Below the pieces are notes generated by a model. The model saw only the letters and a list, made by a program, of their open reading frames with translations, ran no database searches and was not told the origin of the DNA. A DNA stretch of 64,000 nucleotides, taken from Escherichia phage vB_EcoM_G4507. The DNA is taken from sequence record NC_054919.1. One strand, 5' to 3'. A program made the position numbers and the translations under genes. Positions 1 through 64,000 of this stretch are shown in pieces; positions within the stretch are counted from its first letter, which is position 1; every line of letters starts with the position of its first letter.

Positions 1-1
1 A

Positions 2-202
2 ATGTCTTTAGTGATTTTTGGATGGTTATCAACACAATCAAAATTTATTGATTATGCCGACAAAGATGACATGCGATTAGCATCTGAAGTGTTTTCAAAA
101 GAACTCCAAGATATGGGTGATGAATACGCTCCAGTTATATTTGTTGATTCGGTTCATTCTGCTGAGTATGTTCCAGTATCTCATGGTATGTCAATGGTAT
201 AA
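2..202 (+). CDS. 17: terminase large subunit gp17, C-terminal fragment (5' end outside window)
   Basis: Open frame entering the window and ending just upstream of the gene 18 late promoter; assigned by T4 synteny (17 precedes 18), not by motif. Confidence 0.6.
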   Translation: MSLVIFGWLSTQSKFIDYADKDDMRLASEVFSKELQDMGDEYAPVIFVDSVHSAEYVPVSHGMSMV

Positions 203-205
203 ATA
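198..205 (+). promoter_or_regulatory. T4-type late promoter (TATAAATA) for gene 18
   Basis: Exact TATAAATA about 29 nt upstream of the gene 18 ATG, followed by AAGAGGA Shine-Dalgarno. Confidence 0.55.
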
Positions 206-233
206 TATTAAAGCATATTAAAGAGGATTAAAA

Positions 234-2213
234 ATGACTTTATTATCTCCGGGCATTGAGCTCAAAGAAACTACGGTTCAAAGCACCGTGGTTAATAACT
301 CTACTGGTACAGCAGCTTTGGCCGGTAAATTCCAGTGGGGTCCTGCTTTTCAGATTAAACAGGTTACAAATGAAGTAGATTTAGTTAATACTTTTGGTCA
401 ACCAACCGCTGAAACAGCTGACTACTTTATGTCTGCGATGAATTTCTTGCAGTACGGAAATGACTTACGAGTAGTTCGTGCTGTTGATAGAGATACCGCT
501 AAAAACTCATCGCCAATTGCTGGTAATATTGAATACACAATTTCTACCCCAGGTAGTAACTATGCAGTTGGAGATAAAATCACGGTCAAATATGTTTCAG
601 ATGATATTGAAACTGAAGGTAAAATTACTGAAGTAGACGCAGATGGAAAAATTAAGAAAATTAATATTCCTACTGCAAAAATTATTGCTAAAGCTAAAGA
701 AGTTGGCGAATACCCAGCATTAGGTTCTAACTGGACTGCAGAAATTTCTTCATCTTCTTCCGGTTTAGCTGCAGTAATAACTCTTGGAAAAATTATTACT
801 GATTCCGGTATTTTATTAGCTGAAATCGAGAGCGCTGAAACTGCTATGACAGCAGTTGATTTTCAGGCAAATCTTGAAAAATATGGAATTCCAGGAGTAG
901 TAGCTCTCTATCCAGGCGAATTAGGCGATAAAATTGAAATTGAAATCGTATCTAAAGCTGACTATGCGAAAGGCGCTTCTGCATTACTCCCAATTTATCC
1001 AGGTGGTGGTACTCGCGCATCTACTGCCAAAGCAGTGTTTGGATATGGACCACAAACTGATTCACAGTACGCCATTATAGTTCGTCGTAATGATGCTATT
1101 GTTCAAAGCGTTGTTCTTTCAACTAAGCGTGGTGAAAAAGATATTTACGATAGTAACATCTATATTGATGACTTTTTCGCAAAAGGTGGTTCAGAATATA
1201 TTTTCGCAACTGCGCAAAACTGGCCAGAAGGCTTCTCTGGAATTTTAACTCTGTCTGGTGGATTATCATCAAATGCTGAAGTAACAGCAGGAGATTTGAT
1301 GGAAGCTTGGGACTTCTTTGCTGACCGCGAATCTGTTGACGTTCAGTTGTTTATTGCGGGTTCTTGTGCCGGTGAATCTTTAGAAACAGCATCTACTGTC
1401 CAAAAACATGTTGTTTCAATTGGTGATGCTCGTCAAGATTGCTTAGTATTGTGCTCACCTCCGCGTGAAACTGTAGTTGGAATTCCTGTAACTCGTGCAG
1501 TAGATAATTTAGTTAACTGGAGAACTGCAGCAGGTTCATACACTGATAATAACTTTAATATCAGTTCAACCTATGCAGCAATTGATGGTAACTATAAGTA
1601 TCAGTATGACAAATATAATGATGTGAATCGTTGGGTTCCATTAGCAGCTGATATTGCTGGTTTATGCGCAAGAACTGATAACGTATCTCAGACTTGGATG
1701 TCTCCAGCTGGTTATAATCGTGGCCAAATTTTGAACGTTATTAAACTGGCTATTGAAACTCGCCAGGCTCAGCGCGACCGTTTATACCAAGAAGCTATCA
1801 ACCCGGTAACCGGTACAGGTGGTGATGGTTACGTATTGTATGGTGATAAAACAGCTACTTCTGTTCCTTCTCCATTTGATCGTATTAACGTTCGTCGTCT
1901 GTTTAATATGTTGAAAACGAATATCGGACGTAGTTCAAAATATCGTTTGTTCGAATTAAACAACGCGTTTACTCGTTCATCATTCCGCACAGAAACTGCC
2001 CAGTACTTGCAGGGAATTAAAGCTCTCGGTGGAATTTATGAATATCGTGTAGTTTGCGATACAACAAATAATACTCCGTCAGTAATTGATAGAAATGAGT
2101 TTGTTGCAACATTCTACATCCAACCGGCTCGTAGTATAAATTATATCCAACTTAATTTCGTCGCAACTGCTACTGGTGCAGATTTTGATGAGTTAACTGG
2201 TCTTGCAGGTTAA
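234..2213 (+). CDS. 18: tail sheath protein gp18
   Basis: 659-aa ORF MTLLSPGIELKETTVQ...; length and N-terminus match T4 gp18 as recalled; synteny 17-18-19. Confidence 0.95.
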   Translation: MTLLSPGIELKETTVQSTVVNNSTGTAALAGKFQWGPAFQIKQVTNEVDLVNTFGQPTAETADYFMSAMNFLQYGNDLRVVRAVDRDTAKNSSPIAGNIEYTISTPGSNYAVGDKITVKYVSDDIETEGKITEVDADGKIKKINIPTAKIIAKAKEVGEYPALGSNWTAEISSSSSGLAAVITLGKIITDSGILLAEIESAETAMTAVDFQANLEKYGIPGVVALYPGELGDKIEIEIVSKADYAKGASALLPIYPGGGTRASTAKAVFGYGPQTDSQYAIIVRRNDAIVQSVVLSTKRGEKDIYDSNIYIDDFFAKGGSEYIFATAQNWPEGFSGILTLSGGLSSNAEVTAGDLMEAWDFFADRESVDVQLFIAGSCAGESLETASTVQKHVVSIGDARQDCLVLCSPPRETVVGIPVTRAVDNLVNWRTAAGSYTDNNFNISSTYAAIDGNYKYQYDKYNDVNRWVPLAADIAGLCARTDNVSQTWMSPAGYNRGQILNVIKLAIETRQAQRDRLYQEAINPVTGTGGDGYVLYGDKTATSVPSPFDRINVRRLFNMLKTNIGRSSKYRLFELNNAFTRSSFRTETAQYLQGIKALGGIYEYRVVCDTTNNTPSVIDRNEFVATFYIQPARSINYIQLNFVATATGADFDELTGLAG

Positions 2214-2221
2214 TTGATTAT

Positions 2222-2235
2222 GGGGCTTCGGCCCC
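2222..2235 (+). terminator. GC-rich hairpin GGGGC-UUCG-GCCCC after gene 18
   Basis: Perfect 5-bp stem with UUCG tetraloop 9 nt after the gene 18 stop codon; lies inside the TTG-initiated ORF-track model 2214..2858. Confidence 0.5.
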
Positions 2236-2252
2236 TATTCTCGAGGAAACAA

Positions 2253-2858
2253 GTGATTATTTCTAAGTTTGTTACAATAAAACCAAGAAATCATTCAAAA
2301 ATGTGGTCGACAATTCTGGGATATAAAGTATCATATCATGATACAGTATCTGTTCCAATAGAATTAATGCCAAAGAATAGTAATAAAATAGTTGACGCTA
2401 AATGTGATTTGTGTGGTACTAAATTTAGTAGAAGCATTCAACTTTTAAATAGAACACCCACACATGCATGTAGAAAATGTAGCATTAAACAAGTTGCTAT
2501 TAAAAATTCGGAAGTTCAATCTGGAATAAGCAGACCATGGCAAAGAGGCGATAAACATCCTCGATGGACTGGTAAAAGAAAAGAGTTTGCATTATATGCT
2601 AGTAGAGTTCATTCTATAACTAAGTCAGCTAAAATAAGAAAAATTTGGTCAAAATGGCCGAATGCTGATAAAATAGGAGTGTGTGGAGTAGAAGGTGCTT
2701 ACCAACTCGATCATAAAGTATCTATCAAATATGGATTTGATAATTTAATTCCGCCGGAAATTATAGCAAGCGTAAAAAATTTAGAAATAATCACTTGGGA
2801 ATCTAACCGAGAAAAGTCAAAAAGAAATAGCGTAGATCTTTGGGATTTACTAGAATGA
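2253..2858 (+). CDS. free-standing HNH-family endonuclease (mob-like)
   Basis: C-terminal HNH-like motif GAYQLDHKVSIKYGFDNLIPPEIIASVKNLEIITWESNREKSKRN plus Cys pairs (CDLCG...CRKCS). Start set at GTG 2253 preceded by GAGGA; alternative ATG at 2301. Confidence 0.6.
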   Translation: MIISKFVTIKPRNHSKMWSTILGYKVSYHDTVSVPIELMPKNSNKIVDAKCDLCGTKFSRSIQLLNRTPTHACRKCSIKQVAIKNSEVQSGISRPWQRGDKHPRWTGKRKEFALYASRVHSITKSAKIRKIWSKWPNADKIGVCGVEGAYQLDHKVSIKYGFDNLIPPEIIASVKNLEIITWESNREKSKRNSVDLWDLLE

Positions 2859-2865
2859 TTCTAAA

Positions 2866-2883
2866 GGCCTGTTTCGACAGGCC
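2866..2883 (+). terminator. hairpin GGCCUGU-UUCG-ACAGGCC after the HNH gene
   Basis: 7-bp perfect stem with UUCG loop immediately 3' of the HNH ORF stop; followed by a TATAAATA at 2885-2892. Confidence 0.5.
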
Positions 2884-2943
2884 ATATAAATACACTATAT
2901 CCTTAATTCTTTAATTCTATATGCCCTAGGTTAAACATAGGGA

Positions 2944-2951
2944 TATAAATA
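2944..2951 (+). promoter_or_regulatory. late promoter TATAAATA for gene 19 (second copy at 2885-2892)
   Basis: TATAAATA 15 nt upstream of the gene 19 ATG, with GAGG Shine-Dalgarno between. Confidence 0.55.
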
Positions 2952-2965
2952 CTACAGAGGCTAAT

Positions 2966-3457
2966 ATGTTTGTAGATGATGTAACACGAGCGTTTGAATC
3001 TGGTGATTTTGCTCGACCTAACTTATTCCAAGTAGAAATTTCTTATCTTGGACAAAATTTTACATTCCAATGTAAAGCCACTGCTTTACCAGCTGGTATT
3101 GTAGAAAAAATTCCAGTCGGATTTATGAACCGTAAAATTAACGTAGCAGGCGATCGTACATTCGATGACTGGACTGTTACAGTAATGAACGATGAAGCTC
3201 ATGATGCTCGCCAGAAGTTTGTTGATTGGCAAAGCATTGCTGCTGGTCAAGGAAACGAAATTACTGGTGGAAAACCTGCAGAGTATAAAAAGAGCGCTAT
3301 TGTTCGTCAATATGCTCGTGATGCTAAAACAGTAACAAAAGAAATTGAAATTAAAGGTCTGTGGCCTACTAACGTGGGTGAACTTCAATTAGATTGGGAT
3401 TCAAACAATGAAATCCAAACCTTTGAAGTAACTCTTGCTCTCGATTATTGGGAATAA
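2966..3457 (+). CDS. 19: tail tube protein gp19
   Basis: 163-aa ORF MFVDDVTRAFESGDFARPNLFQVEISYLG...; length matches T4 gp19 as recalled; synteny. Confidence 0.95.
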   Translation: MFVDDVTRAFESGDFARPNLFQVEISYLGQNFTFQCKATALPAGIVEKIPVGFMNRKINVAGDRTFDDWTVTVMNDEAHDARQKFVDWQSIAAGQGNEITGGKPAEYKKSAIVRQYARDAKTVTKEIEIKGLWPTNVGELQLDWDSNNEIQTFEVTLALDYWE

Positions 3458-3463
3458 AATGAA

Positions 3464-3478
3464 TGGGGAGAAATCCCC
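3464..3478 (+). terminator. hairpin GGGGA-GAAAU-CCCC after gene 19
   Basis: 5-bp stem-loop directly after the gene 19 stop; late promoter TATAAATA follows at 3505-3512. Confidence 0.45.
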
Positions 3479-3489
3479 ATCCTGCTTAA

Positions 3490-5114
<1,625 letters not shown>

Positions 5115-5115
<1 letters not shown>

Positions 5116-5354
5116 TGGAAGGTTTAATTGAAGCTATTAAATCAAACGACCTCGTAGCCGCTCGTAAATTATTTGCTGAAGCCATGGCTGCAAGAACGAC
5201 TGATTTAATTAAAGAAGAAAAAATCGCTATCGCTCGTAATTTCTTAATCGAAGGTGAAGAACCTGATGACGAGGATGATGACGAAGACGAAGATAGTGAT
5301 GATAAAGACGACAAAAAAGACAAAGACTCTGACGAAGACGAGGATGATGAATAA
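5115..5354 (+). CDS. 67: prohead core protein gp67 (acidic C-terminal tail)
   Basis: 79-aa ORF with poly-Asp/Glu tail; start overlaps gene 20 stop (ATGA-type coupling); synteny 20-67-68-21. Confidence 0.85.
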
Positions 5355-5779
5355 TGCTTCTGATCCCTGAAACTCATGAATTAGTTCTCGAGAATGTCGA
5401 AGCACTTATTCCTGAAGCACAGGGTCGCTTTGACGAATTGTCTTCTGCTTTAAATAAAGACGATATAAATACAATTGTCGAGAATATGCTTGATGATGAA
5501 ACTGATTTAGCGGTTGCATTAGCTTCTATTAATGAAAATATGCCGTTAAATGAATTTATCGTTAAACATGTTTCTGCCCGTGGTGAAATTACTCGCACTA
5601 AAGATCGCAAAACCCGCGAACGTAATGCATTTCAAACTACCGGGTTGTCTAAAGCAAAACGTAGACAAATTGCTCGTAAAGCTACCAAAACGAAGATTGC
5701 CAATCCAGCAGGTCAATCTCGTGCTCAGCGTAAGCGTAAAAAAGCTCTTAAACGCCGTAAAGCATTAGGATTAAGCTAA
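5354..5779 (+). CDS. 68: prohead core protein gp68
   Basis: 141-aa ORF translationally coupled to gene 67; basic C-terminus; synteny. Confidence 0.85.
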
Positions 5780-6417
5780 TGAATGAACCCCAATTACTAA
5801 TTGAAACTTGGGGTCAACCTGGCGAAATTATTGATGGCGTACCAATGCTTGAATCTCATGATGGAAAAGACTTAGGTTTAAAACCGGGTTTATACATCGA
5901 AGGAATATTCATGCAAGCGGAAGTCGTCAATAGAAATAAACGTCTTTATCCAAAACGTATATTAGAAAAAGCGGTAAAAGACTATATTAATGAGCAAGTT
6001 TTAACTAAACAAGCTCTCGGAGAATTAAATCATCCTCCACGCGCTAATGTTGACCCGATGCAAGCCGCTATCATTATAGAAGATATGTGGTGGAAAGGAA
6101 ATGACGTATACGGACGAGCTCGTGTTATTGAAGGTGACCACGGTCCTGGAGATAAATTAGCAGCTAATATTCGTGCCGGATGGATTCCAGGAGTTTCTTC
6201 TCGTGGATTAGGTTCATTGACTGACACAAATAAAGGTTATCGTATCGTAAACGAAGGATTCAAATTAACTGTAGGTGTTGATGCAGTATGGGGTCCAAGT
6301 GCTCCAGATGCATGGGTAACTCCTAAGGAAATTACCGAATCACAGACGGCGGAAGCCGATACAAGTGCCGATGACGCCTATATGGCTCTCGCAGAGGCCA
6401 TGAAAAAAGCGTTATAA
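5779..6417 (+). CDS. 21: prohead core protease gp21
   Basis: 212-aa [37 protein letters not shown]...; length and position match T4 gp21 as recalled. Confidence 0.92.
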   Translation: MNEPQLLIETWGQPGEIIDGVPMLESHDGKDLGLKPGLYIEGIFMQAEVVNRNKRLYPKRILEKAVKDYINEQVLTKQALGELNHPPRANVDPMQAAIIIEDMWWKGNDVYGRARVIEGDHGPGDKLAANIRAGWIPGVSSRGLGSLTDTNKGYRIVNEGFKLTVGVDAVWGPSAPDAWVTPKEITESQTAEADTSADDAYMALAEAMKKAL

Positions 6418-6420
6418 ATA
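6413..6420 (+). promoter_or_regulatory. late promoter TATAAATA for gene 22, overlapping the gene 21 stop codon
   Basis: TATAAATA spans the TAA stop of gene 21, 28 nt upstream of the gene 22 ATG. Confidence 0.5.
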
Positions 6421-6447
6421 TTATTATCTAAACAACAGGACTACAAA

Positions 6448-7257
6448 ATGCTTAAAGAACAACTGATTGCCGAAGCGCAGAAAATTGATGCTTCCGTTGC
6501 TCTTGATAGTATTTTCGAATCAGTTAATATTTCTCCGGAAGCAAAAGAAACTTTCGGCACTGTATTCGAAGCTACCGTCAAGCAGCACGCCGTTAAATTA
6601 GCTGAATCTCATATCGCTAAAATTGCTGAAAAAGCAGAAGAAGAAGTAGAAAAAAATAAAGAAGAAGCAGAAGAAAAAGCTGAGAAGAAAATCGCTGAGC
6701 AAGCTTCTAAATTCCTTGACCATCTTGCAAAAGAATGGCTCACTGAAAATAAATTAGCAGTAGATAAAGGTATCAAAGCCGAACTGTTTGAATCCATGCT
6801 TGGTGGATTGAAAGAGCTCTTCGTTGAACACAACGTTGTTGTTCCAGAAGAATCAGTTGATGTTGTAGCTGAAATGGAAGAAGAACTGCAAGAACATAAA
6901 GAAGAATCAGCTCGTCTGTTCGAAGAACTCAATAAGCGTGACGCATATATCAATTATGTGCAGCGTGAAGTGGCATTGAGCGAAAGTACTAAAGATCTGA
7001 CTGAGTCTCAAAAAGAAAAAGTCTCTGCTCTGGTCGAAGGTATGGATTATTCAGATGCATTCTCAAGTAAATTGAGTGCAATCGTAGAAATGGTGAAGAA
7101 ATCTAATAAAGATGAAAGCACTATTACTGAGAGTATAAATACTCCTGATACTGAAGCAGCCGGACTGAATTTCGTCACTGAAGCTGTAGAAGATAAATCT
7201 GCACAAGGTGCAGAAGATATTGTAAGTGTATATGCGAAAGTCGCATCTCGTTTCTAA
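6448..7257 (+). CDS. 22: prohead core scaffold protein gp22
   Basis: 269-aa highly charged, coiled-coil-like ORF (AEKAEEEVEKNKEEAEEKAEKK); synteny. Confidence 0.9.
   Translation: MLKEQLIAEAQKIDASVALDSIFESVNISPEAKETFGTVFEATVKQHAVKLAESHIAKIAEKAEEEVEKNKEEAEEKAEKKIAEQASKFLDHLAKEWLTENKLAVDKGIKAELFESMLGGLKELFVEHNVVVPEESVDVVAEMEEELQEHKEESARLFEELNKRDAYINYVQREVALSESTKDLTESQKEKVSALVEGMDYSDAFSSKLSAIVEMVKKSNKDESTITESINTPDTEAAGLNFVTEAVEDKSAQGAEDIVSVYAKVASRF
7134..7141 (+). promoter_or_regulatory. late promoter TATAAATA for gene 23, inside the 3' end of gene 22
   Basis: TATAAATA within the gene 22 coding sequence about 135 nt upstream of the gene 23 ATG. Confidence 0.5.
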
Positions 7258-7275
7258 TTTTAAAGGTTAACACAA

Positions 7276-8841
7276 ATGACTATCAAAACTAAAGCTGAAC
7301 TTTTGAACAAATGGAAGCCATTACTGGAAGGTGAAGGTTTACCGGAAATTGCTAATAGCAAACAAGCGATTATCGCTAAAATCTTTGAAAACCAGGAAAA
7401 AGATTTCCAGACAGCTCCGGAATATAAAGACGAAAAAATTGCTCAGGCATTCGGTTCTTTCTTAACAGAAGCTGAAATCGGTGGTGACCACGGTTACAAT
7501 GCTACCAACATCGCCGCAGGTCAGACTTCTGGCGCAGTAACTCAGATTGGCCCAGCTGTTATGGGTATGGTACGTCGTGCTATTCCTAACCTGATTGCTT
7601 TCGATATTTGTGGTGTTCAGCCAATGAACAGCCCGACTGGCCAGGTATTCGCGCTGCGCGCAGTATATGGTAAAGATCCAATCGCTTCCGGCGCTAAAGA
7701 AGCATTCCACCCAATGTATGGTCCAGATGCAATGTTCTCTGGTCAGGGTGCTGCTAAGAAATTCGCTGCTTTGAAAGCAAGTGATACTCTTGAAGTCGGA
7801 ACTATTTACACTCACTTCTTCCAGGAAACTGGTACAGTATATCTGCAAGCTACAGCAGCTAAACAAATTGATTCAGGCGCATCTGACGCAGACAAATTAG
7901 ATGCTGAAATTAAGAAACAAATGGAAGCTGGTGTACTGGTAGAAATCGCTGAAGGTATGGCTACTTCTATCGCTGAACTTCAGGAAGGTTTCAACGGTTC
8001 TACCGATAACCCATGGAATGAAATGGGCTTCCGTATCGATAAACAAGTTATCGAAGCTAAATCTCGTCAGCTGAAAGCTGCTTACTCTATTGAATTAGCA
8101 CAAGACCTTCGCGCTGTTCACGGTATGGATGCTGATGCTGAACTGTCTGGTATTCTGGCTACCGAAATTATGCTGGAAATCAACCGCGAAGTTGTTGATT
8201 GGATTAACTACTCCGCTCAGGTTGGTAAATCTGGTATGACCCTGACTCCGGGTTCTAAAGCTGGTGTATTTGACTTCCAGGACCCAATCGATATTCGTGG
8301 TGCTCGCTGGGCAGGTGAATCCTTTAAAGCTCTGTTGTTCCAGATTGACAAAGAAGCAGTTGAAATTGCTCGTCAGACTGGTCGCGGCGAAGGTAACTTC
8401 ATTATCGCTTCCCGTAACGTAGTTAACGTTCTGGCTTCAGTTGATACCGGCATTTCTTATGCTGCACAAGGTCTGGCTACTGGCTTTAACACTGATACTA
8501 CCAAGTCAGTATTTGCTGGTGTTCTGGGTGGTAAATACCGTGTATATATCGACCAGTATGCTAAACAGGATTATTTCACCGTAGGTTATAAAGGTCCGAA
8601 CGAAATGGATGCTGGTATTTACTATGCTCCATATGTAGCTCTGACTCCGCTGCGTGGTTCTGATCCGAAGAACTTCCAACCGGTAATGGGATTCAAAACT
8701 CGTTACGGTATCGGTATCAACCCATTTGCAGAATCCGCTGCTCAGGCTCCGGCTTCTCGCATCCAGAGCGGTATGCCTTCTATTCTGAATAGCCTTGGTA
8801 AAAACGCTTACTTCCGCCGTGTATATGTTAAAGGTATCTAA
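7276..8841 (+). CDS. 23: major capsid protein gp23
   Basis: 521-aa ORF MTIKTKAELLNKWKPLLEGEGLPEIANSKQAIIAKIFENQEKDFQ...; T4 gp23-like over the full length. Confidence 0.97.
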   Translation: MTIKTKAELLNKWKPLLEGEGLPEIANSKQAIIAKIFENQEKDFQTAPEYKDEKIAQAFGSFLTEAEIGGDHGYNATNIAAGQTSGAVTQIGPAVMGMVRRAIPNLIAFDICGVQPMNSPTGQVFALRAVYGKDPIASGAKEAFHPMYGPDAMFSGQGAAKKFAALKASDTLEVGTIYTHFFQETGTVYLQATAAKQIDSGASDADKLDAEIKKQMEAGVLVEIAEGMATSIAELQEGFNGSTDNPWNEMGFRIDKQVIEAKSRQLKAAYSIELAQDLRAVHGMDADAELSGILATEIMLEINREVVDWINYSAQVGKSGMTLTPGSKAGVFDFQDPIDIRGARWAGESFKALLFQIDKEAVEIARQTGRGEGNFIIASRNVVNVLASVDTGISYAAQGLATGFNTDTTKSVFAGVLGGKYRVYIDQYAKQDYFTVGYKGPNEMDAGIYYAPYVALTPLRGSDPKNFQPVMGFKTRYGIGINPFAESAAQAPASRIQSGMPSILNSLGKNAYFRRVYVKGI

Positions 8842-8854
8842 TCTTTGACGATTT

Positions 8855-8874
8855 AAGGGACCTTCGGGTCCCTT
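8855..8874 (+). terminator. hairpin AAGGGACC-UUCG-GGUCCCUU after gene 23
   Basis: 8-bp perfect stem with UUCG tetraloop 14 nt after the gene 23 stop, followed by U-run. Confidence 0.6.
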
Positions 8875-8924
8875 TAGTTGTTTTTATGGTATAAATAAAT
8901 CATATAAACTGAAAGGAAAGCGCA

Positions 8925-10208
8925 ATGGCTAAAATCAACGAACTTCTGCGCGAATCAACCACAACGAATAGCAACTCAATCGGTCGCCCAAATCTCGTTG
9001 CTTTGACTCGCGCTACCACTAAATTAATATATTCTGACATTGTAGCAACGCAAAGAACTAATCAACCTGTTGCTGCTTTTTATGGTATCAAATACCTTAA
9101 CCCGGATAACGAATTTACATTTAAAACTGGTGCTACTTACGCCGGCGAAGCTGGATATGTAGACCGAGAACAAATCACAGAATTAACAGAAGAGTCTAAA
9201 TTAACTCTCAATAAGGGCGATTTATTCAAATATAATAATATCGTTTATAAAGTATTAGAAGATACACCATTTGCTGATATTGAAGAAAGCGATTTAGAAT
9301 TAGCTCTTCAGATTGCAATTGTTCTTTTAAAGGTTCGTCTATTTTCTGACGCAGCGTCAACAAGCAAATTTGAAAGCTCTGATAGTGAAATTGCGGATGC
9401 TAGATTCCAGATTAATAAATGGCAAACCGCAGTTAAATCTCGTAAACTTAAAACTGGTATCACAGTTGAATTAGCACAAGATTTAGAAGCAAATGGATTC
9501 GATGCTCCTAATTTCTTGGAAGATTTGCTTGCAACCGAAATGGCAGATGAAATCAATAAAGATATTCTGCAGTCTTTGATTACAGTGTCAAAACGCTATA
9601 AAGTTACAGGAATTACTGATACTGGATTCATCGATTTGAGTTATGCATCTGCACCTGAAGCTGGTCGTTCATTATACCGAATGGTATGTGAAATGGTTTC
9701 ACATATCCAGAAAGAATCAACTTATACAGCAACGTTCTGTGTTGCTTCAGCTCGTGCCGCTGCGATTCTTGCTGCATCAGGTTGGTTAAAACATAAACCA
9801 GAAGATGACAAATATCTTTCACAAAATGCCTACGGGTTCTTAGCTAATGGTTTACCGCTTTATTGCGATACCAACAGCCCATTAGATTATGTAATCGTTG
9901 GCGTAGTAGAAAATATCGGTGAAAAAGAAATTGTTGGATCAATTTTCTATGCTCCGTATACAGAAGGTCTTGACTTAGATGACCCTGAACATGTAGGTGC
10001 ATTTAAAGTTGTAGTTGATCCAGAAAGTTTGCAGCCATCTATCGGTTTATTAGTTAGATATGCTTTATCTGCAAATCCTTACACTGTAGCAAAAGATGAA
10101 AAAGAAGCAAGAGTAATTGATGGTGGAGACATGGATAAAATGGCGGGTCGTTCAGATTTGTCTGTTTTATTAGGTGTTAAGCTACCAAAAATTATCATTG
10201 ATGAATAA
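8925..10208 (+). CDS. 24: head vertex protein gp24
   Basis: 427-aa ORF, gp23 paralog by position; late promoter TATAAATA at 8890-8897; synteny. Confidence 0.93.
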   Translation: MAKINELLRESTTTNSNSIGRPNLVALTRATTKLIYSDIVATQRTNQPVAAFYGIKYLNPDNEFTFKTGATYAGEAGYVDREQITELTEESKLTLNKGDLFKYNNIVYKVLEDTPFADIEESDLELALQIAIVLLKVRLFSDAASTSKFESSDSEIADARFQINKWQTAVKSRKLKTGITVELAQDLEANGFDAPNFLEDLLATEMADEINKDILQSLITVSKRYKVTGITDTGFIDLSYASAPEAGRSLYRMVCEMVSHIQKESTYTATFCVASARAAAILAASGWLKHKPEDDKYLSQNAYGFLANGLPLYCDTNSPLDYVIVGVVENIGEKEIVGSIFYAPYTEGLDLDDPEHVGAFKVVVDPESLQPSIGLLVRYALSANPYTVAKDEKEARVIDGGDMDKMAGRSDLSVLLGVKLPKIIIDE

Positions 10209-10211
10209 AAC

Positions 10212-10233
10212 AAAGGGACCTTTCGGTCCCTTT
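10212..10233. terminator. bidirectional hairpin AAAGGGACC-UUUC-GGUCCCUUU between convergent genes 24 and rnlB
   Basis: 9-bp stem, symmetric A/U flanks, placed exactly between the two convergent stop codons. Confidence 0.6.
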
Positions 10234-10237
10234 TTAT

Positions 10238-11242
10238 TTAACTTACCAATTCAATCCAAGCCGGACGAAGTACATCTTGTACCATTTTAACTAATTCCTT
10301 CTTAATCAAAGAAGGATTATCCGCTTGAGTTAGAGTAATACCTTCACGAGAAGTTTCTTCCAAAATATCTTGAACCGTTAGTCCCATCACCTTTCCAAAA
10401 TCTTTTGGACCAATTTCACCAATTTTAGAAATAACGTTATTTACTCGGTTCAGTGTAACATAACAAGCTAAAATTCCCAGCAATTTATTATCAGCTTCTG
10501 ACAACTCAACTTTAGCTTTAATAGGCTTATCAGACTTTTTCTTTTCACTAAATTTAGAGTTCTTGCATTTGATGGCTACACGATTGCGATTAGGCAGCCA
10601 AGAAGGATAACAAGGTTTCAATACATATCCTTCAGCGGTAAATACTTCGCCTTTTGCTTCAGCATTCCAAACGCATTTATTTGCATCAACTAATCCAGCA
10701 TGGTCTACCGTAAAATTATAATCCTGTACGACAGAATCTAAATCATTTGGCAATTTAATAAGTTCTTCAAATTTACCACGACCTAAAAGTGGAGCCATTT
10801 TAAATTTAAATGTATTACAGAATGATTCCATCATATAATCATCGACATAAATTACATCACCACTTTCTGTAGTAACAATAATGTCAAATACATAAAAATC
10901 TTTATCACCATAATCGACATTCTTCTGAATGCCAGGTCCGGCGAATTCACCAAAGACTTGATAAGATACAACCGCTGAAGTTTCCATAATATCTTGTACT
11001 GCTTTAATGGAATCAGCGTAATTCTTCAAAATAATTTCATACCCAAAGAAATCTTCAGCAGGAAGAATAGGACCAGTTCGTTTAGCACAAGTTACTTTAT
11101 CACGCTCAATAATCAATGAGAAATTTGTGCCGTGAATCTTTTCACGAGCTACCCATTCGCCGCCAGTCAATCCTAAACTGTAAAGTTTTTCAATAAATTT
11201 AGAGTTGTAATGATTTTCAAGACTGCTATACTTTTTAAACAT
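10238..11242 (-). CDS. rnlB: RNA ligase 2 (Rnl2)
   Basis: 334-aa ORF with nucleotidyltransferase motif [10 protein letters not shown] (lysine-adenylate site); synteny downstream of gene 24 on the opposite strand. Confidence 0.9.
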
Positions 11243-11251
11243 AATTAATCC

Positions 11252-11530
11252 TCAAAATGTAATTTCTAACCAATCACCATCACGCTGATCACTATTGACT
11301 TTAAAGCTAAATCCTTCTTTTCTCAGCCAATCACCAATTTCTTCAGTAATCAATTTATCGCGAGCAGTACAATAATAACTAAAATATGTTTTACCTTGTT
11401 CAGCTGCTTTATTAGCAAGTTCCGAAAAATCTTTAATAAAACACTCTAGCTTAAACTGTTTACTTTTAAGTGCTTTTTCACGTAATTGATTAGCAAAAGA
11501 TTCATTTTCATAAAGATCATACTGTTCCAT
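11252..11530 (-). CDS. hypothetical protein (24.2-like)
   Basis: 92-aa ORF in the rnlB-hoc interval; position matches T4 24.2. Confidence 0.6.
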   Translation of the reverse strand: MEQYDLYENESFANQLREKALKSKQFKLECFIKDFSELANKAAEQGKTYFSYYCTARDKLITEEIGDWLRKEGFSFKVNSDQRDGDWLEITF

Positions 11531-11732
11531 TTTTCACCTTTTTATTAATATGCCTTTTTCTATAGACAACTTTTTCTCGAGTTTCAAATTTATTCTTAGC
11601 AGTCATAGCTCGAGCCCATAATACAGCCACTTCTTTCGCCTGTAAGTTTAATTCACGAGCAATTTCAATGAATGACTTTCCAGACTCATGAAGAGTAAAC
11701 ACCACAACCTCAGTTCTCATAATCAATCTCAT
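11517..11732 (-). CDS. small helix-turn-helix-like protein (24.3-like)
   Basis: 71-aa ORF with HTH-like segment GKSFIEIARELNLQAKEV; overlaps the start of the downstream ORF by 14 nt. Confidence 0.55.
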   Translation of the reverse strand: MRLIMRTEVVVFTLHESGKSFIEIARELNLQAKEVAVLWARAMTAKNKFETREKVVYRKRHINKKVKNGTV

Positions 11733-11800
11733 GTTATCGAGTTGATGCCATTATATACATCATTTTCTGAGTATGTTTTGTGTGCTTTCAAAATGAAGAA

Positions 11801-11816
11801 AGGGGCCGAAGCCCCT
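11801..11816 (-). terminator. hairpin AGGGGC-UUCG-GCCCCU after hoc
   Basis: 6-bp stem with UUCG loop (minus-strand sense) 5 nt after the hoc stop. Confidence 0.55.
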
Positions 11817-11821
11817 TATGA

Positions 11822-13240
11822 TTATGGATAGGTATAGATGATACCAGTTTCTAAAGCAGTTTTATGAATGATGTATCCATTGCGTGATTCTTGAACATCA
11901 ACTTCTGGATAGTCTTTCATCATCTTCTGAAGAGTGTAACGATGCAGGTAGTATTTACTATCTGGATCTTCAGTTTTCCAATCTTTACCTTCTTCGGTCA
12001 TTTTTTGGATTTCATCCATAACCCACCAACCGCACCAGATATAAGCTGAAGTGCGATGTGGAAGAGGATGAACATAAGGCAATTCACCTTCTGGTTCCGG
12101 AGCAACTTTATCAGTTACCTGAACTTGGCCTGTTGCTTTAACTGTTTTACTATCATAGTCGGTTGCTGTAACGGTTGCAGTAACTTCAATAGTTTGACTT
12201 CCAATAGATGATGTATCAACCGTGTATACATTAGTTGATTCTTCTACAGGAGAAGAATCTTTCTTCCATGAATATTCGATTTGTGCTTCTTCTGGAGCAT
12301 CCGTAACATTAGCAGTAAATGTAGCCGAAGCATCTTGCTGAACGTTAATAGAAGGAGGAGTCAATGTAACCTGTGGATTCATTGTCTTCTTATTAACTGT
12401 TAATGATACTTCATTAGAAGTAACTTCCTTTTCATTGTAATTTTCAGCCGTTACTTGGGCTACGCATTTAATTCTTTTTACTCCACTTGTAGTTGGAGTA
12501 TAGTTAAATGTAGAGTTAGTTTCTCCACCAATTTGAGAATCATCTACATACCATTTATATGTAGCAGACGCTCCATCAGGTTGAGAAACCAAGGCAGCAG
12601 TAAATTGAACTGGGGTTCCAATTACTCCAGCTGGAGGACTATCAGGAGTTACTGCCAAGGTAGTTGTCTGCGTCTTTTTATTAACAGTCAGTGACACTTC
12701 ATTGGAAGTAACTTCCTTTGTATCATAATCTGTCGCGGTTACTTGAGCTACGCACTTAATTGTTTTAACTCCGCTTGCGTCAGGAGTGTAATTGAATGTA
12801 GTGCTAGTTGCTTCGCCCACAGGAGAACCGTCAACGTACCATTGATACGTAGCGTTTGCACCTGATGGCTGTGAAGCTAAGGCAGCGGTAAATTCAATTG
12901 GAGTTCCAATCACTCCAGCATCAGGGCTACCAGGAGTTACTGCCAAAGTAGTTGTTTGTGTCTTATTTTGAACTGTGATAGTTGTACTAATTTCAGCTGT
13001 TTCAGGTTCAGATTCTGCAACTTGATTGGTTGCAACTACTTTAATAGTCTTTTGACCGGCAGGTCCTTTTAGTACATAACTAAAAGTTGCTGACGTTTCT
13101 TCCTGTGGAGCGTCGTCTACAGTCCAAGCATATGTAATAGGTCCATCTCCAGTTTGACCACTGGGTGTAGCAGTAAACTGCTGAGTCTGATCTATAACTC
13201 CAGTAGGTGTTTTAGGAGTTATATCAACTGTAAAAGCCAT
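11822..13240 (-). CDS. hoc: highly immunogenic outer capsid protein Hoc, with four Ig-like domains
   Basis: 472-aa ORF; two adjacent ~96-aa modules (KTQTTTLAVTP...EVTSNEVSLTVNK) are near-identical; conserved C-terminal capsid-binding region; synteny. Confidence 0.9.
   Translation of the reverse strand: MAFTVDITPKTPTGVIDQTQQFTATPSGQTGDGPITYAWTVDDAPQEETSATFSYVLKGPAGQKTIKVVATNQVAESEPETAEISTTITVQNKTQTTTLAVTPGSPDAGVIGTPIEFTAALASQPSGANATYQWYVDGSPVGEATSTTFNYTPDASGVKTIKCVAQVTATDYDTKEVTSNEVSLTVNKKTQTTTLAVTPDSPPAGVIGTPVQFTAALVSQPDGASATYKWYVDDSQIGGETNSTFNYTPTTSGVKRIKCVAQVTAENYNEKEVTSNEVSLTVNKKTMNPQVTLTPPSINVQQDASATFTANVTDAPEEAQIEYSWKKDSSPVEESTNVYTVDTSSIGSQTIEVTATVTATDYDSKTVKATGQVQVTDKVAPEPEGELPYVHPLPHRTSAYIWCGWWVMDEIQKMTEEGKDWKTEDPDSKYYLHRYTLQKMMKDYPEVDVQESRNGYIIHKTALETGIIYTYP
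12389..12964 (-). repeat. tandem duplication of two ~288-bp units inside hoc (Ig-like domains 2 and 3)
   Basis: Protein residues 93-188 and 189-284 are near-identical; DNA units at 12389-12676 and 12677-12964 computed from the ORF frame. Confidence 0.7.
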
Positions 13241-13249
13241 AAGTTATCC

Positions 13250-13930
13250 TTATTTTAATGTTACGAAAGAAGAATTACGTGTTTCACGAATTAGAACTGA
13301 TCCGTCACGATTAATGTAGTAAATTAAGCTAAATAAAGTTTGGTGTGCCGACGCATGTTCAAAACTAGTTGGGTGAGATTTCCAATCTGGGGTTTCAGCA
13401 ATCCATTGATAAATCCACCAAGGAACAGTGCAGAATCCTGGATTTTTTCCAATCAGCTGAAGATTCGGACTAAAGTTTTCCGGAAGAGTAAATACAGACG
13501 GCTTTTCAGATTCAATAATCTCAGCTACAGCCTGTTCGAATTTTTCTTCAACAAAAGGAGTATCTTCAATTAAAACAGTGGTATTTTCAGGAATTTTATC
13601 CGTTTCTACTACTTCAATTTTAATGTCAGATTTAACCGGAGAATCAATCAGAAGTGCTGCCTCTGGATTGACTTCTTCATCGTCATATTTTAATCCGTCT
13701 GCGGCATCAGCAGCATCAATTAAGTCTTTAATAGATAACCCATCAGTCTCTGGCATAGGTTCACTAGCGAGCTTCTGGAGAGCTTCTTCAATATCATTAA
13801 CGATATTATCAAAAGATTTATTCTTTTTGACCTTTATACCAAACTGTTCAGCATATTCAGCTAATTTAGCTTTAGCTTCTTTATTATCATCAAGAGCCTT
13901 CAGCTCTGCAATATAATCTTTATCTATCAT
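13250..13930 (-). CDS. inh: inhibitor of prohead protease (Inh)
   Basis: 226-aa ORF directly downstream of hoc; length and position match T4 inh as recalled. Confidence 0.8.
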   Translation of the reverse strand: MIDKDYIAELKALDDNKEAKAKLAEYAEQFGIKVKKNKSFDNIVNDIEEALQKLASEPMPETDGLSIKDLIDAADAADGLKYDDEEVNPEAALLIDSPVKSDIKIEVVETDKIPENTTVLIEDTPFVEEKFEQAVAEIIESEKPSVFTLPENFSPNLQLIGKNPGFCTVPWWIYQWIAETPDWKSHPTSFEHASAHQTLFSLIYYINRDGSVLIRETRNSSFVTLK

Positions 13931-13979
13931 AATATTTCCTCAGTATAAATATAGATATATTTATTACTCGGAAAATAGT

Positions 13980-14597
13980 ATGTACCACTTTGTATATGAA
14001 ACAACAAATCTAATAAATGGTAAAAAGTATATAGGAAAACACTCTACTGATGACTTGAATGATGGTTACCTTGGTTCCGGTAAGGCAATTCAGCAGGCTA
14101 TAAAGAAATATGGTGAAAACAATTTCTCTAGAACAATACTAAAAGAGTTTAAAACTTCCGAAGAAGCGTACATGTATGAAGAAGAAATTATAACTCCTGA
14201 AATAATAAAAAGCAAAAATTATTATAATATGAAACCTGGTGGAATTGGTGGAATTGTTATGACTACAGAGGTTATAGCAAAGATGAAAGAATCTTCCGCT
14301 AAGAGATTTGAAAACTCACCGGGCACGGTATTAGGTACAACTTGTTACACTAATGGAACTAAAAATATTTTTATTAAACCTGGAGAACTTGTTCCAGAAG
14401 GATTTGTAAAAGGAATGGTTCATCCTAATAGAAAGTCCAGAAAAGGATGTAAAGTCAAACCGACTACCACAGGAACTTTTTGGGTCAATAACGGTGCAAT
14501 AAATAAATTAATACAACCAGACGGTATTATTCCCGACGGATTTATTAAAGGTCGTCTCATGAAAAGAGATTCTAAAGGCAAATTTAGTAAGGCATAA
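13980..14597 (+). CDS. segE: GIY-YIG homing endonuclease, seg-like (segE position)
   Basis: N-terminal GIY-YIG motif: HFVYETTNLINGKKYIGKHS...YLGSGKAI...E; 205 aa; sits between inh and uvsW on the opposite strand from its neighbours. Confidence 0.65.
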   Translation: MYHFVYETTNLINGKKYIGKHSTDDLNDGYLGSGKAIQQAIKKYGENNFSRTILKEFKTSEEAYMYEEEIITPEIIKSKNYYNMKPGGIGGIVMTTEVIAKMKESSAKRFENSPGTVLGTTCYTNGTKNIFIKPGELVPEGFVKGMVHPNRKSRKGCKVKPTTTGTFWVNNGAINKLIQPDGIIPDGFIKGRLMKRDSKGKFSKA

Positions 14598-14599
14598 TT

Positions 14600-16108
14600 A
14601 TGGATATTAAAGTACATTTTCACGACTTCAGCCATGTACGCATCGATTGTGAAGAGAGCACGTTCCACGAATTAAGAGATTTCTTTTCGTTTGAGGCCGA
14701 TGGATATAGATTTAATCCTCGCTTCAGATATGGCAACTGGGATGGACGAATCCGTCTTTTAGATTATAATCGTCTTCTTCCATTTGGCTTAGTCGGGCAA
14801 ATTAAAAAGTTCTGTGATAACTTTGGCTATAAAGCCTGGATTGACCCACAAATTAACGAAAAAGAAGAATTATCAAGAAAAGATTTTGATGAATGGCTTT
14901 CTAAATTAGAAATCTATTCAGGAAATAAAAGAATTGAACCGCATTGGTATCAAAAAGATGCAGTGTTCGAAGGATTAGTTAATCGTCGTAGAATTCTTAA
15001 TCTTCCAACATCCGCTGGTAAATCTTTAATTCAAGCTTTGCTTGCGCGATATTATTTGGAAAATTATGAAGGCAAAATTCTTATCATTGTTCCAACAACT
15101 GCTCTGACAACTCAGATGGCTGATGACTTTGTTGACTATCGTTTATTCAGTCATGCAATGATAAAGAAAATCGGCGGTGGAGCATCAAAAGATGATAAAT
15201 ATAAAAATGATGCACCGGTCGTTGTTGGTACATGGCAAACTGTAGTTAAACAACCAAAAGAATGGTTCTCACAGTTTGGAATGATGATGAATGATGAATG
15301 CCATCTTGCTACAGGAAAAAGTATTTCATCTATCATATCAGGTTTAAATAACTGTATGTTCAAATTTGGTCTATCTGGTTCATTACGTGATGGCAAAGCC
15401 AATATCATGCAGTATGTTGGAATGTTTGGTGAAATATTTAAGCCAGTAACGACTTCTAAGTTAATGGAAGATGGACAAGTAACTGAGCTAAAAATTAATA
15501 GTATTTTTCTTCGCTATCCCGATGAGTTCACTACTAAATTAAAGGGAAAAACTTATCAAGAAGAAATAAAAATTATTACGGGGCTTAGTAAAAGAAATAA
15601 ATGGATCGCTAAATTGGCTATTAAGCTTGCACAAAAAGATGAAAACGCTTTTGTCATGTTTAAACATGTATCACATGGTAAAGCTATTTTCGATTTAATT
15701 AAAAATGAATACGATAAAGTTTATTACGTATCAGGGGAAGTTGATACCGAAACCCGCAATATAATGAAAACCTTAGCTGAAAATGGTAAAGGAATAATTA
15801 TAGTAGCTAGTTATGGTGTATTTTCTACTGGTATTTCAGTTAAAAATCTGCATCACGTTGTTTTAGCGCACGGTGTTAAATCAAAAATCATTGTATTACA
15901 AACAATCGGTCGTGTATTACGTAAGCATGGTTCTAAAACAATCGCAACAGTCTGGGACCTCATAGATGACTGTGGTGTCAAGCCAAAATCTGCTAATACT
16001 AAAAAGAAATATGTTCACTTGAACTATCTTTTAAAACACGGCATTGATCGTATTCAGCGCTACGCAGATGAAAAATTTAATTACGTAATGAAAACAGTTA
16101 ATTTATAA
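14600..16108 (+). CDS. uvsW: UvsW RNA-DNA/DNA helicase
   Basis: 502-aa ORF with Walker A PTSAGKS and DExH box MNDECH; synteny. Confidence 0.93.
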   Translation: MDIKVHFHDFSHVRIDCEESTFHELRDFFSFEADGYRFNPRFRYGNWDGRIRLLDYNRLLPFGLVGQIKKFCDNFGYKAWIDPQINEKEELSRKDFDEWLSKLEIYSGNKRIEPHWYQKDAVFEGLVNRRRILNLPTSAGKSLIQALLARYYLENYEGKILIIVPTTALTTQMADDFVDYRLFSHAMIKKIGGGASKDDKYKNDAPVVVGTWQTVVKQPKEWFSQFGMMMNDECHLATGKSISSIISGLNNCMFKFGLSGSLRDGKANIMQYVGMFGEIFKPVTTSKLMEDGQVTELKINSIFLRYPDEFTTKLKGKTYQEEIKIITGLSKRNKWIAKLAIKLAQKDENAFVMFKHVSHGKAIFDLIKNEYDKVYYVSGEVDTETRNIMKTLAENGKGIIIVASYGVFSTGISVKNLHHVVLAHGVKSKIIVLQTIGRVLRKHGSKTIATVWDLIDDCGVKPKSANTKKKYVHLNYLLKHGIDRIQRYADEKFNYVMKTVNL

Positions 16109-16122
16109 GGGCTTCGGCCCTT
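16107..16122 (+). terminator. hairpin AAGGGC-UUCG-GCCCUU between uvsW and uvsW.1
   Basis: 6-bp stem with UUCG loop overlapping the uvsW stop; the ORF-track TTG start at 16122 reads through it. Confidence 0.45.
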
Positions 16123-16133
16123 TGGAGAAAAAG

Positions 16134-16364
16134 ATGTTACTAGAATTTAAACAATTTCTTTATGAAGCTTCTATTGATGAATTTATGGGTAAAATTGCCT
16201 CTTGTCAAACATTAGAAGGTTTAGAAGAACTTGAAGCTTATTATAAGAAAAGAGTTAAAGAAACTGAATTAAAAGATACTGATGACATCTCAGTCAGAGA
16301 TGCTTTGGCAGGAAAAAGAGCTGAATTAGAAGATTCAGACGATGAAGTAGAAGAAAGCTTTTAA
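16134..16364 (+). CDS. uvsW.1: UvsW.1 small acidic protein
   Basis: Start moved from TTG 16122 to ATG 16134 (GGAG 7 nt upstream), giving 76 aa: MLLEFKQFLYEASIDEFMGKIASCQTLEG... Confidence 0.7.
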   Translation: MLLEFKQFLYEASIDEFMGKIASCQTLEGLEELEAYYKKRVKETELKDTDDISVRDALAGKRAELEDSDDEVEESF

Positions 16365-16419
16365 ATTAAAAAAGGCCCAACCAAAAAGGAAGGGCCAAAA
16401 CTATAGACTAAAGGTCACA

Positions 16420-16587
16420 CTATAGCAAAAGTTGCGTTTCATTTAATTGTTCTTCCGAACTTTCTGAAACTGGTAGTTCTTTAATGTAATTATAGCAAGG
16501 CCCAGGATGTACAGGACCTTTGTCTGTTTCAACAACCAATGCAGAATCGATTGGAGTTTTACAGACAACACAAATCTTATCTGACAT
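16420..16587 (-). CDS. small zinc-ribbon-like protein (uvsY.-2-like); absent from the ORF track (under 60 aa)
   Basis: Hand translation of the minus strand: MSDKICVVCKTPIDSALVVETDKGPVHPGPCYNYIKELPVSESSEEQLNETQLLL, 55 aa, CxxC...C motif; GAGGAGACAATC precedes the ATG. Confidence 0.55.
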   Translation of the reverse strand: MSDKICVVCKTPIDSALVVETDKGPVHPGPCYNYIKELPVSESSEEQLNETQLLL

Positions 16588-16615
16588 GATTGTCTCCTCT
16601 GAATTATATATCTAT

Positions 16616-16840
16616 TTATACAACTCTCATATGCATATCAATGCCCATATCTTTAGAATAAAAATATTCATCAAGATATCCGGCAAATTTTCCTTTAATA
16701 TAAAGAACATCTTCACCGCACGGGTGGTCGGCCAGGATACGAATATCCTGACGCTTAAGATTATGCTTTTTCATTAAGAATTGAATTTCCGTTTCAAATT
16801 CTTCTTCATAATTAAAAGCATCATCAATGTTATATCTCAT
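16616..16840 (-). CDS. hypothetical protein (uvsY.-1-like)
   Basis: 74-aa ORF whose ATG overlaps the uvsY stop (translational coupling). Confidence 0.65.
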   Translation of the reverse strand: MRYNIDDAFNYEEEFETEIQFLMKKHNLKRQDIRILADHPCGEDVLYIKGKFAGYLDEYFYSKDMGIDMHMRVV

Positions 16841-17253
16841 TATTTTCCAGCCTCAAATGCTCGCATGTCTTGAATATGCTTAATAGCAAATCCACGTGAT
16901 TTAATAGCATCAAGAGCTCCGCTACAGAAATCTAATAAAATCCCCCAATACTGTAACGAGGTATCAACCTTTAAAACATCCTTATCAGCTGATAGAACTG
17001 TCTTCATTTCTGATTTCTCGTAACGATCCATACTAAATTCATCACCATCTCCTCGTCCCGAGTAGTAGTCTAATTTAGCTTTAAGAGCAACTTTTTTCTG
17101 TGCTTCAATTCTAAGCATTTCCTTTTTAATACTTGAATGCTTATTAAGCCATTTACTATATAACATCACATTATTAGCTGCTTCATACTGTAATTTAGTC
17201 GAATCTATAAACACATCTTTCTTCAATTCTTCTTGAAGATCTTCTAATCTCAT
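16840..17253 (-). CDS. uvsY: recombination mediator UvsY
   Basis: 137-aa ORF MRLEDLQEELKKDVFIDSTKLQYEAANNVMLYSKWLNKH...; length matches T4 UvsY as recalled; MotA-type promoter upstream. Confidence 0.9.
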   Translation of the reverse strand: MRLEDLQEELKKDVFIDSTKLQYEAANNVMLYSKWLNKHSSIKKEMLRIEAQKKVALKAKLDYYSGRGDGDEFSMDRYEKSEMKTVLSADKDVLKVDTSLQYWGILLDFCSGALDAIKSRGFAIKHIQDMRAFEAGK

Positions 17254-17293
17254 ATTGTTCTCTATTCAATTGTTATTGGATGGACTTAGATTC

Positions 17294-17319
17294 ATTATAC
17301 CACGTTTATACGTGAAGCA
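17294..17319 (-). promoter_or_regulatory. MotA-dependent middle promoter for uvsY
   Basis: Minus strand reads AATGCTTCA (MotA box), 13 nt, then TATAAT, about 40 nt upstream of the uvsY ATG; overlaps the 3' end of gene 25. Confidence 0.5.
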
Positions 17320-17718
17320 TTATACTCTATTACTGGAAGCCAGTTGTAGTTTTATCTGCTCAATATCATCAGGGTTATCGATGACTGAAAAGCGTATTTC
17401 TACTATCAAAGTATAATCATCATAAACCGGTATTACATTAACTGCTAATTTATCAATACGTGGCTCATAGTTTCTTACTGCGCTTTCGATATTACGCTCA
17501 ACCGTGTCAGCAGTAAGAGGAGTCATATTCTCAAAAAGTTGGTCAGATAAATCGCATCCAAATTCAGGGTCAAACGGTCTTGAACCTTTTCTTGTTGTAA
17601 TAATTCCTAAAAGACTATTTTTAATTGACCTTAATCCAAGTGATCTTGAAACGTCTTTGTTCCAATCCATTTTCATCTCTGGGTCAATATCAGAATAAAG
17701 CTTATTAATATTTGCCAT
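17320..17718 (-). CDS. 25: baseplate wedge protein gp25
   Basis: 132-aa [66 protein letters not shown]...; gpW/gp25 family. Confidence 0.92.
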   Translation of the reverse strand: MANINKLYSDIDPEMKMDWNKDVSRSLGLRSIKNSLLGIITTRKGSRPFDPEFGCDLSDQLFENMTPLTADTVERNIESAVRNYEPRIDKLAVNVIPVYDDYTLIVEIRFSVIDNPDDIEQIKLQLASSNRV

Positions 17719-18344
17719 TACAATAGCTCAAAGAATTCTTTGAGTCCTCTTATTACATGAGCGTGAGTTTTTCCACACTCTGGACATTTAATTGGAACAG
17801 CCAAATAAACAGTAGGCTTTAAAAGCATATCTTTTATAGCTACAATATCTGACTCTGTGATGATAGAATATAAATCTTCTAGTTCCTTTTCATTTAAGTC
17901 TTCAACTGGAATGCTTTCCCCGTTAGCATGAATCGTTTCTATACATGATACTATCATGTGGGCTATATTTTTATCATCAAAAATTTTAGGGTATCGGAAT
18001 TTAATTTTAATGTCACCCAGTGTATACCAAAGGTCTTCTGGTGCATCTATTTGTGTATGTAATAGATTTATATGGGTTGGTATTTCAGTTCCGCAGGTGC
18101 ACTTCCAGGAGTTTTCGTGATTAACTTCTCCAAGAGAATGCGCCCATAAATGAATCAACAATAGTTCTGATTCTTGGCGATTTAAATCTTTTGCATTTGT
18201 GCAGTCTTTGATTAGCTTTTTAACAATTACTTCTACAGAACCATTATTTTTGGCAGTAATAAGTTCTAGATATTCTTTAAGAGTAAATGCGCGACAGTTG
18301 ATTATTTTAGAACCAACTCTCACATCAAATTTGTATTCATACAT
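17718..18344 (-). CDS. 26: baseplate hub protein gp26
   Basis: 208-aa ORF translationally coupled to gene 25; synteny 26-25 divergent from 51. Confidence 0.88.
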
Positions 18345-18365
18345 ATTTAGCTCCTTTATTTATCA

Positions 18366-18377
18366 TATTTATAAATA
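18366..18377. promoter_or_regulatory. overlapping divergent late promoters for gene 26 (minus) and gene 51 (plus)
   Basis: Plus strand TATTTATAAATA holds TATAAATA on both strands (plus 18370-18377, minus 18373-18366), each about 18-22 nt from its ATG. Confidence 0.55.
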
Positions 18378-18394
18378 GAATAAAAGGAGCATCT

Positions 18395-19144
18395 ATGGCA
18401 AACATTATTCGTTGTAAATTACCAGATGGTGTTCATCGTTTTAAACCATTTACGGTAGAAGATTATCGAGATTTTTTGTTAGTTCGAAACGATATAGAGC
18501 ATCGGTCACCACAAGAACAAAAAGAAATAATTACTGATTTAATTGATGATTATTTTGGAGACTATCCGAAGACTTGGCAACCATTTATATTTTTGCAGGT
18601 ATTTGTAGGTTCAATAGGTAAAACTAAAGTACCAGTCACATTTGTATGTCCAAAATGTAAAAAAGAAAAGACAGTTCCATTTGAAATATATCAAAAAGAA
18701 TTAAAGGAACCTATTTTTGATGTAGCTAATGTTAAAATTAAATTAAATTTTCCTTCTGAGTTTTATGAAAATAAAGCAAAGATGATTACTGAAAATATTC
18801 ATTCTGTTCAAGTAGATGAAATGTGGTATGATTGGAAGGAAATTAGTGAATCGAGTCAAATAGAACTTGTTGACGCCATCGAGATAGAAACATTAGAAAA
18901 AATTCTCGATGCAATGAATCCTATTAATTTAACATTGCACATGTCGTGTTGTGATAAGTACATTAAAAAATACACTGATATAGTAGATGTGTTTAAGCTA
19001 TTAGTTAATCCAGATGAGATATTTACTTTTTATCAAATTAATCACACGCTTGTAAAAAGTAATTATAGCTTAAATTCAATAATGAAAATGATTCCTGCCG
19101 AGCGCGGATTCGTATTAAAACTGATTGAGAAGGATAAACAATAA
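18395..19144 (+). CDS. 51: baseplate hub assembly catalyst gp51
   Basis: 249-aa ORF; AAGGAG Shine-Dalgarno; synteny 51-27-28-29-48-54. Confidence 0.88.
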
Positions 19145-20316
19145 TGAGTATGTTGCAACGCCCCGGATATCCAAATCTCAGCGTTAAATTATTTGAGAGT
19201 TATGACGCTTGGAGTAATAATAGATTTGTTGAATTAGCTGCTACTATTACCACATTAACTATGCGGGATTCTCTTTATGGTCGAAATGAAGGAATGCTAC
19301 AATTTTATGATTCTAAAAATATCCATACAAAAATGGATGGAAATGAAATAATTCAGATTTCTGTAGCTAATGCAAACGATATTAATAATGTTAAAACAAG
19401 AATTTATGGATGTAAGCATTTTTCTGTATCTGTAGATTCAAAAGGTGATAACATCATTGCTATTGAATTGGGAACTATTCATTCTATAGAAAATCTTAAA
19501 TTTGGTAGACCATTTTTCCCTGATGCAGGTGAATCTATAAAAGAAATGCTTGGTGTCATTTATCAAGACCGCACATTATTAACTCCAGCAATAAATGCTA
19601 TAAATGCTTATGTTCCTGATATTCCATGGACTAGCACATTTGAAAACTATTTGTCATATGTAAGAGAAGTTGCTCTAGCGGTAGGAAGCGATAAGTTCGT
19701 ATTTGTATGGCAAGACATCATGGGAGTTAACATGATGGACTATGATATGATGATAAATCAAGAACCATATCCAATGATTGTAGGTGAGCCAACTTTAATA
19801 GGTCAATTCGTCCAAGAATTGAAATATCCATTAGCATATGATTTTGTTTGGTTGACTAAATCAAACCCGCATAAACGTGATCCAATGAAAAATGCTACTA
19901 TCTATGCTCATTCATTTTTAGATTCTTCATTACCAATGATTACTACAGGAAAGGGTGAAAACTCTATTGTAGTGTCAAGGTCAGGTGCTTATTCTGAAAT
20001 GACTTATAGAAATGGATATGAAGAAGCTATTCGTCTTCAGACTATGGCGCAATATGACGGCTATGCTAAATGTTCTACTGTCGGTAATTTTAACTTGACT
20101 CCTGGCGTTAAAATTATTTTTAATGATAGTAAAAACCAATTTAAAACAGAATTTTACGTTGATGAAGTTATTCACGAATTATCAAATAATAATTCCGTAA
20201 CTCATCTATATATGTTCACTAATGCAACGAAACTGGAAACAATCGACCCAGTTAAGGTTAAAAATGAATTTAAAACTGATACTACCACTGAAGAAAGTAG
20301 TTCTTCCGATAAGTAA
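19144..20316 (+). CDS. 27: baseplate hub protein gp27
   Basis: 390-aa ORF coupled to gene 51 (ATGA overlap); synteny. Confidence 0.93.
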
Positions 20317-20797
20317 TAAAGAAGTTTCTATTCCTAAGATGGGTCTTAAACATTATAACATTTTAAAAGATGTTAAAGGTCCTGATGAAAATTTAAAGCT
20401 TCTTATTGATTCTATTTGTCCAAATTTATCACCGGCAGAAGTTGATTTCGTTTCTATTCATTTATTGGAATTTAATGGAAAGATTAAATCTCGTAAAGAA
20501 ATAGATGGCTATACTTATGACATTAATGATGTTTATGTATGCCAAAGATTAGAATTTCAATACCAAGGAAATACATTTTATTTTAGACCTCCTGGAAAAT
20601 TTGAACAATTTTTAACGGTGAGCGATATGTTATCTAAATGCTTGCTTAAGGTCAACGATGAAGTTAAAGAAATTAATTTTCTTGAGATGCCAGCATTCGT
20701 TTTAAAATGGGCAAATGATATTTTTACAACTTTAGCAATTCCTGGCCCTAATGGTCCAATAACTGGAATTGGCAATATTATTGGATTATTTGAATGA
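20261..20797 (+). CDS. 28: baseplate hub distal protein gp28
   Basis: ORF track starts at 20222; ATG at 20261 has an AAGG Shine-Dalgarno and gives ~178 aa; overlaps the gene 27 3' end in another frame. Confidence 0.75.
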
Positions 20798-22566
20798 AAA
20801 AGCCACAAGAAATGCAAACGATGCGTAGAAAAGTTATTTCAGATAATAAACCAACACAGGAAGCGGCTAAATCCGCTTCCAATACTTTATCTGGACTTAA
20901 TGACATTTCTACAAAATTGGATGATGCTCAAGCTGCTTCTGAATTAATAGCTCAAACCGTTGAAGAAAAATCGAATGAAATAATTGGAGCAATTGACAAT
21001 GTAGAAAGCGCAGTGAGTGATACTACTGCTGGTTCTGAGTTAATTGCTGAAACTGTCGAAATTGGCAATAATATTAATAAAGAAATCGGTGAATCGCTCG
21101 GAAGTAAATTAGATAAATTAACGAGTTTACTCGAGCAAAAAATCCAGACAGCCGGAATTCAACAAACAGGAACTAGTTTAGCTACGGTTGAAAGCGCTAT
21201 TCCTGTTAAAGTTGTTGAGGACGATACAGCTGAATCCGTGGGTCCTTTATTACCAGCTCCTGAAGCAGTTAATAATGATCCTGACGCTGATTTTTTCCCT
21301 GCCCCTCAACCAGTTGAACCTAAGCGAGAGTCACCGGAAGAAAAACAGAAAAAAGAAGCATTTAATTTAAAATTATCTCAAGCTTTAGATAAATTAACAA
21401 AGACTGTTGATTTTGGATTTAAAAAATCCATTTCAATTACTGATAAAATATCAAGCATGCTATTTAAGTATACTGTCAGTGCTGCTATTGAAGCTGCTAA
21501 AATGGTTGCATTAATAATGGCTGTTGTTATTGGAATAGACCTACTGATGGTTCATTTTAAATATTGGTCAGATAAATTTTCAAAAGCCTGGGATTTGTTT
21601 AGCACTGATTTTAAAACTTTTTCAAGCGAAACCGGAACTTGGGGTCCTTTATTACAGAGCATCTTTGAATCTATTGATGAAATTAAAAAGTTCTGGGAAG
21701 CGGGAGATTGGGGCGGTTTGACGGTAGCTATTGTAGAAGGGCTTGGAAAGGTTCTTTATAATTTAGGAGAACTTATTCAGCTTGGAATGGCTAAATTATC
21801 AGCAGCAATTCTTCGAGTTATTCCTGGTATGAAAGATACTGCTGACGAAGTAGAAGGAAGAGCACTGGAAAATTTCCAAAATTCTACTGGAGCATCTCTC
21901 AATAAAGAAGACCAGGAAAAAGTTGCGAATTATCAAGATAAACGAATGAATGGAGACCTTGGTCCGATAGCAGAAGGACTAGACAAAATTGCGAACTGGA
22001 AAACTCGTGCATCTAACTGGATTCGTGGTGTTGATAATAAAGAAGCATTGACAACTGATGAAGAACGCGCAGCAGAAGAAGAAAAATTAAAGCAGCTTTC
22101 ACCAGAAGAAAGAAAAAATGCTTTAATGAAGGCTAATGAAGCCCGTGCCGCGATGATTCGTTTTGAAAAATATGCTGATTCAGCTGATATGAGTAAAGAC
22201 TCAACGGTTAAATCAGTTGAAGCTGCCTATGAAGACCTTAAAAAACGAATGGATGACCCGGATTTAAATAATTCACCGGCAGTTAAAAAAGAACTTGCTG
22301 CTAGATTTTCTAAAATTGATGCTACTTATCAAGAGCTCAAGAAAAATCAGCCTAATGCCAAACCTCAAACTTCTGCTAAATCGCCAGAAGCAAAACAAGT
22401 CCAGGTAATAGAAAAGAACAAAGCACAGCAAGCTCCTATTCAACAAGCATCTCCTTCAATCAATAATACTAATAATGTTATTAAGAAAAATACTGTCGTT
22501 CATAATATGACACCCGTAACGAGCACGACTGCTCCTGGTGTATTTGATGCGACTGGAGTTAATTAA
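20794..22566 (+). CDS. 29: baseplate hub / tail-length determinator gp29
   Basis: 590-aa ORF with long alpha-helical central part; coupled to gene 28; synteny. Confidence 0.92.
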   Translation: MKKPQEMQTMRRKVISDNKPTQEAAKSASNTLSGLNDISTKLDDAQAASELIAQTVEEKSNEIIGAIDNVESAVSDTTAGSELIAETVEIGNNINKEIGESLGSKLDKLTSLLEQKIQTAGIQQTGTSLATVESAIPVKVVEDDTAESVGPLLPAPEAVNNDPDADFFPAPQPVEPKRESPEEKQKKEAFNLKLSQALDKLTKTVDFGFKKSISITDKISSMLFKYTVSAAIEAAKMVALIMAVVIGIDLLMVHFKYWSDKFSKAWDLFSTDFKTFSSETGTWGPLLQSIFESIDEIKKFWEAGDWGGLTVAIVEGLGKVLYNLGELIQLGMAKLSAAILRVIPGMKDTADEVEGRALENFQNSTGASLNKEDQEKVANYQDKRMNGDLGPIAEGLDKIANWKTRASNWIRGVDNKEALTTDEERAAEEEKLKQLSPEERKNALMKANEARAAMIRFEKYADSADMSKDSTVKSVEAAYEDLKKRMDDPDLNNSPAVKKELAARFSKIDATYQELKKNQPNAKPQTSAKSPEAKQVQVIEKNKAQQAPIQQASPSINNTNNVIKKNTVVHNMTPVTSTTAPGVFDATGVN

Positions 22567-22574
22567 GGAATAAT

Positions 22575-23669
22575 ATGGCAATTGTTAAAGAAATAACTGC
22601 TGATTTAATTAAAAAGTCCGGTGAGAAAATTTCAGCCGGACAGAGTACTAAATCAGAAGTAGCAACTAAAACATACACTGCCCAGTTTCCAACTGGGCGT
22701 GCTAGTGGTAATGACACTACAGGGGACTTCCAGGTAACAGATCTATATAAGAATGGATTATTATTTACTGCATACAATATGTCATCTAGGGATTCTGGAA
22801 GTCTTAGAACGATGAGATCTAACTACTCTTCTTCATCTTCGAGTATTTTACGTACAGCCAGAAACACTATCAGTAATACAGTATCAAAACTATCAAATGG
22901 ACTAATATCAGATAATAATTCAGGAACAATAAGTAAAGTTCCTGTTGCAAATATTCTTTTACCTAGATCTAAATCTGACGTCGATACGTCATCACATAGA
23001 TTTAATGATGTTCAAGATAGTCTTATTACAAAAGGTGGAGGTACTGCTACTGGTGTGCTAAGCAATATGGCTTCAACCGCAGTATTTGGAGCGCTGGAAA
23101 GTATAACACAAGGTATAATGGCTGATAATAATGAACAGATTTATACGACAGCCAGAAGCATGTACGGCGGTGCTGAAAATAGAACTAAAGTGTTCACTTG
23201 GGATTTGACTCCGCGCTCAACAGAAGATTTAATGGCTATTATTAATATCTATCAGTATTTTAACTATTTTTCTTACGGTGAAACTGGTAAATCTCAATAT
23301 GCTGCTGAAATAAAAGGATATCTAGATGAGTGGTACCGTTCTACTTTTATTGAGCCGTTAACTCCAGAAGATGCAGTTAAAAATAAGACGTTATTTGAGA
23401 AAATGACATCGAGTTTAACTAACGTTCTTGTAGTTTCAAACCCGACAATTTGGATGGTGAAAAACTTTGGTGCAACATCTAAGTTTGATGGAAAAACGGA
23501 AATATTCGGTCCATGTCAAATCCAGAGTATCAGATTTGATAAAACACCTAATGGTAACTTTAACGGATTAGCTATTGCTCCAAATCTCCCTAGTACATTT
23601 ACTCTCGAGATTACTATGAGAGAAATTATCACGTTAAACCGTGCTTCTTTATATGCGGGGACTTTTTAA
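22575..23669 (+). CDS. 48: baseplate tail-tube junction protein gp48
   Basis: 364-aa ORF; synteny. Confidence 0.92.
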   Translation: MAIVKEITADLIKKSGEKISAGQSTKSEVATKTYTAQFPTGRASGNDTTGDFQVTDLYKNGLLFTAYNMSSRDSGSLRTMRSNYSSSSSSILRTARNTISNTVSKLSNGLISDNNSGTISKVPVANILLPRSKSDVDTSSHRFNDVQDSLITKGGGTATGVLSNMASTAVFGALESITQGIMADNNEQIYTTARSMYGGAENRTKVFTWDLTPRSTEDLMAIINIYQYFNYFSYGETGKSQYAAEIKGYLDEWYRSTFIEPLTPEDAVKNKTLFEKMTSSLTNVLVVSNPTIWMVKNFGATSKFDGKTEIFGPCQIQSIRFDKTPNGNFNGLAIAPNLPSTFTLEITMREIITLNRASLYAGTF

Positions 23670-24634
23670 TGTATTCTTTAGAGGAATTTAATAATCAAGC
23701 AATAAACGCAGATTTCCAACGTAATAATATGTTCAGCTGTGTTTTTGCTACAACTCCATCAACTAAAAGCTCTTCGTTGATAAGTTCAATTAGCAACTTT
23801 TCTTATAATAACTTGGGCCTAAATTCAGATTGGTTAGGATTAACTCAAGGCGATATTAATCAGGGAATTACTACGCTAATTACAGCTGGCACACAAAAAC
23901 TGATAAGAAAATCAGGGGTTAGTAAATATCTTATTGGTGCCATGAGTCAACGTACAGTTCAAAGTTTATTAGGCTCATTTACAGTTGGTACATATTTAAT
24001 TGACTTCTTTAACATGGCATATAACTCATCTGGATTGATGATATACTCTGTAAAAATGCCAGAGAATAGATTATCCTATGAAACTGACTGGAACTATAAT
24101 TCTCCTAATATTCGTATAACTGGGAGAGAATTAGACCCTTTGGTTATTTCATTCAGAATGGATTCAGAAGCTTGTAACTATCGTGCAATGCAAGACTGGG
24201 TTAACGCTGTTCAAGACCCAGTAACTGGATTGCGTGCTTTGCCGCAAGATGTCGAGGCTGATATTCAGGTTAATCTTCATTCTCGCAATGGATTACCACA
24301 TACTGCGGTGATGTTCACTGGATGCATTCCAGTGTCCGTAAGCGCTCCTGAGTTATCATATGATGGAGATAACCAAATAACTACATTTGATGTTACTTTT
24401 GCGTATAGAGTCATGCAGGCTGGAGCAGTTGATAGACAAGCTGCGCTTGAATGGCTTGAATCTGCTGCTATAAATGGTATTCAAAGCGTTCTCGGAAATA
24501 GTGGAGGTGTCACTGGACTATCTAATTCGCTTTCACGACTTAGTAGATTAGGGGGAACTGCAGGAAGCATTTCAAATATTAACACTATGACAGGAATTGT
24601 CAATTCGCAAAGTAAAATATTAGGAGCAATATAA
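23669..24634 (+). CDS. 54: baseplate tail-tube initiator gp54
   Basis: 321-aa ORF coupled to gene 48; synteny. Confidence 0.92.
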   Translation: MYSLEEFNNQAINADFQRNNMFSCVFATTPSTKSSSLISSISNFSYNNLGLNSDWLGLTQGDINQGITTLITAGTQKLIRKSGVSKYLIGAMSQRTVQSLLGSFTVGTYLIDFFNMAYNSSGLMIYSVKMPENRLSYETDWNYNSPNIRITGRELDPLVISFRMDSEACNYRAMQDWVNAVQDPVTGLRALPQDVEADIQVNLHSRNGLPHTAVMFTGCIPVSVSAPELSYDGDNQITTFDVTFAYRVMQAGAVDRQAALEWLESAAINGIQSVLGNSGGVTGLSNSLSRLSRLGGTAGSISNINTMTGIVNSQSKILGAI

Positions 24635-24636
24635 CA

Positions 24637-24658
24637 ATGGGGACCTTTCGGTCCCCAT
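24637..24658. terminator. bidirectional hairpin AUGGGGACC-UUUC-GGUCCCCAU between gene 54 and the convergent 96-aa ORF
   Basis: 9-bp perfect stem between two convergent stop codons. Confidence 0.6.
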
Positions 24659-24662
24659 ATTT

Positions 24663-24953
24663 TTATTTACGGAATGAAATGAAAGCAGCAACTGAAGCAA
24701 CTAAACTGTCTTCAATATAAACTTCAATTTTTACCGGAGCTTCTGACTCAAATTTACCTGTTACTACACCCTGAAAAATACTTTCAGTCTGTTCTGGCTT
24801 TGAAAAATTTTCAGAAGGAAAAATTCCGAACTTTTTATCTGTTCCAAAAATTTTGATAAATTCATCGTAAACTGCTTCATTAAAAGCATTATCAGCAGGA
24901 ATAACGCCTTCAACTACAAGTTCTTGACCTAAAAAGCGCAAAGAAGATTTCAT
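24663..24953 (-). CDS. hypothetical 96-aa protein driven by the duplicated early-promoter cassette
   Basis: ORF with GAGGA Shine-Dalgarno 9 nt upstream; GTTTAC-type promoter directly upstream; no recognisable domain. Confidence 0.6.
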   Translation of the reverse strand: MKSSLRFLGQELVVEGVIPADNAFNEAVYDEFIKIFGTDKKFGIFPSENFSKPEQTESIFQGVVTGKFESEAPVKIEVYIEDSLVASVAAFISFRK

Positions 24954-24960
24954 TTTGTGT

Positions 24961-25014
24961 TCCTCATGTTATGTCAGTAAGACTACTATAACACAACACG
25001 AGGGACTTGTAAAC
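24961..25014 (-). promoter_or_regulatory. 54-bp early-promoter plus leader cassette, copy 1
   Basis: Minus strand GTTTACAAGTCCCTCGTGTTGTGTTATAGTAGTCTTACTGACATAACATGAGGA: GTTTAC (-35), TATAGT/TTATAG (-10), GAGGA SD. Matches 40215-40268 at 53 of 54 positions. Confidence 0.6.
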
Positions 25015-27071
25015 TACATCTTGAACTTTTTAGACATTCCGTTGATGTTAACCAAAGAAGCTAAGATTTGAGAAACTTCGTTTTCCTCTTCTTTTGATTC
25101 TTCTACAAGGAATTGATTAAATCCAGCCATTGGACGAACTTCACCAGTTTCCATTAGATGGTCGCCATCATATACTGATTCTTCTAATTGTTCAGAAGGA
25201 GGAACGATTGTACCTTCGATTAGATACTTGTTATAAGCAGTTTCTTTCATAAAGTAAGTACTTACTTTATTAATCTTCAGTAAAATTCCACGTGGTAGAA
25301 TAACTTCAGCTTCTGACGGAAATCCTGATAAATGACCCGGAACGATAACTTTGATTCGCTCAGCTCCTTTAATTACCATACCCACGCTAGTTTCAGCATC
25401 TTCATTAGCATATGTAGAATGACTACCCATATGCATCAAATCTTCTGCATCAACGGAACCTTCTCCTTCACCAGAAAATACTGCGCCGGAATCATCTAGA
25501 GCCATATAGTTTTTACCATGCTCACCGAAGATATTTGGTTTAAGCGATGTGGATACGAAGTTCTTGAAATAGAACATTTTATTTTCAATGTTATGACGCA
25601 AAGTTTTAAAGGTAACTTCTTGTCCACGGTAAAGTGTAGTTCCTGGAGGAAGAACTGAACCTTTAGCGAATGCAGAATCAAGCGTCTCAATATGTTTAAT
25701 AGCTCGTTCCATATATTCTTCACGGGTAGAATCTGGTTTACCCAAAAGGAACGAGTTCATTTCAACATATGAATCTGCACAATAATCTTCAATTACATCA
25801 GATTCAGCTTGAGTTAATCCTTTTGGAGTTACTTCAGTGCTTGCGTATTCATATGCCTGAGCAGCAGATTCATTAATCAATTTATAAATGCCATTCATGA
25901 CAAATTGAATAATAGCTGTCTTTTCATCTGGCGTAGCTTTAGAACCTTTAACCAAATCATTGATAATTTTCTTAATAACATCAAAGCTATTAGAAATATT
26001 AATATCAGCAAGATCGCTTAAAATTTTATCAGTCTTATAATCAAAGAATTCTTTATTCTTTAAATATTCTTGAGAACCTTGATATGTTATATCGCTCTGT
26101 AACTTGATAGATGGATCACGTAAACGTGCATGGGCTAATGCAATATGATTTCGGAAGCTTTCGAGTTCATAATCACTAGATTTAAAACGAGAAGCGCTTC
26201 TCATACCGCCTATAGCTCCTTTGCTGAAGTTTGAACCAATTTGAATAACGCCAGAGTTCATTGGTCCTTCTGCTTTATACACCGGAACTTTAGATTCAAA
26301 CTCTTGATATTTCTTAGCAGCGAAGCTATCACCCTGAAGTGAAGCATCAACAGTAGAATATTGAGCTTGTGCTGCTAATCGACGACTAATTTTAGTTTTC
26401 TGAATAACAGCTTGGTCCGTGCGCTTATCATTTTCTAAAGCAATAGAAGCAGCAACAGCAACAGCTTTAGGAACAGCATTACCTGTTTTAACATCTACAT
26501 AAACATCACCAACCTTTGATTCAACTTTTGTGAATAACTCAGTTGAAATAGGAGGTACACCTGGAATGTCTTCTAAATTGGCATTTTTACGATAAACCAT
26601 AATATATGCGTACTTTTTATCATAATCCCAGATTTCCTTTAAAAGAACATATCGACCTGCTCCTTTAGTACGTACTAAACGGTCAGCAATAACTTGCATT
26701 TGACGAGCAGCGCCATTTGTTTTACTCTTTAGTACGCGGAATAAGCATGCATCAATTTTATACTGTTTCATTGTTTGAAGAGCAGTATCAAAAACAGCGT
26801 TAATGACGCCAATTGGATTTCCACCCAAGTTTCTAAGTTTAACCAGTGATAATTTCTCGTTGACACCTATCATTACGATATGCATCATTTTATCGCCCGG
26901 CTTAACGTTTTTATTTGTATCACCTCCAGAGGTGTATGTACAAAATCTAAATCCAGGAAGCACGCTTTCTTCGCCGGCTTGAATAGCAAAAATTTGAGGT
27001 ATTTTATGCTTAGGATTTAAGTTAACAACCGGCGCCGAAGCGCCGTCAAATAATTCTGTAATAAGTTCCAT
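25014..27071 (-). CDS. Alt-like ADP-ribosyltransferase paralog
   Basis: 685 aa; N-terminus MELITELFDGASAPVVNLNPKHKIPQIF and ART motifs TLYRGQ, FYFKNFVSTSL, SEAEVILPRG align with the adjacent alt gene; ATG 3 nt after the alt stop. Confidence 0.85.
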   Translation of the reverse strand: MELITELFDGASAPVVNLNPKHKIPQIFAIQAGEESVLPGFRFCTYTSGGDTNKNVKPGDKMMHIVMIGVNEKLSLVKLRNLGGNPIGVINAVFDTALQTMKQYKIDACLFRVLKSKTNGAARQMQVIADRLVRTKGAGRYVLLKEIWDYDKKYAYIMVYRKNANLEDIPGVPPISTELFTKVESKVGDVYVDVKTGNAVPKAVAVAASIALENDKRTDQAVIQKTKISRRLAAQAQYSTVDASLQGDSFAAKKYQEFESKVPVYKAEGPMNSGVIQIGSNFSKGAIGGMRSASRFKSSDYELESFRNHIALAHARLRDPSIKLQSDITYQGSQEYLKNKEFFDYKTDKILSDLADINISNSFDVIKKIINDLVKGSKATPDEKTAIIQFVMNGIYKLINESAAQAYEYASTEVTPKGLTQAESDVIEDYCADSYVEMNSFLLGKPDSTREEYMERAIKHIETLDSAFAKGSVLPPGTTLYRGQEVTFKTLRHNIENKMFYFKNFVSTSLKPNIFGEHGKNYMALDDSGAVFSGEGEGSVDAEDLMHMGSHSTYANEDAETSVGMVIKGAERIKVIVPGHLSGFPSEAEVILPRGILLKINKVSTYFMKETAYNKYLIEGTIVPPSEQLEESVYDGDHLMETGEVRPMAGFNQFLVEESKEEENEVSQILASLVNINGMSKKFKM

Positions 27072-27074
27072 GAT

Positions 27075-29126
27075 TTATCCTTGAACGAACTTGTAAGGCA
27101 TGTTTGTAATATCTATGCAAGACGCAATAATTCCAAGAGATGATTCTACTTTCTGTTTAACATTTGATGAAACAAATGATGCAAAGTCAACTCTATCTTC
27201 TATATCACCTGTCATTGTAACTACTTCGCCGGTTTCCATTAAACGGTCACCGTCATAAATTACTGATTCGGTGAGTTCTTCGGTGGTCATAACTTCAGCT
27301 TGAATAAGCTTGTTGTTAGTTTTGACTGTTCCATCATTGTAAGATGCATCAGTTATTTTATTAACTTTGACCATTAATCCACGTGGCAAAATGACTTCCA
27401 TTTCATTTGAAGGCGCTAAACTTCCACCGGGTAAAACAACATTGACTTTATCAGCCCCAGTAATAACCCATCCAATTCCGACTAAATTATCGCTAGAATT
27501 AACAAGCCCTTCATCATTTTTATCGATAGAAATGTTTAGACGCTTTTCATCTGGTAAAACACCAACAGCTGAATCAGTCATCCAAGTACCAAAAATGTTT
27601 GGATATAATGATGTTGATACAAAATTTCTAAAATAAAAAACTCGATTTTTTACCATTGCTTCGTATATTGAAGGTAACATTCGTTGTGAACGATACAAAG
27701 TAATACCTTTTGGTAATCGTTCACCATTTTTAAAGGCTGAATCTAAATTATCAATAGCTTTTTCTATGTCAGATGCTGTCAAAATACTTGTACGCTCATC
27801 TGGATTATATAATCCCAAAAGAGCATTATTTATGTCTACATATCCTGAACCTACGTATTCACGAATTCCGCGTTTTTGTGCTGGTGTGTATTTAGATGAA
27901 TCTTTATTTTCGACTATAGGATGTAATGACCATCCAGCTGTAAGAGCATATCCACGTAATTCTCTTCGAATAATCTTTGTTTTTATTGCATTCCAAGAAT
28001 TTTGTACTAACTCATTTGCAGCATCTTGGTTTAAATGCGAATGTTTGTTAATATTTCTTTCAAACCAAGCACCTTTATATTTTTCTAAAGTATTATCGAC
28101 GATAGAAGCAATAGTTTCTAAAGTTTTTATTGAAGTAATAGATTCTTTTCGTAATTTTTCTAAAGCTTTATTTTTTATTTCTGCATTAATAATGGATTCT
28201 TTATCTTCAGGAATTATAGAAGCTTCTCTGAATGCCATCCCAGCTGTAACACTGCTAAGAGCATTCTCTAGTGCAAATCCTGAAGTAGAAATTACCGTTA
28301 ATTCATTAGAATCAGAAATTAAAGGCGCATCAGCGGGTTTATTTAATTCTGCTGCTGAAGCCTCAAATTTTTGAAACATCGGTGTTTCAAATCTAGAAGA
28401 TTCCAATGACTGACTTTGTGCAATTGCTCTACGGGAAATTTTAACTTTAACGATTACAGCTTGGTCAGAACGTTTATCATTTTCTTGTGCAATAGATGCT
28501 GCAATTGCCTCATTTTTGGTTACTTGAGCTCCGGTATCTTTATTGATATAAACATCACCGACCTTCGATTCAACTTTAGTAAAGAGCTCGGTACTAATTT
28601 CCGGAACTCCTGGAATGTCTTCTAGTGATACATTTTTGCGATGTATAAGAATATATGCATACTTTTTATCATAATCCCAGAGTTCCTTAAGAAGGACGTA
28701 TCTGCCACCTGAACGACTACGGATAAGTCTATCAGCAATAACTTGAATTTGTCGAGCTTGACCAGCGGTTTTAGACTTAAGAATACGAAGCATACAGGCA
28801 TCAATTTTATACTGACGCATTGTTTGCATCGCAACAGTAAAAACTGAATTGATATAATTAATTGGGCTTGGACCAAGACCTTTTAATTTAGCAATTGAAC
28901 CTTTAGCAGTTAATGTAAAAGGAACAATATGCATCATTTTATCGCCCATCTTTAAATCGCGATTAGTATCACCTCCAGATGTATAGGTACATAAACGAAA
29001 GCCTGGTTGTTCAATTGCATCATCAACATGAACTGAAAAAATTTGCGGTATTTTCTTCTTTGGATTTAAGTTTGTAATCGGAAGAGTAGTATCTTCGTCA
29101 AATAATTCTGTAATAAGTTCCATCAT
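27075..29126 (-). CDS. alt: Alt ADP-ribosyltransferase (capsid-packaged, injected)
   Basis: 683 aa; MMELITELFDEDTTLPITNLNPKKKIPQIF...; R-S-ExE motifs ITLYRSQ, FYFRNFVSTSL, NEMEVILPRG; late promoter upstream. Confidence 0.9.
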   Translation of the reverse strand: MMELITELFDEDTTLPITNLNPKKKIPQIFSVHVDDAIEQPGFRLCTYTSGGDTNRDLKMGDKMMHIVPFTLTAKGSIAKLKGLGPSPINYINSVFTVAMQTMRQYKIDACMLRILKSKTAGQARQIQVIADRLIRSRSGGRYVLLKELWDYDKKYAYILIHRKNVSLEDIPGVPEISTELFTKVESKVGDVYINKDTGAQVTKNEAIAASIAQENDKRSDQAVIVKVKISRRAIAQSQSLESSRFETPMFQKFEASAAELNKPADAPLISDSNELTVISTSGFALENALSSVTAGMAFREASIIPEDKESIINAEIKNKALEKLRKESITSIKTLETIASIVDNTLEKYKGAWFERNINKHSHLNQDAANELVQNSWNAIKTKIIRRELRGYALTAGWSLHPIVENKDSSKYTPAQKRGIREYVGSGYVDINNALLGLYNPDERTSILTASDIEKAIDNLDSAFKNGERLPKGITLYRSQRMLPSIYEAMVKNRVFYFRNFVSTSLYPNIFGTWMTDSAVGVLPDEKRLNISIDKNDEGLVNSSDNLVGIGWVITGADKVNVVLPGGSLAPSNEMEVILPRGLMVKVNKITDASYNDGTVKTNNKLIQAEVMTTEELTESVIYDGDRLMETGEVVTMTGDIEDRVDFASFVSSNVKQKVESSLGIIASCIDITNMPYKFVQG

Positions 29127-29146
29127 AGCCTCTCTAGTGTTTATTC

Positions 29147-29154
29147 TATTTATA
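29147..29154 (-). promoter_or_regulatory. late promoter TATAAATA for alt
   Basis: Minus-strand TATAAATA about 21 nt upstream of the alt ATG. Confidence 0.5.
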
Positions 29155-29159
29155 AAATT

Positions 29160-29177
29160 AAAGGCCCGAAGGCCTTT
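29160..29177 (-). terminator. hairpin AAAGGCC-UUCG-GGCCUUU upstream of alt
   Basis: 7-bp stem with UUCG loop at the stop of the 62-aa ORF; separates the early block from late alt transcription. Confidence 0.55.
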
Positions 29178-29364
29178 AATAATCTAGTGGTAAGAGAGTA
29201 CGGTATATTTCAAACTTTGGACCTTTTTCATAGGCATCAAATGTTTCTGTGAATTTATTATAAGCATATGCATCTACAAATTCGAGAATGACTTGTGATA
29301 CAGAAGTAGAAACATCTCCACCTTCTTTTTGAGCAATGACAATTGTTTCTAAGTAAGCTTTCAT
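29176..29364 (-). CDS. hypothetical 62-aa protein
   Basis: ORF coupled to the ligase stop (overlap 29361-29364); no recognisable domain. Confidence 0.5.
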   Translation of the reverse strand: MKAYLETIVIAQKEGGDVSTSVSQVILEFVDAYAYNKFTETFDAYEKGPKFEIYRTLLPLDY

Positions 29365-30824
29365 AAACCAGTTACCTCATGAAAATCACCAAATACATCC
29401 TCGAATGTATTAGCTTTAGTTTTATCTTCACGCAAACGAATCGCAATCGGAAGAAATAATTTAACGTAATCAGTGCGGCCATCAGATTTTAACCAACCGT
29501 TGCATTCGCACTCTAGAATTTTTCCAATATAATAATTTTGGTTTTCCATAATGCGAGTACGGTCAAGTTCATGCGATTTTACACCGGCTTTATCTTTTAA
29601 GCCTGAACCAGCATTTACTTTAATTTTTCCACACTCTGACTCAAGAATAAATCCACCTGCTTTAGTAGGGTCTTTACGGTGAGGATAAATTCCTACAATT
29701 TTTAAATCAACATCAATTACTTCTTTAAATTTATAGAGATTTTTTGAACGAGCATTTTCCCATAATCCATCGATATTTTTGAGAATAATACCTTCAAGAC
29801 CTTGGTCAATATACTTTTTATAAATTATCTTGGCTTCGTCTAGGTTATTTACTACCTGGTTTTCAATTAAAATTACTTTATCATAGCCTGATGTCATTTG
29901 TTCTAGTTTAGAAAAACGTACATCATATTTCAAACGAAATGCAGGAAGACCGTATATTTCTACCAACGGTACATAATCCCAGACCTGAAACTTCATGCAT
30001 TGTGCTTCTTTTTCAGAAATGGTTCCCTTTAAAGATTTATTGGCGATGCCATTAGATGCAGTACGTGATTCAGCTACTTCGGCGAATTCTTTAGCTTTAC
30101 TGTTTTCAGGATAAGCATCAAAAAGAAAATCTAGGCCTTCTGGCTCCTTTTTAACTTGCTCATGATATACCAATTCGCCATCAATTAACACGCCTTCTGG
30201 ATGAATCTGGCGGGCTTCAGCGGTCATTTTGATTAATTCTTCCTTAAGAAGATCTAATCCTAGATATTCATTACCAGCTCGTGATAAAAGACGAACGTCA
30301 TCTAATTCATCACCTCTGACTTCGGCAAAGCACCGAGCTCCATCAGCTTTTAACTGGGCAAAGGCTGGAAATTTGATATTCTTATTAATGCCTTTTTCAT
30401 CATAAGAACTTGCAAGCATTTGAGGTTGTTCAGGAATTAAACCTGGCCAAACTTTGTTCGCAATAGATACTGAAGCGCCACATTCAAGGTCTCGCATCAT
30501 CACTCGACGCAAAACTTCAACATCATCTTTTTTACCGTCAGTAATATAACCTACTAATTCCTCAATTGCCGCATTTCCGGTCAATTTTCGAGTAGCTAAT
30601 GTAAATTCAATGAAGTCAAGCATATCAGTAATAGTCAGCATTCCAAAACTCTGGGTAGCAATACCAGGTTTAGGCCATTTCTTGATATAATACTGTAACC
30701 CACGAGAATAAGTCAGACGATATACTCGTTTAAGCAATTCATTATCTTTATTCTTTTCAAGAATTGCTTGCTTCTGCTTAGTTGAACCAATAGATGCTAT
30801 TTCGTTCAGAATTTTAAGAATCAT
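29361..30824 (-). CDS. 30: ATP-dependent DNA ligase gp30
   Basis: 487-aa ORF with adenylation motif I FAQLKADGARC; N-terminus MILKILNEIASIGSTKQKQAILEKNKDNELLKRVYRLTY as in T4 ligase. Confidence 0.95.
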   Translation of the reverse strand: MILKILNEIASIGSTKQKQAILEKNKDNELLKRVYRLTYSRGLQYYIKKWPKPGIATQSFGMLTITDMLDFIEFTLATRKLTGNAAIEELVGYITDGKKDDVEVLRRVMMRDLECGASVSIANKVWPGLIPEQPQMLASSYDEKGINKNIKFPAFAQLKADGARCFAEVRGDELDDVRLLSRAGNEYLGLDLLKEELIKMTAEARQIHPEGVLIDGELVYHEQVKKEPEGLDFLFDAYPENSKAKEFAEVAESRTASNGIANKSLKGTISEKEAQCMKFQVWDYVPLVEIYGLPAFRLKYDVRFSKLEQMTSGYDKVILIENQVVNNLDEAKIIYKKYIDQGLEGIILKNIDGLWENARSKNLYKFKEVIDVDLKIVGIYPHRKDPTKAGGFILESECGKIKVNAGSGLKDKAGVKSHELDRTRIMENQNYYIGKILECECNGWLKSDGRTDYVKLFLPIAIRLREDKTKANTFEDVFGDFHEVTGL

Positions 30825-31090
30825 TGTTCATCCTTTAGAGTTTGGTTTACAGCTCTATTATAAATCAATTCATCATTAAGCTCAGTCAAAGACCTGTGGT
30901 ACGTTGTTCTAACTTTATTTCCTTGCATCCAGTGCTTGACGTAAATGAAACCTTGCTCTACACATTTTTTAAAAATTCGTTCGTCTTTTTGAGCTCGGAA
31001 TTCTGGATTGCATCTAAAAAATTGATTTACGTGACCGTAATCACGTGTAGTATTACCTTCATTTTCATAAATAGTGTGAACAACAAACAT
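30821..31090 (-). CDS. hypothetical protein (30.1-like)
   Basis: 89-aa ORF coupled to the ligase start; position only. Confidence 0.55.
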   Translation of the reverse strand: MFVVHTIYENEGNTTRDYGHVNQFFRCNPEFRAQKDERIFKKCVEQGFIYVKHWMQGNKVRTTYHRSLTELNDELIYNRAVNQTLKDEQ

Positions 31091-31929
31091 TAGAATGCTC
31101 CTTGGAAAATATTATTAGCACCAGTAGGTCTATTATACAAATACTCTATGCCACCGGGTTTAATATAGTTCCATGTCTGAAACGGATGCGTCTGATATGG
31201 ATGATATAGATGATTATAAGGATTAAATCCAGGAGTTCTCCAGGTAGTGTTCCAAGGAAAAGAATCGTTTTTAATCATCTTTTCAATTACATCTTTTATA
31301 GCTTTTTCACTATCAAAACTTTCTTTATTTTCCTTCGGTGAAAAAAGCTTATTTTCTACATCATTCCATGTATAAACTCGCTGAGCAGTTTTTGGAATAT
31401 TGTCACGCTCTCCTCGAGCCATCCAATAAACAGGAACATTTAATATTTCACTCGCATGATCGCAATGGTGAGCGAGATCGTCAATATAACAAATCACGTT
31501 ATATTTCTCTTTTGCCTTTTTAAACAACTCTTCTTTTGAAGAATCATGACCACACATCAGTACTTCTGAGAAGGCACCAGGAAAAAGAGCGTTCAAATTA
31601 AATTGACGATTCAGCAGAGCGTCAATAGAATCACCCAATGCTGTAACAGCTACAAAATTATAATCTTCTTTTAATTTGTTAATTACACACAGAGCATCTT
31701 TATATGGAGACAAGTAACGAATAAAATCTGAACGATTGTATTTTTCAATTAGCTTGACGCCAAGTTCTTCATCACAATTAAAAAGTTTACCTGGAGAAAT
31801 AAATTTCTCATCTTGGATCATTTTTAAAATATGTTCTAATGGAAGATTATATTTCTGAGCAAAATAAGGAAGACCTGATTGCCAGCTTAAACATACTCCA
31901 TCAATATCAGTTAAAATAGTAGGCTTCAT
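31090..31929 (-). CDS. HAD-superfamily phosphatase-like protein (30.2-like)
   Basis: 279 aa; N-terminal HAD motif I ILTDIDGVCL. Confidence 0.65.
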   Translation of the reverse strand: MKPTILTDIDGVCLSWQSGLPYFAQKYNLPLEHILKMIQDEKFISPGKLFNCDEELGVKLIEKYNRSDFIRYLSPYKDALCVINKLKEDYNFVAVTALGDSIDALLNRQFNLNALFPGAFSEVLMCGHDSSKEELFKKAKEKYNVICYIDDLAHHCDHASEILNVPVYWMARGERDNIPKTAQRVYTWNDVENKLFSPKENKESFDSEKAIKDVIEKMIKNDSFPWNTTWRTPGFNPYNHLYHPYQTHPFQTWNYIKPGGIEYLYNRPTGANNIFQGAF

Positions 31930-32390
31930 AGAGAGTCTCTTAATAGGTTTAACACATCAATAAATTCAGCTTCGGTTAGTATTGTATCATCTTTTGTTAG
32001 ACCACTAGCCATGCTGTGCTTCAAAACTTTTCCTTTCGAGGCTTGTAATGCATCACGAAAGCCCTTGTTTTGAATCGCTGCTTCAAAATATGCATTTGTG
32101 TATAATTCTTTCCACGCCGGGGAGTATCTTGAAAACGGAACTCCAATCCAGAAGAGGGTCCCACGGTCCTGAGCTCTAGCATAAGACCTTCCAGCTTGTT
32201 GGGCGGCAAGCCCGGATAACCCAAATATACGACGTTGTTGTTCAACATTTTTCACCTTACACCCTTGGAGGAATCCTTCAAGACCTCCAAATTGAATACC
32301 ATCCATAACGAAAGGCCATTGGGCGAAATTACTTAATGCGCATGATGGCCATCTAAAATTACTTCTAATCTCTAACTCAGACATTTTCAA
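31926..32390 (-). CDS. NADAR (YbiA/DUF1768)-like protein (30.3-like)
   Basis: 154 aa; segment SNFAQWPFVMDGIQFGGLEGFLQGCK matches the YbiA/NADAR signature SNFAxWP..DG as recalled. Confidence 0.7.
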   Translation of the reverse strand: MKMSELEIRSNFRWPSCALSNFAQWPFVMDGIQFGGLEGFLQGCKVKNVEQQRRIFGLSGLAAQQAGRSYARAQDRGTLFWIGVPFSRYSPAWKELYTNAYFEAAIQNKGFRDALQASKGKVLKHSMASGLTKDDTILTEAEFIDVLNLLRDSL

Positions 32391-32583
32391 TGCTTATAAT
32401 TTCAACATCAGCCCAATGACCATAGCAAGGAAGACGAAATTCAACTGGCCAGTTAGGGTCCTTTTCTAATATAATAGACTTAACTTGTGGTTCTTCGTGT
32501 TCATCAGTATACGGATTTTTATCTGTTACTTTATATGTGACCTTAATGTACTGAATTCCAAAAATCTTATTAATTATATTCAT
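32377..32583 (-). CDS. hypothetical 68-aa protein
   Basis: Short ORF in the operon-like 30.x array, overlapping its neighbours by a few nt. Confidence 0.5.
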   Translation of the reverse strand: MNIINKIFGIQYIKVTYKVTDKNPYTDEHEEPQVKSIILEKDPNWPVEFRLPCYGHWADVEIISIENV

Positions 32584-32777
32584 ACTAATTCCTTTAATCC
32601 GTAGATAGGAGATAATTCATCACCCATACGAAGGTCTTCATTTCCATCTACCCAGGAAACAATATAAGCCTCTTTTATTTGAATACCACTCCATTTAAAT
32701 GGAGGTAGAACCTTAGAAATTAATCCAGGTATACCAACTCCCTTTAATTCAACGGTTTGACCTAAAAAGAATTTCAT
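32580..32777 (-). CDS. hypothetical 65-aa protein
   Basis: Short ORF in the 30.x array; coupled start/stop. Confidence 0.5.
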   Translation of the reverse strand: MKFFLGQTVELKGVGIPGLISKVLPPFKWSGIQIKEAYIVSWVDGNEDLRMGDELSPIYGLKELV

Positions 32778-33064
32778 TAAAACCTCATCTGAAAACCATG
32801 CGATTTAACGTTACCACCGCCAATATCAGAAATATTAATTTCACGCGCAATTGAAGGGTCAATGTCAATTTCACGATTGAGTTTAGTGATAGCTAAAGTA
32901 TCGCGCCCATTTACAGTACGGAACTCTAAAGGACAAACCACATCAACGTAGTTTTTAATCGATTCGCTAGTAGGTTGCAAATGTGCAGGAAGGTCTTTAG
33001 GCGACTTTGAGAAAACTACTTCGCAGAAGTTTTTACGGGTATCAAAATAAGTAGTCATAAACAT
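32777..33064 (-). CDS. hypothetical 95-aa protein
   Basis: ORF preceded by GAGGA and a terminator-like hairpin. Confidence 0.55.
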   Translation of the reverse strand: MFMTTYFDTRKNFCEVVFSKSPKDLPAHLQPTSESIKNYVDVVCPLEFRTVNGRDTLAITKLNREIDIDPSIAREINISDIGGGNVKSHGFQMRF

Positions 33065-33080
33065 AACATTTTCCTCAGTA

Positions 33081-33096
33081 AGGGGCCAAAGCCCCT
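33081..33096 (-). terminator. hairpin AGGGGC-UUUG-GCCCCU
   Basis: 6-bp stem between ORF 33106-33483 and ORF 32777-33064, then U-run. Confidence 0.5.
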
Positions 33097-33105
33097 CATT
33101 TTATT

Positions 33106-33483
33106 TTAAATATCAAATTCGTTAAGAACTACATCAAAGATTGCTTCAAGATGCTCAGGTTTAGCTCTGTTACTCAGAATATGACGAATCCAAGTTTTAA
33201 CCAAAAGCTTGCGATTAGCACCATTCCAGCAAGGATGAGTCCCTAAATCACGTTGACGAAAATCATCATCCAGAGCGATTTTGAAGTTTGAACCTTCCAT
33301 TGTGATTGAAACCGTGATGCCATTTTCAAATCGCATATAAACGTAATTAGGAGTCATATACTGTTCAATTTCGCATACTGATCCATTTTGATGTTTCCAA
33401 AGGCAAATAGTATCAATAGAACCTGCAATACAATTAGAAACATATTTACGTTCAAAATTGGTGTAGTTCATTTTATTCTCCAA
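33106..33483 (-). CDS. hypothetical 125-aa protein
   Basis: ORF with GGAGAATAAAATG start context and GTTTAC-type promoter upstream. Confidence 0.6.
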   Translation of the reverse strand: MENKMNYTNFERKYVSNCIAGSIDTICLWKHQNGSVCEIEQYMTPNYVYMRFENGITVSITMEGSNFKIALDDDFRQRDLGTHPCWNGANRKLLVKTWIRHILSNRAKPEHLEAIFDVVLNEFDI

Positions 33484-33538
33484 GATGTTTAATTGCGGTA
33501 CAGGTATATAATATCATATCCTGTACCAAAGTAAACAA

Positions 33539-33871
33539 TTATTTTACTACTTTCCAATGCTGCATGTCAAGTTTACCAACTTTTTTCATCTTCTCAATTA
33601 AGCGTTCTGCACGTTGGCGAGCTGTAACATAATGCCATTCGCCTAATTCATTTTGTTCAATTTTTCCAACGATTACTGTATTCAATTCATAAATCCAACC
33701 AGTAAAGAAATTATGAACTTGAATTGTAAAGGTGAAATCTGTTCCCATACCTTCTGTTGTTTCTACTTCAATAATATCACCTTCAACTGCCATTAAGAAC
33801 CACATAGTTTCATCATATTTACCATTGAAGCATTTAGTTTTAACTGTAGCGTTCAGATTAATCGTTTTCAT
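33539..33871 (-). CDS. hypothetical 110-aa protein
   Basis: ORF with AAGGAGAATAAAATG start context and GTTTAC-N18-TAGTAT promoter upstream. Confidence 0.6.
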   Translation of the reverse strand: MKTINLNATVKTKCFNGKYDETMWFLMAVEGDIIEVETTEGMGTDFTFTIQVHNFFTGWIYELNTVIVGKIEQNELGEWHYVTARQRAERLIEKMKKVGKLDMQHWKVVK

Positions 33872-33958
33872 TTTATTCTCCTTTGTTTATGTAAGATAAT
33901 ACTATCACAAAGGAACTATACTGTAAACAACTTTATGCAATCTTTGGAAAATAAAAAA

Positions 33959-33976
33959 GGACTCCCGAAGGAGTCC
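33959..33976 (-). terminator. hairpin GGACUCC-UUCG-GGAGUCC
   Basis: 7-bp stem with UUCG loop 5 nt after the stop of the 58-aa ORF, then U-run. Confidence 0.55.
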
Positions 33977-33981
33977 TCAAC

Positions 33982-34158
33982 TTATGCTTTCTGCTTACCA
34001 AAACGAGAAGCATCATCTCGAAGAACCGCACGTGCTCGGCGCATGATCTTCTCAACAGTTTGATTGATACGAGAGTTCGACCCACGCTTGTAGCCAGCGC
34101 GTTTAGAATCACCAACTTTCTTTTCAACTGCTTTCTTTGCTTTAACTTGTTTTGCCAT
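33982..34158 (-). CDS. small basic protein (58 aa; possible 72-aa form from ATG 34200)
   Basis: Lys/Arg-rich MAKQVKAKKAVEKKVGDSKRAGYKRGSNSRINQTVEKIMRRARAVLRDDASRFGKQKA; start uncertain. Confidence 0.45.
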   Translation of the reverse strand: MAKQVKAKKAVEKKVGDSKRAGYKRGSNSRINQTVEKIMRRARAVLRDDASRFGKQKA

Positions 34159-34402
34159 TATAAATTCTCTTTTAAATGAAAATGCAGGACTTATTGGCAT
34201 TGCCTGCGAAAGCCCTCAAAGGGGTACTTAGGTTTTGAATATTTACCGACAGGATAACCATAAACCCGTCATCATTCACATTCAAGAGGTACACCATAAA
34301 ACTGCCGGGGTCTTAAAACTATAATGATTCGCAAATCATTAATCAGACAGTTCGATGGCTCCTCGATTTTAGCTCACACTAAGGCAGTGAATCTCCAATA
34401 AA

Positions 34403-34651
34403 TTACTTCAGTGTTACCACAAAGTGACGAACTGCTTTTCGTGCAGCAGAAGCCAGAGGCTTAGCATACTTAAGTTCATCTTTTTCCTGAAGCTCAGCGG
34501 CTAATGCAGTTTGAGCAGGATTTAGATGTTTGAAATAACGCAGGATTTCAAGAGCTTCGGCTTCAACATCAATAGATGCGCCATAGTTTTCGTGACCATT
34601 ATTCCATGCGTTTCGTTGCAGTTCAAGAGCGTGTTGTAATTGTTTAATCAT
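34403..34651 (-). CDS. rIII: lysis-inhibition accessory protein RIII
   Basis: 82-aa ORF between gene 31 and the 30.x array; length and position match T4 rIII as recalled; TATAAATA upstream at 34781-34788. Confidence 0.8.
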   Translation of the reverse strand: MIKQLQHALELQRNAWNNGHENYGASIDVEAEALEILRYFKHLNPAQTALAAELQEKDELKYAKPLASAARKAVRHFVVTLK

Positions 34652-34798
34652 TTAAAAATTCTCGTTAGAGATTAAAACTCGGTAGTCACGTTCTTCTGAA
34701 TTTCATCTTCTTTCGACAGATCTCTCAGTTGTAGACTACCACATAGAATTGTTCGGTTAACTTATTATTCCGACACCCAATTCATATTATTATTTATA

Positions 34799-35134
34799 TC
34801 ACTTATAAAGACATGGAATAGCTTTATAGTGACAAGTAACGAATTTTTGTTTAATTTCTTTTGGCTGCTTAAGACCCAGAGCTACAAAAGGATGCGGAAC
34901 GTTTCGAATTTGACCAACTGGAAGAGAAGTCAAATCACCAACTTCGCAGAAACCTTCAGGAACATCAGGACCAACAGAGTGAACTACACACAATTCAGGA
35001 ACTTCACCTTGAACACGTTTACCGATAATAAGCCCTGATTCTGTGACTTCTTCATCGCCAGCTTGTGCAGGTTCAGAAACTAAAATAACATATTCACCGA
35101 CAGCACGAATTGGTAGCTGTTGTACTTCAGACAT
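34799..35134 (-). CDS. 31: co-chaperonin gp31 (GroES analogue for gp23 folding)
   Basis: 111-aa [43 protein letters not shown]...; length matches T4 gp31 as recalled. Confidence 0.92.
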
Positions 35135-35164
35135 CGTTTTTCCTTTTTGTTAATAGATGAATTA

Positions 35165-35189
35165 ATAATAACAAATAATTCTTAAAGCA
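35165..35189 (-). promoter_or_regulatory. MotA-dependent middle promoter for gene 31
   Basis: Minus strand AATGCTTTA (MotA box), 12-13 nt, then TATTAT, upstream of the gene 31 ATG. Confidence 0.5.
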
Positions 35190-35190
35190 T

Positions 35191-35499
35191 TTATTTACCA
35201 ATAAATTGGAGCAAATGCTCAACTTTCATACCATTAACGGAAATCAATTTGTCAATAGAAAAACCTCGCCATGCGCCAAGTTCAACATCAAATACTGGAA
35301 TCATGTCAGTAGATTCTTTCCGAGTAGATTCAGTCAATTTACCAGTTTGCATGGTTGGCATAAAGTCTGCATCACGAGTACCTTTCATAGTACGAATAGT
35401 ACCATCAGACTTTTCAAAAACTACGTTTGAAACACCCATGGACAATTTAGTTTTCAAAATTTCGCGAATTGCTACTTTCTGCTCAGTTGTCAGTTTCAT
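35191..35499 (-). CDS. hypothetical protein (31.1-like)
   Basis: 102-aa ORF between cd and gene 31. Confidence 0.6.
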   Translation of the reverse strand: MKLTTEQKVAIREILKTKLSMGVSNVVFEKSDGTIRTMKGTRDADFMPTMQTGKLTESTRKESTDMIPVFDVELGAWRGFSIDKLISVNGMKVEHLLQFIGK

Positions 35500-35736
35500 T
35501 TATTTACCTATTACAGTTTTAATATGAGTTGTTCCACGTTCTTTAAGGGTGGAAAGTAATTTTTGGCATTTTTCTAAATCAGATTTCCAACTATATGGTC
35601 TATCAATACAAACCCAATTTGTCTTATAATACTGTTTCCATTTAGAGAAAAAATATTTCTTATACTCTACAGCAAACGAGATGTTCTCATTAGAATAAGA
35701 ACTAATTGCTGTGAGCTTTACCAAACGAAATTTCAT
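35500..35736 (-). CDS. hypothetical protein (31.2-like)
   Basis: 78-aa ORF coupled to the cd stop. Confidence 0.55.
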   Translation of the reverse strand: MKFRLVKLTAISSYSNENISFAVEYKKYFFSKWKQYYKTNWVCIDRPYSWKSDLEKCQKLLSTLKERGTTHIKTVIGK

Positions 35737-36317
35737 TATTCACCACAGAATTCGTTGATATTTTCCCAGTTTAACTTATTCAAGTTTTTCTTAGGAACAT
35801 TAAACACTTCAATACCTGCATTTCGCAGAATATCATCCCAGCCAGGTTTATTTTTATCGTATGTTTCGCAATAAACCAGCTTTTTAATACCAGATTGAGC
35901 TATTGCTTTTGCACAATCTGGACAGGGAGAAAGTGTTACATACATAGTAGCACCTTCAATAGAAGAACCATTTCGTGCAGCAAACAAAATTGCATTTAGT
36001 TCAGCATGAATTTCATTTTTAGATGACCATTCCGAGTGAGCACTACGATGTTCTTTTGCCAAGACAAAACGATCAGTTGAACCAAATGATACGCATTCGG
36101 GCTTATGGCCTTGAATGATAGTATGTTTAGGCTTATTCAACAACCATCCTTGCTCAGCAGCATAATCACAACAGTTCACACCCCCTGCGGGTGAACCATT
36201 ATACCCAGTAGAAATAATACGTCCATTCTTTTCAATTACTGCTCCTACCTTCCAGGAGCAACATTTTGATTCTTGTGATACTAAATATGCAATTTGAAGT
36301 ACTGTACTCGCTTTCAT
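35736..36317 (-). CDS. cd: dCMP deaminase
   Basis: 193-aa ORF with zinc-binding deaminase motifs HAELNAI and PCPDCAKAI. Confidence 0.93.
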   Translation of the reverse strand: MKASTVLQIAYLVSQESKCCSWKVGAVIEKNGRIISTGYNGSPAGGVNCCDYAAEQGWLLNKPKHTIIQGHKPECVSFGSTDRFVLAKEHRSAHSEWSSKNEIHAELNAILFAARNGSSIEGATMYVTLSPCPDCAKAIAQSGIKKLVYCETYDKNKPGWDDILRNAGIEVFNVPKKNLNKLNWENINEFCGE

Positions 36318-36652
36318 TTCATAATCACCAGATAAGCAGATTTAGCAGTTTCAACACGATAAATTTCGTGACGAAGTTTAGTTATACTTTTAATAACAGA
36401 ACTAATTATATTCTGCCCATCTTTAAAGCGGTTTTTCTTGTCAATAAAAATTGCACCAACCATCTTTTTGTGAAGCTCAACTGGATACTTCGTCACAATA
36501 ATAGCATCATATACAGAAGGATGAATACTATTTACTAGAGTGTCATTCATTAAAGTTATTCTAATGAACTGTGCTGTTTCAGAGTCAAGCGCTCTATGAT
36601 CGCCAGTATCATTTTCAAGACAATTATCAATTATATCAGTTAAATTCATCAT
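36314..36652 (-). CDS. hypothetical protein (cd.x array)
   Basis: 112-aa ORF coupled to the cd start. Confidence 0.55.
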   Translation of the reverse strand: MMNLTDIIDNCLENDTGDHRALDSETAQFIRITLMNDTLVNSIHPSVYDAIIVTKYPVELHKKMVGAIFIDKKNRFKDGQNIISSVIKSITKLRHEIYRVETAKSAYLVIMK

Positions 36653-36888
36653 AGTACGCCATACACCCTTTGTGCTTCAACTAATCCATCAAAATCCAGT
36701 TTAAGATGCGATATTTGATCGCCATCGCCTGGATTCACAATTACTAATACTGAACGAGGAGTTTCGGTAATAACACGAACCGATGTTTCAGGAAATCGTT
36801 CAGAAACCTTATTTACCAATTCCTGAGCAAATAGTTTAACTTTTTCTTGGAATTCTTTAACAGTAATTGGTTTTTCACTTAGCAGCAT
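36649..36888 (-). CDS. hypothetical protein (cd.x array)
   Basis: ORF-track start 36984 trimmed to ATG 36888 (GAGGAAAACAAAATG); GTTTAC-N18-TATTAT promoter at about 36915-36948. Confidence 0.5.
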   Translation of the reverse strand: MLLSEKPITVKEFQEKVKLFAQELVNKVSERFPETSVRVITETPRSVLVIVNPGDGDQISHLKLDFDGLVEAQRVYGVL

Positions 36889-36949
36889 TTTGTTTTCCTC
36901 ATTTGTTTGGTAGAGCCATAATATCACAACTCTACCGTAAAGTAAACTA

Positions 36950-37225
36950 TTAAATCGCTTTGAATTCCGCAGTTTGAGATTCAAAGCGAATGTCGCCTTT
37001 GATAACTAGCTCAGCATCAAGACCAAATACGACAATGATATGCGCGGAACCTGGATACAGCGTAATGGCAACAGAATCCACCTGGTCTGGAAGCAAAGTG
37101 TTTAATACATGAGTCACTTGAGCATGGATTCGAAGTTCGGCTGCGTTATCAAGCTTTTCAAACATATTATTAGCGATAATTTGGCTAAACACTACTTCTA
37201 CGATTTTAGAGTAAGTCGGAAACAT
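36950..37225 (-). CDS. hypothetical protein (cd.x array)
   Basis: 91-aa ORF with GAGG Shine-Dalgarno. Confidence 0.5.
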   Translation of the reverse strand: MFPTYSKIVEVVFSQIIANNMFEKLDNAAELRIHAQVTHVLNTLLPDQVDSVAITLYPGSAHIIVVFGLDAELVIKGDIRFESQTAEFKAI

Positions 37226-37227
37226 AT

Positions 37228-37428
37228 TTACCTCACATAATTTTCTTCAAGCCAATCAATAACATCCAACGCATTATCAAAAGTTGAACCATCTACTCTG
37301 TCTTCTGTTTCATAATCAAGAACATCTAAGCCTACTCTTCCATCAACAATAGGCCATAAACAAAATAGATATTTCTTTTCTTTTTCAATTTTATCACAAA
37401 GACGATAAATCTTTTCTATGTTATTCAT
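37228..37428 (-). CDS. hypothetical protein (cd.x array)
   Basis: 66-aa acidic ORF. Confidence 0.45.
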   Translation of the reverse strand: MNNIEKIYRLCDKIEKEKKYLFCLWPIVDGRVGLDVLDYETEDRVDGSTFDNALDVIDWLEENYVR

Positions 37429-37617
37429 AAGTTTTCCATGGTAAAGGCAGTTTAGTTTTCTTTACTGTTAGTTCAACATCAGGATTCTTTTCTCTTAATT
37501 TAAGGCATTCCTCCCAAGCTCTGATTTCACTAGTGAATACACAAAATTGCCCATTACTAGTACCGACTAAACCACTATTTACAATAATAATAGCCCAAGT
37601 TTCATGGTGCAAAGCCA

Positions 37618-37618
<1 letters not shown>
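37421..37618 (-). CDS. hypothetical protein (cd.x array)
   Basis: 65-aa ORF coupled to the pseT stop. Confidence 0.45.
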
Positions 37619-38836
<1,218 letters not shown>

Positions 38837-38840
<4 letters not shown>

Positions 38841-39067
38841 TTATTTTTCTCAACCAATGATTGAATATAATCATGCAGGTCTTTAGATGCTTTACCCCAC
38901 TTATTTTGATATTCATTTTTGAGATTAGCACGTGATTGAGCTAATAAAACATCATTAGTTGGAGGTAAAGATTCTAATCGCTGAATCTGGCGTCCATAAA
39001 TCATTGCAGCCATCTCGGATTCATAAATCAATCCTTTGAGATGTTCAAATTGATGCCATGAAATCAT
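38837..39067 (-). CDS. hypothetical 76-aa protein
   Basis: ORF coupled to its neighbours. Confidence 0.5.
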
Positions 39068-39363
39068 TTACATTTATCCTCTTTTAACTCTTGACGATAA
39101 TAACATATCATAGTTTTCTGGTCATGTACATATCGTTTTACATCATTAAGCCAAATACGAAATTCCTGGGAATCTTCAAATGGCATACCGACCCAAGCTT
39201 TACCATCAATAACTTTAACTTGCCAAGATAATTTAGCTTCGTCATATGACTTTATTTGTACAGGCCAATTAGGATGAATTGTTTCTTTCTTTACTTCTAG
39301 AGGCTTTGTCGAACAACCAACTAGAAGACCAATAGATAATATTACTGCTGATAGTTTAATCAT
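39064..39363 (-). CDS. pseT.2: outer-membrane spanin (lipoprotein, Rz1 equivalent)
   Basis: 99 aa; signal peptide with lipobox MIKLSAVILSIGLLVGC-S; adjacent to the i-spanin-like gene. Confidence 0.7.
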   Translation of the reverse strand: MIKLSAVILSIGLLVGCSTKPLEVKKETIHPNWPVQIKSYDEAKLSWQVKVIDGKAWVGMPFEDSQEFRIWLNDVKRYVHDQKTMICYYRQELKEDKCK

Positions 39364-39713
39364 TTAGAAAGGTCCTGGATGTCTTCTGCTAACTTGTTGA
39401 AGGAGTTGTTAATTTGTTTTTCAACCAATCCTGGCTTATGAGCCACCACATCCGCCTTCTTTGCGTCTTTGCGCAGTTTTTCATTTTCACGCTCAATAGC
39501 AGCAATTGCCTCACGATTTTTATTATTCATCGCATCAATATAATTATACTGAATTCGCAAATTATTTAATGCTAAAGCGTTTTCATTGGCTGTTTTTGTA
39601 ATTTCGGTAACTGATGTTTCTAATCTTTCTACCTTATTTTTTAAAATAATAGATGTTCCGCCAAATGCTATTACAAGTAATAGCAATCCAGCTGTAAAAT
39701 TACTTACATGCAT
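39360..39713 (-). CDS. pseT.3: inner-membrane spanin (Rz equivalent)
   Basis: 117 aa; N-terminal transmembrane helix GLLLLVIAFGGTSIIL followed by coiled-coil-prone periplasmic region; coupled to the o-spanin gene. Confidence 0.7.
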   Translation of the reverse strand: MHVSNFTAGLLLLVIAFGGTSIILKNKVERLETSVTEITKTANENALALNNLRIQYNYIDAMNNKNREAIAAIERENEKLRKDAKKADVVAHKPGLVEKQINNSFNKLAEDIQDLSK

Positions 39714-40210
39714 AAAGTTTTAATAACCTCTATAATATCGTCTTGAGAAAGACCGTTAATTAAAATATGATGTTCAGCTGGAGATTTAGAAATTTTAAAG
39801 CATGCCTCAACATCTTCTGCCATATCCGATGCACTACGATTTGGATTACTAATCCCAAGGCGATGTTTTCCCGTCAAAGGATTAACGATGATATAGCATT
39901 TGCAGCTATTGATATGAACATTGGGTTGAGTCTGATTAATGAACACTTCACAATCATACTTAGCGAGTTGATTTTCTAAAAAGACTTTCATCTCTTCAAC
40001 CGCATCAGGAAGCATATCACGGGCTTGCTCAAGACGACGATTTCGATATTCTTTAATGGTCGTTTTCCGCTTGACTTGTTTAGCTAAATCTTTCTTAAGA
40101 TCAGTGATATATCCAACTCGACGATTTCCTTTAAATACAGAAATCCCATCTGTAGTATCACCGTATGCTTCAACGACCATTTCAGTAGTAATACGCTGCA
40201 AATCCATCAT
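39704..40210 (-). CDS. alc: Alc, host transcription unfoldase / terminator on cytosine DNA
   Basis: 168-aa ORF between the spanin genes and rnlA; length and position match T4 alc as recalled; driven by early-promoter cassette copy 2. Confidence 0.8.
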   Translation of the reverse strand: MMDLQRITTEMVVEAYGDTTDGISVFKGNRRVGYITDLKKDLAKQVKRKTTIKEYRNRRLEQARDMLPDAVEEMKVFLENQLAKYDCEVFINQTQPNVHINSCKCYIIVNPLTGKHRLGISNPNRSASDMAEDVEACFKISKSPAEHHILINGLSQDDIIEVIKTLCM

Positions 40211-40214
40211 AAAG

Positions 40215-40268
40215 TCCTCATGTTATGCCAGTAAGACTACTATAACACAACACGAGGGACTTGTAAAC
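40215..40268 (-). promoter_or_regulatory. 54-bp early-promoter plus leader cassette, copy 2 (upstream of alc)
   Basis: Identical to 24961-25014 except one transition; GTTTAC -35 begins 3 nt after the rnlA stop; GAGGA SD 4 nt before the alc ATG. Confidence 0.6.
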
Positions 40269-40271
40269 AGC

Positions 40272-41859
<1,588 letters not shown>

Positions 41860-41867
41860 AATAAAAT

Positions 41868-41881
41868 GGGCCTTGCGGCCC
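41868..41881 (-). terminator. hairpin GGGCC-GCAA-GGCCC between nrdB and denA
   Basis: 5-bp GC stem with GNRA-type loop (minus-strand sense). Confidence 0.45.
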
Positions 41882-41886
41882 ACTCC

Positions 41887-43065
41887 TTAAAAGTATTTTT
41901 TAAAACTCATCATAACTTTATCATCAACATCATTATCAATCTGTGCAACAAGGTAAGATGACAGTTCTACTTCTTGTGGCGCGGATTGAACATTATCAGA
42001 ATTAAGATATTCACGAATCCAAGGATACGGATGTTTAACCGGAGCATCGGTAATTGGGCATGGAAGACCACACTGTTTCATACGAGATACAGTTAAGTAA
42101 TCAATAAAGCTCCACATGCTATTTGTATTTAATCCAGGAACATCGCCGTCTTTAAATAAATGAACTGCCCAATCTTTTTCTTGGCGGTTAACTTCCATGA
42201 AAATATCAACTGCTTCTTGTTCACACTCTTGAGCAATTTTAACCCATTCATCGCCATCAGTGCCAAGTTGAAGTTGACGAATAATATATTGGGTGCCTTT
42301 AAGGTGAAGCTGCTCATCACGTGCAATGAACTTCATAATCTTGGCATTACCTTCCATGATTTCCATGTTTTTATGGAAGTTAAAGGTACATGCGAAAGAT
42401 ACATAAAAACGAATAGCTTCCAATGCGTTGATTACATGCAAACAGAGGTAAAGAGATTTCATTAGCTCACGCTTCCAATATGTCTCATGCTCAATAGCAT
42501 CTTCAATAACGTCTTCGTCTGCATTAATTTCTTTTTGGTATTCGATATCAGCTTTAGCGTTTTCCCAATAACGAGTTTTAATCAGAACATCATCATAATA
42601 ACGTCCAATGGATTCAGCACGTTTCATAATAGCTTCATCTAATACAATTTCATCAAATACCTTCGATGGATCAGTATAAAGATTTCGCATGATATGTGTA
42701 TATGAACGGCTGTGAATAGTTTCACTAAAAGTCCACGTAGCAACCCATGTATCAAGGCTTGGGTCTGAAATTAATGACATAAGTACAGCAGACGGCGCAC
42801 GACCCTGAATGCTATCCAAAAGTGATTGATACTTCAGATTATTAGTAAAAATATTTTGCTGATACTGAGGAAGCTTATTAAACTGTGCAGCATCCATCAT
42901 CAAGTTTACTTCTTCAGGACGCCAGAAAAATGATAATTGCTTTTCGGTTAAATCTTCAAAAACTTTATGACGTTGAATATCATAACGCGCAATACCAAGA
43001 CCTGAACCAAAAAACATAGGTTCTTTTAAAACATCAACTGGATTTGTATTAAAAACTGTGCTCAT
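41887..43065 (-). CDS. nrdB: ribonucleotide reductase small subunit NrdB (continuous, no intron)
   Basis: 392-aa uninterrupted ORF MSTVFNTNPVDVLKEPMFFGSGLGIARYDIQRHKVFEDL... Confidence 0.93.
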   Translation of the reverse strand: MSTVFNTNPVDVLKEPMFFGSGLGIARYDIQRHKVFEDLTEKQLSFFWRPEEVNLMMDAAQFNKLPQYQQNIFTNNLKYQSLLDSIQGRAPSAVLMSLISDPSLDTWVATWTFSETIHSRSYTHIMRNLYTDPSKVFDEIVLDEAIMKRAESIGRYYDDVLIKTRYWENAKADIEYQKEINADEDVIEDAIEHETYWKRELMKSLYLCLHVINALEAIRFYVSFACTFNFHKNMEIMEGNAKIMKFIARDEQLHLKGTQYIIRQLQLGTDGDEWVKIAQECEQEAVDIFMEVNRQEKDWAVHLFKDGDVPGLNTNSMWSFIDYLTVSRMKQCGLPCPITDAPVKHPYPWIREYLNSDNVQSAPQEVELSSYLVAQIDNDVDDKVMMSFKKYF

Positions 43066-43116
43066 AAATTTTCCGCTTAGTTAATAGATAGTGACTCGTC
43101 CATGAGTCAAATTATA

Positions 43117-45381
43117 TCATAATTTACAGGATGAACAATCTTCAGCTTTTGGAGTTTCTATTTCATAATCATCAGTACCAGAACCATCACGGGTATTATG
43201 ATAATAGAAATTTTTTCCGCCAAAATACCAAAAATACAAAAGGTCATCAATCATTATTGACATTGGAACCTTGCCTTTAGGGAAGATTTGGGGGTCATAA
43301 TATGTATTCGCTGAAGCTGATTGACACACCCATTTCAGCATAATAGCTACCTGCGTAAGATAAGGTTTATTACCTTTCTTAGCTAATTTCCATGTATAAT
43401 CATAGAGGTCTATGTTATGCTCAATATTGGGCACGACTTGATTAAAGGAGCCCTCTTTTGATTCTTTAACAGAGACTGGTCCACGTGGAGGCTCGATACC
43501 GTTTGTACTGTTAGAAACTTGGGAAGATGACTCACATGGCATAAGTGCTGATAATGTGCTATTACGGATGCCAAAGAGCTTAAGGTCTTCCCGCAGCGAC
43601 GACCAGTCACAAACGTATTTTGGAGCTGCGATTTGGTCAATCTTTTTATTGTACCAGTCGATAGGTAATTCGCCTCGAGACCAACGAGTGTCTGAATAAT
43701 ATTCGCAAGGTCCTTTTTCTTTGGCGAGCTTAATGGATGCTTTAATGAGTCCATACTGTAATCTCTCAAATAGTTCATGTGTTAAATCGTTAGCATCTTC
43801 ATAAGAAGCAAAGTTACTTGCCAGCCAAGCTGCATAGTTGGTAACACCTACACCGAGGTTACGACGCTTTTTGGCTTTTTCTGCTTCAGGAACCGGATAT
43901 CCTTGGTAATCCAAAAGATTATCAAGAGCACGAACTTGGACTTCTGCCAATTCATTAATTTTATCTTGGTCTTGCCAATCAAAGTTATCCAGCACAAATG
44001 CTGATAACGTGCACAATCCAATTTCAGCATCAGGACTATTCACATCATTTGTTGGAATAGCAATTTCACAGCACAAGTTACTCTGACGAATAGGTGCCTT
44101 TTCACGAATAAACGGAGTATAGTTATTCGTATTATCAATGAACTGTACATAAATCCTTGCTGTTCCTGAACGTTCAGTCATGAGCAATTCAAATAGTTCA
44201 CGGGCTTTAATACGCTTTTTACGAATATTAGGGTCTTTTTCTGCTGCTTCGTACAATTCACGGAAACGGTCTTGGTCTTTAAAATAAGAATAATAAAGTT
44301 CGCCACCCATTTCATGCGGACTAAACAAAGTAATGTAATCGTTCTTTCCGAATCGTTCCATCATTAGGTCATTCAGCTGGACGCCATAATCCATATGACG
44401 GATACGGTTTTCTTCTACACCTTTGTTATTTTTCAAAACGAGAAGATTTTCAACTTCCAAATGCCAAATAGGATAATAAGCAGTAGCAGCGCCGCCACGA
44501 ATTCCGCCCTGTGAACATGATTTAACAGCAGTCTGAAAATGTTTCCAAAAAGGAATAACCCCAGTATGGCGTACTTCACCCATGCCAATCTTAGAACCTT
44601 CGGCACGAATCATACCAACGTTAATACCAATTCCAGCGCGTTTAGAGATATATTCAACAATCGAAGCGGAAGCCTTATTGATAGACTTCAGCGAATCACC
44701 TGCCTCAATAACAACACATGAACTAAACTGTCGAGTCGGAGTACGACAACCAGCCATAATAGGAGTTGGTAATGAAATCTGTCGAGTAGATACTGCTTCA
44801 TAAAAACGAATAACATGTTTTAATCTATCAACAGGTTCATCTTGATGCAATGCCATTCCAATAGTCATAAATGCAAACTGCGGAGTTTCATAAATTTGAC
44901 CAGTGGTTTTATCTTTAACTAAATATTTTTCTTTTAATTGCATCGCCCCGGAATAAGTAAATTCCATATCCCGCTCGTGCTTAATTTTTGATTCTAAAAA
45001 TGTAATTTCTTCTGCTGAATATTTTGACAACAATTCAGGGTCATATTTACCTGCATTTACACAGTAAGAAATATGGTCAATAAATGAACGTGGTTCATAC
45101 TGCCCATAAACATGCTTACGAAGAGCAAACATTAAACAGCGTGCAGCTACATATTGATAATCAGGTTCTTCAACCGAAATAGAATTCGCAGCAGCCTTAA
45201 TGACAATAGTCTGAATATCATCAGTTGTCATTCCATCACGGAGATATGATTTAATATTTTCATATAATTCATAAGGATCTACTGATGTTCCCTCAGATGC
45301 CCAAGATAAAACTTTAATAATTTTTTGCGGGTCAAAGCTCTGAGAAACACCACTACTTTTGATAACATTAATTAATTGCAT
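43117..45381 (-). CDS. nrdA: ribonucleotide reductase large subunit NrdA
   Basis: 754-aa ORF with N-terminal ATP-cone region and class I RNR catalytic region; length matches T4 NrdA as recalled. Confidence 0.95.
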   Translation of the reverse strand: MQLINVIKSSGVSQSFDPQKIIKVLSWASEGTSVDPYELYENIKSYLRDGMTTDDIQTIVIKAAANSISVEEPDYQYVAARCLMFALRKHVYGQYEPRSFIDHISYCVNAGKYDPELLSKYSAEEITFLESKIKHERDMEFTYSGAMQLKEKYLVKDKTTGQIYETPQFAFMTIGMALHQDEPVDRLKHVIRFYEAVSTRQISLPTPIMAGCRTPTRQFSSCVVIEAGDSLKSINKASASIVEYISKRAGIGINVGMIRAEGSKIGMGEVRHTGVIPFWKHFQTAVKSCSQGGIRGGAATAYYPIWHLEVENLLVLKNNKGVEENRIRHMDYGVQLNDLMMERFGKNDYITLFSPHEMGGELYYSYFKDQDRFRELYEAAEKDPNIRKKRIKARELFELLMTERSGTARIYVQFIDNTNNYTPFIREKAPIRQSNLCCEIAIPTNDVNSPDAEIGLCTLSAFVLDNFDWQDQDKINELAEVQVRALDNLLDYQGYPVPEAEKAKKRRNLGVGVTNYAAWLASNFASYEDANDLTHELFERLQYGLIKASIKLAKEKGPCEYYSDTRWSRGELPIDWYNKKIDQIAAPKYVCDWSSLREDLKLFGIRNSTLSALMPCESSSQVSNSTNGIEPPRGPVSVKESKEGSFNQVVPNIEHNIDLYDYTWKLAKKGNKPYLTQVAIMLKWVCQSASANTYYDPQIFPKGKVPMSIMIDDLLYFWYFGGKNFYYHNTRDGSGTDDYEIETPKAEDCSSCKL

Positions 45382-45698
45382 AAGTCCTCAACTTGAAAAT
45401 CGTCTTTAAACAATCGGTTAACTATATGAGCTATTATATCACCATGACACGGCTTTGGTTTACATGTGCATCCTAGCCTCATTCCACGTAAAGGCTCTAA
45501 ATGTGCTTTAGTTATTTCTCCGGATTTAATTCGACGTATAAAATCTTTTTTGAATAATTCAATGGCAGCCTCCCGGCTGCCAGCATCTTTACCGACGTAA
45601 TTTCCCCAAAATGTACCGCGGTGAATATTAACATCAAAGTCGGATTTATATTTATTCACTACTCGGCATATACGGCCTGCGCGGTTGTAAGTGTTCAT
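45372..45698 (-). CDS. hypothetical Cys-motif protein (nrdA.1-like)
   Basis: 108 aa; conserved-looking motif [11 protein letters not shown]...[13 protein letters not shown]; overlaps the nrdA start by 10 nt. Confidence 0.6.
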
Positions 45699-45915
45699 AT
45701 TGTTCTTCCGTTAAAACAGTAATATCGTAGTAACAGTCAGAAGAAGTTTTAACTGTGGAAATTTTATTATCAAAATACTCACGGGTCATTTTATGAGTAT
45801 AATATTTTTTGCCATAAATGATAATAGGCTGATTTGGTCCTGGAACTTCTAACTCACTTGGATTAGGAAGTGTAAAAAGAACTACACCAGAAGTATCTTT
45901 AAATCGTAAAATCAT
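45652..45915 (-). CDS. hypothetical 87-aa protein (nrdA.2-like)
   Basis: ORF overlapping the next gene by 47 nt in another frame. Confidence 0.5.
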
Positions 45916-45938
45916 AAATCCTCACAATTAAATTAAAA

Positions 45939-46250
45939 TTACACCGCCATTTTTCCTTTCAAGACGCCGTGGGGCTGATAATCTTTGAGAACGAAATCTT
46001 TAGGCCTGAGTTTAAGAATGTATTCCAATTGTTCTTTAGTAGAAAGATAGCGGAATTTATAAGGCAATCCGCCTATTACCAGTTCACAAAGCTCTTTAGG
46101 TTCACGACGCAAAATTTCTTTACATTGTTCTACGTGATTCATATAGATATGAGTATTACCACCGGAAAATATCAAATCTCCCGGAATAAGATTACACATC
46201 TTAGCTACAATATGAACTAACGTAGCATATGATGCAATATTAAATGGAAG
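45939..46250 (-). CDS. td: thymidylate synthase, exon 2
   Basis: Exon starts CTACCGTTTAAT (LPFNIASYATLVH...) directly after the intron terminal G; joins in frame with exon 1 for a 286-aa product. Confidence 0.9.
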   Translation of the reverse strand, partial: LPFNIASYATLVHIVAKMCNLIPGDLIFSGGNTHIYMNHVEQCKEILRREPKELCELVIGGLPYKFRYLSTKEQLEYILKLRPKDFVLKDYQPHGVLKGKMAV

Positions 46251-47266
46251 CATTATGTTCAGATAAGGTCGTTAATCTTACCCCGGAATTATATCCAGCT
46301 GCATGTCACCATGCAGATCAGACTATATCTCCAACTTGTTAAAGCAAGTTGTCTATCGTTTCGAGTCACTTGACCCTACTCCCCAAAGGGATAGTCGTTA
46401 GGCATTTATGTAGAACCAATTCCATTTATCAGATTTTACACGATAAGTAACTAATCCAGACGAAATTTTAAAATGTCTAGTTGCATCTGCTGCACAATCA
46501 AAAATAACCCCATCACATGAAATCTTTTTAATATTACTAGGCTTTTTACCTTTCATCTTTTCTGATATTTTAGATTTAGTTATGTCTGAATGCTTATGAT
46601 TAAAGAATGAATTATTTTCACCTGAACGATTTCTGCATTTACTACAAGTATAAGCAGAAGTTTGTATGCGAACACCGCACTTACAAAACTTATGGGTTTC
46701 TGGATTCCAACGCCCGTTTTTACTTCCGGGTTTACTGTAAAGAGCTTTCCGACCATCAGGTCCAAGTTTAAGCATCTTAGCTTTAACAGTTTCAGAACGT
46801 TTCTTAATAATTTCTTCTTTTAATGGATGCGTAGAACATGTATCACCAAACGTTGCATCAGCAATATTGTATCCATTAATTTTAGAATTAAGCTCTTTAA
46901 TCCAAAAATTTTCTCGTTCAATAATCAAATCTTTCTCATATGGAATTTCTTCCAAAATAGAACATTCAAACACATTACCATGTTTGTTAAAAGACCTCTG
47001 AAGCTTTATAGAAGAATGGCATCCTTTTTCTAAATCTTTAAAATGCCTCTTCCATCTCTTTTCAAAATCTTTAGCACTTCCTACATATACTTTATTGTTT
47101 AAAGTATTTTTAATCTGATAAATTCCGCTTTTCATAAATACCTCTTTAAATATAGAAGTATTTATTAAAGGGCAGTCCTACAATTTAGCACGGGATTGTC
47201 TACTAGAGAGGTTCCCCGTTTAGATAGATTACAAGTATAAGTCACCTTATACTCAGGCCTCAATTA
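46251..47266 (-). ncRNA. self-splicing group I intron of td (1016 nt) carrying the I-TevI ORF
   Basis: Exon 1 ends CTTGGGT; intron begins UAAUUGAGGCCUGAGUAUAAGGUGACUUAUACUUG... and ends ...AUG. Boundaries give exactly 1016 nt and a uninterrupted td reading frame. Confidence 0.9.
46398..47135 (-). CDS. I-TevI: GIY-YIG homing endonuclease I-TevI (intron-encoded)
   Basis: 245 aa; MKSGIYQIKNTLNNKVYVGSAKDFEKRWKRHFKDLEKGCHSSIKLQRSF... with zinc finger CKCGVRIQTSAYTCSKC and C-terminal DNA-binding region. Confidence 0.93.
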   Translation of the reverse strand: MKSGIYQIKNTLNNKVYVGSAKDFEKRWKRHFKDLEKGCHSSIKLQRSFNKHGNVFECSILEEIPYEKDLIIERENFWIKELNSKINGYNIADATFGDTCSTHPLKEEIIKKRSETVKAKMLKLGPDGRKALYSKPGSKNGRWNPETHKFCKCGVRIQTSAYTCSKCRNRSGENNSFFNHKHSDITKSKISEKMKGKKPSNIKKISCDGVIFDCAADATRHFKISSGLVTYRVKSDKWNWFYINA

Positions 47267-47815
47267 ACCCAAGAAAACATCTACTGATCGTTGATACCAC
47301 TGCAAATCCAAATAGCCATTACGCACATTAAACTGATAGAACATATGACAAGGCGGTAATGCCATTTGCTTAAGTTCTGCCGGATTCCATGCTGAAACAA
47401 TTTGACGCCTATCATTTGGCAGTTTTTTAATACGATCAATAACTTCTATAATTTGGTCTACACCGCCAAAATCACGCCATTGTTTTCCATAAATTGGACC
47501 AAGTTCACCGCTATGGTATCCTAAATCTTTTGCTTGATTTTCGTAATTTTCATCCCAGACTGTTTTGCCTTGAATTAATGAATTATGTTGAATTAATCGC
47601 AAATCATTTACGTTAGTACTTCCTGATAAGAACCACAATAACTCAGAAATACATGCATTCCAGGCGAGCTTCTTAGTTGTTACTGCAGGAAAACCTTTAG
47701 TTAAATCCCAGCGTAATTTAGTACCGAACAAAGCAATTGTTCCTGTGCCCGTTCGGTCATCAGTTTCATAACCATTTTCAAAAATGTCTTTAATTAAATC
47801 TTGGTATTGTTTCAT
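47267..47815 (-). CDS. td: thymidylate synthase, exon 1
   Basis: 183 codons MKQYQDLIKDIFENGYETDDRTGTGTIALFG... ending VDVFLG, then in-frame UAA at the first intron codon. Confidence 0.9.
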
Positions 47816-47860
47816 TTAGTACCTTATATAAATTATAATACATTTTATGAAGCTAAATAA

Positions 47861-48208
47861 TCAATACGGTTTAGCATCAAATTTTCTCTCAATTTCAGGC
47901 GTGAAATATAATTCTTTACCGCGTTTGGAAAAGCGACCAATAATATGATAATTATTCTCATCAAACGTGATATTACCAATATCCATAGCTTTCAACCAAA
48001 TATCGATATTTCTATCCAGCTTTATGTCAAAATTCCAATACGGAGAACTATTACCGAAAATACTGCAAGCGGATTCAGTGAAACAACTGCTATAAATCTT
48101 GTCTTTAGGAACTACTAATTGATAGACACCTTTAATAAACTGAGGACCCTGCCATTTAGGTTGTTTCTCATCTTTTTCTAATAGAATAGGGTAATAATTA
48201 AAATTCAT
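47861..48208 (-). CDS. hypothetical 115-aa protein inserted between frd and td
   Basis: ORF starts 19 nt after the frd stop (co-transcribed); no recognisable motif. Confidence 0.55.
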   Translation of the reverse strand: MNFNYYPILLEKDEKQPKWQGPQFIKGVYQLVVPKDKIYSSCFTESACSIFGNSSPYWNFDIKLDRNIDIWLKAMDIGNITFDENNYHIIGRFSKRGKELYFTPEIERKFDAKPY

Positions 48209-48227
48209 ATTTCCGCCACGCGTTATT

Positions 48228-49054
<827 letters not shown>

Positions 49055-49065
49055 ATTATCTCCTA

Positions 49066-49398
49066 TTAAAAAGGATCAGGAATATATCCGCTAGCTTTAA
49101 TCATTTTAATTAACGTTAGCATTCCTTTATTAACCGCTCGTGAGATTTCATCAAAAACTTCATCACTAAAAAGTTCTAACACACCCTTCTGAACTTTTAA
49201 TTTACAGCCAACAATTTCGTCATCGCCTATAGTAAATTCATTACCACCAATTCCTCCGAAAAACTTAATTACACCAGTTAACTGTCTTCCACGAGAATAT
49301 GGGTCGTGTGATAAATTAATATGAGTCACCCCGGGTACAGTTTTAAATTGGCAGCGAATGTTTACTTGGGAAATTCCAGTTACATGAATATCAGACAT
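49066..49398 (-). CDS. hypothetical 110-aa protein (frd.x array)
   Basis: ORF with GAGGA Shine-Dalgarno. Confidence 0.5.
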   Translation of the reverse strand: MSDIHVTGISQVNIRCQFKTVPGVTHINLSHDPYSRGRQLTGVIKFFGGIGGNEFTIGDDEIVGCKLKVQKGVLELFSDEVFDEISRAVNKGMLTLIKMIKASGYIPDPF

Positions 49399-49408
49399 AA
49401 TATTTTCC

Positions 49409-49651
49409 TCAAACAGACTTTTTCACAATTTTCCAATCAGCTTTAAACTGTTCAACGTCAGAATGGTAAATCCAGAATCCTGCGCTTTCTCCATCCTCAT
49501 AAAGAGGGCATCCATCACATTCATCTTCCCATCCCATATCACGCAAAAGACGTTCAGCTTTTTCAACAAGTTCAGAATCTTTACCAATAATATTAAAATA
49601 CCATTTACCTCTAACTTCTGAATCTTTGATACTCTGACGTTGTAATCTCAT
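49409..49651 (-). CDS. hypothetical ~80-aa protein (frd.x array)
   Basis: ORF-track start 49708 lies inside a GTTTAC-N18-TACTAT promoter; trimmed to ATG 49651 preceded by AAGGAG. Confidence 0.5.
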   Translation of the reverse strand: MRLQRQSIKDSEVRGKWYFNIIGKDSELVEKAERLLRDMGWEDECDGCPLYEDGESAGFWIYHSDVEQFKADWKIVKKSV

Positions 49652-49708
49652 TTTATTCTCCTTAGTTGATAAGGCTATAGTATCACTACCATAGCCTGTT
49701 GTAAACAA

Positions 49709-49969
49709 TTATTTTTGAATTTTATCGAGCCACTTACCAAGCTTAATCATTTCTTTAGTAGCCTTTTCCATACTTCTGAACTTAACCAATAGAGGATAGG
49801 TATCGACACCCATAACTAAACTGGTTACAAGACTGTGTTCACCCACAAGCCATAACGAATACGTTTGAATATCGAGCCCGTAATTTCTGTCTTTGTGGAC
49901 CCGTACACCTATCACTTCAAATTTCTCACTAGCTTTTTCTACCGCATCCAGGAAATCATCTTTAGTCAT
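49709..49969 (-). CDS. hypothetical ~86-aa protein (frd.x array)
   Basis: ORF-track start is TTG at 50002; ATG 49969 has TAAGG Shine-Dalgarno. Confidence 0.45.
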   Translation of the reverse strand: MTKDDFLDAVEKASEKFEVIGVRVHKDRNYGLDIQTYSLWLVGEHSLVTSLVMGVDTYPLLVKFRSMEKATKEMIKLGKWLDKIQK

Positions 49970-49970
49970 A

Positions 49971-50336
49971 TTAGGCCTTAAAAGTTTTTCGCAAAAGTTC
50001 AATGATTTCGTCTACATTGTTTTCATCTACAATGCAGTGAATTTTTGTTACGCCAGAAACCTTGTCTTTGACTTCATCTTCTTCAGAAGTCGGTTCTTTA
50101 TACTCGCGAAAACAATGAAATTCGTCTTCACAAACGTTAAAGTAAAAATGCTTTCCATTTGCGCATTCAATGTGTTTTATTACTCTAAATCCATCAACAA
50201 AGAAAGCTTCTTTAACTTCAAACCATCCGCCGTTTTCTTGAATAATTTTAACTATTGATGAATTAGAACGTGGGCGATAATTAATAAATGTATCAATAAG
50301 TCTTGGAACAAGCTCATACTTTTTGCCGATATACAT
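49971..50336 (-). CDS. hypothetical ~121-aa protein (frd.x array)
   Basis: ORF-track start 50393 crosses hairpin 50358-50375; ATG 50336 preceded by GAGGAAACC. Confidence 0.5.
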   Translation of the reverse strand: MYIGKKYELVPRLIDTFINYRPRSNSSIVKIIQENGGWFEVKEAFFVDGFRVIKHIECANGKHFYFNVCEDEFHCFREYKEPTSEEDEVKDKVSGVTKIHCIVDENNVDEIIELLRKTFKA

Positions 50337-50382
50337 TACGGTTTCCTCATTTTGATAGGGGCTTGATAGAGCCCCTTGATAA

Positions 50383-50610
50383 TTATTGTTCAATCAGTCC
50401 CATGTAAAATTCTGCGTCTTCAGAATCCATGCCATCACAATATTCATTAGCCATAAAGCGGGTGAGGTCTTCAAGAGGACCTTCAATAACGATTTGAATA
50501 CTCCAAAACTTAGAATCTTGTACGCTTGTGATACTAAGTTCAGGATAACGATTACGAATAATTTCTTCAATATATTCAAAATCAACGATGTCAATATCAA
50601 CTTTAGCCAT
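50383..50610 (-). CDS. hypothetical ~75-aa acidic protein (frd.x array)
   Basis: ORF-track start 50673 trimmed to ATG 50610 ([13 protein letters not shown]...) preceded by AAAGAGGAAAATAAT. Confidence 0.5.
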
Positions 50611-50713
50611 ATTATTTTCCTCTTTAATTATCAGCAGTATTGCCGATAGTTGTATAGTACCATGGAAGGACAAGGATGTAAACCGTTTTGTGAAAAATTT
50701 TTAAAATAAAAAA

Positions 50714-50732
50714 GGGGACCCTAGAGGTCCCC
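50714..50732 (-). terminator. hairpin GGGGACC-UCUAG-GGUCCCC downstream of gene 32
   Basis: 7-bp perfect stem 22 nt after the gene 32 stop, in an A/U-rich context. Confidence 0.55.
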
Positions 50733-50754
50733 AATTAATTAGTAATATAATCTA

Positions 50755-51663
50755 TTAAAGGTCATTCAAAAGGTCATCCAGGTCCGTGTCATCAGCACTA
50801 GATGAACTGCCAGAGCTTGAGCTCATAAAATCATCTTCAGTTTTTGTATTGAAGTCATCAACATTGAATGCATCCAAATCATCAGCAACTTTATCAGCTT
50901 TCTTAGCAGCAGTTGCAGCGGCACCGCCCATCACAGCAGTTCCCATAACTTGACCGAATTTAGTGCTCAGTTCTTCAAATGATTTGAATTTATCTTTAGA
51001 AGTCATTTCAGAAAGGTCAACCATTTGTTCGAACAGTTCTTTCTGAAAAGATTCATCATCAATGTTTGGAATCGCAGATTGATTCAGGAATTTAGATTCA
51101 TCGTAGTTACTAAATCCAGAAACCTGTTTAACTTTCAGTACAAAGTTAGCACCTTCCCACGGACAAGTTACATCAACCGGAGTTTCACCCATTTCAACAT
51201 CAACTGCAATCATTGCATTGATTTTATCCCAGATTTTCTTACCGAAACGGTATTTAAATACTTTACCTTCATTTTCTGGAGCAGCTGGGTCTTTTACAAC
51301 AAGAATGTTAGCCCAGTAAGAAGTTTTACGTTTAACAAGACTGTACTCTTTATTGTCAGTGTTGTACAGATCATTTTTACTGATGTATTGACATACTGGG
51401 CAAGAATCGTAATCACCGTGGGTAGATGAACAGTTTTCAATATACCATTTACCATTTTTCTTGAAACCGTGATTTACAAGAATTGCGAATGGTGCTTGTT
51501 CATCATTTTTAGACGGAAGAAAACGAATTACTGCTTGACCGTTACCCGCATTGTCGAGTTTCAGTTTCCACTCGCCTTTATCTTCAGAAGAAAAACCACC
51601 TTTATTTCCAGCCAGTTTAGCCATTTGCGCAGCGAGTTCAGCAGTAGATTTACGTTTAAACAT
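50755..51663 (-). CDS. 32: single-stranded DNA-binding protein gp32
   Basis: 302-aa [55 protein letters not shown]... with acidic Ser/Asp-rich C-terminal tail. Confidence 0.95.
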
Positions 51664-51696
51664 TTTTATTTCCTTTTTAATTTAATTAACAGTTGG

Positions 51697-51729
51697 TGCT
51701 ATGACGATGTATGACCTCATAGCTGGTCA
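51697..51729 (-). promoter_or_regulatory. gene 32 autoregulatory translational operator (5' pseudoknot; AU-rich leader follows)
   Basis: Minus-strand RNA UUGACCAGCUAUGAGGUCAUACAUCGUCAUAGC: stem A UGACC/GGUCA and stem B GCUAUGA/UCAUAGC are interleaved (H-type), followed by about 30 nt of A/U-rich sequence before the ATG. Confidence 0.6.
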
Positions 51730-51762
51730 ATGAGATAATTATAATCTATTTATAATAAGCAA

Positions 51763-52416
51763 TTAATACTTACAAGATTTCACAGTTTCAATGAAAACAT
51801 TTTTAGCTTTCTGTGAATCAATATTTAAAATTTTTCTATAAGCCTTTAACTTTATAGAATAATTATTCCAGACTAAATTATCAGTCTGTTCATCATGTTT
51901 ATCAATTATATTTAAAAATGAATCAAGCAAGATAAACGTCTCAAACGAAATTATGTTCGATTGCAGAAGTTTAAAAATATAACTTGACTGAACCTTTGGA
52001 TTATATTCAAAGATTTCTTTAAAAGCAGAAACTTCAACTTTTTTACTAAAATAGTAAATATTGCGAATATCTTCTTCAAACTTAAACTTAATTTGCTTTA
52101 AGCGTCCGATATATTCACGATAAAACACAAGTGCATCAGCGTCAGAGATGTCACCAATCCAAGCATCTTGGTTAGCAACCAAATTACTTATAAAGATTAA
52201 AGCAAGTTCCTTTAATTTATATTTTTCTGATAACTTCTGGAAAAAATACTTATCCCTTCGCTTTTGATAAGCGGCATCAGACACCCGCATGCACCAATTA
52301 TACTTAATTACATCATACTTTCCATTCATATGCTGTTTTATCATTAAGTATAATTTATAAACTGATTTACCATCAATGTATCTTTCACCACCAGCAGGCA
52401 TGCGGAGTTTAATCAT
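51763..52416 (-). CDS. 59: helicase loader gp59
   Basis: 217-aa ORF immediately upstream of gene 32; synteny 33-59-32. Confidence 0.9.
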   Translation of the reverse strand: MIKLRMPAGGERYIDGKSVYKLYLMIKQHMNGKYDVIKYNWCMRVSDAAYQKRRDKYFFQKLSEKYKLKELALIFISNLVANQDAWIGDISDADALVFYREYIGRLKQIKFKFEEDIRNIYYFSKKVEVSAFKEIFEYNPKVQSSYIFKLLQSNIISFETFILLDSFLNIIDKHDEQTDNLVWNNYSIKLKAYRKILNIDSQKAKNVFIETVKSCKY

Positions 52417-52751
52417 AGTAGAAAATCTAATGTATTAGTTTTTTCACAACGAACAACAGAAGGACGTAAAAGATTTTCGTCAATAGCTTCTGACTGAATT
52501 TTTTCAATTATACCCGAAGGAATAAATTTAGCAAATTGAGTTTCAGGAATAGAATTTTCTTCTAAGAATGCTGTTGTAGCTTCAAGATAACTCATTCCAA
52601 ACTCTTCTACCATTTTTTCAATAATAAATCCATTTTCTTGGCGGTCAAGAAGCTTTGCAATTTCATCCTTTTCTTTCTTAATTGAAAGTTCTTTTTCTGA
52701 AAGTCCGGTCTCATCGACCGGACGAATATCATTTAGAGAAAACTGTGTCAT
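52413..52751 (-). CDS. 33: late transcription co-activator gp33
   Basis: ORF-track start 52760 trimmed to MTQFSLNDIRPVDETG... (112 aa); coupled to the gene 59 start. Confidence 0.85.
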   Translation of the reverse strand: MTQFSLNDIRPVDETGLSEKELSIKKEKDEIAKLLDRQENGFIIEKMVEEFGMSYLEATTAFLEENSIPETQFAKFIPSGIIEKIQSEAIDENLLRPSVVRCEKTNTLDFLL

Positions 52752-52998
52752 AAAGTTCAACTACCTCTTCAGTTTCAGCTTCAAACACATCACGATTATC
52801 TTTATGATACAAAGCTAACAGACGATTAAACATCTTACCATCAACGCCAAGTTCATCTTTGGCACGAATTCGAATATCTTTAATCAATTCATTATAACCA
52901 GAAATTTTCAGTTTATGATCAGATGCTTCTTTAATAAATTTAGCCAAGTCTTCGCCATGGATAGCTTCATCAAATTCAACCATTTCTTTTTTAGCCAT
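52729..52998 (-). CDS. dsbA: double-stranded DNA-binding protein DsbA (late transcription enhancer)
   Basis: 89-aa ORF between rnh and gene 33; length and position match T4 dsbA as recalled. Confidence 0.8.
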   Translation of the reverse strand: MAKKEMVEFDEAIHGEDLAKFIKEASDHKLKISGYNELIKDIRIRAKDELGVDGKMFNRLLALYHKDNRDVFEAETEEVVELYDTVFSK

Positions 52999-53006
52999 TA
53001 TTCACC

Positions 53007-53924
53007 TCAAAATTCATTAATGCTATTAGTTAATTTAGAAAGACCCGCTTTTACAAAATATGAATAAATTTTGCCGCGCGGTGGTAATTTATATGAATTA
53101 TAGTAATTCACAATGTTTGAAGCAATATTATCAGGAATATAATCAAAATCAATTAGAACTAAATTTTCTTTATAACGATTATATTCAGATTCTGTGAGAA
53201 GCACCTTAGCTTGCTCACGGTCATTAGCAATAGCTTCAACAATAGAGGTTTTCATTGAAGGAGTTCGTTCACCTTCAACTCTGGTAAACCAAAAGTCAGA
53301 TCGTACTTTAACTGAAGCAACGTTATCCTTTTTGTCGCCTTTAAGGATTTTAGTCATACAGTCAATTTCAGCAGAACCGCTTTTAATTTTAACCCATTTC
53401 TTGTGCATCGGTGACCATTGCTTAACATTTGGGTATTTGTGAAGTTGAGTAAAGTCACCATCCGACGAAATGATTAAAATCTTATGTCCTTCTAAAGAGA
53501 ACTTTTTAACAAGAACAGCGATATGATCATCTGCTTCATACTTATCAATATCCATAACGATGTATGGCATATAAGCTTTCAATTCATCTATAACTTTATG
53601 ACTGGATTCAAAATAACCTTCCCAGTCCCAAGTAGATTCTTCTCGTGCTTTTCCACGGTTTTTCTTATAATAATAAGCGAAATCACGACGCCAGTATCCA
53701 GATTTCGCATTATCAATACACAATACAATTTTAGTGTATCCAAGAGTTTTTGCTTTTTTAACATTGAACTTAATTGAGTTCAATATCAAATGACGAACCA
53801 TTGATAAATTAATTTTTTCTTTATCTGGGAAGTTTACCAGAGCAGTTGAAAGCGCAATCTGACTAAAGTCAATTAAGCAAATTCCTTCTTTGTAATCTTC
53901 ATCCAGCATCATTTCTAAATCCAT
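53007..53924 (-). CDS. rnh: RNase H (5'-3' exonuclease, FEN-1 family)
   Basis: ORF-track start 53939 contains the Shine-Dalgarno; ATG 53924 (MDLEMMLDEDYKEGICLIDFSQ...) gives 305 aa with acidic-cluster nuclease motifs. Confidence 0.9.
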   Translation of the reverse strand: MDLEMMLDEDYKEGICLIDFSQIALSTALVNFPDKEKINLSMVRHLILNSIKFNVKKAKTLGYTKIVLCIDNAKSGYWRRDFAYYYKKNRGKAREESTWDWEGYFESSHKVIDELKAYMPYIVMDIDKYEADDHIAVLVKKFSLEGHKILIISSDGDFTQLHKYPNVKQWSPMHKKWVKIKSGSAEIDCMTKILKGDKKDNVASVKVRSDFWFTRVEGERTPSMKTSIVEAIANDREQAKVLLTESEYNRYKENLVLIDFDYIPDNIASNIVNYYNSYKLPPRGKIYSYFVKAGLSKLTNSINEF

Positions 53925-53953
53925 ATGAACCTCGTTCAATTAGTGAGATTTCT

Positions 53954-53983
53954 ATTATATACTATCTAAATCTTAAAGTAAAC
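53954..53983 (-). promoter_or_regulatory. early promoter for rnh (GTTTAC-N18-TATAAT), back-to-back with the gene 34 late promoter
   Basis: Minus strand GTTTAC (53983-53978), 18-nt spacer, TATAAT (53959-53954). Confidence 0.45.
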
Positions 53984-53986
53984 AGG

Positions 53987-53994
53987 TATAAATA
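53987..53994 (+). promoter_or_regulatory. late promoter TATAAATA for gene 34
   Basis: TATAAATA 35 nt upstream of the gene 34 ATG. Confidence 0.5.
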
Positions 53995-54028
53995 CTTATT
54001 ATTGAAAACACAATAGGAGCCCGGGAGA

Positions 54029-57000
54029 ATGGCCGAGATTAAAAGAAAGTTCAGAGCAGAAGATGGTCTGGACGCAGGTGGCGATAAAATAATCAACGTA
54101 GCTTTAGCTGACCGTACCGTAGGAACTGACGGTGTTAACGTTGATTACTTAATTCAAGAAAACACAGTTCAGCAATATGATCCAACTCGTGGATATTTAA
54201 AAGATTTTGTAATCATTTATAATAATCGTTTTTGGGCAGCAACGGATAATATTCCAAAACCTGCTGGAAATTTTAATAGAATTCGTTGGAAAGCATTACG
54301 TACTGATGCCGTATATACAACCGTATCATCTGGACCATATCAATTAAAATCCGGAGAAGCAATTTCAGTAGATACATCAGTTGGCAATGACATTGAGTTT
54401 ACTTTACCACCTTCTCCGCTTGATGGAGAAACCGTAATAATTCAAGATATCGGTGGAAAACCTGGCATAAATCAGGTTAAAATAAATTCTTCAAATCAGA
54501 GTATTGTCAATTTTAGAGGTGAACAGGTACGTTCAGTTTTAATGACTCATCCAAAGTCACAGATGATATTCATTTTTAATAATCGTTTGTGGCAAATGTA
54601 TGTTGCTGATTATAGCAGAGAAGCTGCGATTGTTACTCCATCGACTGCGTATCAAGCACAATCTAATGATTTTATCGTACGTAGATTTACTTCTGCTGCA
54701 CCAATTAATGTTAAACTTCCGAGATTTGCTAATCATGGCGATATTATTAATTTCGTTGATTTAGATAAACTGAATCCACTTTATCATACAATTGTTACTA
54801 CATACGATGAAACGACTTCAGTACAAGAAGTTGGAACTCATTCCATTGAAGGCCGTACATCGATTGACGGTTTCTTGATGTTTGACGATAATGAGAAATT
54901 GTGGAGATTGTTTGACGGGGATAGTAAAGCACGTTTACGCATTATAACAACTAATTCAAATATTCGTCCAAATGAAGAAGTCATGGTATTTGGCGCGAAT
55001 AATGGAACAACCCAAACAATTGAACTTCAGCTTCCGACTGATATTTCTGTTGGTGATACTGTTAAAATTTCCATGAATTACATGAGAAAAGGACAAACAG
55101 TTAAAATCAAAGCTGCTGGTGAAGATAAAATTGCTTCTTCAGTTCAATTGCTGCAATTCCCAAAACGTTCAGAATATCCGCCTGAAGCTGAATGGGTAAC
55201 AGTTCAAGAATTAGTTTTTAATGGTGAAACTAATTATGTACCAGTTTTGCAACTTGCTTATATAGAAGATTCTGATGGAAAATACTGGGTTGTACAGCAA
55301 AACGTTCCAACAGTTGAAAGAGTCGATTCTTTAAATAATTCTACTAGAGCAAGATTAGGCGTAATTGCTTTAGCTACACAAGCTCAAGCAAATGCTGATT
55401 TAGAAAATTCTCCACAAAAAGAATTAGCAATTACTCCAGAAACGTTAGCTAATCGTACTGCTACTGAAACTCGCAGAGGTATTGCAAGAATAGCAACTAC
55501 TGCTCAAGTAAATCAGAACACCACATTCTCTTTTGCAGATGACCTTATCATCACTCCTAAAAAGCTGAATGAAAGAACTGCTACAGAAACTCGTAGAGGT
55601 GTTGCTGAAATTGCTACGCAGCAAGAAACTAATACAGGTACTGATGATACTACAATCATCACTCCTAAAAAGCTTCAAGCTCGTCAAGGTTCTGAATCAT
55701 TATCTGGTATTGTAACTTTTGTATCTACCGCAGGAGCTACTCCAGCTTCTAGTCGTGAATTAAATGGTACGAATGTTTATAATAAAAACACTAATAATTT
55801 AGTTGTTTCACCTAAAGCTTTGGATCAGTATAAAGCTACTCCAACGCAACAAGGCGCAGTAATTTTAGCAGTTGAAAGTGAAGTAATTGCTGGACAAAGC
55901 CAAGAAGGATGGGCAAATGCGGTTGTAACGCCAGAAACGTTACATAAAAAGACATCAACTGATGGAAGAATTGGTTTAATTGAAATTGCTACGCAAAGTG
56001 AAGTTAATACAGGAACTGACTATACTCGTGCAGTCACTCCTAAAACTTTAAATGACCGTAGAGCAACTGAAAGTTTAAGTGGTATAGCTGAAATTGCTAC
56101 GCAAGTTGAATTCGACGCAGGCGTCGACGATACTCGTATCTCTACACCATTAAAAATTAAAACCAGATTTAATAGTACTGATCGTACTTCTGTTGTTGCT
56201 CTATCTGGATTAGTTGAATCAGGAACTCTCTGGGACCATTATACCCTTAATATTCTTGAAGCAAATGAGACACAGCGTGGTACACTTCGTGTAGCTACAC
56301 AAGTTGAAGCTGCTGCAGGAACATTAGATAATGTTTTAATAACTCCTAAAAAGCTTTTAGGTACTAAATCTACCGAATCGCAAGAAGGTGTTATTAAAGT
56401 TGCAACTCAGTCTGAAACTGTGACTGGAACGTCAGCAAATACTGCTGTATCTCCAAAAAATTTAAAATGGATTGTGCAGAGTGAACCAACTTGGGCAGCA
56501 ACTACTCTGATAAGAGGGTTTGTTAAAACTTCTTCTGGTTCATTAACGTTTGTTGGTAATGATACGGTAGGTTCAACACAGCCATTAGAATCATATGAGA
56601 AAAATGGTTATGCAGTATCACCATATGAATTAAATCGCGTATTAGCAAATTATTTGCCGTTAAAAGCAAAAGCTGCTGACGCAAATTTATTAGATGGTCT
56701 AGATTCATCTCAGTTCATTCGTAGGGATATTGCCCAGACAGTTAATGGTTCACTAACCTTAACCAAACAAACGAACCTGAGTGCCCCTCTTGTATCATCT
56801 AGTACTGCTACGTTTGGTGGATCAGTTTCAGCAAATAGTACACTAACTATTTCTAATACTGGAACGGCAACTCAATTAATTTTTGAGAAAGGACCTCAAA
56901 CTGGAACAAACCCGACTCAAACAATGACTGTAAAAGTGTGGGGAAATCAATTTAGTGGGGAGTCAGACACAACACGTTCTACTGTATTTGAAGTTAGTGA

Positions 57001-57898
57001 TGAAACTTCTAGTCATTTTTATTCTCAGCGTAATAAAGCTGGTAATATAACATTTAATATCAACGGTACAGTAACACCGATAAATGTGAATGCTTCAGGA
57101 ACATTGAATGCGAATGGCGTTGCTACATTTGGTAATTCAGTCACTGCAACTGGTGAAATTATTTCTCGAAGCGCAAATGCTTTCCGTGCTATTAATGGAA
57201 ATTATGGTTTCATTATTCGTAATGACGGGTCAGTAACGAATTTTATGCTTACTGCATCAGGCAATCAAACTGGTGGATTTAATGGATTACGTCCATTGTC
57301 CATTAATAATCAATCTGGGCAGGTCACAATTGGTGAAAGCTTGATCATTGCTAAAGGTGCTACTATAAATTCAGGTGGTTTAACTGTTAACTCGAGAATT
57401 CGTTCTCAAGGTGTTAAAACATCTGATTTATATACCCGTGCGCCGACATCTGATACTGTAGGATTCTGGTCAATCGATATTAATGATTCAGCCACTTATA
57501 ACCAGTTCCCGGGTTATTTTAAAATGGTTGAAAAAACTAATGAAGTTACTGGACTTCCATACTTAGAACGTGGCGAAGAAGTTAAATCTCCTGGTACATT
57601 GACTCAGTTTGGTAACACACTTGATTCACTTTACCAAGATTGGATTACTTATCCAACGACTCCAGAAGCACGTACCACTCGCTGGACACGTACATGGCAA
57701 AAAACTAAAAACTCTTGGTCAAGTTTTGTTCAGGTATTTGATGGAGGTAACCCTCCTCAACCTTCGGATATAGGAGCAATTCCATCTGATAATGGAATAA
57801 TAGGTAATCTTACTATTCGTGATTTCTTACGAATTGGTAATGTTCGCATTATTCCTGACCCAGTGAATAAAACTGTTAAATTTGAATGGGTTGAATAA
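54029..57898 (+). CDS. 34: long tail fibre proximal subunit gp34
   Basis: 1289-aa ORF; internal repeats of (I/V)TPKKL..RTATETRRG(V/I)AEIATQ-like units; synteny 34-35-36-37-38. Confidence 0.95.
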   Translation: MAEIKRKFRAEDGLDAGGDKIINVALADRTVGTDGVNVDYLIQENTVQQYDPTRGYLKDFVIIYNNRFWAATDNIPKPAGNFNRIRWKALRTDAVYTTVSSGPYQLKSGEAISVDTSVGNDIEFTLPPSPLDGETVIIQDIGGKPGINQVKINSSNQSIVNFRGEQVRSVLMTHPKSQMIFIFNNRLWQMYVADYSREAAIVTPSTAYQAQSNDFIVRRFTSAAPINVKLPRFANHGDIINFVDLDKLNPLYHTIVTTYDETTSVQEVGTHSIEGRTSIDGFLMFDDNEKLWRLFDGDSKARLRIITTNSNIRPNEEVMVFGANNGTTQTIELQLPTDISVGDTVKISMNYMRKGQTVKIKAAGEDKIASSVQLLQFPKRSEYPPEAEWVTVQELVFNGETNYVPVLQLAYIEDSDGKYWVVQQNVPTVERVDSLNNSTRARLGVIALATQAQANADLENSPQKELAITPETLANRTATETRRGIARIATTAQVNQNTTFSFADDLIITPKKLNERTATETRRGVAEIATQQETNTGTDDTTIITPKKLQARQGSESLSGIVTFVSTAGATPASSRELNGTNVYNKNTNNLVVSPKALDQYKATPTQQGAVILAVESEVIAGQSQEGWANAVVTPETLHKKTSTDGRIGLIEIATQSEVNTGTDYTRAVTPKTLNDRRATESLSGIAEIATQVEFDAGVDDTRISTPLKIKTRFNSTDRTSVVALSGLVESGTLWDHYTLNILEANETQRGTLRVATQVEAAAGTLDNVLITPKKLLGTKSTESQEGVIKVATQSETVTGTSANTAVSPKNLKWIVQSEPTWAATTLIRGFVKTSSGSLTFVGNDTVGSTQPLESYEKNGYAVSPYELNRVLANYLPLKAKAADANLLDGLDSSQFIRRDIAQTVNGSLTLTKQTNLSAPLVSSSTATFGGSVSANSTLTISNTGTATQLIFEKGPQTGTNPTQTMTVKVWGNQFSGESDTTRSTVFEVSDETSSHFYSQRNKAGNITFNINGTVTPINVNASGTLNANGVATFGNSVTATGEIISRSANAFRAINGNYGFIIRNDGSVTNFMLTASGNQTGGFNGLRPLSINNQSGQVTIGESLIIAKGATINSGGLTVNSRIRSQGVKTSDLYTRAPTSDTVGFWSIDINDSATYNQFPGYFKMVEKTNEVTGLPYLERGEEVKSPGTLTQFGNTLDSLYQDWITYPTTPEARTTRWTRTWQKTKNSWSSFVQVFDGGNPPQPSDIGAIPSDNGIIGNLTIRDFLRIGNVRIIPDPVNKTVKFEWVE

Positions 57899-57906
57899 GA
57901 GGTATT

Positions 57907-59022
57907 ATGGAAAAATTTATGGCAGAGTTTGGACAAGGATATGTCCAAACGCCATTTTTATCGGAAAGCAATTCAGTAAGATATAAAATAAGCATAGCGG
58001 GCTCTTGCCCGCTTTCTACTGCAGGGCCATATGTTAAATTTCAGGATAATCCCGTTGGAAATCAAACATTTAGTGCAGGTCTTCATTTAAGAGTTTTTGA
58101 CCCTTCTACGGGAGCATTAGTTGATAGTAAGTCATATGCTTTTTCTGCTTCAAACAATACAACATCTGCCGCTTTTGTCAGTTTCATGAATTCTTTGTCA
58201 AACAATAGACTTGTTGCTATATTAACTAGCGGAAAGGTTAATTTTCCTCCTGAAGTGGTATCTTGGTTAAGGGGAGCAGGAACTTCAGTTTTTCCATCAG
58301 ATTCAGTATTGTCAAGATTTGACGTATCATATGCTGCTTTTTATACTTCTTCTAAAAGAGCTATTGCATTAGAGCATGTTAAACTAAGTAATAGAAAAAG
58401 CACAGATGATTATCAAACTATTTTAGATGTTGTATTTGATAGTTTAGAAGACGTCGGAGCGACAGGATTTCCAAAAAGAACTTATGAAAGTGTCGAGCAA
58501 TTCATGTCAGCAGTTGGTGGAACTAATAACGAAATTGCGCGATTGCCAACTTCAGCTGCTATAAGTAAACTTTCTGACTATAATTTAATTCCTGGTGATG
58601 TTCTTTATCTTAAAGCACAGTTATATGCTGATGCTGATTTACTTGATCTTGGAACTACAAACATATCCATTCGTTTTTATGATGCATCAAATGGATATAT
58701 TTCCTCTACCCAAGCTGAGTTTACTGGGCAAGCTGGGTCATGGGAATTAAAGGAAGATTATGTAGTTGTTCCTGAAAATGCAGTCGGATTTACTATATAT
58801 GCGCAGAGAACTGCTCAAGCTGGTCAAGGCGGAATGAGGAATTTAAGCTTTTCTGAAGTATCAAGAAATGGCGGCATTTCAAAACCTGCCGAATTTGGCG
58901 TCAACGGTATTCGCGTTAATTATGTCTGTGAATCGGCTTCACCTCCAGATATAATGGTACTTCCTACACAAGCCTCTTCTAAAACTGGCAAAGTGTTTGG
59001 ACAGGAATTTAGAGAAGTTTAA
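57907..59022 (+). CDS. 35: long tail fibre hinge (knee) protein gp35
   Basis: 371-aa ORF directly after gene 34. Confidence 0.9.
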   Translation: MEKFMAEFGQGYVQTPFLSESNSVRYKISIAGSCPLSTAGPYVKFQDNPVGNQTFSAGLHLRVFDPSTGALVDSKSYAFSASNNTTSAAFVSFMNSLSNNRLVAILTSGKVNFPPEVVSWLRGAGTSVFPSDSVLSRFDVSYAAFYTSSKRAIALEHVKLSNRKSTDDYQTILDVVFDSLEDVGATGFPKRTYESVEQFMSAVGGTNNEIARLPTSAAISKLSDYNLIPGDVLYLKAQLYADADLLDLGTTNISIRFYDASNGYISSTQAEFTGQAGSWELKEDYVVVPENAVGFTIYAQRTAQAGQGGMRNLSFSEVSRNGGISKPAEFGVNGIRVNYVCESASPPDIMVLPTQASSKTGKVFGQEFREV

Positions 59023-59026
59023 ACTG

Positions 59027-59044
59027 AGGGAGCCTTCGGGTTCC
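59027..59044 (+). terminator. hairpin GGGAGCC-UUCG-GGUUCCC after gene 35
   Basis: 7-bp stem (one G-U pair) with UUCG loop, then U-run and a TATAAATA at 59054-59061. Confidence 0.55.
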
Positions 59045-59084
59045 CTTTTTCTTTATAAATAATATTAAAATAAAGGGGCATATA

Positions 59085-59735
59085 ATGGCTGATTTAAAAG
59101 TAGGTTCAACTGTAGGTGGATCTGTCATTTGGCATCAAGGAAATTTTCCATTGAATTCAGCCGGTGACGATGTACTCTACAAATCATTTAAAATATATTC
59201 AGAATATAATAAACCACAGGCAGCTGATAACGATTTCGTTTCTAAAGCTAATGGTGGTACTTACACCGGTCCAATTACTATTAATTACGGGGTAAATAGT
59301 TATCTTCAATTAAGTAATAATGAAACCCCCATTCGAATTCGTTCTGGTGGCGGTACCGGTAATACTCTTGTAGTTGGCGGCTCTTCCGGCGGTATTAGTT
59401 TTAGACCTGCAGGTAGTGAAATCACTACTGGACAAATTACTATTACACCAGAAGGTTTGACAACATTTACCAGGGCTGTAACGGCTCCATCGGTAACTGT
59501 TACATCTACTCCTTCCGCAGCATCTGATGTTACTCGCAAAGATTATGTTGATGGAGCAATAAATACTGTTACAGCAAATGCAAACTCTAGGGTATTACGC
59601 TCTGGAGACACTATGACAGGAAATTTAACTGCGCCAAACCTTTTTTCACAGAATCCTGCATCTCAACCCTCGCATGTTCCGCGATTTGACCAAATCGTAA
59701 TTAAGGATTCTGTTCAAGATTTCGGCTATTATTAA
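59085..59735 (+). CDS. 36: long tail fibre distal connector gp36
   Basis: 216-aa ORF MADLKVGSTVGGSVIWHQGNFPLN...; synteny. Confidence 0.92.
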   Translation: MADLKVGSTVGGSVIWHQGNFPLNSAGDDVLYKSFKIYSEYNKPQAADNDFVSKANGGTYTGPITINYGVNSYLQLSNNETPIRIRSGGGTGNTLVVGGSSGGISFRPAGSEITTGQITITPEGLTTFTRAVTAPSVTVTSTPSAASDVTRKDYVDGAINTVTANANSRVLRSGDTMTGNLTAPNLFSQNPASQPSHVPRFDQIVIKDSVQDFGYY

Positions 59736-59743
59736 GAGGACTT

Positions 59744-63863
<4,120 letters not shown>

Positions 63864-63894
63864 TTTGAATAAATATCCTTAAAAGGAGGGTCTA

Positions 63895-64000
63895 TGGCAG
63901 CACCTAGAATATCATTTTCGCCCTCTGATATTCTATTTGGTGTTCTAGATCGCTTGTTCAAAGATAACGCTACCGGGAAAGTTCTTGCTTCCCGGGTAGC
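63895..64000 (+). CDS. t: holin T, N-terminal fragment (3' end outside window)
   Basis: MAAPRISFSPSDILFGVLDRLFKDNATGKVLASRV... after AAGGAGG Shine-Dalgarno; synteny after gene 38. Confidence 0.8.

Follow-up and report, generated by a model that had tools for sequence, protein, structure and literature searches.

The best known ADP-ribosyltransferase (ART) injected by a phage is Alt of phage T4, an NAD:arginine mono-ADP-ribosyltransferase of which about 40 copies are packaged. It is packaged into the capsid and injected with the DNA (PMC9026906, PMC5694885, PMC2988021), and it is non-essential (PMC9026906). The prohead protease gp21 cuts T4 Alt at ITE-6 and LTE-619 (PMC5694885). The enzyme ADP-ribosylates Arg265 of the RNA polymerase alpha subunit and other host proteins, an activity established for T4 Alt only (PMC2988021). 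Two further T4 enzymes, ModA and ModB, belong to the same R-S-E ART clade as Alt (Alt/VIP2; PMC5512222) and likewise act on proteins of host transcription and translation (PMC2988021); unlike Alt, they are small, early and not packaged. We also compared the C3-like and binary-toxin R-S-E ARTs C3, Vis, CPILE-a/iota, VIP2 and Certhrax. These toxins depend on secretion or a binding component, whereas Alt is delivered by the phage capsid, and Alt proteins differ from them further in a Tevenvirinae-specific N-terminal module, a helical region and propeptides cleaved by a phage protease.

That alt can occur as a tandem pair is already known. Such a pair is annotated in Aeromonas phage 44RR (Nolan et al. 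2006, PMC1524935), in T2 as alt and 'alt.-1' (AYD82792/AYD82791), in RB68 as alt and 'alt.-2', and in Dhakavirus MN04. RefSeq annotates two Alt-like enzymes, and the pair of phage G4498 carries the name 'Alt-like RNA polymerase ADP-ribosyltransferase' twice. In all these phages the two genes are arranged as in the window and stand 3 nt apart. As the outcome of a genome scan the pair is ordinary, being annotated in hundreds of public records. The two-gene state is common in Tequatroviruses and T4 is the exception: the same pair is found in ~400 of ~500 Tequatrovirus records (~80%), T2 and RB68 included. A full-length second copy at 95% identity or more is present in ~395 phage records, and 91 records represent T4-type phages that lack it.

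The window analysed here is a stretch of 64,000 nucleotides from a Tequatrovirus, Escherichia phage vB_EcoM_G4507 (NC_054919.1), and is 99.8% identical to phage G4498 (NC_054918). Two full-length Alt-type genes lie head to tail on the minus strand, flanked by gene 30/alt.1 on one side and alt.-3/gene 54 on the other, with a late promoter in front. Both open reading frames of the original prediction are real, but the start of one of them needs correction. Copy A was listed as 27075-29126 with 683 aa. This frame opens with ATGATG, and its Shine-Dalgarno sequence GAGAGG (29129..29134, minus strand) is separated by 2 nt from the first ATG and by 5 nt from the second, at 29123. Because the second ATG is the start both in the annotation of T4 and in the numbering of the published cleavage sites (ITE-6; PMC5694885), copy A likely spans 27075-29123 and has 682 aa. 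Copy B occupies 25014-27071 and has 685 aa. No further Alt-like ART was detectable in the window.

The control signals of the pair are shared with its relatives. A terminator hairpin, AAAGGCC-TTCG-GGCCTTT (29160..29177, minus strand), overlaps the stop codon of alt.1; it is annotated as terminator in NC_054918, is kept in T4, T2, RB68, L007 and MN04, and insulates the alt pair against upstream early transcription. Immediately after it follows the T4-type late promoter TATAAATA (29147..29154, minus strand). The single late promoter proposed for the pair is the only minus-strand match to this motif within 24600-29400, and it is kept in T2, in RB68, in an uncultured relative and in a Dhakavirus; MN04 has the version CATAAATA. 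Between the genes the junction reads CAAGGA-TAA-ATC-ATG, with the stop codon of copy A at 27075-27077, a gap of 3 nt at 27072-27074 and the ATG of copy B at 27071. The Shine-Dalgarno sequence AAGGA of copy B (27078..27082, minus strand) is located inside the end of copy A, in its last Gln-Gly codons. Gap and Shine-Dalgarno sequence are as first described and are retained in T2, RB68, the uncultured relative and the Dhakavirus; the junction CAAGGrTAAnnnATG is common to T4, T2, RB68, L007 and MN04. Junction and promoter are conserved across genera. Chance is unrealistic as an explanation of the arrangement. True translational coupling of copy B is plausible from the geometry of the junction. Folding of the junction mRNA gave no significant structure that would hide the ribosome-binding site of copy B and make coupling obligate (z = +0.58).

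Both proteins are Alt-type ARTs over their full length, as had been proposed. The C-terminal ART domain PF03496 scores 125 bits in copy A and 71.9 bits in copy B, against a Pfam gathering cut-off of 23.4, and PHROG 802 covers residues 1-681 of copy A (E = 8e-262) and 1-685 of copy B (E = 2e-256). For the N-terminal module, matches to PF26846 (Tevenvirinae_ADPRT) are precomputed in cluster P0001, at 99% identity, and in relatives. In NCBIfam we found no model for either copy, and a sequence search of the PDB matched the ART domain and nothing else. Copy A is the orthologue of T4 Alt (NP_049811), with 98.4% identity and equal length, and the T4 gene has the same neighbours (30, alt.1 / alt.-3, 54), late promoter and terminator. 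Copy B has its domain architecture, catalytic residues and both gp21 motifs in common with T4 Alt; overall identity between the two is just 42%, falling to ~24% in the effector body.

In copy A the N-terminal alpha/beta module comprises residues 1-238 including the 6-residue propeptide MELITE (28410..29123, minus strand). It is followed by the effector body (27267..28409, minus strand), which consists of a helical part (~239-465) and the R-S-E ART domain (~466-619; R478, S503/S505, E574/E576), and by the C-terminal propeptide of residues 620-682 (27078..27266, minus strand), which gp21 removes in T4 (PMC5694885). Copy B is laid out in the same way, with an N-terminal module of residues 1-238 carrying ITE-6 (26358..27071, minus strand), an effector body (25179..26357, minus strand) of a helical part (~239-468) and the ART domain (~469-631; R482, S507/S509, E587/E589), and a predicted C-terminal propeptide of residues 632-685 after LEE-631, placed by alignment to LTE-619 of Alt (25017..25178, minus strand). 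The predicted mature forms are residues 7-619 with 68.2 kDa for copy A, which matches the published mass (PMC5694885), and residues 7-631 with 69.1 kDa for copy B. The motifs YDGD..ETGE and KF of the copy A propeptide are invariant; the predicted propeptide of copy B is modelled at low pLDDT. AF2 models of the two proteins, of moderate confidence (pLDDT 70-74) and based on a shallow alignment of 10 sequences, agree in architecture, and the ART fold resembles that of solved R-S-E toxins. A profile search with 10 types in a collection of 5.8 billion proteins returned 258 proteins, the same set as the single-sequence search, and since it added no diversity the structure predictions rested on the shallow alignment. 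We also tested whether the central third had diverged through a domain swap to unrelated sequence and dismissed this, as both models predict a near-identical series of helices there.

The catalytic motifs are complete in both copies: LYR 476-478, STS 503-505 and EME 574-576 in copy A, LYR 480-482, STS 507-509 and EAE 587-589 in copy B. Across 10 Alt types the R, S-x-S and E-x-E residues are invariant, and the same holds for E6 and for the Glu in the C-terminal L-x-E, which is E631 in copy B. The gp21 motifs are found at both ends of either protein (ITE-6 and LTE-619 in A, ITE-6 and LEE-631 in B), the C-terminal one ~55-63 residues from the end. The A and B types differ at the substrate-recognition (ARTT) loop, as read from the aligned motifs. 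B-type proteins keep an aromatic residue shortly before (Q/E)-x-E, in copy B within LSGFPSEAE, as in the C3-type loop LTAYPGQYE of 4xsg. Copy A and the other A-type proteins lack this aromatic (SLAPSNEME, LSPQSQEME), and T4 Alt differs from copy B both in this C3-like loop and in having E-M-E for E-A-E. The surroundings of the catalytic Arg are also type-specific, with LYRSQ or LWRAQ and E-M-E in A types, and LYRGQ and E-A-E in B types.

Copies A and B are 42% identical over their full length (E = 2e-157), and this identity is distributed very unevenly. It amounts to 55-75% in residues 1-238, 8-25% in ~239-424, 25-45% in the ART domain and 30-42% in the tail, which bears out the predicted combination of a common N-terminus and ART signature (LYR, STS, ExE) with a diverged central third. 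Taken as units, the N-terminal modules are 68% identical, the ART domains 37% and the effector bodies ~24%. For copy B, dN/dS is 0.021 against T2 and 0.034 against RB68 (dS 0.15-0.20) and is low in all four regions, indicating strong purifying selection that includes the ART domain. In quartet analyses body and tail cluster by type and the N-terminus clusters by genome, each with 500 of 500 bootstrap replicates. This pattern indicates that the alt duplication is older than the split of Tequatrovirus and Dhakavirus. It also indicates that the N-terminal modules evolve in concert as a recombination hotspot and stay similar through recombination or gene conversion, in contrast to the diverging effector bodies.

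Exchange between the copies can be seen directly in related genomes, where all observed A::B crossovers fall within the N-terminal module (residues 1-238). Single-gene chimeras of an A N-terminus and a B body occur in the complete genomes of ECML-134, SCS4 and PST, each with one Alt locus. The N-terminal modules can thus replace each other, and the copy B body can be the only Alt of a phage. An assembly artefact was rejected as the source of the short-read chimeras P0003-P0006, because A and B have no exact 31-mer in common and the same state is found in these three complete genomes. The A slot itself is variable. T2 and RB68 have the gene order and 3-nt gap of the window and a copy B that is 98-99% identical, and their A slot is occupied by another effector allele, of 697 aa. 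Compared with copy A of the window, this allele is 98-100% identical at the termini, 65% in the ART domain and 35% in the central region.

We consider it probable that the locus is the intact two-gene alt locus of Tequatrovirus, in which copy B is packaged like Alt and acts on partly different substrates. One late transcript from the TATAAATA promoter would yield two paralogous proteins of ~76 kDa each, both built from four parts. The conserved N-terminal alpha/beta module of ~238 aa with its 6-residue propeptide presumably serves incorporation into the prohead core; the helical region is the fast-evolving part, the C3/VIP2-like R-S-E mono-ADP-ribosyltransferase domain follows, and a C-terminal propeptide of 54-63 aa would form the end. 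Copy B would most likely be synthesised late and packaged, then cut by gp21 behind ITE-6 and LEE-631, and finally injected. Such packaging, processing and injection are plausible by analogy with T4 Alt. Copy B itself most probably functions as an active arginine ART whose substrates differ in part, and a set of targets distinct from that of copy A is plausible given the divergence and the one loop motif. From the conserved gp21 motifs and the different ARTT loop we infer, reasonably in our view, a second injected enzyme with different targets, as the original prediction had it.

Copy B could instead be a redundant second dose of Alt, packaged, active on essentially the same substrates and kept for dosage or robustness. 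The architecture and catalytic residues common to both copies would fit this, as would the dispensability of T4 Alt (PMC9026906). Either effector body has also been lost in nature, copy B in the 91 T4-type records and the copy A body in the chimeras, so neither is essential and some redundancy is possible. Plain dosage copies, however, should have been homogenised as the N-terminus is, and the bodies have instead been distinct since before the split of the two genera, each under purifying selection. Together with the low identity of bodies and ART domains and the type-specific ARTT loop and catalytic Arg surroundings, this makes redundancy unlikely.

Less probable still is an active but unpackaged copy B that acts late in the producing cell, as ModA and ModB act after their synthesis. 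These two enzymes show that T4-type ARTs can work without packaging (PMC2988021), and our literature survey found no virion proteome of a two-copy phage, no proteomic evidence of copy B in virions, no biochemical or functional work on copy B and nothing that directly demonstrates its translation, packaging, cleavage, injection or activity. Yet copy B keeps the whole N-terminal module, ITE-6, L-x-E and the conserved C-terminal propeptide motifs, regions that in Alt are linked to entry into the prohead and to processing by gp21, and all of them are under purifying selection. It is also co-transcribed with a packaged protein from the late promoter, and there are viable phages, those with the chimeras, whose sole Alt joins a copy A N-terminus to the copy B body. 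A catalytically dead decoy, an internal head protein with a purely structural role, or a pseudogene in decay is strongly disfavoured as a reading of copy B and hardly credible. Its lower Pfam ART score (72 against 125 bits) and the pseudogene state of its T4 counterpart could be read this way, but careful alignment finds R482, S507, S509, E587 and E589 intact and invariant, the 685-aa frame is unbroken in ~395 records, and dN/dS stays at 0.02-0.03, ART domain included. The original prediction withstands its own refuting case, an inactive decoy.

A more specific form of the packaged, divergent enzyme is conceivable, although we hold it only tentatively. Copy B may be a second capsid-delivered effector with its own substrates, perhaps directed against host defence or toxin-antitoxin systems and not against RNA polymerase, with the N-terminal module and propeptides as a generic 'pack-and-inject' adaptor. 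Recombination inside this module would then shuffle, collapse or replace effector bodies, of which at least three types (T4-A, T2-A and B) would circulate in Tequatrovirus. A modular layout of shared adaptor and exchangeable body bears on engineered cargo delivery by T4-type capsids. If copy B is packaged and has different host targets, it would represent an uncharacterised factor of first-minute takeover or counter-defence, and may have a share in the phenotypic differences between T4 and T2-like phages.

T4, the source of nearly all knowledge on injected phage ADP-ribosyltransferases, is a reduced case, while ~80% of sequenced Tequatroviruses, T2 included, have another Alt-type enzyme that is intact and maintained by selection. 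Should copy B be such an effector, laboratory T4 would lack an injected enzyme present in ~80% of its natural relatives. What T4 retains at the same position and junction is a decayed remnant of copy B, alt.-1 and alt.-2 (NP_049810, NP_049809), which the T4 record itself traces to an old duplication of the initial part of alt. T4 alt.-1 is 95% identical to copy B residues 1-56 and alt.-2 is 97% identical to residues 55-116. In contrast to the intact gene of the window, the remnant is frameshifted near codon 55 and has lost ~1.7 kb by deletion. The segment missing in T4 corresponds to 25034..26732 (minus strand), copy B residues ~114-680, with the microhomology CT(C/T)TTTAG at both bounds.

The tandem alt genes most likely encode two late-expressed, packaged, trimmed and injected ADP-ribosyltransferases with a common packaging module and divergent effector bodies, the effector body being the helical region plus the ART domain. 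Both products would be made late, packaged into the capsid, trimmed by gp21 and injected as mono-ADP-ribosyltransferases. The observation behind the original prediction is confirmed and its interpretation supported; for copy B, we infer that it is packaged, active, translationally coupled and directed at other targets. The window is that of a T4-like phage, and the 4.8 kb around the pair are 99.8% identical to vB_EcoM_G4498, G4500 and G29 (genus Tequatrovirus). The neighbours follow the T4 map: the plus strand carries 29, 48 and 54, and the minus strand alt.-3, the alt pair, alt.1 and gene 30 (DNA ligase). Both predicted open reading frames are present. Copy B lies at 25014-27071 (minus strand, 685 aa). 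Copy A had been placed at 27075-29126 with 683 aa, but this start is probably not the one used. The frame opens with ATGATG, and the second ATG is preferred, since it is spaced 5 nt from a GAGAGG Shine-Dalgarno and agrees with the start annotated in T4 and with the numbering of the published cleavage sites. Copy A is therefore best given as 27075-29123 (minus strand, 682 aa).

The two copies can be aligned along their entire length at 42% identity (E = 2e-157). Both score above threshold for PF03496 (125 bits for A, 72 bits for B) and are covered end to end by PHROG 802, 'Alt-like RNA polymerase ADP-ribosyltransferase', which bears out the claim of two full-length Alt-type enzymes. Cluster relatives of both proteins carry PF26846 (Tevenvirinae_ADPRT) and PF03496. 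Copy A, 98.4% identical to T4 Alt, is its orthologue. The pairwise alignment reproduces the predicted shared N-terminus and diverged central third: identity is 55-75% at residues 1-238, 8-25% at ~239-424, 25-45% in the ART domain and 30-42% in the tail. The ART signature is likewise seen in both copies (LYR, STS and E-x-E), and aligning ten distinct Alt types shows no variation at the catalytic Arg, at either Ser of S-T-S or at either Glu of E-x-E. AlphaFold2 models from a shallow alignment of 10 sequences (mean pLDDT 73.8 for B and 70.2 for A) share the same layout of an alpha/beta N-terminal domain (~12-222), an all-helical region (~230-468), the ART fold and a low-confidence C-terminal tail. 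Since the helix series of the central third is nearly identical in the two models, we reject a swap to unrelated sequence; the central third looks like one homologous fold that has diverged rapidly.

That one copy could be an inactive decoy had been considered with the original prediction. For copy B, an inactive or decaying state is ruled out by the invariant catalytic residues, by dN/dS values of 0.021 and 0.034 against the T2 and RB68 orthologues (at dS 0.15-0.20) and by intact full-length copies of at least 95% identity in ~395 phage records. The low dN/dS holds in all four regions, from the N-terminal module through the diverged centre and the ART domain to the C-terminal tail. T4 keeps only debris of the gene that is intact here. 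T4 alt.-1 and alt.-2 are 95% and 97% identical to the first 116 residues of copy B, and a frameshift near codon 55 divides the remnant into these two frames. Absent from T4 is the equivalent of window ~25034-26732 (~1.7 kb), which encodes copy B residues ~114-680. The deletion is bounded by CT(C/T)TTTAG microhomologies; in the T4 remnant (4066-4451 of the T4 locus) it lies between the short direct repeats CTTTTTAG and CTCTTTAG (window 25026-25033 and 26725-26732). Intact copy B is found in ~395 of ~500 Tequatrovirus-type records, the T4 deletion junction is common to 91, and a few carry a third, chimeric state. T4, the standard model phage, is without an apparently functional, unstudied enzyme that is present in most relatives.

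The alt pair is already known and annotated as a genomic feature. RefSeq names both genes 'Alt-like RNA polymerase ADP-ribosyltransferase', and according to the T4 RefSeq record, alt.-1 / alt.-2 go back to an old duplication that covered the first part of alt. The layout of the window recurs in T2 (alt of 697 aa and a 685-aa gene annotated 'alt.-1'), in RB68 and in Dhakavirus MN04 (695 and 707 aa, 3-nt gap). Nolan et al. 2006 recorded that alt.-1/alt.-2 of T4 are a paralogous duplication of alt and that Aeromonas phage 44RR has a full-length duplicate of the gene (PMC1524935).

The two parts of the proteins have different histories. In the effector body (239-631) and the C-terminal tail, Tequatrovirus and Dhakavirus proteins cluster by type, as A or B, whereas in the N-terminal module they cluster by genome; quartet bootstrap support is 500/500 for each grouping. 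Paralogues in one genome share 64-68% of N-terminal residues compared with 46-47% for orthologues across genera, while in the body the values are 23-28% and 42-51%, respectively. The duplication is thus old, and the pattern is the signature either of N-terminal modules that evolve in concert or of body cassettes that moved between lineages. The first alt position is allelic: the T2/RB68 Alt (697 aa; 1904-3997 of the T2 locus and 404-2497 of the RB68 locus), compared with copy A at 27075-29123, is 100% identical in the N-terminus and 98% in the tail, but the centre matches at only 35% and the ART domain at 65%, which points to a cassette-like exchange of the effector body. Recombination in the N-terminal module can be seen directly in some Tequatroviruses, where a single chimera of A N-terminus and B body has taken the place of the pair; at least four crossover points occur, all within that module. 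The chimeric proteins P0003-P0006 have four distinct crossover points in the first ~240 residues, and in the complete genomes of ECML-134, SCS4 and Yersinia phage PST the chimera is the sole Alt gene between alt.1 and alt.-3. The single genes lie at 2501-4561 in both the ECML-134 and PST loci, 4001-6055 in locus L006 and 4001-6061 in locus L005. An assembly artefact is rejected because A and B have no exact 31-mer in common.

T4 carries ~40 copies of Alt as an internal head protein that enters the host with the DNA (PMC9026906, PMC2988021), and mass spectrometry places the gp21 cuts at ITE-6 and LTE-619, leaving a mature protein of 68.2 kDa (PMC5694885). Copy A has both sites and a calculated mature mass of 68.2 kDa. 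In copy B, ITE-6 is present and LEE-631 occupies the aligned C-terminal position; cuts at these sites would yield a mature protein of 69.1 kDa. The Glu does not vary across Alt types at either site, nor do the YDGD..ETGE motif and terminal K-F of the C-terminal propeptide. This is good indirect evidence that copy B is likely packaged and processed like Alt. A literature search for the virion proteome of any two-copy phage found none.

In C3-like and iota-like toxins, an aromatic residue in the ARTT loop before (Q/E)-x-E serves substrate recognition. B-type proteins share such a residue with the C3-like toxins (B-type loop LSGFPSEAE, compared with the C3-type LTAYPGQYE in 4xsg), whereas all A-type loops lack it (SLAPSNEME, LSPQSQEME). 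The surroundings of the catalytic Arg also differ consistently, with LYRSQ or LWRAQ in A types and LYRGQ in B types, as does the middle residue of E-x-E. These differences support a possible divergence in substrate specificity between A and B types; in our literature search, no functional work on the second copy turned up.

A single late promoter had been predicted ahead of the pair, and TATAAATA at 29147-29154 is the sole minus-strand match within 24600-29400. It is immediately preceded by a GC-rich terminator hairpin that overlaps the stop codon of alt.1. The A/B junction reads CAAGGA-TAA-ATC-ATG, in agreement with the predicted 3-nt gap and AAGGA Shine-Dalgarno, which falls within the final two codons of copy A. 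Hairpin, promoter, copy A ribosome-binding site and a CAAGGrTAAnnnATG junction are kept in T4, T2, RB68, an uncultured relative (L007) and Dhakavirus MN04. As the junction mRNA forms no significant structure hiding the copy B ribosome-binding site (z = +0.58), we keep translational coupling as a conditional reading; the geometry is compatible with coupled or re-initiating translation of copy B. The late transcript probably ends at a 9-bp GC-rich hairpin at 24637-24658 (both strands), which lies between genes 54 and alt.-3 where these converge. A T run follows the hairpin on the plus strand and a weaker tail on the minus strand, and the near-identical record NC_054918 annotates it as a terminator.

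Upstream of the pair, alt.1 (29176-29364, minus strand, 62 aa) matches Pfam PF24647, 'Phage blade protein' (E = 1.9e-29). The alt.-3 homologue 3' of copy B (24663-24953, minus strand, 96 aa) matches DUF5498 (E = 1.4e-64); in T4, mutants with a C-terminal extension of Alt.-3 evade the CmdTAC defence system (PMC11618068). A separate early-type sigma-70 promoter match for this homologue, at 24985-25013 (minus strand; TTTACA-17-TATAGT with TG upstream), sits between the copy B stop codon and the alt.-3 start.

Follow-up and report, generated by a model that had tools for sequence, protein, structure and literature searches.

The adfN locus of a T4-type phage

The window analysed here, a stretch of 64,000 nucleotides from Escherichia phage vB_EcoM_G4507 (NC_054919.1), derives from a Tequatrovirus, that is, a T4-type phage. 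Over positions 31000-34000 it shows 100% identity to Escherichia phage vB_EcoM_G10400 and matches many Tequatrovirus genomes at about 98% identity, and the ORFs surrounding the gene of interest match T4 genes alt through cd. An earlier note on this DNA had drawn attention to an ORF at 31926-32390 and proposed that it encodes a YbiA/NADAR-like enzyme that removes ADP-ribose. We identify this ORF as adfN (T4 gene 30.3), which lies among the following genes and features.

31926..32384, minus strand: adfN (gene 30.3), 152 aa plus TGA stop; phage-type NADAR DNA ADP-ribosylglycohydrolase, with a T4-length match, PF08010 and a NADAR fold
32385..32390, minus strand: two extra codons, TTG AAA, within the coordinates of the earlier note; probably untranslated as part of AdfN
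32377..32583, minus strand: gene 30.4, 68 aa, upstream neighbour; its stop overlaps the adfN ATG in ATGTCTGA; phrog_2042
31090..31929, minus strand: gene 30.2, 279 aa, downstream neighbour; its ATG overlaps the adfN TGA (ATGA); HAD core at approximately residues 1-200 followed by a low-confidence tail
27075-29126: orthologue of T4 Alt, 98% identical; Alt-type ADP-ribosyltransferase (PF03496)
25014-27071: second full-length Alt paralogue, 42% identical to the T4 Alt orthologue; ADP-ribosyltransferase domain

The minus-strand ORF is real and runs uninterrupted from 32390 to 31926, with its TGA stop at 31926-31928, and it can be read in two ways: as 154 aa from TTG at 32390, as the earlier note had it, or as 152 aa from ATG at 32384. 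The ATG is probably the start, because the T4 record begins gene 30.3 at an ATG, giving it a length of 459 nt (152 aa) and placing it between 30.4 and 30.2, with 30.1 and DNA ligase further downstream, and because the E36 and K43 numbering, which we checked against published mutagenic primers, fits the ATG at 32384 only. The TTG was rejected as the adfN start on these same two grounds.

Identity with T4 gene 30.3 is supported by both sequence and gene order. The encoded protein is identical to T4 gp30.3 at 150 of 152 residues (99%), the two substitutions, L80I and I125M, being conservative, and it scores 234.3 bits (E=4.5e-70) against the Pfam model PF08010 (Phage_30_3) in hmmscan, covering profile positions 1-138 of 138 where the gathering cut-off is 36 bits. 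The gene is flanked by 30.4 and 30.2 and lies upstream of DNA ligase, an order that T4 and RB69 share. The window protein thus shares with T4 AdfN its length, its neighbours (30.4 upstream, 30.2 downstream), E36, K43, H123 and the C-terminal helix, while this phage differs from T4 in the two substitutions and in carrying the second full-length Alt paralogue, at whose site T4 has only the fragments alt.-1 and alt.-2. We infer that L80I and I125M leave AdfN function unchanged.

DNA homologous to adfN was found in 730 phage records, 725 of which cover at least 80% of the gene. Comparison with five diverged alleles at 80-98% nucleotide identity (Nei-Gojobori) gave dN/dS values of 0.06-0.14, indicating strong purifying selection. 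T4 is also annotated with an internal gene in an alternate frame, 30.3', which corresponds to 32021-32248 of the window. This ORF was rejected as a conserved gene: it is interrupted by a stop codon in Mosigvirus alleles, its own-frame dN/dS is 0.5-1.2, and the synonymous rate of adfN shows no clear drop across the region.

The neighbouring genes were described in the earlier note as a HAD-like phosphatase and a run of small ORFs, the latter at 32377-33871, and both descriptions can be given names. The small ORFs are T4 genes 30.4 to 30.8, and the downstream neighbour, gp30.2, has the motifs and predicted fold of the HAD superfamily. D8, D10, K132, D150 and D151 of gp30.2 are invariant and T96 is nearly so, together making up the four HAD motifs (DxD, Ser/Thr, Lys and DD). 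The core of its structural model has pLDDT >90, and Foldseek matched the model to HAD hydrolases, 5'(3')-deoxyribonucleotidases among them, at E values of about 2e-8, with 115 PDB matches at E<=1e-3; nearly all of the 50 of these 115 that were listed are HAD-superfamily enzymes. The gp30.2 family profile also matches 2jao. Searches of gp30.2 against Pfam and NCBIfam gave no match, and its PHROG carries no annotated function. The label "HAD-like phosphatase" is therefore reasonable at the level of the modelled fold only. Given the start-stop overlaps that join 30.4 to adfN and adfN to 30.2, these genes form a tightly packed, translationally coupled string.

NADAR fold and active-site residues

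Plain sequence tests place AdfN only weakly among NADARs. Against the Pfam NADAR model PF08719, hmmscan gave no match to AdfN at E<=1, and NCBIfam gave none either; a phmmer search of PDB sequences with AdfN as a single sequence returned nothing meaningful, its one match being a spurious ATP pyrophosphatase at E=1. Signal emerges when the family is considered. A profile built from the family alignment of 54 homologues finds E. coli YbiA as its best match among PDB sequences (E=0.01), aligning the SNF motif and pairing E36 with E48 and K43 with K55 of YbiA, and one homologue (P0083), when used as a bridge to the PDB sequences, reaches YbiA only (E=0.04). PF08719 itself is touched by 19 of the 54 homologues, the best at 32.3 bits (E=1.5e-7), which lies below the gathering score of 35.1 bits.

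The predicted structure is what decides the matter. An AlphaFold2 model of AdfN, computed with 53 homologues as input (the T4 row was left out), reached a mean pLDDT of 91.5 and a pTM of 0.87, and Foldseek returned E. coli YbiA (2B3W) as its top structural match, with all matches beyond the top three at E>=2. The model has the YbiA fold that characterizes the NADAR superfamily, a helical core flanked by two small beta-sheets. By this modelled fold AdfN is a NADAR; its assignment is to the NADAR superfamily and to PF08010, a sister model of PF08719, rather than to PF08719 itself. Because PF08719 gives AdfN no match at E<=1, the evidence for placing it in the superfamily is its fold, its motifs and experiment. 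The earlier note had proposed a search with NADAR/DUF1768 profiles and named the lack of a significant match as grounds for rejection. Such a search fails for AdfN itself, and, taken literally, its outcome would wrongly reject a true NADAR, because Pfam models the AdfN lineage separately and its members score below the PF08719 threshold. It follows that HMM-only screens will undercount phage NADARs.

The residues expected of a phage NADAR can be located in the window as follows (152-aa numbering).

32289..32333, minus strand: N-terminal NADAR signature, SNFAQWPFVMDGIQF, residues 18-32; aligned by the profile to YbiA 29-43
32277..32279, minus strand: Glu36, codon GAA, catalytic (the ribose-binding Glu of NADARs); invariant in 54 homologues, aligned to YbiA E48
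32256..32258, minus strand: Lys43, codon AAG, catalytic or phosphate-binding; at least 90% conserved, aligned to YbiA K55
32016..32018, minus strand: His123, codon CAC, directly after the last beta-strand (model strand 120-122); invariant in 54 homologues
31929..31973, minus strand: C-terminal helix, residues 138-152, EAEFIDVLNLLRDSL; helix 138-151 in the model, lost through the RB69 frameshift

The signature quoted in the earlier note is thus present, as are the catalytic residues whose absence it had set down as the other ground for rejection. Family alignments show ALSNF to be invariant, with A16, L17, S18, N19, F20 and F25 each unchanged throughout. The sequence also places a Glu and a Lys seven residues apart, the arrangement by which NADARs bind the distal ribose and the phosphates of ADP-ribose; this spacing (E36/K43) is equal to that of the P. 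nicotianae NADAR (E43/K50) and the E. coli C7 NADAR (E88/K95). The residue at the last strand defines the NADAR families: YbiA-type enzymes have Glu there, DarT1-linked ones Asp and phage NADARs His (PMC11125620), and H123 therefore marks AdfN as a phage NADAR. Earlier bioinformatics from the Aravind group had likewise set phage NADARs apart as a group of their own with His at this position.

These features set AdfN apart from its two best-known relatives. DarG1, the antitoxin linked to DarT1 and represented by the G. lovleyi NADAR (8BAT) and the E. coli C7 NADAR, is encoded next to darT1 and has a last-strand Asp and an N-terminal extension. AdfN, by contrast, is an orphan with 30.4 and 30.2 as its neighbours and no adjacent darT, and it has His123 and a length of 152 aa; 8bat is 219 aa long, and 130 residues of the two could be aligned. 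The literature likewise describes the phage NADAR as core only. E. coli YbiA (2B3W) resembles AdfN in being a bare core domain of similar size that removes ADP-ribose from guanine (G-ADPr) in vitro, but it differs in its last-strand Glu, where the AdfN family has an invariant His, in its housekeeping or riboflavin-related role and in its LexA-controlled operon, and it does not act as a DarT1 antitoxin (PMC11125620). Cytidine-ADPr activity is listed in a published summary table for the NADAR and YbiA families only.

AdfN and the DarTG1 defence system

The function of this protein is already known through its 99%-identical T4 counterpart, and the interpretation put forward in the earlier note, that guanine ADP-ribose removal counters DarT, is supported by those experiments. 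Our own analysis covers gene identity, fold, residue conservation, reading frame, selection and context, while the enzyme activity and the anti-DarTG1 phenotype come from the literature on the T4 protein, in which bioinformatic recognition (2012-2023) was followed by in vitro activity (2024) and genetics (2025).

T4 gp30.3 has been published as AdfN, a DNA guanine ADP-ribosylglycohydrolase that is necessary and sufficient against DarTG1 (Nat Commun 2025;16:1598, PMC11825919). [quoted passage not shown] The purified T4 protein strips ADP-ribose from DarT1-modified DNA, no interaction between AdfN and DarT1 was detected by two-hybrid, and the thymidine-modifying DarTG2 is not countered (PMC11825919). 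In agreement, Cihlova et al. (Toxins 2024) found that the purified T4 protein cleaves guanosine-linked but not thymidine-linked ADP-ribose on DNA (PMC11125620). A transposon screen in T4 points the same way, since adfN insertions were lost on DarTG1 hosts only, and the gene is dispensable on K-12 and essential only with DarTG1 (bioRxiv 10.1101/2025.11.20.689424).

Mutagenesis of T4 AdfN bears on the residues located above, as E36A, K43A and a C-terminal truncation all impair the protein; E36A and K43A nevertheless retain partial rescue (PMC11825919), so that either something besides catalysis may contribute, or these mutants may keep residual activity. The truncated variant has reduced activity, full activity requiring the C-terminal helix (PMC11825919), and the sensitivity of RB69 to DarTG1 has been ascribed to a frameshift-truncated AdfN (PMC11825919). 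In the RB69 record, the 30.3 product is 137 aa long and ends at T137, with the helix EAEFIDVLNLLRDSL encoded just downstream and out of frame. Unlike RB69, the window allele has an intact C-terminus, its residues 138-152 lying in frame and being identical to T4. Given this intact allele with its helix in frame, this phage is predicted from sequence to resist DarTG1. By extension, distinguishing intact from truncated or fused adfN alleles could predict DarTG1 sensitivity when T4-like phages are chosen for therapeutic use.

The protection conferred by AdfN depends on context, being full in T-even infection only, partial for other phages and absent in uninfected cells. Whereas DarG1 neutralizes DarT1 as an antitoxin, T4 AdfN leaves uninfected E. 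coli unprotected from DarT1 toxicity (PMC11125620), and therefore an assay of protection by expression, as the earlier note had suggested, would be negative outside phage infection. The authors of the genetic work offer two possible reasons for the dependence on T-even infection: AdfN may prefer hydroxymethylcytosine DNA, or a further phage factor may be involved.

Taken together, we consider it very likely that AdfN strips DarT1-made guanine ADP-ribose from phage DNA, letting the phage replicate on DarTG1 hosts, and nothing in the sequence speaks against this explanation. In the mechanism we propose, a stand-alone 152-aa enzyme with the NADAR fold would be produced from the 30.x gene string, which is promoter-proximal and lies upstream of DNA ligase. 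On infection of a DarTG1 host, DarT1 would ADP-ribosylate guanine (at N2) in phage DNA and block replication; AdfN would then hydrolyse the N-glycosidic bond between guanine and ADP-ribose, freeing the ADP-ribose, restoring the guanine and allowing the phage to replicate. Glu36 and Lys43 would hold the distal ribose and the phosphates of ADP-ribose, His123 would occupy the site of the catalytic Glu or Asp of other NADARs, and the C-terminal helix would be required for full activity. Like the host antitoxin DarG1, AdfN would act catalytically on the DNA, and it would not bind the toxin itself. A lytic phage would thus carry an orphan enzyme of the antitoxin type to erase a DNA-damaging immune mark. 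The purpose is shared with AdfA (gp61.2), AdfB and AdfM (Tk.4), which also serve DarTG escape in T-even and related phages. AdfN is an enzyme, whereas AdfA and AdfB are small and non-enzymatic and seem to bind DarT; for AdfM, a macrodomain, the proposed target is the thymidine-modifying DarTG2, whereas AdfN is specific for the guanine adducts of DarTG1.

Neighbouring ADP-ribosyltransferases and rival readings

The earlier note had also remarked on nearby Alt genes and on an ADP-ribose writer and eraser lying within about 3 kb of each other. Two Alt-type ADP-ribosyltransferase (ART) genes are indeed present, and adfN lies 2.8 kb from them; the remark holds as geometry, but the demonstrated opponent of AdfN is host DarT1, which modifies guanine in DNA. 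Pfam searches with the other ORFs at 29000-36000, genes 30.1 to 30.8, gave no ART-family match, leaving the nearby ARTs as Alt-type only. This context is not new, as Iyer et al. 2022 had already recorded that T4-like NADARs are co-expressed early with ARTs.

From this proximity it could be supposed that AdfN erases the marks of the phage's own ARTs (Alt, the Alt paralogue, ModA/ModB) on proteins or nucleic acids, a reading that would explain why the gene lies near alt and that draws further on the early co-expression in print and on an alt-ligase-30.x order that persists in a relative of 58% identity. That same conserved order is better read as synteny within the lineage than as a sign that linkage is selected, and no ART or 30.2-like gene lies beside the distant AdfN homologues of other large phage-like contigs. 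The chemistry also disagrees with this reading. Alt is annotated in the T4 record as an RNA polymerase ADP-ribosylase, and its target is arginine in proteins. All tested NADARs, including the T4 enzyme, use base-linked ADPr (guanine, and cytosine for some), and protein-linked ADPr is not reported as a NADAR substrate in the NADAR literature examined. Deletion of adfN is moreover without phenotype on K-12, where Alt is active (bioRxiv 10.1101/2025.11.20.689424). We regard erasure of the phage's own marks as highly improbable: the closeness of Alt and AdfN is positional only, AdfN opposes host DarT1 and not the phage ADP-ribosyltransferases, and we saw no functional evidence for a link.

Two further readings concern the substrate. 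The main one might be a soluble ADP-ribose derivative, such as a signalling nucleotide or toxin of host NAD-dependent immunity, with anti-DarT1 activity secondary, as could be suggested by large phage-like contigs in which distant family members have NUDIX and Thg1-like genes nearby. No soluble substrate has been demonstrated for AdfN, whereas the DNA substrate and the DarTG1 phenotype of the T4 protein are directly demonstrated in the literature, and the restriction of its essentiality to DarTG1 hosts, noted above, also argues for DNA; we accordingly give the soluble substrate a slim chance. A housekeeping role as a YbiA-like N-glycosidase on riboflavin-pathway intermediates could be drawn from E. 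coli YbiA being the top match in both sequence and Foldseek searches and from the described role of YbiA in riboflavin metabolism. The Glu that defines YbiA is a His in AdfN, published phylogenies put phage NADARs nearest to DarG1 NADARs, and the anti-DarTG1 phenotype has been shown for T4 AdfN, which together leave the riboflavin reading with next to no probability. Removal of guanine ADP-ribose from phage DNA is the reading we retain.

Anything new is confined to an idea of low probability, namely that a neighbouring gene supplies the T-even-specific context of AdfN. A helper factor specific to T-even phages might be encoded in the same coupled gene string, with the HAD-fold gp30.2 as the obvious candidate, and could, for example, clear away the ADP-ribose or ribose phosphates that are released, or bring AdfN to replicating DNA; we rate this as a long shot. 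A conserved functional pairing between AdfN and gp30.2 is unsupported, as distant AdfN homologues (38-39% identity) have unrelated neighbours, and the string "30.2" does not appear in the main text of the preprint on the T4 transposon screen (bioRxiv 10.1101/2025.11.20.689424).

The annotation of adfN in public records is uneven. Among the listed records of the 730, all name the product "hypothetical protein" or the like; one intact copy lacks an annotation and another is given a shortened start.

Shortened, fused and overlapping frames at adfN

Many T4-like genomes encode gp30.3 products that have been cut down or fused and that measure 83-154 aa, including the homologous proteins P0007, P0014-P0017, P0048 and P0095 and the product of locus L011 8268-8681, and in some of the fused products PF08010 is joined to 30.7, 30.8 or other domains. 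Such products suggest that the 30.3-30.8 string has been subject to recurrent deletions or frameshifts. By analogy with the frameshift allele of RB69, the phages that carry them may be natural DarTG1-sensitive phages.

Public records also contain annotation gaps for adfN. In phage IME281 (L014 291-749) the 152-aa ORF is intact and no CDS is annotated across it, and in phage AV109 (L013 301-759), where the frame is open over its full length, the annotation covers only a 126-aa product from an internal start. Of the 730 phage records with DNA homologous to adfN, all those listed label the gene "hypothetical protein" or similar.

A second open frame lies within adfN:

32021-32248, minus strand: 75-aa ORF in another frame, matching T4-annotated gene 30.3'

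The T4 label for this gene is "internal translation in a different reading frame". The frame is uninterrupted in alleles from Tequatrovirus, Dhakavirus and Gaprivervirus; a stop codon interrupts it in all three Mosigvirus alleles examined (RB69, G2469 and AV109). Since dN/dS in its own frame is 0.5-1.2, 30.3' seems not to be a conserved protein-coding gene.

Genes and signals flanking adfN

The following features of the surrounding region were considered:

25014-27071, minus strand: Alt-type ADP-ribosyltransferase gene, first copy; full-length, PF03496
27075-29126, minus strand: Alt-type ADP-ribosyltransferase gene, second copy; full-length, PF03496, 98% identical to T4 Alt
31090-31929 (gene), minus strand: gp30.2, with a C-terminal tail at residues about 200-279 (~80 residues after the HAD core)
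33899-33927, minus strand: promoter-like site, TTTACA-17-TAGTAT with an upstream TG
33957-33978, minus strand: strong terminator-like hairpin; 9-bp stem with 5 GC pairs, T-run

The two Alt-type genes stand in tandem, and their products share 42% identity. At the position of the 25014-27071 copy, T4 has only the fragments alt.-1 and alt.-2, whereas the window phage has a full-length gene and therefore keeps an intact ancestral Alt duplicate.

The gp30.2 tail is rich in aromatic, proline and asparagine residues and has pLDDT <55 in the predicted structure; among homologs it varies in length or is missing, and many of these proteins are 196-220 aa.

Immediately upstream of gene 30.8, a consensus scan placed the hairpin and then the promoter-like site, which on this basis plausibly form the boundary of a transcription unit for the 30.8-to-ligase string.

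Distant AdfN-family members

The contigs that carry AdfN-family members at 38-39% identity (L002 5001-5468; L005 5001-5468) are large, spanning 82-308 kb at the places shown. No DarT, Alt-type ART or 30.2 homolog was found beside these distant relatives. Neighbours of the L002 member include NUDIX, Thg1-like and AAA genes, and those of the L005 member include a GGDEF-domain gene.

Follow-up and report, generated by a model that had tools for sequence, protein, structure and literature searches.

The spacer between rIII and gene 30.9 of this Tequatrovirus is 244 nt long and occupies positions 34159..34402, as part of the transcribed minus strand, of the window (by which we mean the whole 64,000-nt stretch of DNA that was analysed). 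Over the window, Escherichia phage vB_EcoM_G10400 has the same sequence throughout (100% identity), and its coordinates correspond 1:1. Upstream in the same transcription unit lies rIII (34403-34651, minus strand), which is separated by a gap of 147 nt from gene 31 (34799-35134, minus strand), further upstream. On the other side is gene 30.9 (33982-34158, minus strand), which encodes a 58-aa basic protein with a PHROG match to phrog_1427, and which is followed by a strong terminator (33957-33978, minus strand), with gene 30.8 beyond it. The rIII–30.9 gap of phage T4 is also 244 nt (NC_000866 130541-130784), and about 950 T4-type records match the region. In every record inspected, T4 included, the 244 bp carry no annotation.

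The original prediction described this gap as non-coding and unusually long, and both points stand. In the annotation of G10400 no other intergenic spacer of the 64-kb window is as long, and about 80% of the spacers are shorter than 60 nt; neither strand of 34159-34402 contains an ORF of at least 60 aa (the longest is 41 aa). The runner-up, of 226 nt, is a divergent region (13748-13973) that adjoins a gene annotated as 'group I intron endonuclease' (13974-14591); this gene probably codes for a homing endonuclease of the free-standing kind. The nrdB and td group I introns account for the spacers of 128-158 nt, which are parts of them.

Promoter-like sites are found on both sides of the rIII–30.9 segment. 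Directly after the gene 31 stop codon is TATAAATA (34791-34798, minus strand), the T4 late-promoter consensus; from its position, rIII and the spacer are probably transcribed late as well. The gap between 30.9 and 30.8 (33872-33981) has a PeSL arrangement, in which a terminator stem-loop is combined with an early promoter, of the kind associated with mini-circle excision and integration (PMC2839356, PMC4122927). Here the terminator hairpin at 33957-33978 is followed by a T4 early-type promoter, TTTACA N17 TAGTAT (33899-33927), which serves 30.8.

A comparison among T4-type phages, in which the gap was represented by 23 different versions, resolves the untranslated spacer, from the rIII stop codon to the 30.9 start codon, into a mosaic of three modules, which we call A, B and C in the order of transcription. 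Total gap length in relatives is 120, 244, 263-297 or 352-399 nt. The best explanation is that the spacer is an untranslated part of the 31-rIII-30.9 transcript that was assembled from independent conserved RNA modules. Folding of the gap as a whole gives z scores of -1.7 and -1.15 on the two strands, compared with shuffled sequences, which is marginal and not significant.

Module A (34365..34402, minus strand) is a leader that consists of a bulged-U hairpin (34374-34390; UCAC-U-GC / GU-GUGA) and then GCUAAAAUC. It occurs in two sequence variants, between which the hairpin is kept by A-U to G-C and G.U to A-U changes. It is optional: it is absent from JS10, L007, L036 and PNJ-6 (relatives of the Dhakavirus and Mosigvirus groups), in which B begins 4-9 nt past the rIII stop codon, and in KpV477 an A-like unit precedes a module other than B. 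The fold energy of module A by itself is not significant, and we infer that it is an optional accessory hairpin. We also considered module A as a mimic of a type I-F CRISPR repeat (an RNA anti-CRISPR), and rejected this. The string TTCACTGCC...AGCTAA is common to module A and to what we take to be the type I-F repeat sequence; matches of equal score occur elsewhere in the window, the CUGCC/GGCAG stem is lost, and none of the CRISPR-DR models in Rfam matches module A; the similarity is at chance level.

Module C (34159..34277, minus strand, as are all of its elements) is the conserved 5' leader of 30.9, and comprises hairpins C1 to C3 and the ribosome-binding region, with a Shine-Dalgarno-like AAGAGA at 34166-34171. 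Its identity is 90-96% across four genera. Phage EP01 has cleanly lost both A and B, and retains module C alone in a gap of 120 nt. Hairpin C1 (34244-34274) has two covarying pairs, and in two of the Vequintavirinae, A5-4 and LTH01, it is also found directly after B. The other two hairpins are the inverted repeats that had originally drawn attention to the gap, namely CCCCUUUGAGGG (C2, 34213-34224) and GCAGG...CCUGC (C3, 34184-34207). Both are present, but their sequences are invariant and show no covariation, and their pairing is putative. The U tract that follows C3 is interrupted and not conserved. Together with the 30.9 start, C3 resembles the DUF2815 RNA motif (RF03084) in having a hairpin with a conserved loop, then a Shine-Dalgarno sequence and an AUG, but the match scores only 14.6 bits where the gathering score is 41.2, far below the threshold for membership, and module B is not involved in it. 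Module C is most likely a cis-acting 5' leader of 30.9.

The original prediction had also left a choice between ATG 34200 and ATG 34158 as the start of 30.9, and this is settled by comparison. In JS10, translation from ATG 34200 would be ended by a stop codon, in VR7 a 1-nt indel puts this ATG out of frame with 30.9, and the T4 annotation gives a 58-aa product; the aligned sequences therefore place the true start at ATG 34158, not at 34200. Database records differ on this point, with 72 aa in BF15 (L003:1253-1471) versus 58 aa in T4 (L004:1865-2041), and the comparison gives no support to the 72-aa form.

Between modules A and C lies module B (34286..34364, minus strand, as are all of its elements), a structured RNA of 79 nt in the form of an extended hairpin with four helices. 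From the base outward, these are P1 (34361-34364 with 34286-34289), P2 (34355-34359 with 34293-34297), P3 (34346-34350 with 34302-34306) and P4, which is a hairpin (34322-34341) closed by a UGCG loop. All four helices covary. Between P3 and P4 is an invariant asymmetric internal loop, in which UGAU on one strand faces UAGUUUUAAGACCCC (34307-34321) on the other. We aligned 23 distinct B sequences, from Tequatrovirus, Mosigvirus, Dhakavirus, Gaprivervirus, Vequintavirinae and the Kuravirus group, and used as controls the same structure with its 3' partners slid by 1-3 columns; the structure itself had first been derived from pairwise comparisons. Standard pairing is found in 98.1% of the cells of this alignment. 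Thirteen of the 24 pairs, distributed over all four helices, are changed on both sides, versus 0-1 in the slid controls, although the effective number of sequences is only 1.24, with three or four lineages represented, and the covariation signal partly reflects shared ancestry. Helix P2, for example, occurs as GCCAU/AUGGU, GCCGU/ACGGU, GCCAC/GUGGU and GCUGU/ACAGU, and a C-G to U-A change in P3 is found additionally in three T4-type contigs (L047-49). Two pairs are of the G.U type (columns 11-86, invariant; columns 25-72, in 11 sequences), and these are compatible with the transcribed strand only. The minimum-energy fold is this same structure for the Tequatrovirus, Vequintavirinae and Kuravirus copies (z scores of -2.9 to -5.0). 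A covariance model finds module B with 115 bits, as a single copy in the window. The expectation that the gap holds an RNA structure is thus borne out by a covarying four-helix hairpin, not at the repeats on which it had been based.

Conservation within module B is distributed unevenly, in that the loops exceed the stems. About 28 unpaired nucleotides are invariant (A10, CGAA, UGAU, UA.UUUUA, CC.C, UUUU and GUA), a pattern which, as read from the alignment, is typical of a specific tertiary fold or a recognition surface. Across genera, module B is 89-95% and module C 90-95% identical, as compared with 83-85% for rIII and, for 30.9, 78-81% in VR7 and JS10 but 95% in PNJ-6. The original prediction would have been undermined by a region unconserved among relatives, and the opposite is seen, with modules B and C exceeding the flanking genes in conservation. 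High identity of B across genera could stem in part from recent exchange rather than from constraint. The pairing and conservation patterns show that module B is a discrete RNA of about 80 nt with its own structure, encoded on the transcribed strand and under purifying selection.

The longest ORF in the gap, of 41 aa, was rejected as a gene. Its start codon (ATG 34295-34297) falls inside helix P2 of module B, and T4 and others, 17 of the 23 aligned sequences in all, have ACG in its place. Lineages also differ by indels of 1-5 nt, and the predicted product has no match in Pfam and no significant match in PHROG.

Directly 3' of module B is UUGAAUGU (34278..34285, minus strand), which is a module boundary and a hot spot for insertion. 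The site is empty in the window phage and in T4; other relatives have there a hairpin module of 45 nt or, more often, a module of 152 nt. The larger of these, absent from the window, is a second non-coding module of 130-152 nt that stands right after B in many relatives (for example BF15, L003:1040-1195) and also occurs in KpV477 (L042:895-1030). It is present in 408 phage records, including T4-type phages of Klebsiella, Enterobacter, Citrobacter and Serratia, and its identity is mostly 90-95%, far above that of the flanking genes. Its fold according to RNAalifold comprises multiple helices, with four compensatory pairs. Rfam gives no match, and the module looks like a second unannotated structured RNA.

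A further element is a long hairpin in the gap between gene 31 and rIII (34680-34741, minus strand), formed by GGUAGUC...GACUACC and an inner CUGA...UCAG around the loop GUCGAAAGA. It is conserved in T4-type phages (909 records), and shares the string GUCGAA with module B. Klebsiella phage KpV477 (Jiaodavirus) has a homologous hairpin directly upstream of 30.9, with compensatory changes to GGGAGC/GCUCCC and CCGA/UCGG. The KpV477 gap (L042:776-1144) is without B, and contains, in this order, a C1-like hairpin, an A-like unit, the 152-nt module, C2 and the hairpin related to 34680-34741. The modules are thus reordered in KpV477, from which it follows that whole RNA modules have been shuffled at the locus. 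These comparisons mark the region from gene 31 to 30.9 as a hot spot for the shuffling of structured non-coding modules.

Module B, of which there are roughly 620 copies in phages, is not confined to the T4-type phages. Among close relatives it is an on/off character, being absent from some Tequatroviruses (EP01-type) and from many Kuraviruses (such as phiEco32). Within the Kuravirus group it is found in 28 of 81 records (SU10, ES17, MN03 and others), whereas the site is empty in phiEco32, Paul, NJ01 and many others. SU10 differs from phiEco32 by about 93 nt, cleanly inserted between the gp004 stop codon and the terL-proximal terminator; in the Kuravirus group B sits about 10 nt upstream of this 18-bp intrinsic terminator, which precedes terL. 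A decayed mini-B, lacking P3 and P4, is present in the related Nieuwekanaalvirus KBNP1711. In a few Vequintavirinae (W70, A73, A5-4 and LTH01), B stands at the head of a tRNA/stable-RNA cluster, and after it come a tRNA-like sequence, then tRNA-Met, then a homologue of the T4 species 2 RNA. In Justusliebigvirus of the muut type (17 records), B lies between tRNA-Gly and tRNA-Gln and is 96.5% identical to the Tequatrovirus copy. In every group B is oriented in the sense direction relative to the surrounding genes. A search of 5,426 E. coli genomes plus plasmids gave no match to B, and pattern scans of IMG/VR, JGI metagenomes and GTDB returned only coliphage copies, the chance matches being rejected by the covariance model. 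By this distribution, module B behaves as a portable cassette, and has been exchanged among four otherwise unrelated groups of virulent coliphages. Four records named 'Campylobacter' also match the gap and module B, and these may be mislabelled T4-type coliphages.

The cluster in W70 contains two further features. The tRNA-like sequence directly after B (L006:2605-2690) has an acceptor stem (GCGCGGG/CCCGCGC), a T arm with GGUUCGAGUCC and a long variable region; it is not called by ARAGORN, and may be a degenerate or unusual tRNA. The homologue of rnaD (T4 species 2; L006:2787-2890) is about 90% identical in two blocks to the T4 sequence (L046:2554-2672), and rnaD is therefore also shared between unrelated coliphage groups.

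In phage muut (MN850573, L005:2500-2848), a Justusliebigvirus, the T4-derived insert is circularly permuted, with the order A-B-C, and C is followed by an ATGG that continues in frame into the final 27 codons of rIII. The resulting 28-aa ORF (MEKDELKYAKPLASAARKAVRHFVVTLK) is driven by the 30.9 start region, and the arrangement recurs in 17 records. The insert is bounded by TTTATTGGAGATT, and the empty site (ESCO8, L044:215-345) has TTTTATTGGAGATT just before tRNA-Gln, which argues that a circular or tandem T4 fragment was integrated by 13-nt homology. In VEcB (NC_052663 52758-53508), an HNH endonuclease gene occupies the spacer between tRNA-Gly and tRNA-Gln, which marks this spacer as a place where mobile DNA has inserted repeatedly.

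Module B does not correspond to any of the RNA families or signals with which it was compared. Searches of the gap and its relatives with the 4227 covariance models of Rfam 15 (E<=10) gave nothing that overlaps module B, and the matches elsewhere in the gap are at 12.5-14.6 bits, versus gathering thresholds of 41-108. ARAGORN finds no tRNA or tmRNA in the window, nor in the T4-type gaps of L003, L007, L010 and L013. There is no intrinsic terminator on the minus strand of the gap, the nearest being that at 33957-33978, after 30.9, and no promoter-like site of a PeSL cassette (TTTACW N17 TAYWAT plus stem-loop). By eye, the gap shows neither a T4 late promoter (TATAAATA) nor a MotA-box arrangement, and neither of the two GGAG sequences, in modules A and B, fits the RegB consensus GGAGRAYARAA (PMC3014915). 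Module B is also without sequence similarity to T4 rnaC or rnaD. In the literature we found no description of the module B RNA, although it may be listed anonymously in an automatic catalogue of about 8,500 phage RNA candidates (PMC10690425). From these comparisons, B appears to be a phage structured non-coding RNA module that lies outside any known family.

What would such a module do? We consider B to be the core of a small stable RNA domain, which is processed or protected by host RNases and is recognised by a host factor at its invariant loop, and give this reading a probability of about one half. The loops are kept while the neighbours of B change, and the carriers share only their host; B would therefore most likely be an autonomous RNA, acting through its own fold and the machinery of E. 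coli only. The domain would be released from the polycistronic transcript by host RNases, or protected within it. In the tRNA-cluster contexts, where B is upstream of RNase P substrates, RNase P and RNase E would release it; in Kuraviruses the RNA piece would be bounded by a stop codon and the terminator, and in the T4-type transcript by conserved hairpins. The conserved asymmetric internal loop would then bind a specific host factor. The function is read from context, and any particular partner is much less likely than this overall picture. Against a stable RNA of this kind, B is dispensable in nature, being absent from EP01-type Tequatroviruses and from phiEco32.

Of the other explanations, the one that survives best is that B is a hairpin of the RNase III type, similar to T7 R1.1, which is cut at the internal loop to separate the cistrons and leaves a protective 3' hairpin. 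Module B does have the architecture of a T7-type RNase III signal, in that P1-P4 form an irregular duplex of about 27 bp with an asymmetric internal loop, placed between cistrons of a polycistronic mRNA. In JS10, PNJ-6 and SU10 it begins 4-14 nt past the upstream stop codon, and the need for a host enzyme alone would account for its portability. What makes us regard this explanation as unlikely, if still a serious one, is that about 28 unpaired nucleotides are invariant while the stems drift, which exceeds the usual constraint on such sites, that on its 3' side the loop measures 16-21 nt, and that in SU10 the 3' end is already protected by a strong terminator hairpin.

A more doubtful explanation is that B represents a new class of small self-cleaving ribozyme, which would cut the polycistronic transcript without protein. 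It is suggested by analogy. The twister, pistol, hatchet and theta ribozymes have a sporadic and mobile distribution, in the sense orientation within operons, and B is likewise independent of context, sporadic, mobile and in sense in operons, with tRNA clusters as its setting in two lineages; its conserved nucleotides are clustered in internal loops between covarying helices. The likeness is one of pattern only, however: no Rfam ribozyme family matches B, and neither a pseudoknot nor a multi-way junction is evident.

The position of B within the 5' untranslated region of 30.9, a gene for a small and very basic protein, and the aptamer-like appearance of its conserved internal loops raise the possibility of a cis-regulator of 30.9, whether a riboswitch aptamer, a translational operator or a binding site for gp30.9 itself. 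We consider this improbable. The genes downstream of B are 30.9, terL, a tRNA-like sequence and tRNA-Met, or a 30.9::rIII chimera with its truncated rIII fragment, and thus form no consistent functional class, as would be expected for a riboswitch or regulatory leader. In addition, 30.9 of EP01 retains module C without B, and modules of 45 or 152 nt separate B from C in many relatives. For module C, cis-regulation is far more plausible than it is for B.

Very improbable, in our view, is a factor-independent antiterminator RNA similar to put, by which E. coli RNA polymerase would read through terminators. The HK022 put RNA is a precedent for an element that needs the host polymerase alone (PMC9378689), the Kuravirus B sits just ahead of the terminator that precedes terL, and the strong terminator at 33957-33978 is downstream of B in the T4-type phages. 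From its description, put consists of two V-shaped stem-loops of about 70 nt in total, whereas B is one extended hairpin, and C1, the next hairpin after B, is set off from it by 45-152 nt in many relatives. Moreover, Kuraviruses without B have the same terminator, and 30.8 has its own early promoter past the terminator. Finally, that the gap has no function of its own, and consists of gene remnants or recombination scars with chance hairpins, is barely credible: the fold of the whole gap is not significant on either strand and modules are gained and lost between relatives, but each of the four helices of B has compensatory changes, the non-coding modules exceed the flanking genes in conservation, and B has been kept after transfer to three other phage groups.

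A bolder version of the argument is that B is a new functional RNA class in T4 itself, traded among coliphages, and acts either as a self-cleaving ribozyme or in trans as a neutraliser of a host factor, such as a defence or RNA-decay protein. We hold this to be a speculative and unlikely proposal. If it is true, then the rIII-30.9 region, the 152-nt module and hairpins of the 34680-34741 type would make up an 'island' in which non-coding RNA genes are shuffled. No virulent phage has been studied better than T4, and its 244-bp rIII–30.9 spacer holds a covariation-backed fold that matches no Rfam family and is gained and lost in isolates. Natural pairs with and without B (T4 versus EP01; SU10 versus phiEco32) make this a directly testable and tractable system.

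Portable RNA modules that need no protein and function in whichever phage infects a given host are rare, and include self-cleaving ribozymes, put antiterminators and RNA anti-CRISPRs. The put antiterminator binds the zinc-binding domain of the RNA polymerase beta' subunit and suppresses downstream termination. As would be the case for B under the antiterminator explanation, put of HK022 is a phage RNA that acts in cis on host RNA polymerase alone, and B is placed upstream of terminators; put, however, is a V-shaped structure of two hairpins that is located beside promoters in lambdoid phages, as opposed to the single hairpin of B in virulent phages (PMC9378689). The phage ribozymes (twister, pistol, hatchet and theta/HDV-like) are similar to B in size, in their sporadic and mobile distribution in the sense orientation within operons, in their association with tRNA clusters, and in having conserved loop nucleotides between covarying stems. 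Module B is homologous to none of them, and catalysis by B is hypothetical. The PeSL cassettes of T4-type phages are, like B, short non-coding elements that are found at module boundaries and accompany gene shuffling, and their mini-circle mechanism fits the circularly permuted muut insertion. Module B differs from them in having neither a terminator nor a promoter, in being defined by a covarying fold, and in crossing phage families.

Two further comparisons are with RNAs of T7 and of T4 itself. The RNase III signals of T7 (R1.1) are, like B, irregular hairpins with an asymmetric internal loop in intercistronic positions, and they share with the proposed role of B a dependence on the host only. 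The loops of B are invariant and far larger on the 3' side, and B is an optional cassette that crosses families. The species 1 and 2 RNAs of T4 (rnaC and rnaD) are processed from a longer transcript and have an orphan function. Module B differs from both in sequence, and in T4 is located between protein genes rather than in the tRNA cluster; stable accumulation belongs to rnaC and rnaD, whereas that of B is predicted. All three are short structured phage RNAs, and rnaD has a homologue in the same Vequintavirinae tRNA cluster as B.

Follow-up and report, generated by a model that had tools for sequence, protein, structure and literature searches.

In the 64,000-nucleotide stretch of the Escherichia phage vB_EcoM_G4507 genome analyzed here (NC_054919.1), hereafter called the window, a tightly packed run of ORFs occupies the minus strand between 37.6 and 41.4 kb. 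Two of these ORFs, at 39360-39713 and 39064-39363, had been read as a two-component spanin pair in an initial annotation made without database searches, and both are indeed present on the minus strand at these positions. The locus comprises the following features:

39704-39713, minus strand: 10 nt shared by the 3' end of alc and the 5' end of the i-spanin gene (…TTATGCATGTAA), seen in the sequence and annotated likewise in T4.
39360-39713, minus strand: i-spanin gene, orthologue of T4 pseT.3, 117 aa, assigned by identity to T4, PHROG, hydropathy, AlphaFold2, and a heptad scan.
39360-39363, minus strand: 4-nt overlap (ATGA) between the i-spanin stop and the o-spanin start, read directly from the sequence.
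39064-39363, minus strand: o-spanin gene, orthologue of T4 pseT.2, 99-aa precursor, assigned by identity to T4, PHROG, the lipobox pattern, and alignment.
38837-39067, minus strand: orthologue of pseT.1, 76 aa, whose start overlaps the o-spanin stop by ATGA; 74/74 identical to T4 PseT.1 and matching phrog_2347.
38520-38840, minus strand: 106-aa ORF (ORF106) of the RB32ORF217c / phrog_2364 family, overlapping the genes at both ends by ATGA; phrog_2364 match at E 1.2e-58.

The part of the window between 37500 and 40400 was compared with a phage collection by megablast. It displays 99.9% DNA identity across the whole query to vB_EcoM_G10400, a Tequatrovirus, and it matches 549 phage records, nearly all of them Tequatrovirus (T4-like) phages of Escherichia, Shigella, and Yersinia. 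The window is Tequatrovirus genomic DNA. In the T4 reference record NC_000866, the gene order is alc, pseT.3 (Rz-like spanin), pseT.2 (Rz-like spanin), pseT.1, and pseT, and the synteny of these genes is identical in vB_EcoM_G4507. Thus, the placement of the pair between pseT and alc, already proposed from the sequence, matches the T4 record, with alc (Pfam PF17527, E 7.6e-92) as the upstream neighbor and pseT (PNK) on the downstream side. All genes of this stretch are annotated as "hypothetical protein" in the vB_EcoM_G10400 record; other phage records name the two spanin ORFs "Rz-like spanin", "spanin Rz", or "outer membrane lipoprotein Rz1".

The two spanin genes are adjacent and co-oriented, with the i-spanin gene upstream, as in spanin pairs of the separated class. 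At their junction, TCT AAA TGA overlaps ATG A, and an AGGA motif stands 9 nt upstream of the o-spanin ATG. The pair had been described as translationally coupled, non-overlapping, and of the separated type. The coupling and the type hold, but the genes do overlap, by the 4 nt of this junction. An overlap of 8 bp is still classed as separated, T4 being the paradigm of the class (Kongari et al. 2018, PMC6139136). Between 38520 and 39713 on the minus strand, five consecutive junctions overlap, from alc/pseT.3 through ORF106/pseT; apart from the 10-nt overlap with alc, all are of the ATGA type, including pseT.2/pseT.1, pseT.1/ORF106, and ORF106/pseT.

Sequence features of the two proteins

The product of the upstream gene is identical to T4 PseT.3 at 115 of 117 positions (E 1e-84) and matches phrog_739, "Rz-like spanin", over its full length (E 7.8e-37). 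Its sole strongly hydrophobic segment covers residues 6-24 (FTAGLLLLVIAFGGTSIIL), with a best 19-residue Kyte-Doolittle window of 2.24, which bears out the single N-terminal transmembrane helix initially attributed to this ORF. The protein contains no Cys. Membrane and lipoprotein features were judged by hydropathy and pattern matching only, for this protein and for its partner.

The periplasmic part had also been described as prone to form a coiled coil, and the structural predictions agree with this description. A single-sequence AlphaFold2 model (mean pLDDT 88) shows one long helix at residues 5-91 and a second one at residues 94-116, with a break at P94-G95. A crude heptad scan of residues 26-53 reveals an a/d core V-L-V-I-A-N-L-L, whose score was reached by 34 of 2000 shuffled sequences. 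Both results are in agreement with the published description of PseT.3 as a two-helix protein with coiled-coil propensity in the first helix only (PMC6139136).

The short N-terminal tail of the protein, MHVSN (window 39699-39713, minus strand), includes neither Lys nor Arg, and the periplasmic flank of the hydrophobic segment reads KNKVER. Therefore, the positive-inside rule alone gives no prediction of an N-in/C-out orientation. Lys or Arg is present in the N-tail of the homologues from RB69, AP1, and pf16. By analogy, an N-in/C-out (type II) topology of the vB_EcoM_G4507 protein would be implied by the T4 experiments (PMC6139136).

The product of the downstream gene is identical to T4 PseT.2 at 97 of 99 positions (E 9e-75) and matches phrog_812, also "Rz-like spanin", over its full length (E 4.5e-43). 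The lipobox LLVGC reported in the initial annotation is found again as a match to the PROSITE PS51257-type lipoprotein pattern (MIKLSAVILSIGLLVGC; lipobox LVGC within …LLVGC), with Cys17 as the lipobox cysteine. It is followed by Ser-Thr, and since Ser rather than Asp occupies position +2, sorting to the outer membrane is expected by the Lol rule. Two further cysteines are located at positions 87 and 98. In an alignment of six PseT.2 homologues, including those of T4, RB69, Erwinia phage Cronus, Aeromonas phage AP1, and Pseudomonas phage pf16, the lipobox Cys, C87, and C98 are invariant at identities down to 30%. In T4, RB69, Cronus, AP1, and pf16, the product of the gene directly upstream of the o-spanin gene bears a hydrophobic segment near its N-terminus and can be aligned with PseT.3.

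By tblastn, the o-spanin is found in 1245 phage records, 496 of which hold it at 90% identity or more. The idea that these are chance ORFs was rejected on the basis of this conservation. Neither the spanins nor the small ORFs that follow them are covered by a Pfam or NCBIfam model, the matches obtained being sub-threshold noise only (Crescentin rod, DUF4446, Lpp-type signal).

Small ORFs, transcription, and other lysis genes

Two small ORFs had been noticed between the spanins and pseT, at 38520-38840 and 38837-39067, where T4 has one (pseT.1). This count is confirmed; the ORF at 38837-39067 is pseT.1 itself, and the sole ORF additional to T4 is ORF106. In T4, which lacks it, the pseT.1 stop abuts the pseT start, and the two genomes differ here by a clean indel the size of one gene. 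This indel is bounded exactly by two AAATGA-type junctions, which suggests, from the sequence, the gain or loss of a whole gene by recombination at these short repeats. ORF106 is 100% identical to the RB32 ORF, which likewise adjoins pseT and bears the label RB32ORF217c in a related record (H45), and a 78-aa homologue, RB69ORF231c, is also located between pseT.1 and pseT in RB69. Matches to ORF106 occur in 702 phage records (tblastn), and about 449 records hold it at 80% identity or more. Compared roughly with the 496 records holding an o-spanin at 90% identity or more, this figure indicates that T4 is apparently in the minority without the ORF. ORF106 is thus common among T-even phages but missing in T4, and its absence there may explain the lack of genetic study.

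A large protein search placed homologues of ORF106 in 44 clusters, none of them with a Pfam domain; most of the clusters bear no source name, and those that do are all labeled as T-even-type Escherichia/Shigella phages or as E. coli/Shigella records. Its product is predicted to be a soluble four-helix bundle, modeled confidently by alignment-based AlphaFold2 (pLDDT 87.9, pTM 0.78), residues 23-34 forming a disordered loop. A sequence search of the PDB gave no match at E <= 1. With Foldseek, the model retrieved only generic four-helix bundles from the PDB (FAT domain, PsbQ), all at E > 1, and only its own uncharacterized homologues from BFVD, those of fHe-Yen9-01 and RB69 (RB69ORF231c). The best Kyte-Doolittle windows of PseT.1 and of the 106-aa protein are 0.28 and 0.60, respectively, and neither protein displays a signal peptide or transmembrane segment. 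No evidence tying ORF106 to the lysis system was found.

Upstream of alc, one candidate regulatory element was identified:

40239-40267, minus strand: candidate T4-early-type sigma-70 promoter in the 61-nt gap between rnlA and alc, recognized by consensus match only.

This candidate consists of GTTTACA, a 17-nt spacer, and TG-n-TATAGT, agreeing with 10 of 12 consensus positions in addition to the extended TG. A scan of the minus strand from there through pseT found no terminator-like site, and the element is the likely source, judging from its sequence and position, of an alc-pseT.3-pseT.2-pseT.1-ORF106-pseT transcript. The late-promoter motif TATAAATA was not found on the minus strand between 39713 and 51747, that is, over the 12 kb upstream of the spanins, and the nearest MotA-box pattern upstream of them stands at 46346. 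With neither motif found close to the spanins on their upstream side, a late (TATAAATA) or middle (MotA-box) promoter at that place was rejected. The spanins are probably made from prereplicative transcripts along with alc and pseT, well before lysis, as far as the promoter motifs indicate.

Two other genes related to lysis are found in the window:

63894-64000, plus strand: 5' end of the holin gene t, cut by the end of the window; 35/35 identical to the N-terminus of T4 T.
34406-34651, minus strand: rIII, a lysis-inhibition accessory gene located 4.4 kb from the spanins; 82/82 identical to T4 RIII, with the T4 annotation.

The holin gene had been reported far from the spanins, with its start at 63895. 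The distance is borne out, as t starts 24.2 kb from pseT.3, but the start itself is corrected by one nucleotide, to 63894. In T4, 24.4 kb separate pseT.3 (135781) from t (160221), so that the spacing observed in vB_EcoM_G4507 is the ordinary one for T4. The statement that the window holds no endolysin agrees with the search made with T4 E, which gives zero tblastn matches in the window; in T4, e lies at 66.5 kb, outside the span that the window covers. The lysis-control gene rIII, although within the window, had not been mentioned in the initial annotation. The dispersal of the lysis genes that it did propose is therefore upheld, with the spanins far from t and no e in the window. This dispersal is textbook T4 organization since the T4 spanin genes have been described as being near neither t nor e (Kongari et al. 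2018, PMC6139136).

The gene preceding t, at 63075-63863 on the plus strand, encodes a 262-aa tail-fiber adhesin of the T2/T6 gp38 type (phrog_2056, E 1e-108). The T4-type gp38 assembly chaperone has no tblastn match in the window. Together, these results point to a receptor-recognition arrangement of the T2 type and not of the T4 one.

Role of the pair in lysis

The function of the T4 pair has been established experimentally. Together, T4 pseT.3 and pseT.2 restore lysis by complementation in lambda RzamRz1am (Kongari et al. 2018, PMC6139136). The PseT.2 mutants C87S and C98S and the double mutant are lysis-defective, PseT.3 makes no disulfide dimer, and a reducible disulfide dimer of PseT.2 is seen only with PseT.3 present (PMC6139136). 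The near-identity of the vB_EcoM_G4507 proteins to T4 PseT.3 and PseT.2, taken with these experiments, supports the two-component spanin pair first proposed from the sequence. The two ORFs are almost certainly the orthologues of T4 pseT.3 and pseT.2 and, as such, the two-component spanin of a Tequatrovirus, with a probability of about 0.97. No contradiction of this assignment was found.

The mechanism envisaged for vB_EcoM_G4507 draws on this near-identity and on work with lambda Rz/Rz1. PseT.3 would enter the inner membrane via residues 6-24, its long helical domain reaching into the periplasm. The lipoprotein precursor of PseT.2 would be acylated and cleaved at Cys17 and, having Ser and not Asp at +2, would be delivered by the Lol system to the inner leaflet of the outer membrane. 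Binding of the periplasmic domains of the two proteins would then yield a periplasm-spanning complex threaded through the peptidoglycan mesh, and Cys87 and Cys98 would form intermolecular disulfides between o-spanin subunits, stabilizing the complex covalently. Such complexes would be inert while the murein is intact. After the triggering of holin T and the degradation of the wall by endolysin E, whose gene is not in the window, the spanin complexes would be freed and would destroy the outer membrane, most probably by fusion with the inner membrane, by which lysis would be completed.

In the lambda system, spanins stay inactive until the peptidoglycan is degraded. Early spanin synthesis would be tolerable for this very reason, and it fits a spanin function as long as intact peptidoglycan keeps the proteins inactive. 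The same expression pattern could nevertheless be read in another way. Indeed, the genes stand in the prereplicative block, coupled to alc and behind an early-type promoter match, with no late-promoter motif within 12 kb upstream, as might be expected of membrane or periplasmic proteins having a mainly early, non-lytic role (for example, envelope remodeling, superinfection exclusion, or resistance to lysis from without), in which case the spanin activity seen in the lambda assay would be secondary. This explanation is given next to no weight, as the T4 proteins fully replace Rz/Rz1 and cysteine mutations abolish lysis (PMC6139136), and evidence for any other role was not found.

A further question is whether the spanin function extends to the neighboring genes. 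The ATGA overlaps chain pseT.3, pseT.2, pseT.1, and ORF106 together, pseT.1 follows pseT.2 in both T4 and RB69, and the RB69 homologue of ORF106 occupies the same place, so that the four genes might form one functional module in which pseT.1 and ORF106 encode accessory spanin parts, e.g. regulators or chaperones. Such a module is extremely unlikely. The pair pseT.3 and pseT.2 alone is enough for lysis in the lambda system (PMC6139136), T4 is entirely devoid of ORF106, and the downstream genes differ in Erwinia phage Cronus, Aeromonas phage AP1, and Pseudomonas phage pf16. Moreover, ATGA overlaps link genes throughout this block, up to and including pseT. The small proteins, having no signal peptide or transmembrane segment, should be cytoplasmic and thus away from the periplasmic domains of the spanins. 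A looser connection, in which PseT.1 and the 106-aa protein influence the timing of lysis or the amount of spanin produced, or in which the spanins, being made early, have a second, pre-lysis role, is also considered very unlikely.

The reading of the two ORFs as a T4-type two-component spanin is thus retained. For T4, it is already published that the pair acts as a spanin, that its architecture is separated, that its cysteines are essential, and that t, e, rI, rIII, and pseT.2/pseT.3 are scattered over the genome. The arrangement found in the window is this canonical, published T4 organization and no peculiarity of vB_EcoM_G4507. The spanin assignment betters the annotation, the closest record having "hypothetical protein" for these genes, and otherwise matters little.

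Comparison with the T4 and lambda spanins

T4 PseT.3 and PseT.2 have the same lengths as the proteins of vB_EcoM_G4507 (117 and 99 aa) and are 98% identical to them. Both pairs share the transmembrane segment, the lipobox, Cys87, and Cys98, and both phages display the 4-nt overlap, the upstream overlap with alc, the pseT.1 neighbor, and a distance of ~24-25 kb to t. PseT.3 differs from its T4 counterpart by two substitutions, H26N and F108L (T4 residue first). PseT.2 differs by V29I, written in the same way, and by position 86, where vB_EcoM_G4507 has Ile and the T4 record an ambiguous residue (X). Compared with T4, the locus includes one additional gene, ORF106, between pseT.1 and pseT.

The Rz/Rz1 spanins of lambda follow the same two-component logic, with a type II inner-membrane protein and an outer-membrane lipoprotein, and they are functionally interchangeable with the T4 pair in complementation (PMC6139136). 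There is no useful sequence similarity between them and the vB_EcoM_G4507 proteins, apart from a weak PHROG cross-match (phrog_214, E 3e-06). Their genetic organization also differs: lambda Rz1 is embedded in Rz in the +1 frame, within a lysis cassette that includes S and R, whereas in vB_EcoM_G4507 the two genes are separate and lie far from the holin and endolysin genes. Periplasmic cysteines are present in lambda Rz, whereas PseT.3 has no Cys at all. Finally, lambda Rz1 is proline-rich and unstructured, whereas PseT.2 is predicted to be structured and possesses two essential cysteines (PMC6139136).

Follow-up and report, generated by a model that had tools for sequence, protein, structure and literature searches.

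A repeated early-promoter cassette with a predicted ribosome-binding-site hairpin at the rnlA/alc and alt/alt.-3 boundaries of a T4-type phage

The repeat and its neighboring genes

The window considered here is a 64,000-nt stretch of the genome of Escherichia phage vB_EcoM_G4507 (NC_054919.1), a Tequatrovirus. It contains exactly two copies of a 54-nt direct repeat, at 24961-25014 and 40215-40268, which are identical at 53 of 54 positions and lie 15,254 nt apart; in 100 shuffles used as a control, no match was found. All of the genes around both copies are on the minus strand, and the features of the two junctions are as follows.

24637-24658, bidirectional: GC-rich terminator hairpin between the convergent gene 54 (plus strand) and alt.-3 (minus strand), which ends the copy 1 transcription unit
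24663-24953, minus strand: alt.-3 homologue of 96 aa, downstream of copy 1 (Pfam DUF5498, the T4 alt.-3 family)
24961-25014, minus strand: cassette copy 1, at the junction from the Alt paralog to alt.-3; differs from copy 2 by one base, G41A (cassette numbering)
25014-27071, minus strand: distal Alt-like ADP-ribosyltransferase paralog, the TAG stop of which overlaps copy 1 (Pfam ADP-ribosyltransferase)
27075-29126, minus strand: proximal Alt-like ADP-ribosyltransferase paralog (Pfam ADP-ribosyltransferase)
39704-40207, minus strand: alc, encoding an inhibitor of host transcription, 167 aa long when counted from the second ATG (Pfam ALC, 7.5e-92)
40215-40219, minus strand: Shine-Dalgarno (SD) sequence GAGGA of alc, 7 nt before the second ATG at 40207
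40215-40268, minus strand: cassette copy 2, at the junction from rnlA to alc; sequence GTTTACAAGTCCCTCGTGTTGTGTTATAGTAGTCTTACTGGCATAACATGAGGA
40272-41396, minus strand: rnlA (RNA ligase 1, gene 63), upstream of copy 2 (Pfam T4 RNA ligase 1)

Read on the minus strand, the second junction is GGA TAC TAA gct GTTTACAAGTCCCTCGTGTTGTGTTATAGTAGTCTTACTGGCATAACATGAGGA CTTT ATG ATG GAT. The rnlA stop codon (TAA, 40274-40272) is followed by 3 nt (gct), then by copy 2 (GTTTACA...GAGGA), and a further 4 nt (CTTT) lead to the first of two tandem ATGs. At the first junction, which reads AAG ATG TAG TTTACA...GAGGA ACACAAA ATG AAA, the cassette (GTTTACA) takes its initial G from the TAG that ends the distal Alt paralog, and GAGGA lies 7 nt ahead of the ATG of the alt.-3 homologue. 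An earlier, sequence-only reading of the window had described this layout, with both copies wedged between a stop codon and the following gene start, and in these respects it was correct: the repeat is real, copy 2 does begin 3 nt past the rnlA stop, and copy 1 does begin on the last base of the Alt-paralog stop. Its placing of GAGGA 4 nt from the alc ATG holds for the first tandem ATG and has to be revised for the functional one. In phages REP2 and UFV11, the first tandem ATG at the rnlA/alc junction (REP2 locus 2484-2545) is ATA, and the T4 annotation begins alc at the second ATG. Alc therefore starts at 40207, and the functional distance between SD and ATG is accordingly 7 nt at both copies.

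The number of copies of Alt, an injected effector, differs among relatives: there are two full-length paralogs in tandem here, one together with remnants (alt.-1/alt.-2) in T4, one in PST, and three in the Dhakavirus WG01. A sequence related to the terminator hairpin at 24637-24658 occurs at 10215-10230 (repeat family D12).

An early promoter in each copy

The 5' part of each cassette has the form of a promoter.

24985-25013, minus strand: copy 1 promoter core, with -35 TTTACA, a 17-nt spacer, TGt, and -10 TATAGT
40239-40267, minus strand: copy 2 promoter core, with -35 TTTACA (40267-40262), a 17-nt spacer ending in TGt, and -10 TATAGT (40244-40239)

The match to the sigma-70 consensus is 10 of 12 at both copies (TTTACA-17-TATAGT), with an extended -10 TG before the second hexamer, and each promoter is followed on its 3' side by a leader of about 20 nt and then by the SD GAGGA. 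Transcription is predicted to start near the A at 40232 (cassette base 37), 7 nt after the -10, in copy 2, and near 24978 in copy 1. A-runs are visible upstream of the -35, within coding sequence (ttttttgaaaaattataaaaaattt before copy 2, ctaaaaag before copy 1). In REP2 and UFV11, the -10 at the rnlA/alc junction is a perfect TATAAT (G29A).

These features fit the architecture described for T4 early promoters (PMC2988021), with which the cassettes share the GTTTACA -35, the 17-nt spacer, TGn with a TATAAT-like -10, and early genes downstream. They are unlike other T4 early promoters in that their identity extends over the whole span from -35 to SD at a distance of 15 kb, whereas other early promoters in the window share consensus elements only. 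The expression classes reported for T4, which are data for that phage and not for the present isolate, are early RNA and early protein for alc and alt.-3 (PMC9697503 supplements), late for alt, and early RNA with late protein for rnlA (PMC9697503). Judged by its sequence, then, each copy is a T4-type immediate-early sigma-70 promoter with a short leader and a ribosome-binding site, in other words an ordinary regulatory element. The proposal that the unit drives alc is supported by the 10/12 match with TG, by the GAGGA, and by the early class of alc in T4.

Other identities for the element were considered. There was no Rfam family match in 24000-42000. An intrinsic (Rho-independent) terminator was rejected because the stem lacks a U-run (the sequence on its 3' side is CUUUAUGAUG or ACACAAAAUG) and a terminator scan called no terminator-like site at either cassette. 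A target for RegB was rejected by eye, the SD being GAGGA without GGAG.

Distribution among relatives

Across the 18.4 kb that include both copies, the sequence is 99.1% identical to that of Escherichia phage vB_EcoM_G10400 and 95-99% identical to those of about 500 Tequatrovirus genomes, and the interval is collinear in 461 records. A megablast search with the 54-mer found 635 places in 411 records. Both copies are found at these junctions, rnlA/alc and alt.-2/alt.-3, in the T4 reference genome as well. Since T4 and its relatives carry both copies, the cassette pair is an old, genus-wide feature of T4-type phages rather than a peculiarity of this isolate. Variation in copy number, as suggested by apparent single-copy genomes, was rejected, for PST and teqhad hold both copies, the second with 2-4 substitutions.

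Crossover between the copies

The sequence-only reading had gone on to propose that the repeats are a recombination hotspot, at which deletion or duplication of the intervening 15 kb shapes gene content between ligase and alc and so explains the variable content of relatives. There are grounds for taking this seriously. With 54 bp of identity, the copies reach or exceed the homology that T4 recombination requires (Singer et al. 1982, as cited in PMC2839356), and on this point the proposal was sound; PeSL cassettes of RB49 and phi1, discussed below, do form circles and deletions (Arbiol 2010, PMC2839356; Comeau 2014, PMC4122927); and the two copies bear signs of sequence exchange.

The two junctions that crossover would be predicted to leave were built and searched against 50,697 phage records, a junction counting as present where one place covered 80% of the query. 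The deletion junction (rnlA end/cassette/alt.-3) was found in 0 of 498 matching records, in which it always aligned as two separate halves, and the duplication or circle junction (alt end/cassette/alc) likewise gave separate halves only (0/498). The native rnlA/cassette/alc junction, by comparison, is present at full length in 502 of 505 records. The native alt/cassette/alt.-3 junction is at full length in 405 and intact in about 500 overall; about 95 T4-type records align there from 19 nt upstream of the cassette, which is where the truncated second alt paralog of T4 stops, and so place a breakpoint near the cassette and not in it. No recombinant junction turned up in pattern scans of contigs from IMG/VR and metagenomes, which covered a very small number of native ones (about five): an exact-core scan of IMG/VR gave 5 loci, and in all five metagenome matches anchored at the end of rnlA the sequence runs on into alc.

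Gene order is the same in T4, G10400, PST, teqhad, BF15, REP2, W143, UFV11, and phage 132. Comparison of gene content between the cassette positions, the check that had been proposed, revealed conserved content, the small differences within the interval being a second alt paralog, an ORF after pseT, and an ORF between cd.2 and cd.3, all with breakpoints away from the cassettes. The interval includes genes 30 (DNA ligase) and 31 (co-chaperonin), both essential in T4. The T4 head packages about 3.3 kb beyond one genome (PMC9391042). Loss of genes 30 and 31, on the one hand, and a duplication of 15.25 kb that exceeds this headful slack, on the other, mean that neither product would be viable alone. 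Crossovers between the copies may thus occur in infected cells, giving inviable products that leave no trace in genomes. With both junctions and the interval conserved across the genus, the idea that the repeat mediates 15-kb rearrangements and thereby explains variable gene content fails, and we regard a hotspot of this kind as highly improbable. The repeat is better seen as a regulatory element, conserved and present in T4 itself, that does not drive gene-content variation; 54 bp of identity would be tolerated in a highly recombinogenic phage because the products of crossover are lethal, while conversion apparently still homogenizes the copies.

Origin of the sequence identity

At alt/alt.-3, the upstream stop codon is directly adjoined by a TTTACA-N17 promoter in WG01, the Mosigvirus JS09, and VR7, as it is at rnlA/alc in WG01 and JS09. 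The occurrence of promoters at the same junctions in other genera means that their positions are ancestral. In those genera, however, the two promoters share only their consensus ends (GTTTACA and CATGAGGA), and the likeness within a pair is no greater than that to promoters of other genera: the two promoters are 96-100% identical in Tequatrovirus, compared with at most 78% in Dhakavirus and Mosigvirus. In the three other genera, the alt.-3 promoters have a common ACAC...GTGT spacer and no anti-SD. On these comparisons, the 54-nt identity is specific to Tequatrovirus.

This identity is best explained by ectopic, non-reciprocal gene conversion rather than by crossover. The two promoters would have had the GTTTACA and CATGAGGA ends in common before conversion, in which alc-type sequence probably overwrote the alt.-3 promoter, with occasional exchange thereafter. 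Dhakavirus alc has the anti-SD motif too, which makes an alc-type donor probable; the direction of conversion rests mainly on one shared motif. The matrix of paralog and orthologue identities (0.75 versus 0.73) is too coarse to show either the direction of conversion or homogenization in Mosigvirus.

Whether exchange continues is a separate matter. Signs of exchange are present: six site/allele variants are common to both loci, of 8 at alc and 10 at alt.-3, whereas 0.5-1.0 would be expected (p ≤ 2e-5, on the assumption that all sites are free to mutate). An alternative is that the identity dates from a single ancient duplication or conversion, was kept by purifying selection, and has acquired its shared variants in parallel. 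About 11 of the 54 positions vary, and the majority of the shared variants are transitions in the loop or at wobble positions, where the same change could plausibly arise twice; were no more than about a dozen sites able to change, parallel mutation could account for much of the overlap. Less easily accommodated are the T to A transversion found in both copies of BF15, the linked G29A+G32A haplotype that occurs at both loci and in both copies of UFV11, and an overlap of six where unconstrained nulls predict at most one. We consider a single event without further exchange to be rather unlikely, although the least so of the alternatives weighed here, and the shared variants suggest that the loci continue to exchange sequence by conversion.

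The pattern resembles concerted evolution by ectopic conversion as known elsewhere, in that copies are closer within a lineage than orthologues are across lineages and polymorphisms are shared. It differs in that the tract is very short, around 40 nt between the GTTTACA and CATGAGGA anchors, and in that its statistical support depends on the number of sites assumed to be mutable.

A predicted hairpin over the ribosome-binding site

Each cassette is also an inverted repeat, a property that is new with respect to the sequence-only reading.

24960-25006, minus strand: copy 1 inverted repeat/hairpin, with the same pairs as copy 2 but different outer pairs
40212-40262, minus strand: copy 2 inverted repeat/hairpin, its 5' arm being the -35/-10 spacer (AAGUCC-CUCGUGUUGUGU) and its 3' arm the leader and SD (GCAUAACAUGAGGACUU)

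The outer pairs differ between the copies because the flanks differ. In the predicted structure, the spacer (CCCUCGUGUUGUGU) forms the stem together with the leader and SD (GCAUAACAUGAGG), and the -10 and the predicted start site (A, cassette base 37) occupy the top and loop region. Folded from the -35 to just past the SD, copy 2 has a predicted free energy of -24.4 kcal/mol (z -3.6) and copy 1 one of -23.0 kcal/mol (z -3.8), whereas an RNA starting just after the -10, that is, the leader alone, folds no better than shuffles (z ~0). The hairpin persists in the MFE and centroid structures of both copies in 241-nt contexts, and GAGGA is paired in predicted MFE and centroid folds in contexts of 74-241 nt.

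The predicted pairing holds in 99.2% of pair cells across 14 distinct cassette variants, taken from 14 genomes together with 5 metagenome contigs. Five pairs vary by wobble-compatible changes only, and the recurrent G29A, which makes the -10 a perfect TATAAT, breaks one pair. The four-base loop (loop bases 32-34) is the most variable part of the hairpin. No double compensatory changes were found within the Tequatrovirus variants, in which changes are one-sided and shuffles do not distinguish structure. Beyond the genus, the Dhakavirus WG01 has at its rnlA/alc junction a spacer/SD hairpin of different sequence (TCTCCTCAT/ATGAGGAGA), whereas the alc promoter of the Mosigvirus JS09 has no anti-SD, so that gating of the kind proposed below would not be universal. 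Taken together, these comparisons give the predicted hairpin moderate support.

What such a structure might do is suggested by the position of the cassettes, at boundaries where a later-expressed upstream gene (rnlA or alt) abuts an early one (alc or alt.-3). A candidate promoter for read-through transcription lies upstream of each.

29147-29154, minus strand: late-promoter motif TATAAATA, just upstream of the alt genes
41423-41450, minus strand: MotA-box-like middle promoter (aTGCTTcca, with TACTAT ~12 nt later), upstream of rnlA and overlapping the denA stop

The first of these is a likely source of late read-through into copy 1, and the second, from its resemblance to a MotA box, a likely source of read-through into copy 2. 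The late-promoter motif is itself part of a compact terminator/late-promoter boundary between alt.1 and alt (29147-29185, minus strand), in which a terminator hairpin (AAAGGCCTTCGGGCCTTT plus a T-run) is followed by TATAAATA before the first alt gene.

In RNA that reads through from upstream, the spacer would fold onto the leader, burying the SD, and translation of the downstream gene would be poor. RNA from the cassette's own promoter would begin in the loop or the 3' arm, without the anti-SD arm, and would be translatable. The translation of alc and alt.-3 could in this way be tied to the activity of their early promoters, read-through and promoter-initiated RNA being distinguished by a translational gate that we infer from the predicted folds.

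A different role for the hairpin would be to act mainly on the upstream rnlA or alt message, as a 3' stabilizer, a processing site, or a weak terminator, and not to gate translation at all. A stable stem of some 22 bp directly after two stop codons could serve such an end, and a broader role for such hairpins is suggested by other early promoters in the window, whose hairpins of spacer and first transcribed bases leave the SD uncovered. Against termination is the result given above, copy 1 lacking a U-run beyond the stem and copy 2 having none called; against any role confined to the upstream message is the exact coincidence of the 3' arm with the SD, both in Tequatrovirus and in alc of Dhakavirus. 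Although the two functions are not mutually exclusive, we think it unlikely that the upstream message is the main target.

The reading that we favor as a whole, and hold to be fairly probable, combines an early promoter, an SD-burying hairpin that gates translation, and ectopic gene conversion between copies whose crossover products are inviable. A stronger formulation, in which a promoter-embedded anti-SD switch operates at boundaries between later and early genes and its copies are kept identical by recurrent ectopic conversion over 15 kb, is put forward only tentatively, since we would sooner doubt it than rely on it.

Comparison with known systems

The cassettes invite comparison with PeSLs, repeated modules of early promoter, stem-loop, and SD that recombine in hyperplastic regions to make indels and mini-circles (PMC2839356, PMC4122927). 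The overall composition is the same, an early promoter, a stem-loop, an SD, and an ATG, repeated in the genome, and the fit to the PST/T4 PeSL promoter consensus TTTACW-N17-TAYWAT (PMC2839356, PMC4122927) is close, TATAGT departing from TAYWAT at one -10 base. The cassette could on these grounds be a true PeSL, that is, a mobile promoter-terminator module moved by excision and integration of mini-circles, with or without a gene. In a PeSL, however, the stem-loop is a terminator upstream of the promoter, whereas that of the cassette overlaps the promoter, enclosing the -10 and start and covering the SD, and it has no U-tract and is not called as a terminator. PeSLs stand beside variable ORFans, whereas the neighbors of the cassettes are conserved in about 500 genomes; they leave indels and circles, of which neither junction was seen here (0/498); and promoters with ancestral positions, shared across four genera, are not insertions. 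A mobile origin is in our view improbable, if not quite to the degree of the crossover hotspot.

A closer functional parallel is provided by hairpins that sequester the ribosome-binding sites of T4 genes e, soc, 49, and I-TevI on read-through transcripts. Another case is mobE (Gibb and Edgell 2009, as cited in PMC3014915). As in those systems, the SD of the cassette is predicted to be hidden on RNA from an upstream promoter, and an internal promoter to give a shorter, translatable RNA. The timing is unlike: the classical cases have a late internal promoter and early silent RNA, whereas the cassette has an early promoter, and the RNA kept silent would be middle or late read-through. The cassette combines a T4 early promoter with a predicted RBS-sequestering hairpin and belongs to those known kinds. 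A review of T4 post-transcriptional regulation does not mention alc.

What is suggested is a simple, predicted translational gate for alc, the factor that shuts off host transcription, and for the uncharacterized alt.-3. If the proposal is true, then the switch lets only promoter-initiated early RNA be translated, in mirror image of the arrangement at e, soc, and 49, and ectopic conversion homogenizes regulatory modules of T4 without structural trace.

Further observations

Four other early-promoter-like sites in the window, of the form GTTTAC[AT]-N16/17-TA..AT with minus-strand -35 elements at 33535, 36946, 49705, and 50682, have a stable inverted repeat of spacer and first-transcribed bases. 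Their hairpins have z values of -2.3 to -4.9 against mononucleotide shuffles and do not cover the SD. Of seven such sites, one, at 53982, has no hairpin. There is in this a hint of a wider pattern: hairpins embedded in the promoter could be common to T4 early promoters in general, a feature that has gone undescribed.

A 106-aa ORF lies between pseT and pseT.1 (38520-38840, minus strand); it is absent in T4 and present in PST (as ORF218), G10400, REP2, and others. It is an ordinary small indel within the interval, unconnected with the cassettes.

In the Gaprivervirus VR7 (locus 3805-4120), rnlA is followed by a terminator hairpin and then by a different promoter with an SD-pairing hairpin of its own (GGTTCCATCA/TGATGAGGACC). 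Ahead of the complete alc gene, the same locus also holds a partial duplicate of alc, 234 nt long (ORF243c).

Follow-up and report, generated by a model that had tools for sequence, protein, structure and literature searches.

Patchy occupancy by introns and homing elements has been described in the T-even phages since 1987-89 and is by now textbook material. In T4 (NC_000866), nrdA and nrdB are separated by a 696-nt insert consisting of mobE and nrdB.1, and nrdB itself consists of two exons interrupted at nt 664|665 (T4 numbering) by a 598-nt intron with a truncated I-TevIII; this annotated layout agrees with what a sequence-only reading of the DNA studied here had stated for T4. A hairpin inside T4 mobE acts as a terminator, and it has been proposed as an adaptation to restrain mobE. 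This hairpin terminates 30-50% of transcripts (Wilson & Edgell 2009, PMC2790892). The recipient allele used in the same work was that of T2 (MH751506), which has a continuous 1179-nt nrdB and carries neither mobE nor the nrdB intron.

We analysed a 64,000-nt stretch of Escherichia phage vB_EcoM_G4507 (NC_054919.1), hereafter the window, in which nrdB (41887-43065) and nrdA (43117-45381, with the stop codon TGA at 43117-43119) lie next to each other on the minus strand. In class Ia (aerobic) ribonucleotide reductases, the large subunit combines an ATP-cone with an all-alpha domain and a ten-stranded barrel, and the small subunit belongs to the ferritin-like Ribonuc_red_sm proteins. The 754-aa NrdA shows the Pfam domains ATP-cone, Ribonuc_red_lgN and Ribonuc_red_lgC (3.8e-135) and the 392-aa NrdB matches Ribonuc_red_sm at 1e-36, with scores well over the curated cut-offs for both subunits, and the two genes are 96-98% identical in DNA sequence to annotated Tequatrovirus nrdA and nrdB, so that both subunits belong to this class. 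The description of the two genes as adjacent and uninterrupted, with a gap of 51 nt, is borne out by the open reading frames, by Pfam and by colinearity with T2 and Yersinia phage PST. The nrdB gene starts with ATG, is continuous over 392 codons and aligns without gaps, along all of its 1179 nt, to the intronless nrdB of these two phages. The spacer (43066-43116, minus strand) contains no mobE, hef or small open reading frame according to the ORF list, and neither an exon-intron structure nor a hidden endonuclease ORF was found within 41887-45381. A putative weak Shine-Dalgarno sequence, GCGGA (43072-43076, minus strand), places GGA 6 nt before the nrdB ATG. We therefore assign the window, with high confidence, to a Tequatrovirus (T-even phage) carrying the unoccupied T2-type nrdA-nrdB allele, defined by an nrdB colinear with intronless nrdB and a short spacer without an ORF, and we read the spacer as the native intercistronic region.

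The T2 spacer is also 51 nt long and differs from that of the window at a single nucleotide (98% identical), with the same hairpin and the same TGATATAAT; where the window has GCGGA, T2 has GTGGA. The nrdB genes of the two phages are 93.9% identical at the nucleotide level and 97.2% at the amino acid level. PST (KF208315 / NC_027404) and nine further records that are colinear over 6.9 kb share the gene order of the window (denA, intronless nrdB, 51-nt spacer, nrdA, nrdA.1, nrdA.2, td exon 2, I-TevI and td exon 1) at 95.8-97.6% DNA identity, although PST differs in having AAA at codon 42 of nrdB, a C in the hairpin loop where the window has T, and 5 different nucleotides in the spacer. T4 has the same flanking genes in the same order, and in both phages td carries an intron with I-TevI. 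The T4 nrdA is 95.9% identical to that of the window in DNA sequence and identity in exon 2 of nrdB amounts to 97%, whereas the 5' region of nrdB is diverged, with CGG at codon 42 in T4. Identity to T4 along nrdB is 80-85% in the first 200 nt, 52% in nt 501-600 and 97% elsewhere. When the junction is aligned with T4 and its relatives, as the sequence-only reading had proposed, the 51-nt spacer lies opposite the 696-nt insert of T4, and uninterrupted coding sequence lies opposite the 598-nt intron.

A free-standing HNH insertion of the mobE type consists of an HNH/NUMOD open reading frame whose start overlaps the stop codon of nrdA (UAAUGA) and which contains an internal terminator hairpin. The window shows no such insertion, with only 51 non-coding nt following the nrdA stop, and the mobE-bearing loci (T4, L007, L010, L011 and L015) look different from it. 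For the group I intron of nrdB we looked for an insertion of 598 nt (T4 type) or about 1.09 kb (RB3 type) after the codons for ...SFA-C; none is present at this position, where the window reads uninterrupted through IRFYVSFACTFNFHKN, and a blastn comparison of the window with T4 passes over the T4 nrdB intron. The td gene, on the other hand, is split by a 1016-nt group I intron (46251-47266, minus strand) that carries the I-TevI ORF (46398-47135, minus strand), so the earlier suggestion of mosaic occupancy, with the td intron retained, is correct. The Thymidylat_synt domain is divided between two ORFs, the intron ORF combines GIY-YIG, I-TevI_ZnF and I-TevI_DNA-bd domains in Pfam, phage 4E10 lacks exactly positions 46251-47266, and the intron is 99.7-100% identical to the td introns of T4 and others. 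A search of positions 41000-48500 against Rfam at the gathering threshold returned zero hits; because the td intron was missed as well, this silence is uninformative on ORF-bearing introns. At E-values up to 10, Rfam 15 gave three sub-threshold chance hits in 41800-45500 and none in the spacer.

To place this arrangement among known phages, we compared the public records matching each element. The 111-nt junction query matched 400 phage records, 371 of them at near full length; identity over the junction is 95-100%, and T2 (99.1%), RB14 and AR1 are among these phages. The T4 mobE insert used as query matched 143 records, the T4 nrdB intron matched 118 other records, and the td intron was found in 195. 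An occupied td together with an empty nrdB and spacer is also present in PST and in nine or more further records, with colinearity over 6.9 kb in a single piece for ECML-123-2, ECP52, PST, vB_Eco_Geo, ZCEC15, WL-3, ESh32 and OES_C-1/2/3. Since the empty junction occurs in about 400 records against about 140 for the mobE type and about 120 for the intron, the locus is not unusual: the empty nrdA-nrdB allele is the commonest arrangement, already known and ordinary. Any noteworthiness that the sequence-only reading had implied for the locus is thus lost, the empty state being that of the majority and the identical combination being already annotated in PST and others.

We also searched nrdB for the target sites of both endonucleases, as that reading had recommended, and both a T2-type MobE target and a nearly unchanged I-TevIII homing site are present. 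Alleles susceptible to MobE are recognised by an AAG as codon 42, which falls in the polymorphic stretch nt 114-131 of nrdB, and by the conserved block coding for FFWRPEE that follows it. In the window the corresponding region (nrdB nt 114-150; 42916-42952, minus strand) has AAG at codon 42 followed by QLSFFWRPEE. In T2, the MobE-dependent nicks, which fall on the non-coding strand, have been mapped in vivo by primer extension to nrdB nt 122-126, equivalent to window positions 42940-42944 (PMC2790892). The window is identical to T2 over nrdB nt 100-128; two silent differences follow shortly 3' of the nick site, at nt 129 and at nt 132. Compared with T4, nt 100-160 show 17 differences. The empty intron insertion site, placed from the derived T4 exon boundaries, lies between 42390 and 42389 (nrdB nt 676|677), within an I-TevIII homing site at 42371-42415 on the minus strand. 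This homing site equals the T4 exon junction at positions -26 to -6 and +1 to +19, with silent changes at -5 and -2. I-TevIII cleaves upstream of the insertion site at -14/-16 (PMC1865063), and the window is identical to T4 at these positions. Both targets are presumably susceptible, judging from their sequences. Since a T2-type MobE target is combined with an almost unchanged I-TevIII site, the phage should receive mobE and the intron by homing, and in mixed infection with T4 we predict that it would acquire both.

Directly at the end of nrdA, the sequence TGATATAAT (43111-43119, minus strand) joins the stop codon TGA to a perfect -10 hexamer, forming a TGn extended -10 of a presumed nrdB promoter. 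It matches the -10 element of T4 middle promoters (TAtaaT, often with TGn) and is conserved across lineages; TATAAT (or TAnnnT) is kept at this position in all mobE-less T-even-type loci compared, and the module of TATAAT and hairpin follows the nrdA stop whichever gene comes next. The MotA box has the consensus (a/t)(a/t)(a/t)TGCTTtA and precedes the -10 hexamer by 12±1 bp (PMC2988021). Reading by eye, we found no MotA box at this distance in the lineage of the window, the best candidate being TTGTTCA (5/7, spacing 15), whereas sister lineages have the MotA-box-like AAGCTTTAA 11-12 nt upstream of TATAAT, at the right spacing. A sigma-70 promoter scan passed over the TATAAT at 43111-43116, for want of a -35 hexamer that scores 4/6 or better. 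For the lineage of the window, a promoter of the TGn/-10 type is possible.

After one intervening base, the hexamer is followed by the inverted repeat TGACTC-GTCCAT-GAGTCA. The sequence-only reading had noticed this repeat, which is indeed present, but at 43092-43109 on the minus strand, 6 nt away from the 43086-43103 given there. In the sense of the mRNA it forms the hairpin UGACUC-AUGGAC-GAGUCA, with a 6-bp stem containing 3 G-C pairs, an A.C mismatch at the seventh pair, and a 6-nt loop with an NGGA core. In a terminator scan the hairpin is classed as terminator-like, with 6 pairs, 3 of them G-C, and the tail CTATCTATTA, but the T-run is interrupted and the stem is weak; Wilson & Edgell (PMC2790892) state that the spacer of phages without mobE contains no terminator. 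Similar to the terminator in T4 mobE, which is weak by design, the window hairpin is a stem-loop that follows soon after the nrdA stop, upstream of nrdB and upstream of or overlapping the nrdB promoter. It differs in having 6 bp and an interrupted T-run, in being non-coding and in standing directly after a -10 element, and its terminator activity is putative. T4 does not have the TATAAT-NGGA hairpin module; its place is taken there by the terminator hairpin of mobE, which has 9 bp, together with a promoter that lies further downstream.

By itself, the hairpin does not exceed what chance would produce: a perfect 6-bp hairpin arises in 9% of shuffled 51-nt spacers, and the window as a whole contains 4.3 of them per kb. 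It is thermodynamically weak (-7.5 kcal/mol), and its 71-nt context folds with z = -0.92 (about -0.7 to -0.9 overall). Because shuffling and folding alone remain at chance level, the hairpin is recognisable as real only through comparison with other phages. Homologous hairpins with different stems are present in 15 distinct lineages. Their alignment has 85.7% of cells paired and changes on both sides in 6 of the 7 pairs, with a covariation score of 0.649 against 0.229 in shuffles (0/500), in a set that was selected for an NGGA motif flanked by 5 or more of 7 possible pairs and is thus biased towards structure. The stems vary almost fully by lineage (TGACTCA, GCTCA, GGACCA, GAGGACA, GGCTCA, GGGATA and ACCACA), while the NGGA loop and the pairing are kept. 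Among the distinct sequences downstream of nrdA, 38 of 61 fold with z < -2, and in more distant relatives this place is occupied by classic terminators with UUCG or GAAA tetraloops. Within the 64-kb window we found no further TATAAT with a YGGA-loop hairpin, so this is not a general T-even motif there. Judged by these comparisons, TATAAT with the NGGA-loop hairpin is a conserved element of T4-like lineages with compensatory changes in the stem, and the covariation supports the earlier suggestion that the hairpin is regulatory.

It could be argued that the hairpin of the window is itself without function, as a chance inverted repeat or as what is left of a decaying element whose function is confined to other lineages. 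The frequency of equal hairpins in shuffled spacers and in the window at large, the unremarkable z-values and the A.C mismatch, which shortens the T2-type stem to 6 bp, agree with such a reading. We nevertheless consider it quite unlikely, given that every T2-type record has the hairpin in this position, that its homologs covary and that most of the distinct post-nrdA sequences are significantly structured. Alternatively, the inverted repeat may work as DNA, as an operator or cruciform that is located where transcription from the nrdB promoter begins and is bound by a dimeric regulator, and not as an RNA hairpin. The repeat is coupled to the -10 hexamer, always following it by 0-3 nt, however far away the nrdA stop lies, and transcripts starting about 7 nt past the hexamer would be without the 5' arm. 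G.U and A.C exceptions are tied at 3 each (A.C read from the alignment), favouring neither strand, so that these counts do not separate RNA from DNA pairing. Against this, the stems differ nearly completely while the NGGA loop and the pairing stay, which is typical of structure and not of half-site recognition, and the tetraloop terminators of the distant relatives occupy the same place. We know of no candidate regulator for an operator, and we regard this reading as unlikely.

A different history for the locus is that mobE, the intron or both were formerly present and later lost, leaving the spacer and its hairpin as a deletion scar or as the remnant of an endonuclease site. Homing elements are known to be gained, to decay and to be lost in cycles, locus L029 shows that internal deletion of mobE does occur, and the T-even nrd region is recombinationally mosaic, as seen in the uneven identity of nrdB to T4 along the gene. 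However, L029, a true mobE scar, keeps the start and the terminator of mobE as well as a T4-type 3' end, unlike the window, and by this comparison we rejected a deletion scar for the spacer. The spacer has no evident similarity to the ends of the T4 insert, homology to T4 stopping at 43065 and resuming at 43121, and its near-identity in about 400 records including T2 also argues against a scar. Moreover, the TATAAT-hairpin module covaries in lineages that never show mobE, and the nrdB of the window has T2-type, mobE-less polymorphisms at codon 42. The idea of an endonuclease target remnant, which the sequence-only reading had raised for the hairpin, was discarded, since MobE and I-TevIII both act inside nrdB and neither in the spacer. 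Loss of this kind is therefore highly improbable, although an occupied allele may have been replaced through recombination with an empty allele, which would yield the same present-day state.

We return to the native, unoccupied spacer. Its TATAAT is probably the -10 of a promoter belonging to nrdB, and the hairpin that overlaps this promoter is probably a weak attenuator or stabiliser, as the conservation of the module suggests. Most likely, read-through transcripts from the nrdA promoters would form the hairpin just after the nrdA stop codon, where it would act as a weak attenuator, as a barrier protecting the 3' end of the nrdA mRNA, or as both. Transcripts from the overlapping nrdB promoter would start inside the hairpin and thus be without it, and nrdA and nrdB could be expressed together as well as separately. 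In T4, the equivalent role would fall to the weak terminator inside mobE and the promoter downstream of that terminator. We propose more tentatively, and with some doubt, that a structured post-nrdA element may be an ancestral and selected control of nrdA-nrdB expression in all T4-like phages, which the mobE terminator replaces; within the T-even group this element would be the covarying NGGA-loop hairpin joined to a -10 hexamer.

The finding adds one T-even phage with the common empty nrdA-nrdB and an occupied td, and as such is of little importance. Possibly new is only the covarying hairpin joined to a -10 element after nrdA, and this is a minor side point. If the proposal of an ancestral control element is true, the terminator inside T4 mobE would be a replacement for the post-nrdA hairpin that any insertion must supply, and not an adaptation restraining mobE. 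The covarying hairpin and its -10 element could refine the view of separate and coordinate expression of NrdA and NrdB, and of the reason for the internal terminator of mobE.

The sequence-only reading had described nrdA and nrdB as adjacent and uninterrupted, and both are indeed long ORFs on the minus strand, nrdB at 41887..43065 (392 aa, ATG start) and nrdA at 43117..45381 (754 aa), 51 nt apart (spacer 43066..43116). By Pfam, their products are the small and large subunits of a class Ia ribonucleotide reductase (Ribonuc_red_sm, 1e-36; ATP-cone, Ribonuc_red_lgN and Ribonuc_red_lgC, 3.8e-135). The locus is flanked by rnlA (40272..41432) and denA (41449..41883) on one side and by nrdA.1 (45372..45698; DUF4326) and nrdA.2 (45652..45915; DUF5496) on the other. 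The same genome retains the td intron, as had been claimed: td is split, with exon 1 at 47264..47815, exon 2 ending near 46250, and I-TevI (46398..47135) inside. Rfam at the gathering threshold did not detect this group I intron in window 45900-47900, presumably because of the 738-nt I-TevI ORF inserted there, so an Rfam negative does not rule out introns with ORFs in windows of this kind.

Over 4.2 kb around the locus, identity to many Tequatrovirus genomes, including 4E10, RB14, CM8, AR1 and RB27, is 96-98.6%. Alignment to T4 (NC_000866) by blastn gives three blocks, at 95.9% (window 43121-47818), 97.4% (39001-42389) and only 84.5% (42392-43065). The window lacks two stretches of T4: 696 nt that separate nrdA from nrdB and carry the annotations mobE and nrdB.1, and 598 nt within nrdB, an intron with a truncated I-TevIII (T4 exon boundaries were set by the requirement of a 388-aa reading frame); the arrangement given for T4, with an I-TevIII intron in nrdB and mobE between the two genes, is therefore correct. 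Within nrdB, nt 501-600 (window 42466-42565), an acidic variable NrdB segment, show 52% identity to T4 and a 12-nt indel, versus 97% for the remaining gene, and this indel accounts for the 392 rather than 388 codons. Identity is 80-85% over nt 1-200 (window 42866-43065), and this patch coincides with the zone of the MobE target and of co-conversion. The nearest relative over the nrd genes, 4E10 (OQ689735; 98.6%), has an uninterrupted td; what sets it apart from the window is exactly the 1016-nt intron and its I-TevI (window 46251-47266), so td occupancy varies among close relatives too.

The empty state is not unusual. In the phage collection, a 111-nt junction query (43036-43146) matched 400 records, 371 of them near full length and nearly all at least 95% identical, including T2 (99.1%), RB14, RB18, RB27 and AR1. 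The T4 mobE/nrdB.1 insert matched 143 records, mostly adjoining nrdA, and the T4 nrdB intron and the window td intron were found at a cover of at least 80% in 118 and 195 records, respectively. The combination of td intron present with nrdB intron and mobE absent recurs as one colinear 6.9-kb alignment in ECML-123-2, ECP52, Yersinia phage PST, vB_Eco_Geo, ZCEC15, WL-3, ESh32 and OES_C-1/2/3. The PST annotation is identical in layout (1179-nt nrdB, 51-nt spacer, nrdA, NrdA.1, NrdA.2, td-B, I-TevI, td-A). There are other combinations too, such as the empty spacer with an nrdB intron carrying full-length I-TevIII in AV120 and Pu-Krd-SF1/SF5. Pedersen-Lane and Belfort in 1987 and Quirk et al. in 1989, both cited in PMC2988022, reportedly described an uneven intron distribution across T-even phages. 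The locus is a common, long-described T2-type empty allele, and the finding is for that reason already known and of low interest.

Other occupants of the gap were seen among the nrd loci collected from other genomes (L-numbers). In T4 (L001, 4717-5417), mobE (141 aa) and nrdB.1 (83 aa) are annotated separately; a single continuous HNH and NUMOD1 ORF of 241-243 aa spans the whole gap in L007 (770-1501) and L015 (779-1504). The C-terminal parts of mobE-type genes vary by phage, and in many records the match to T4 mobE is confined to its first 174 nt. L071 (1944-3200; same contig as L035), L060 and L083 carry an ORF of >420 aa in the gap; it has only weak Pfam matches, to REase_MTES_1575 and DUF559 (PD-(D/E)xK-like), and is possibly the Hef-type endonuclease that reportedly takes the place of mobE in certain phages. 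A TATAAT and hairpin of its own (ACCACA-AGGA-TGTGGT) precede this ORF, even though NrdA there matches the window at 100% over the segment compared, its last 200 aa. In other T4-like lineages (L012, L016, L022, L023, L030) the gap is filled by small ORFs of one family (65-77 aa; C-terminus F(R/E/A)(Y/F)EE(V/I)K), and the two members scanned (L016, L023) had no Pfam match.

The inverted repeat reported in the spacer is present, at 43092-43109, 6 nt from where it had been placed. On its own this hairpin is unremarkable: its folding energy is -7.5 kcal/mol (z = -0.92 in a 71-nt context), 9% of shuffled spacers hold an equal one, and such hairpins occur at 4.3 per kb across the window. We compared 34 loci collected via NrdB and 80 via the NrdA C-terminus. 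Nearly all T-even-type loci without a mobE-type gene carry TATAAT (or TAGAAT/TGTAAT) directly after the nrdA stop and, 0-3 nt further on, a hairpin of 5-7 bp whose loop is NGGA. The gene that comes next makes no difference: it can be nrdB, an ORF of 65-130 aa or a large one of >420 aa. This module (window 43092-43119) follows nrdA in most mobE-less T-even-type phages, with stems that differ by lineage (TGACTCA, GCTCA, GGACCA, GAGGACA, GGCTCA, GACCA, GGGATA, ACCACA). In an alignment of 15 distinct sequences, chosen as NGGA motifs with at least 5/7 flanking pairs and so biased towards structure, pairing holds in 85.7% of cells, the four inner variable pairs are intact throughout with 2-4 pair types each, and in 6/7 pairs both sides have changed. 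Covariation scores 0.649, versus 0.229 ± 0.048 in shuffles (0/500 reach 0.649) and at most 0.17 with slid partners, which supports the suggestion of a regulatory hairpin. In T4-like phages that are further removed, this place holds a classic hairpin with a UUCG or GAAA tetraloop and a T-run, and in mobE+ phages it holds the mobE-internal terminator. When the 55 nt following nrdA were folded in 61 distinct versions, 38 gave z < -2 (median -2.3), and the window version was among the weakest. Rfam has no model for the element, no further copy occurs in the 64-kb window, and a limited literature search turned up no account of the module, a minor observation that merits one line in a comparative study of T4-like nrd regulation.

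T4 middle promoters are strict about their -10 sequence (PMC2988021), and the conserved TATAAT agrees with what they require. The Lys-Leu-stop codons of several sister lineages, AAGCTTTAA, lie 11-12 nt upstream of TATAAT and make a MotA-box-like element at the correct spacing. The nrdA stop codon supplies the TGn (TGATATAAT) in the window lineage, where no good MotA box lies at 12±1 bp and a TGn/-10 type of promoter is possible. Transcription beginning about 7 nt past the hexamer would start within the 5' arm, so that only read-through transcripts from nrdA promoters would form the hairpin. Our favoured guess is that it weakly attenuates transcription and/or shields the 3' end of the nrdA message, as a putative counterpart of the T4 mobE-internal terminator, which halts 30-50% of transcripts (Wilson & Edgell, PMC2790892). 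Against this reading stand the poor U-tract and the explicit statement of the same authors that the mobE-less spacer has no terminator. Because the repeat is so tightly tied to the -10 hexamer, it may instead be an operator that acts at the DNA level, and the G.U versus A.C exceptions in the alignment do not decide the strand. In L076 and L077 a hairpin (GCGGGGA-GAAA-TCCCCGC, about 10-45 nt past the nrdA stop) spaces a TTGAC -35 from a TATAAT -10; here promoter and terminator-like hairpin overlap in another manner.

The other suggestion, that the repeat is an endonuclease target remnant, is rejected, since both relevant targets lie in nrdB and the spacer is unlike a real mobE remnant. Such a remnant is the 168-nt spacer of L029 (1330-1500; IMGVR_UViG_2974546015_000001), an internal mobE deletion that retains the mobE start, terminator hairpin and T4-type 3' end, and is direct evidence of in-place decay of mobE. 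The window spacer looks quite different, has no evident similarity to either T4 insert end, and is not a scar. MobE-dependent nicks map to nt 122-126 of T2 nrdB, and mobE-less phages all have AAG as codon 42, followed by a conserved FFWRPEE block (PMC2790892). Window nrdB has AAG at codon 42, with QLSFFWRPEE; T2 shares every base of nt 100-128 and differs silently at nt 129 and 132; T4 differs at 17 positions over nt 100-160. The empty intron insertion site lies between 42390 and 42389; around it, positions -26 to -6 and +1 to +19 match the T4 exon junction, while -5 and -2 are substituted. The MobE and I-TevIII targets are thus both within nrdB and none is in the spacer; judging from these sites, this phage should be a recipient for both mobE and the nrdB intron.
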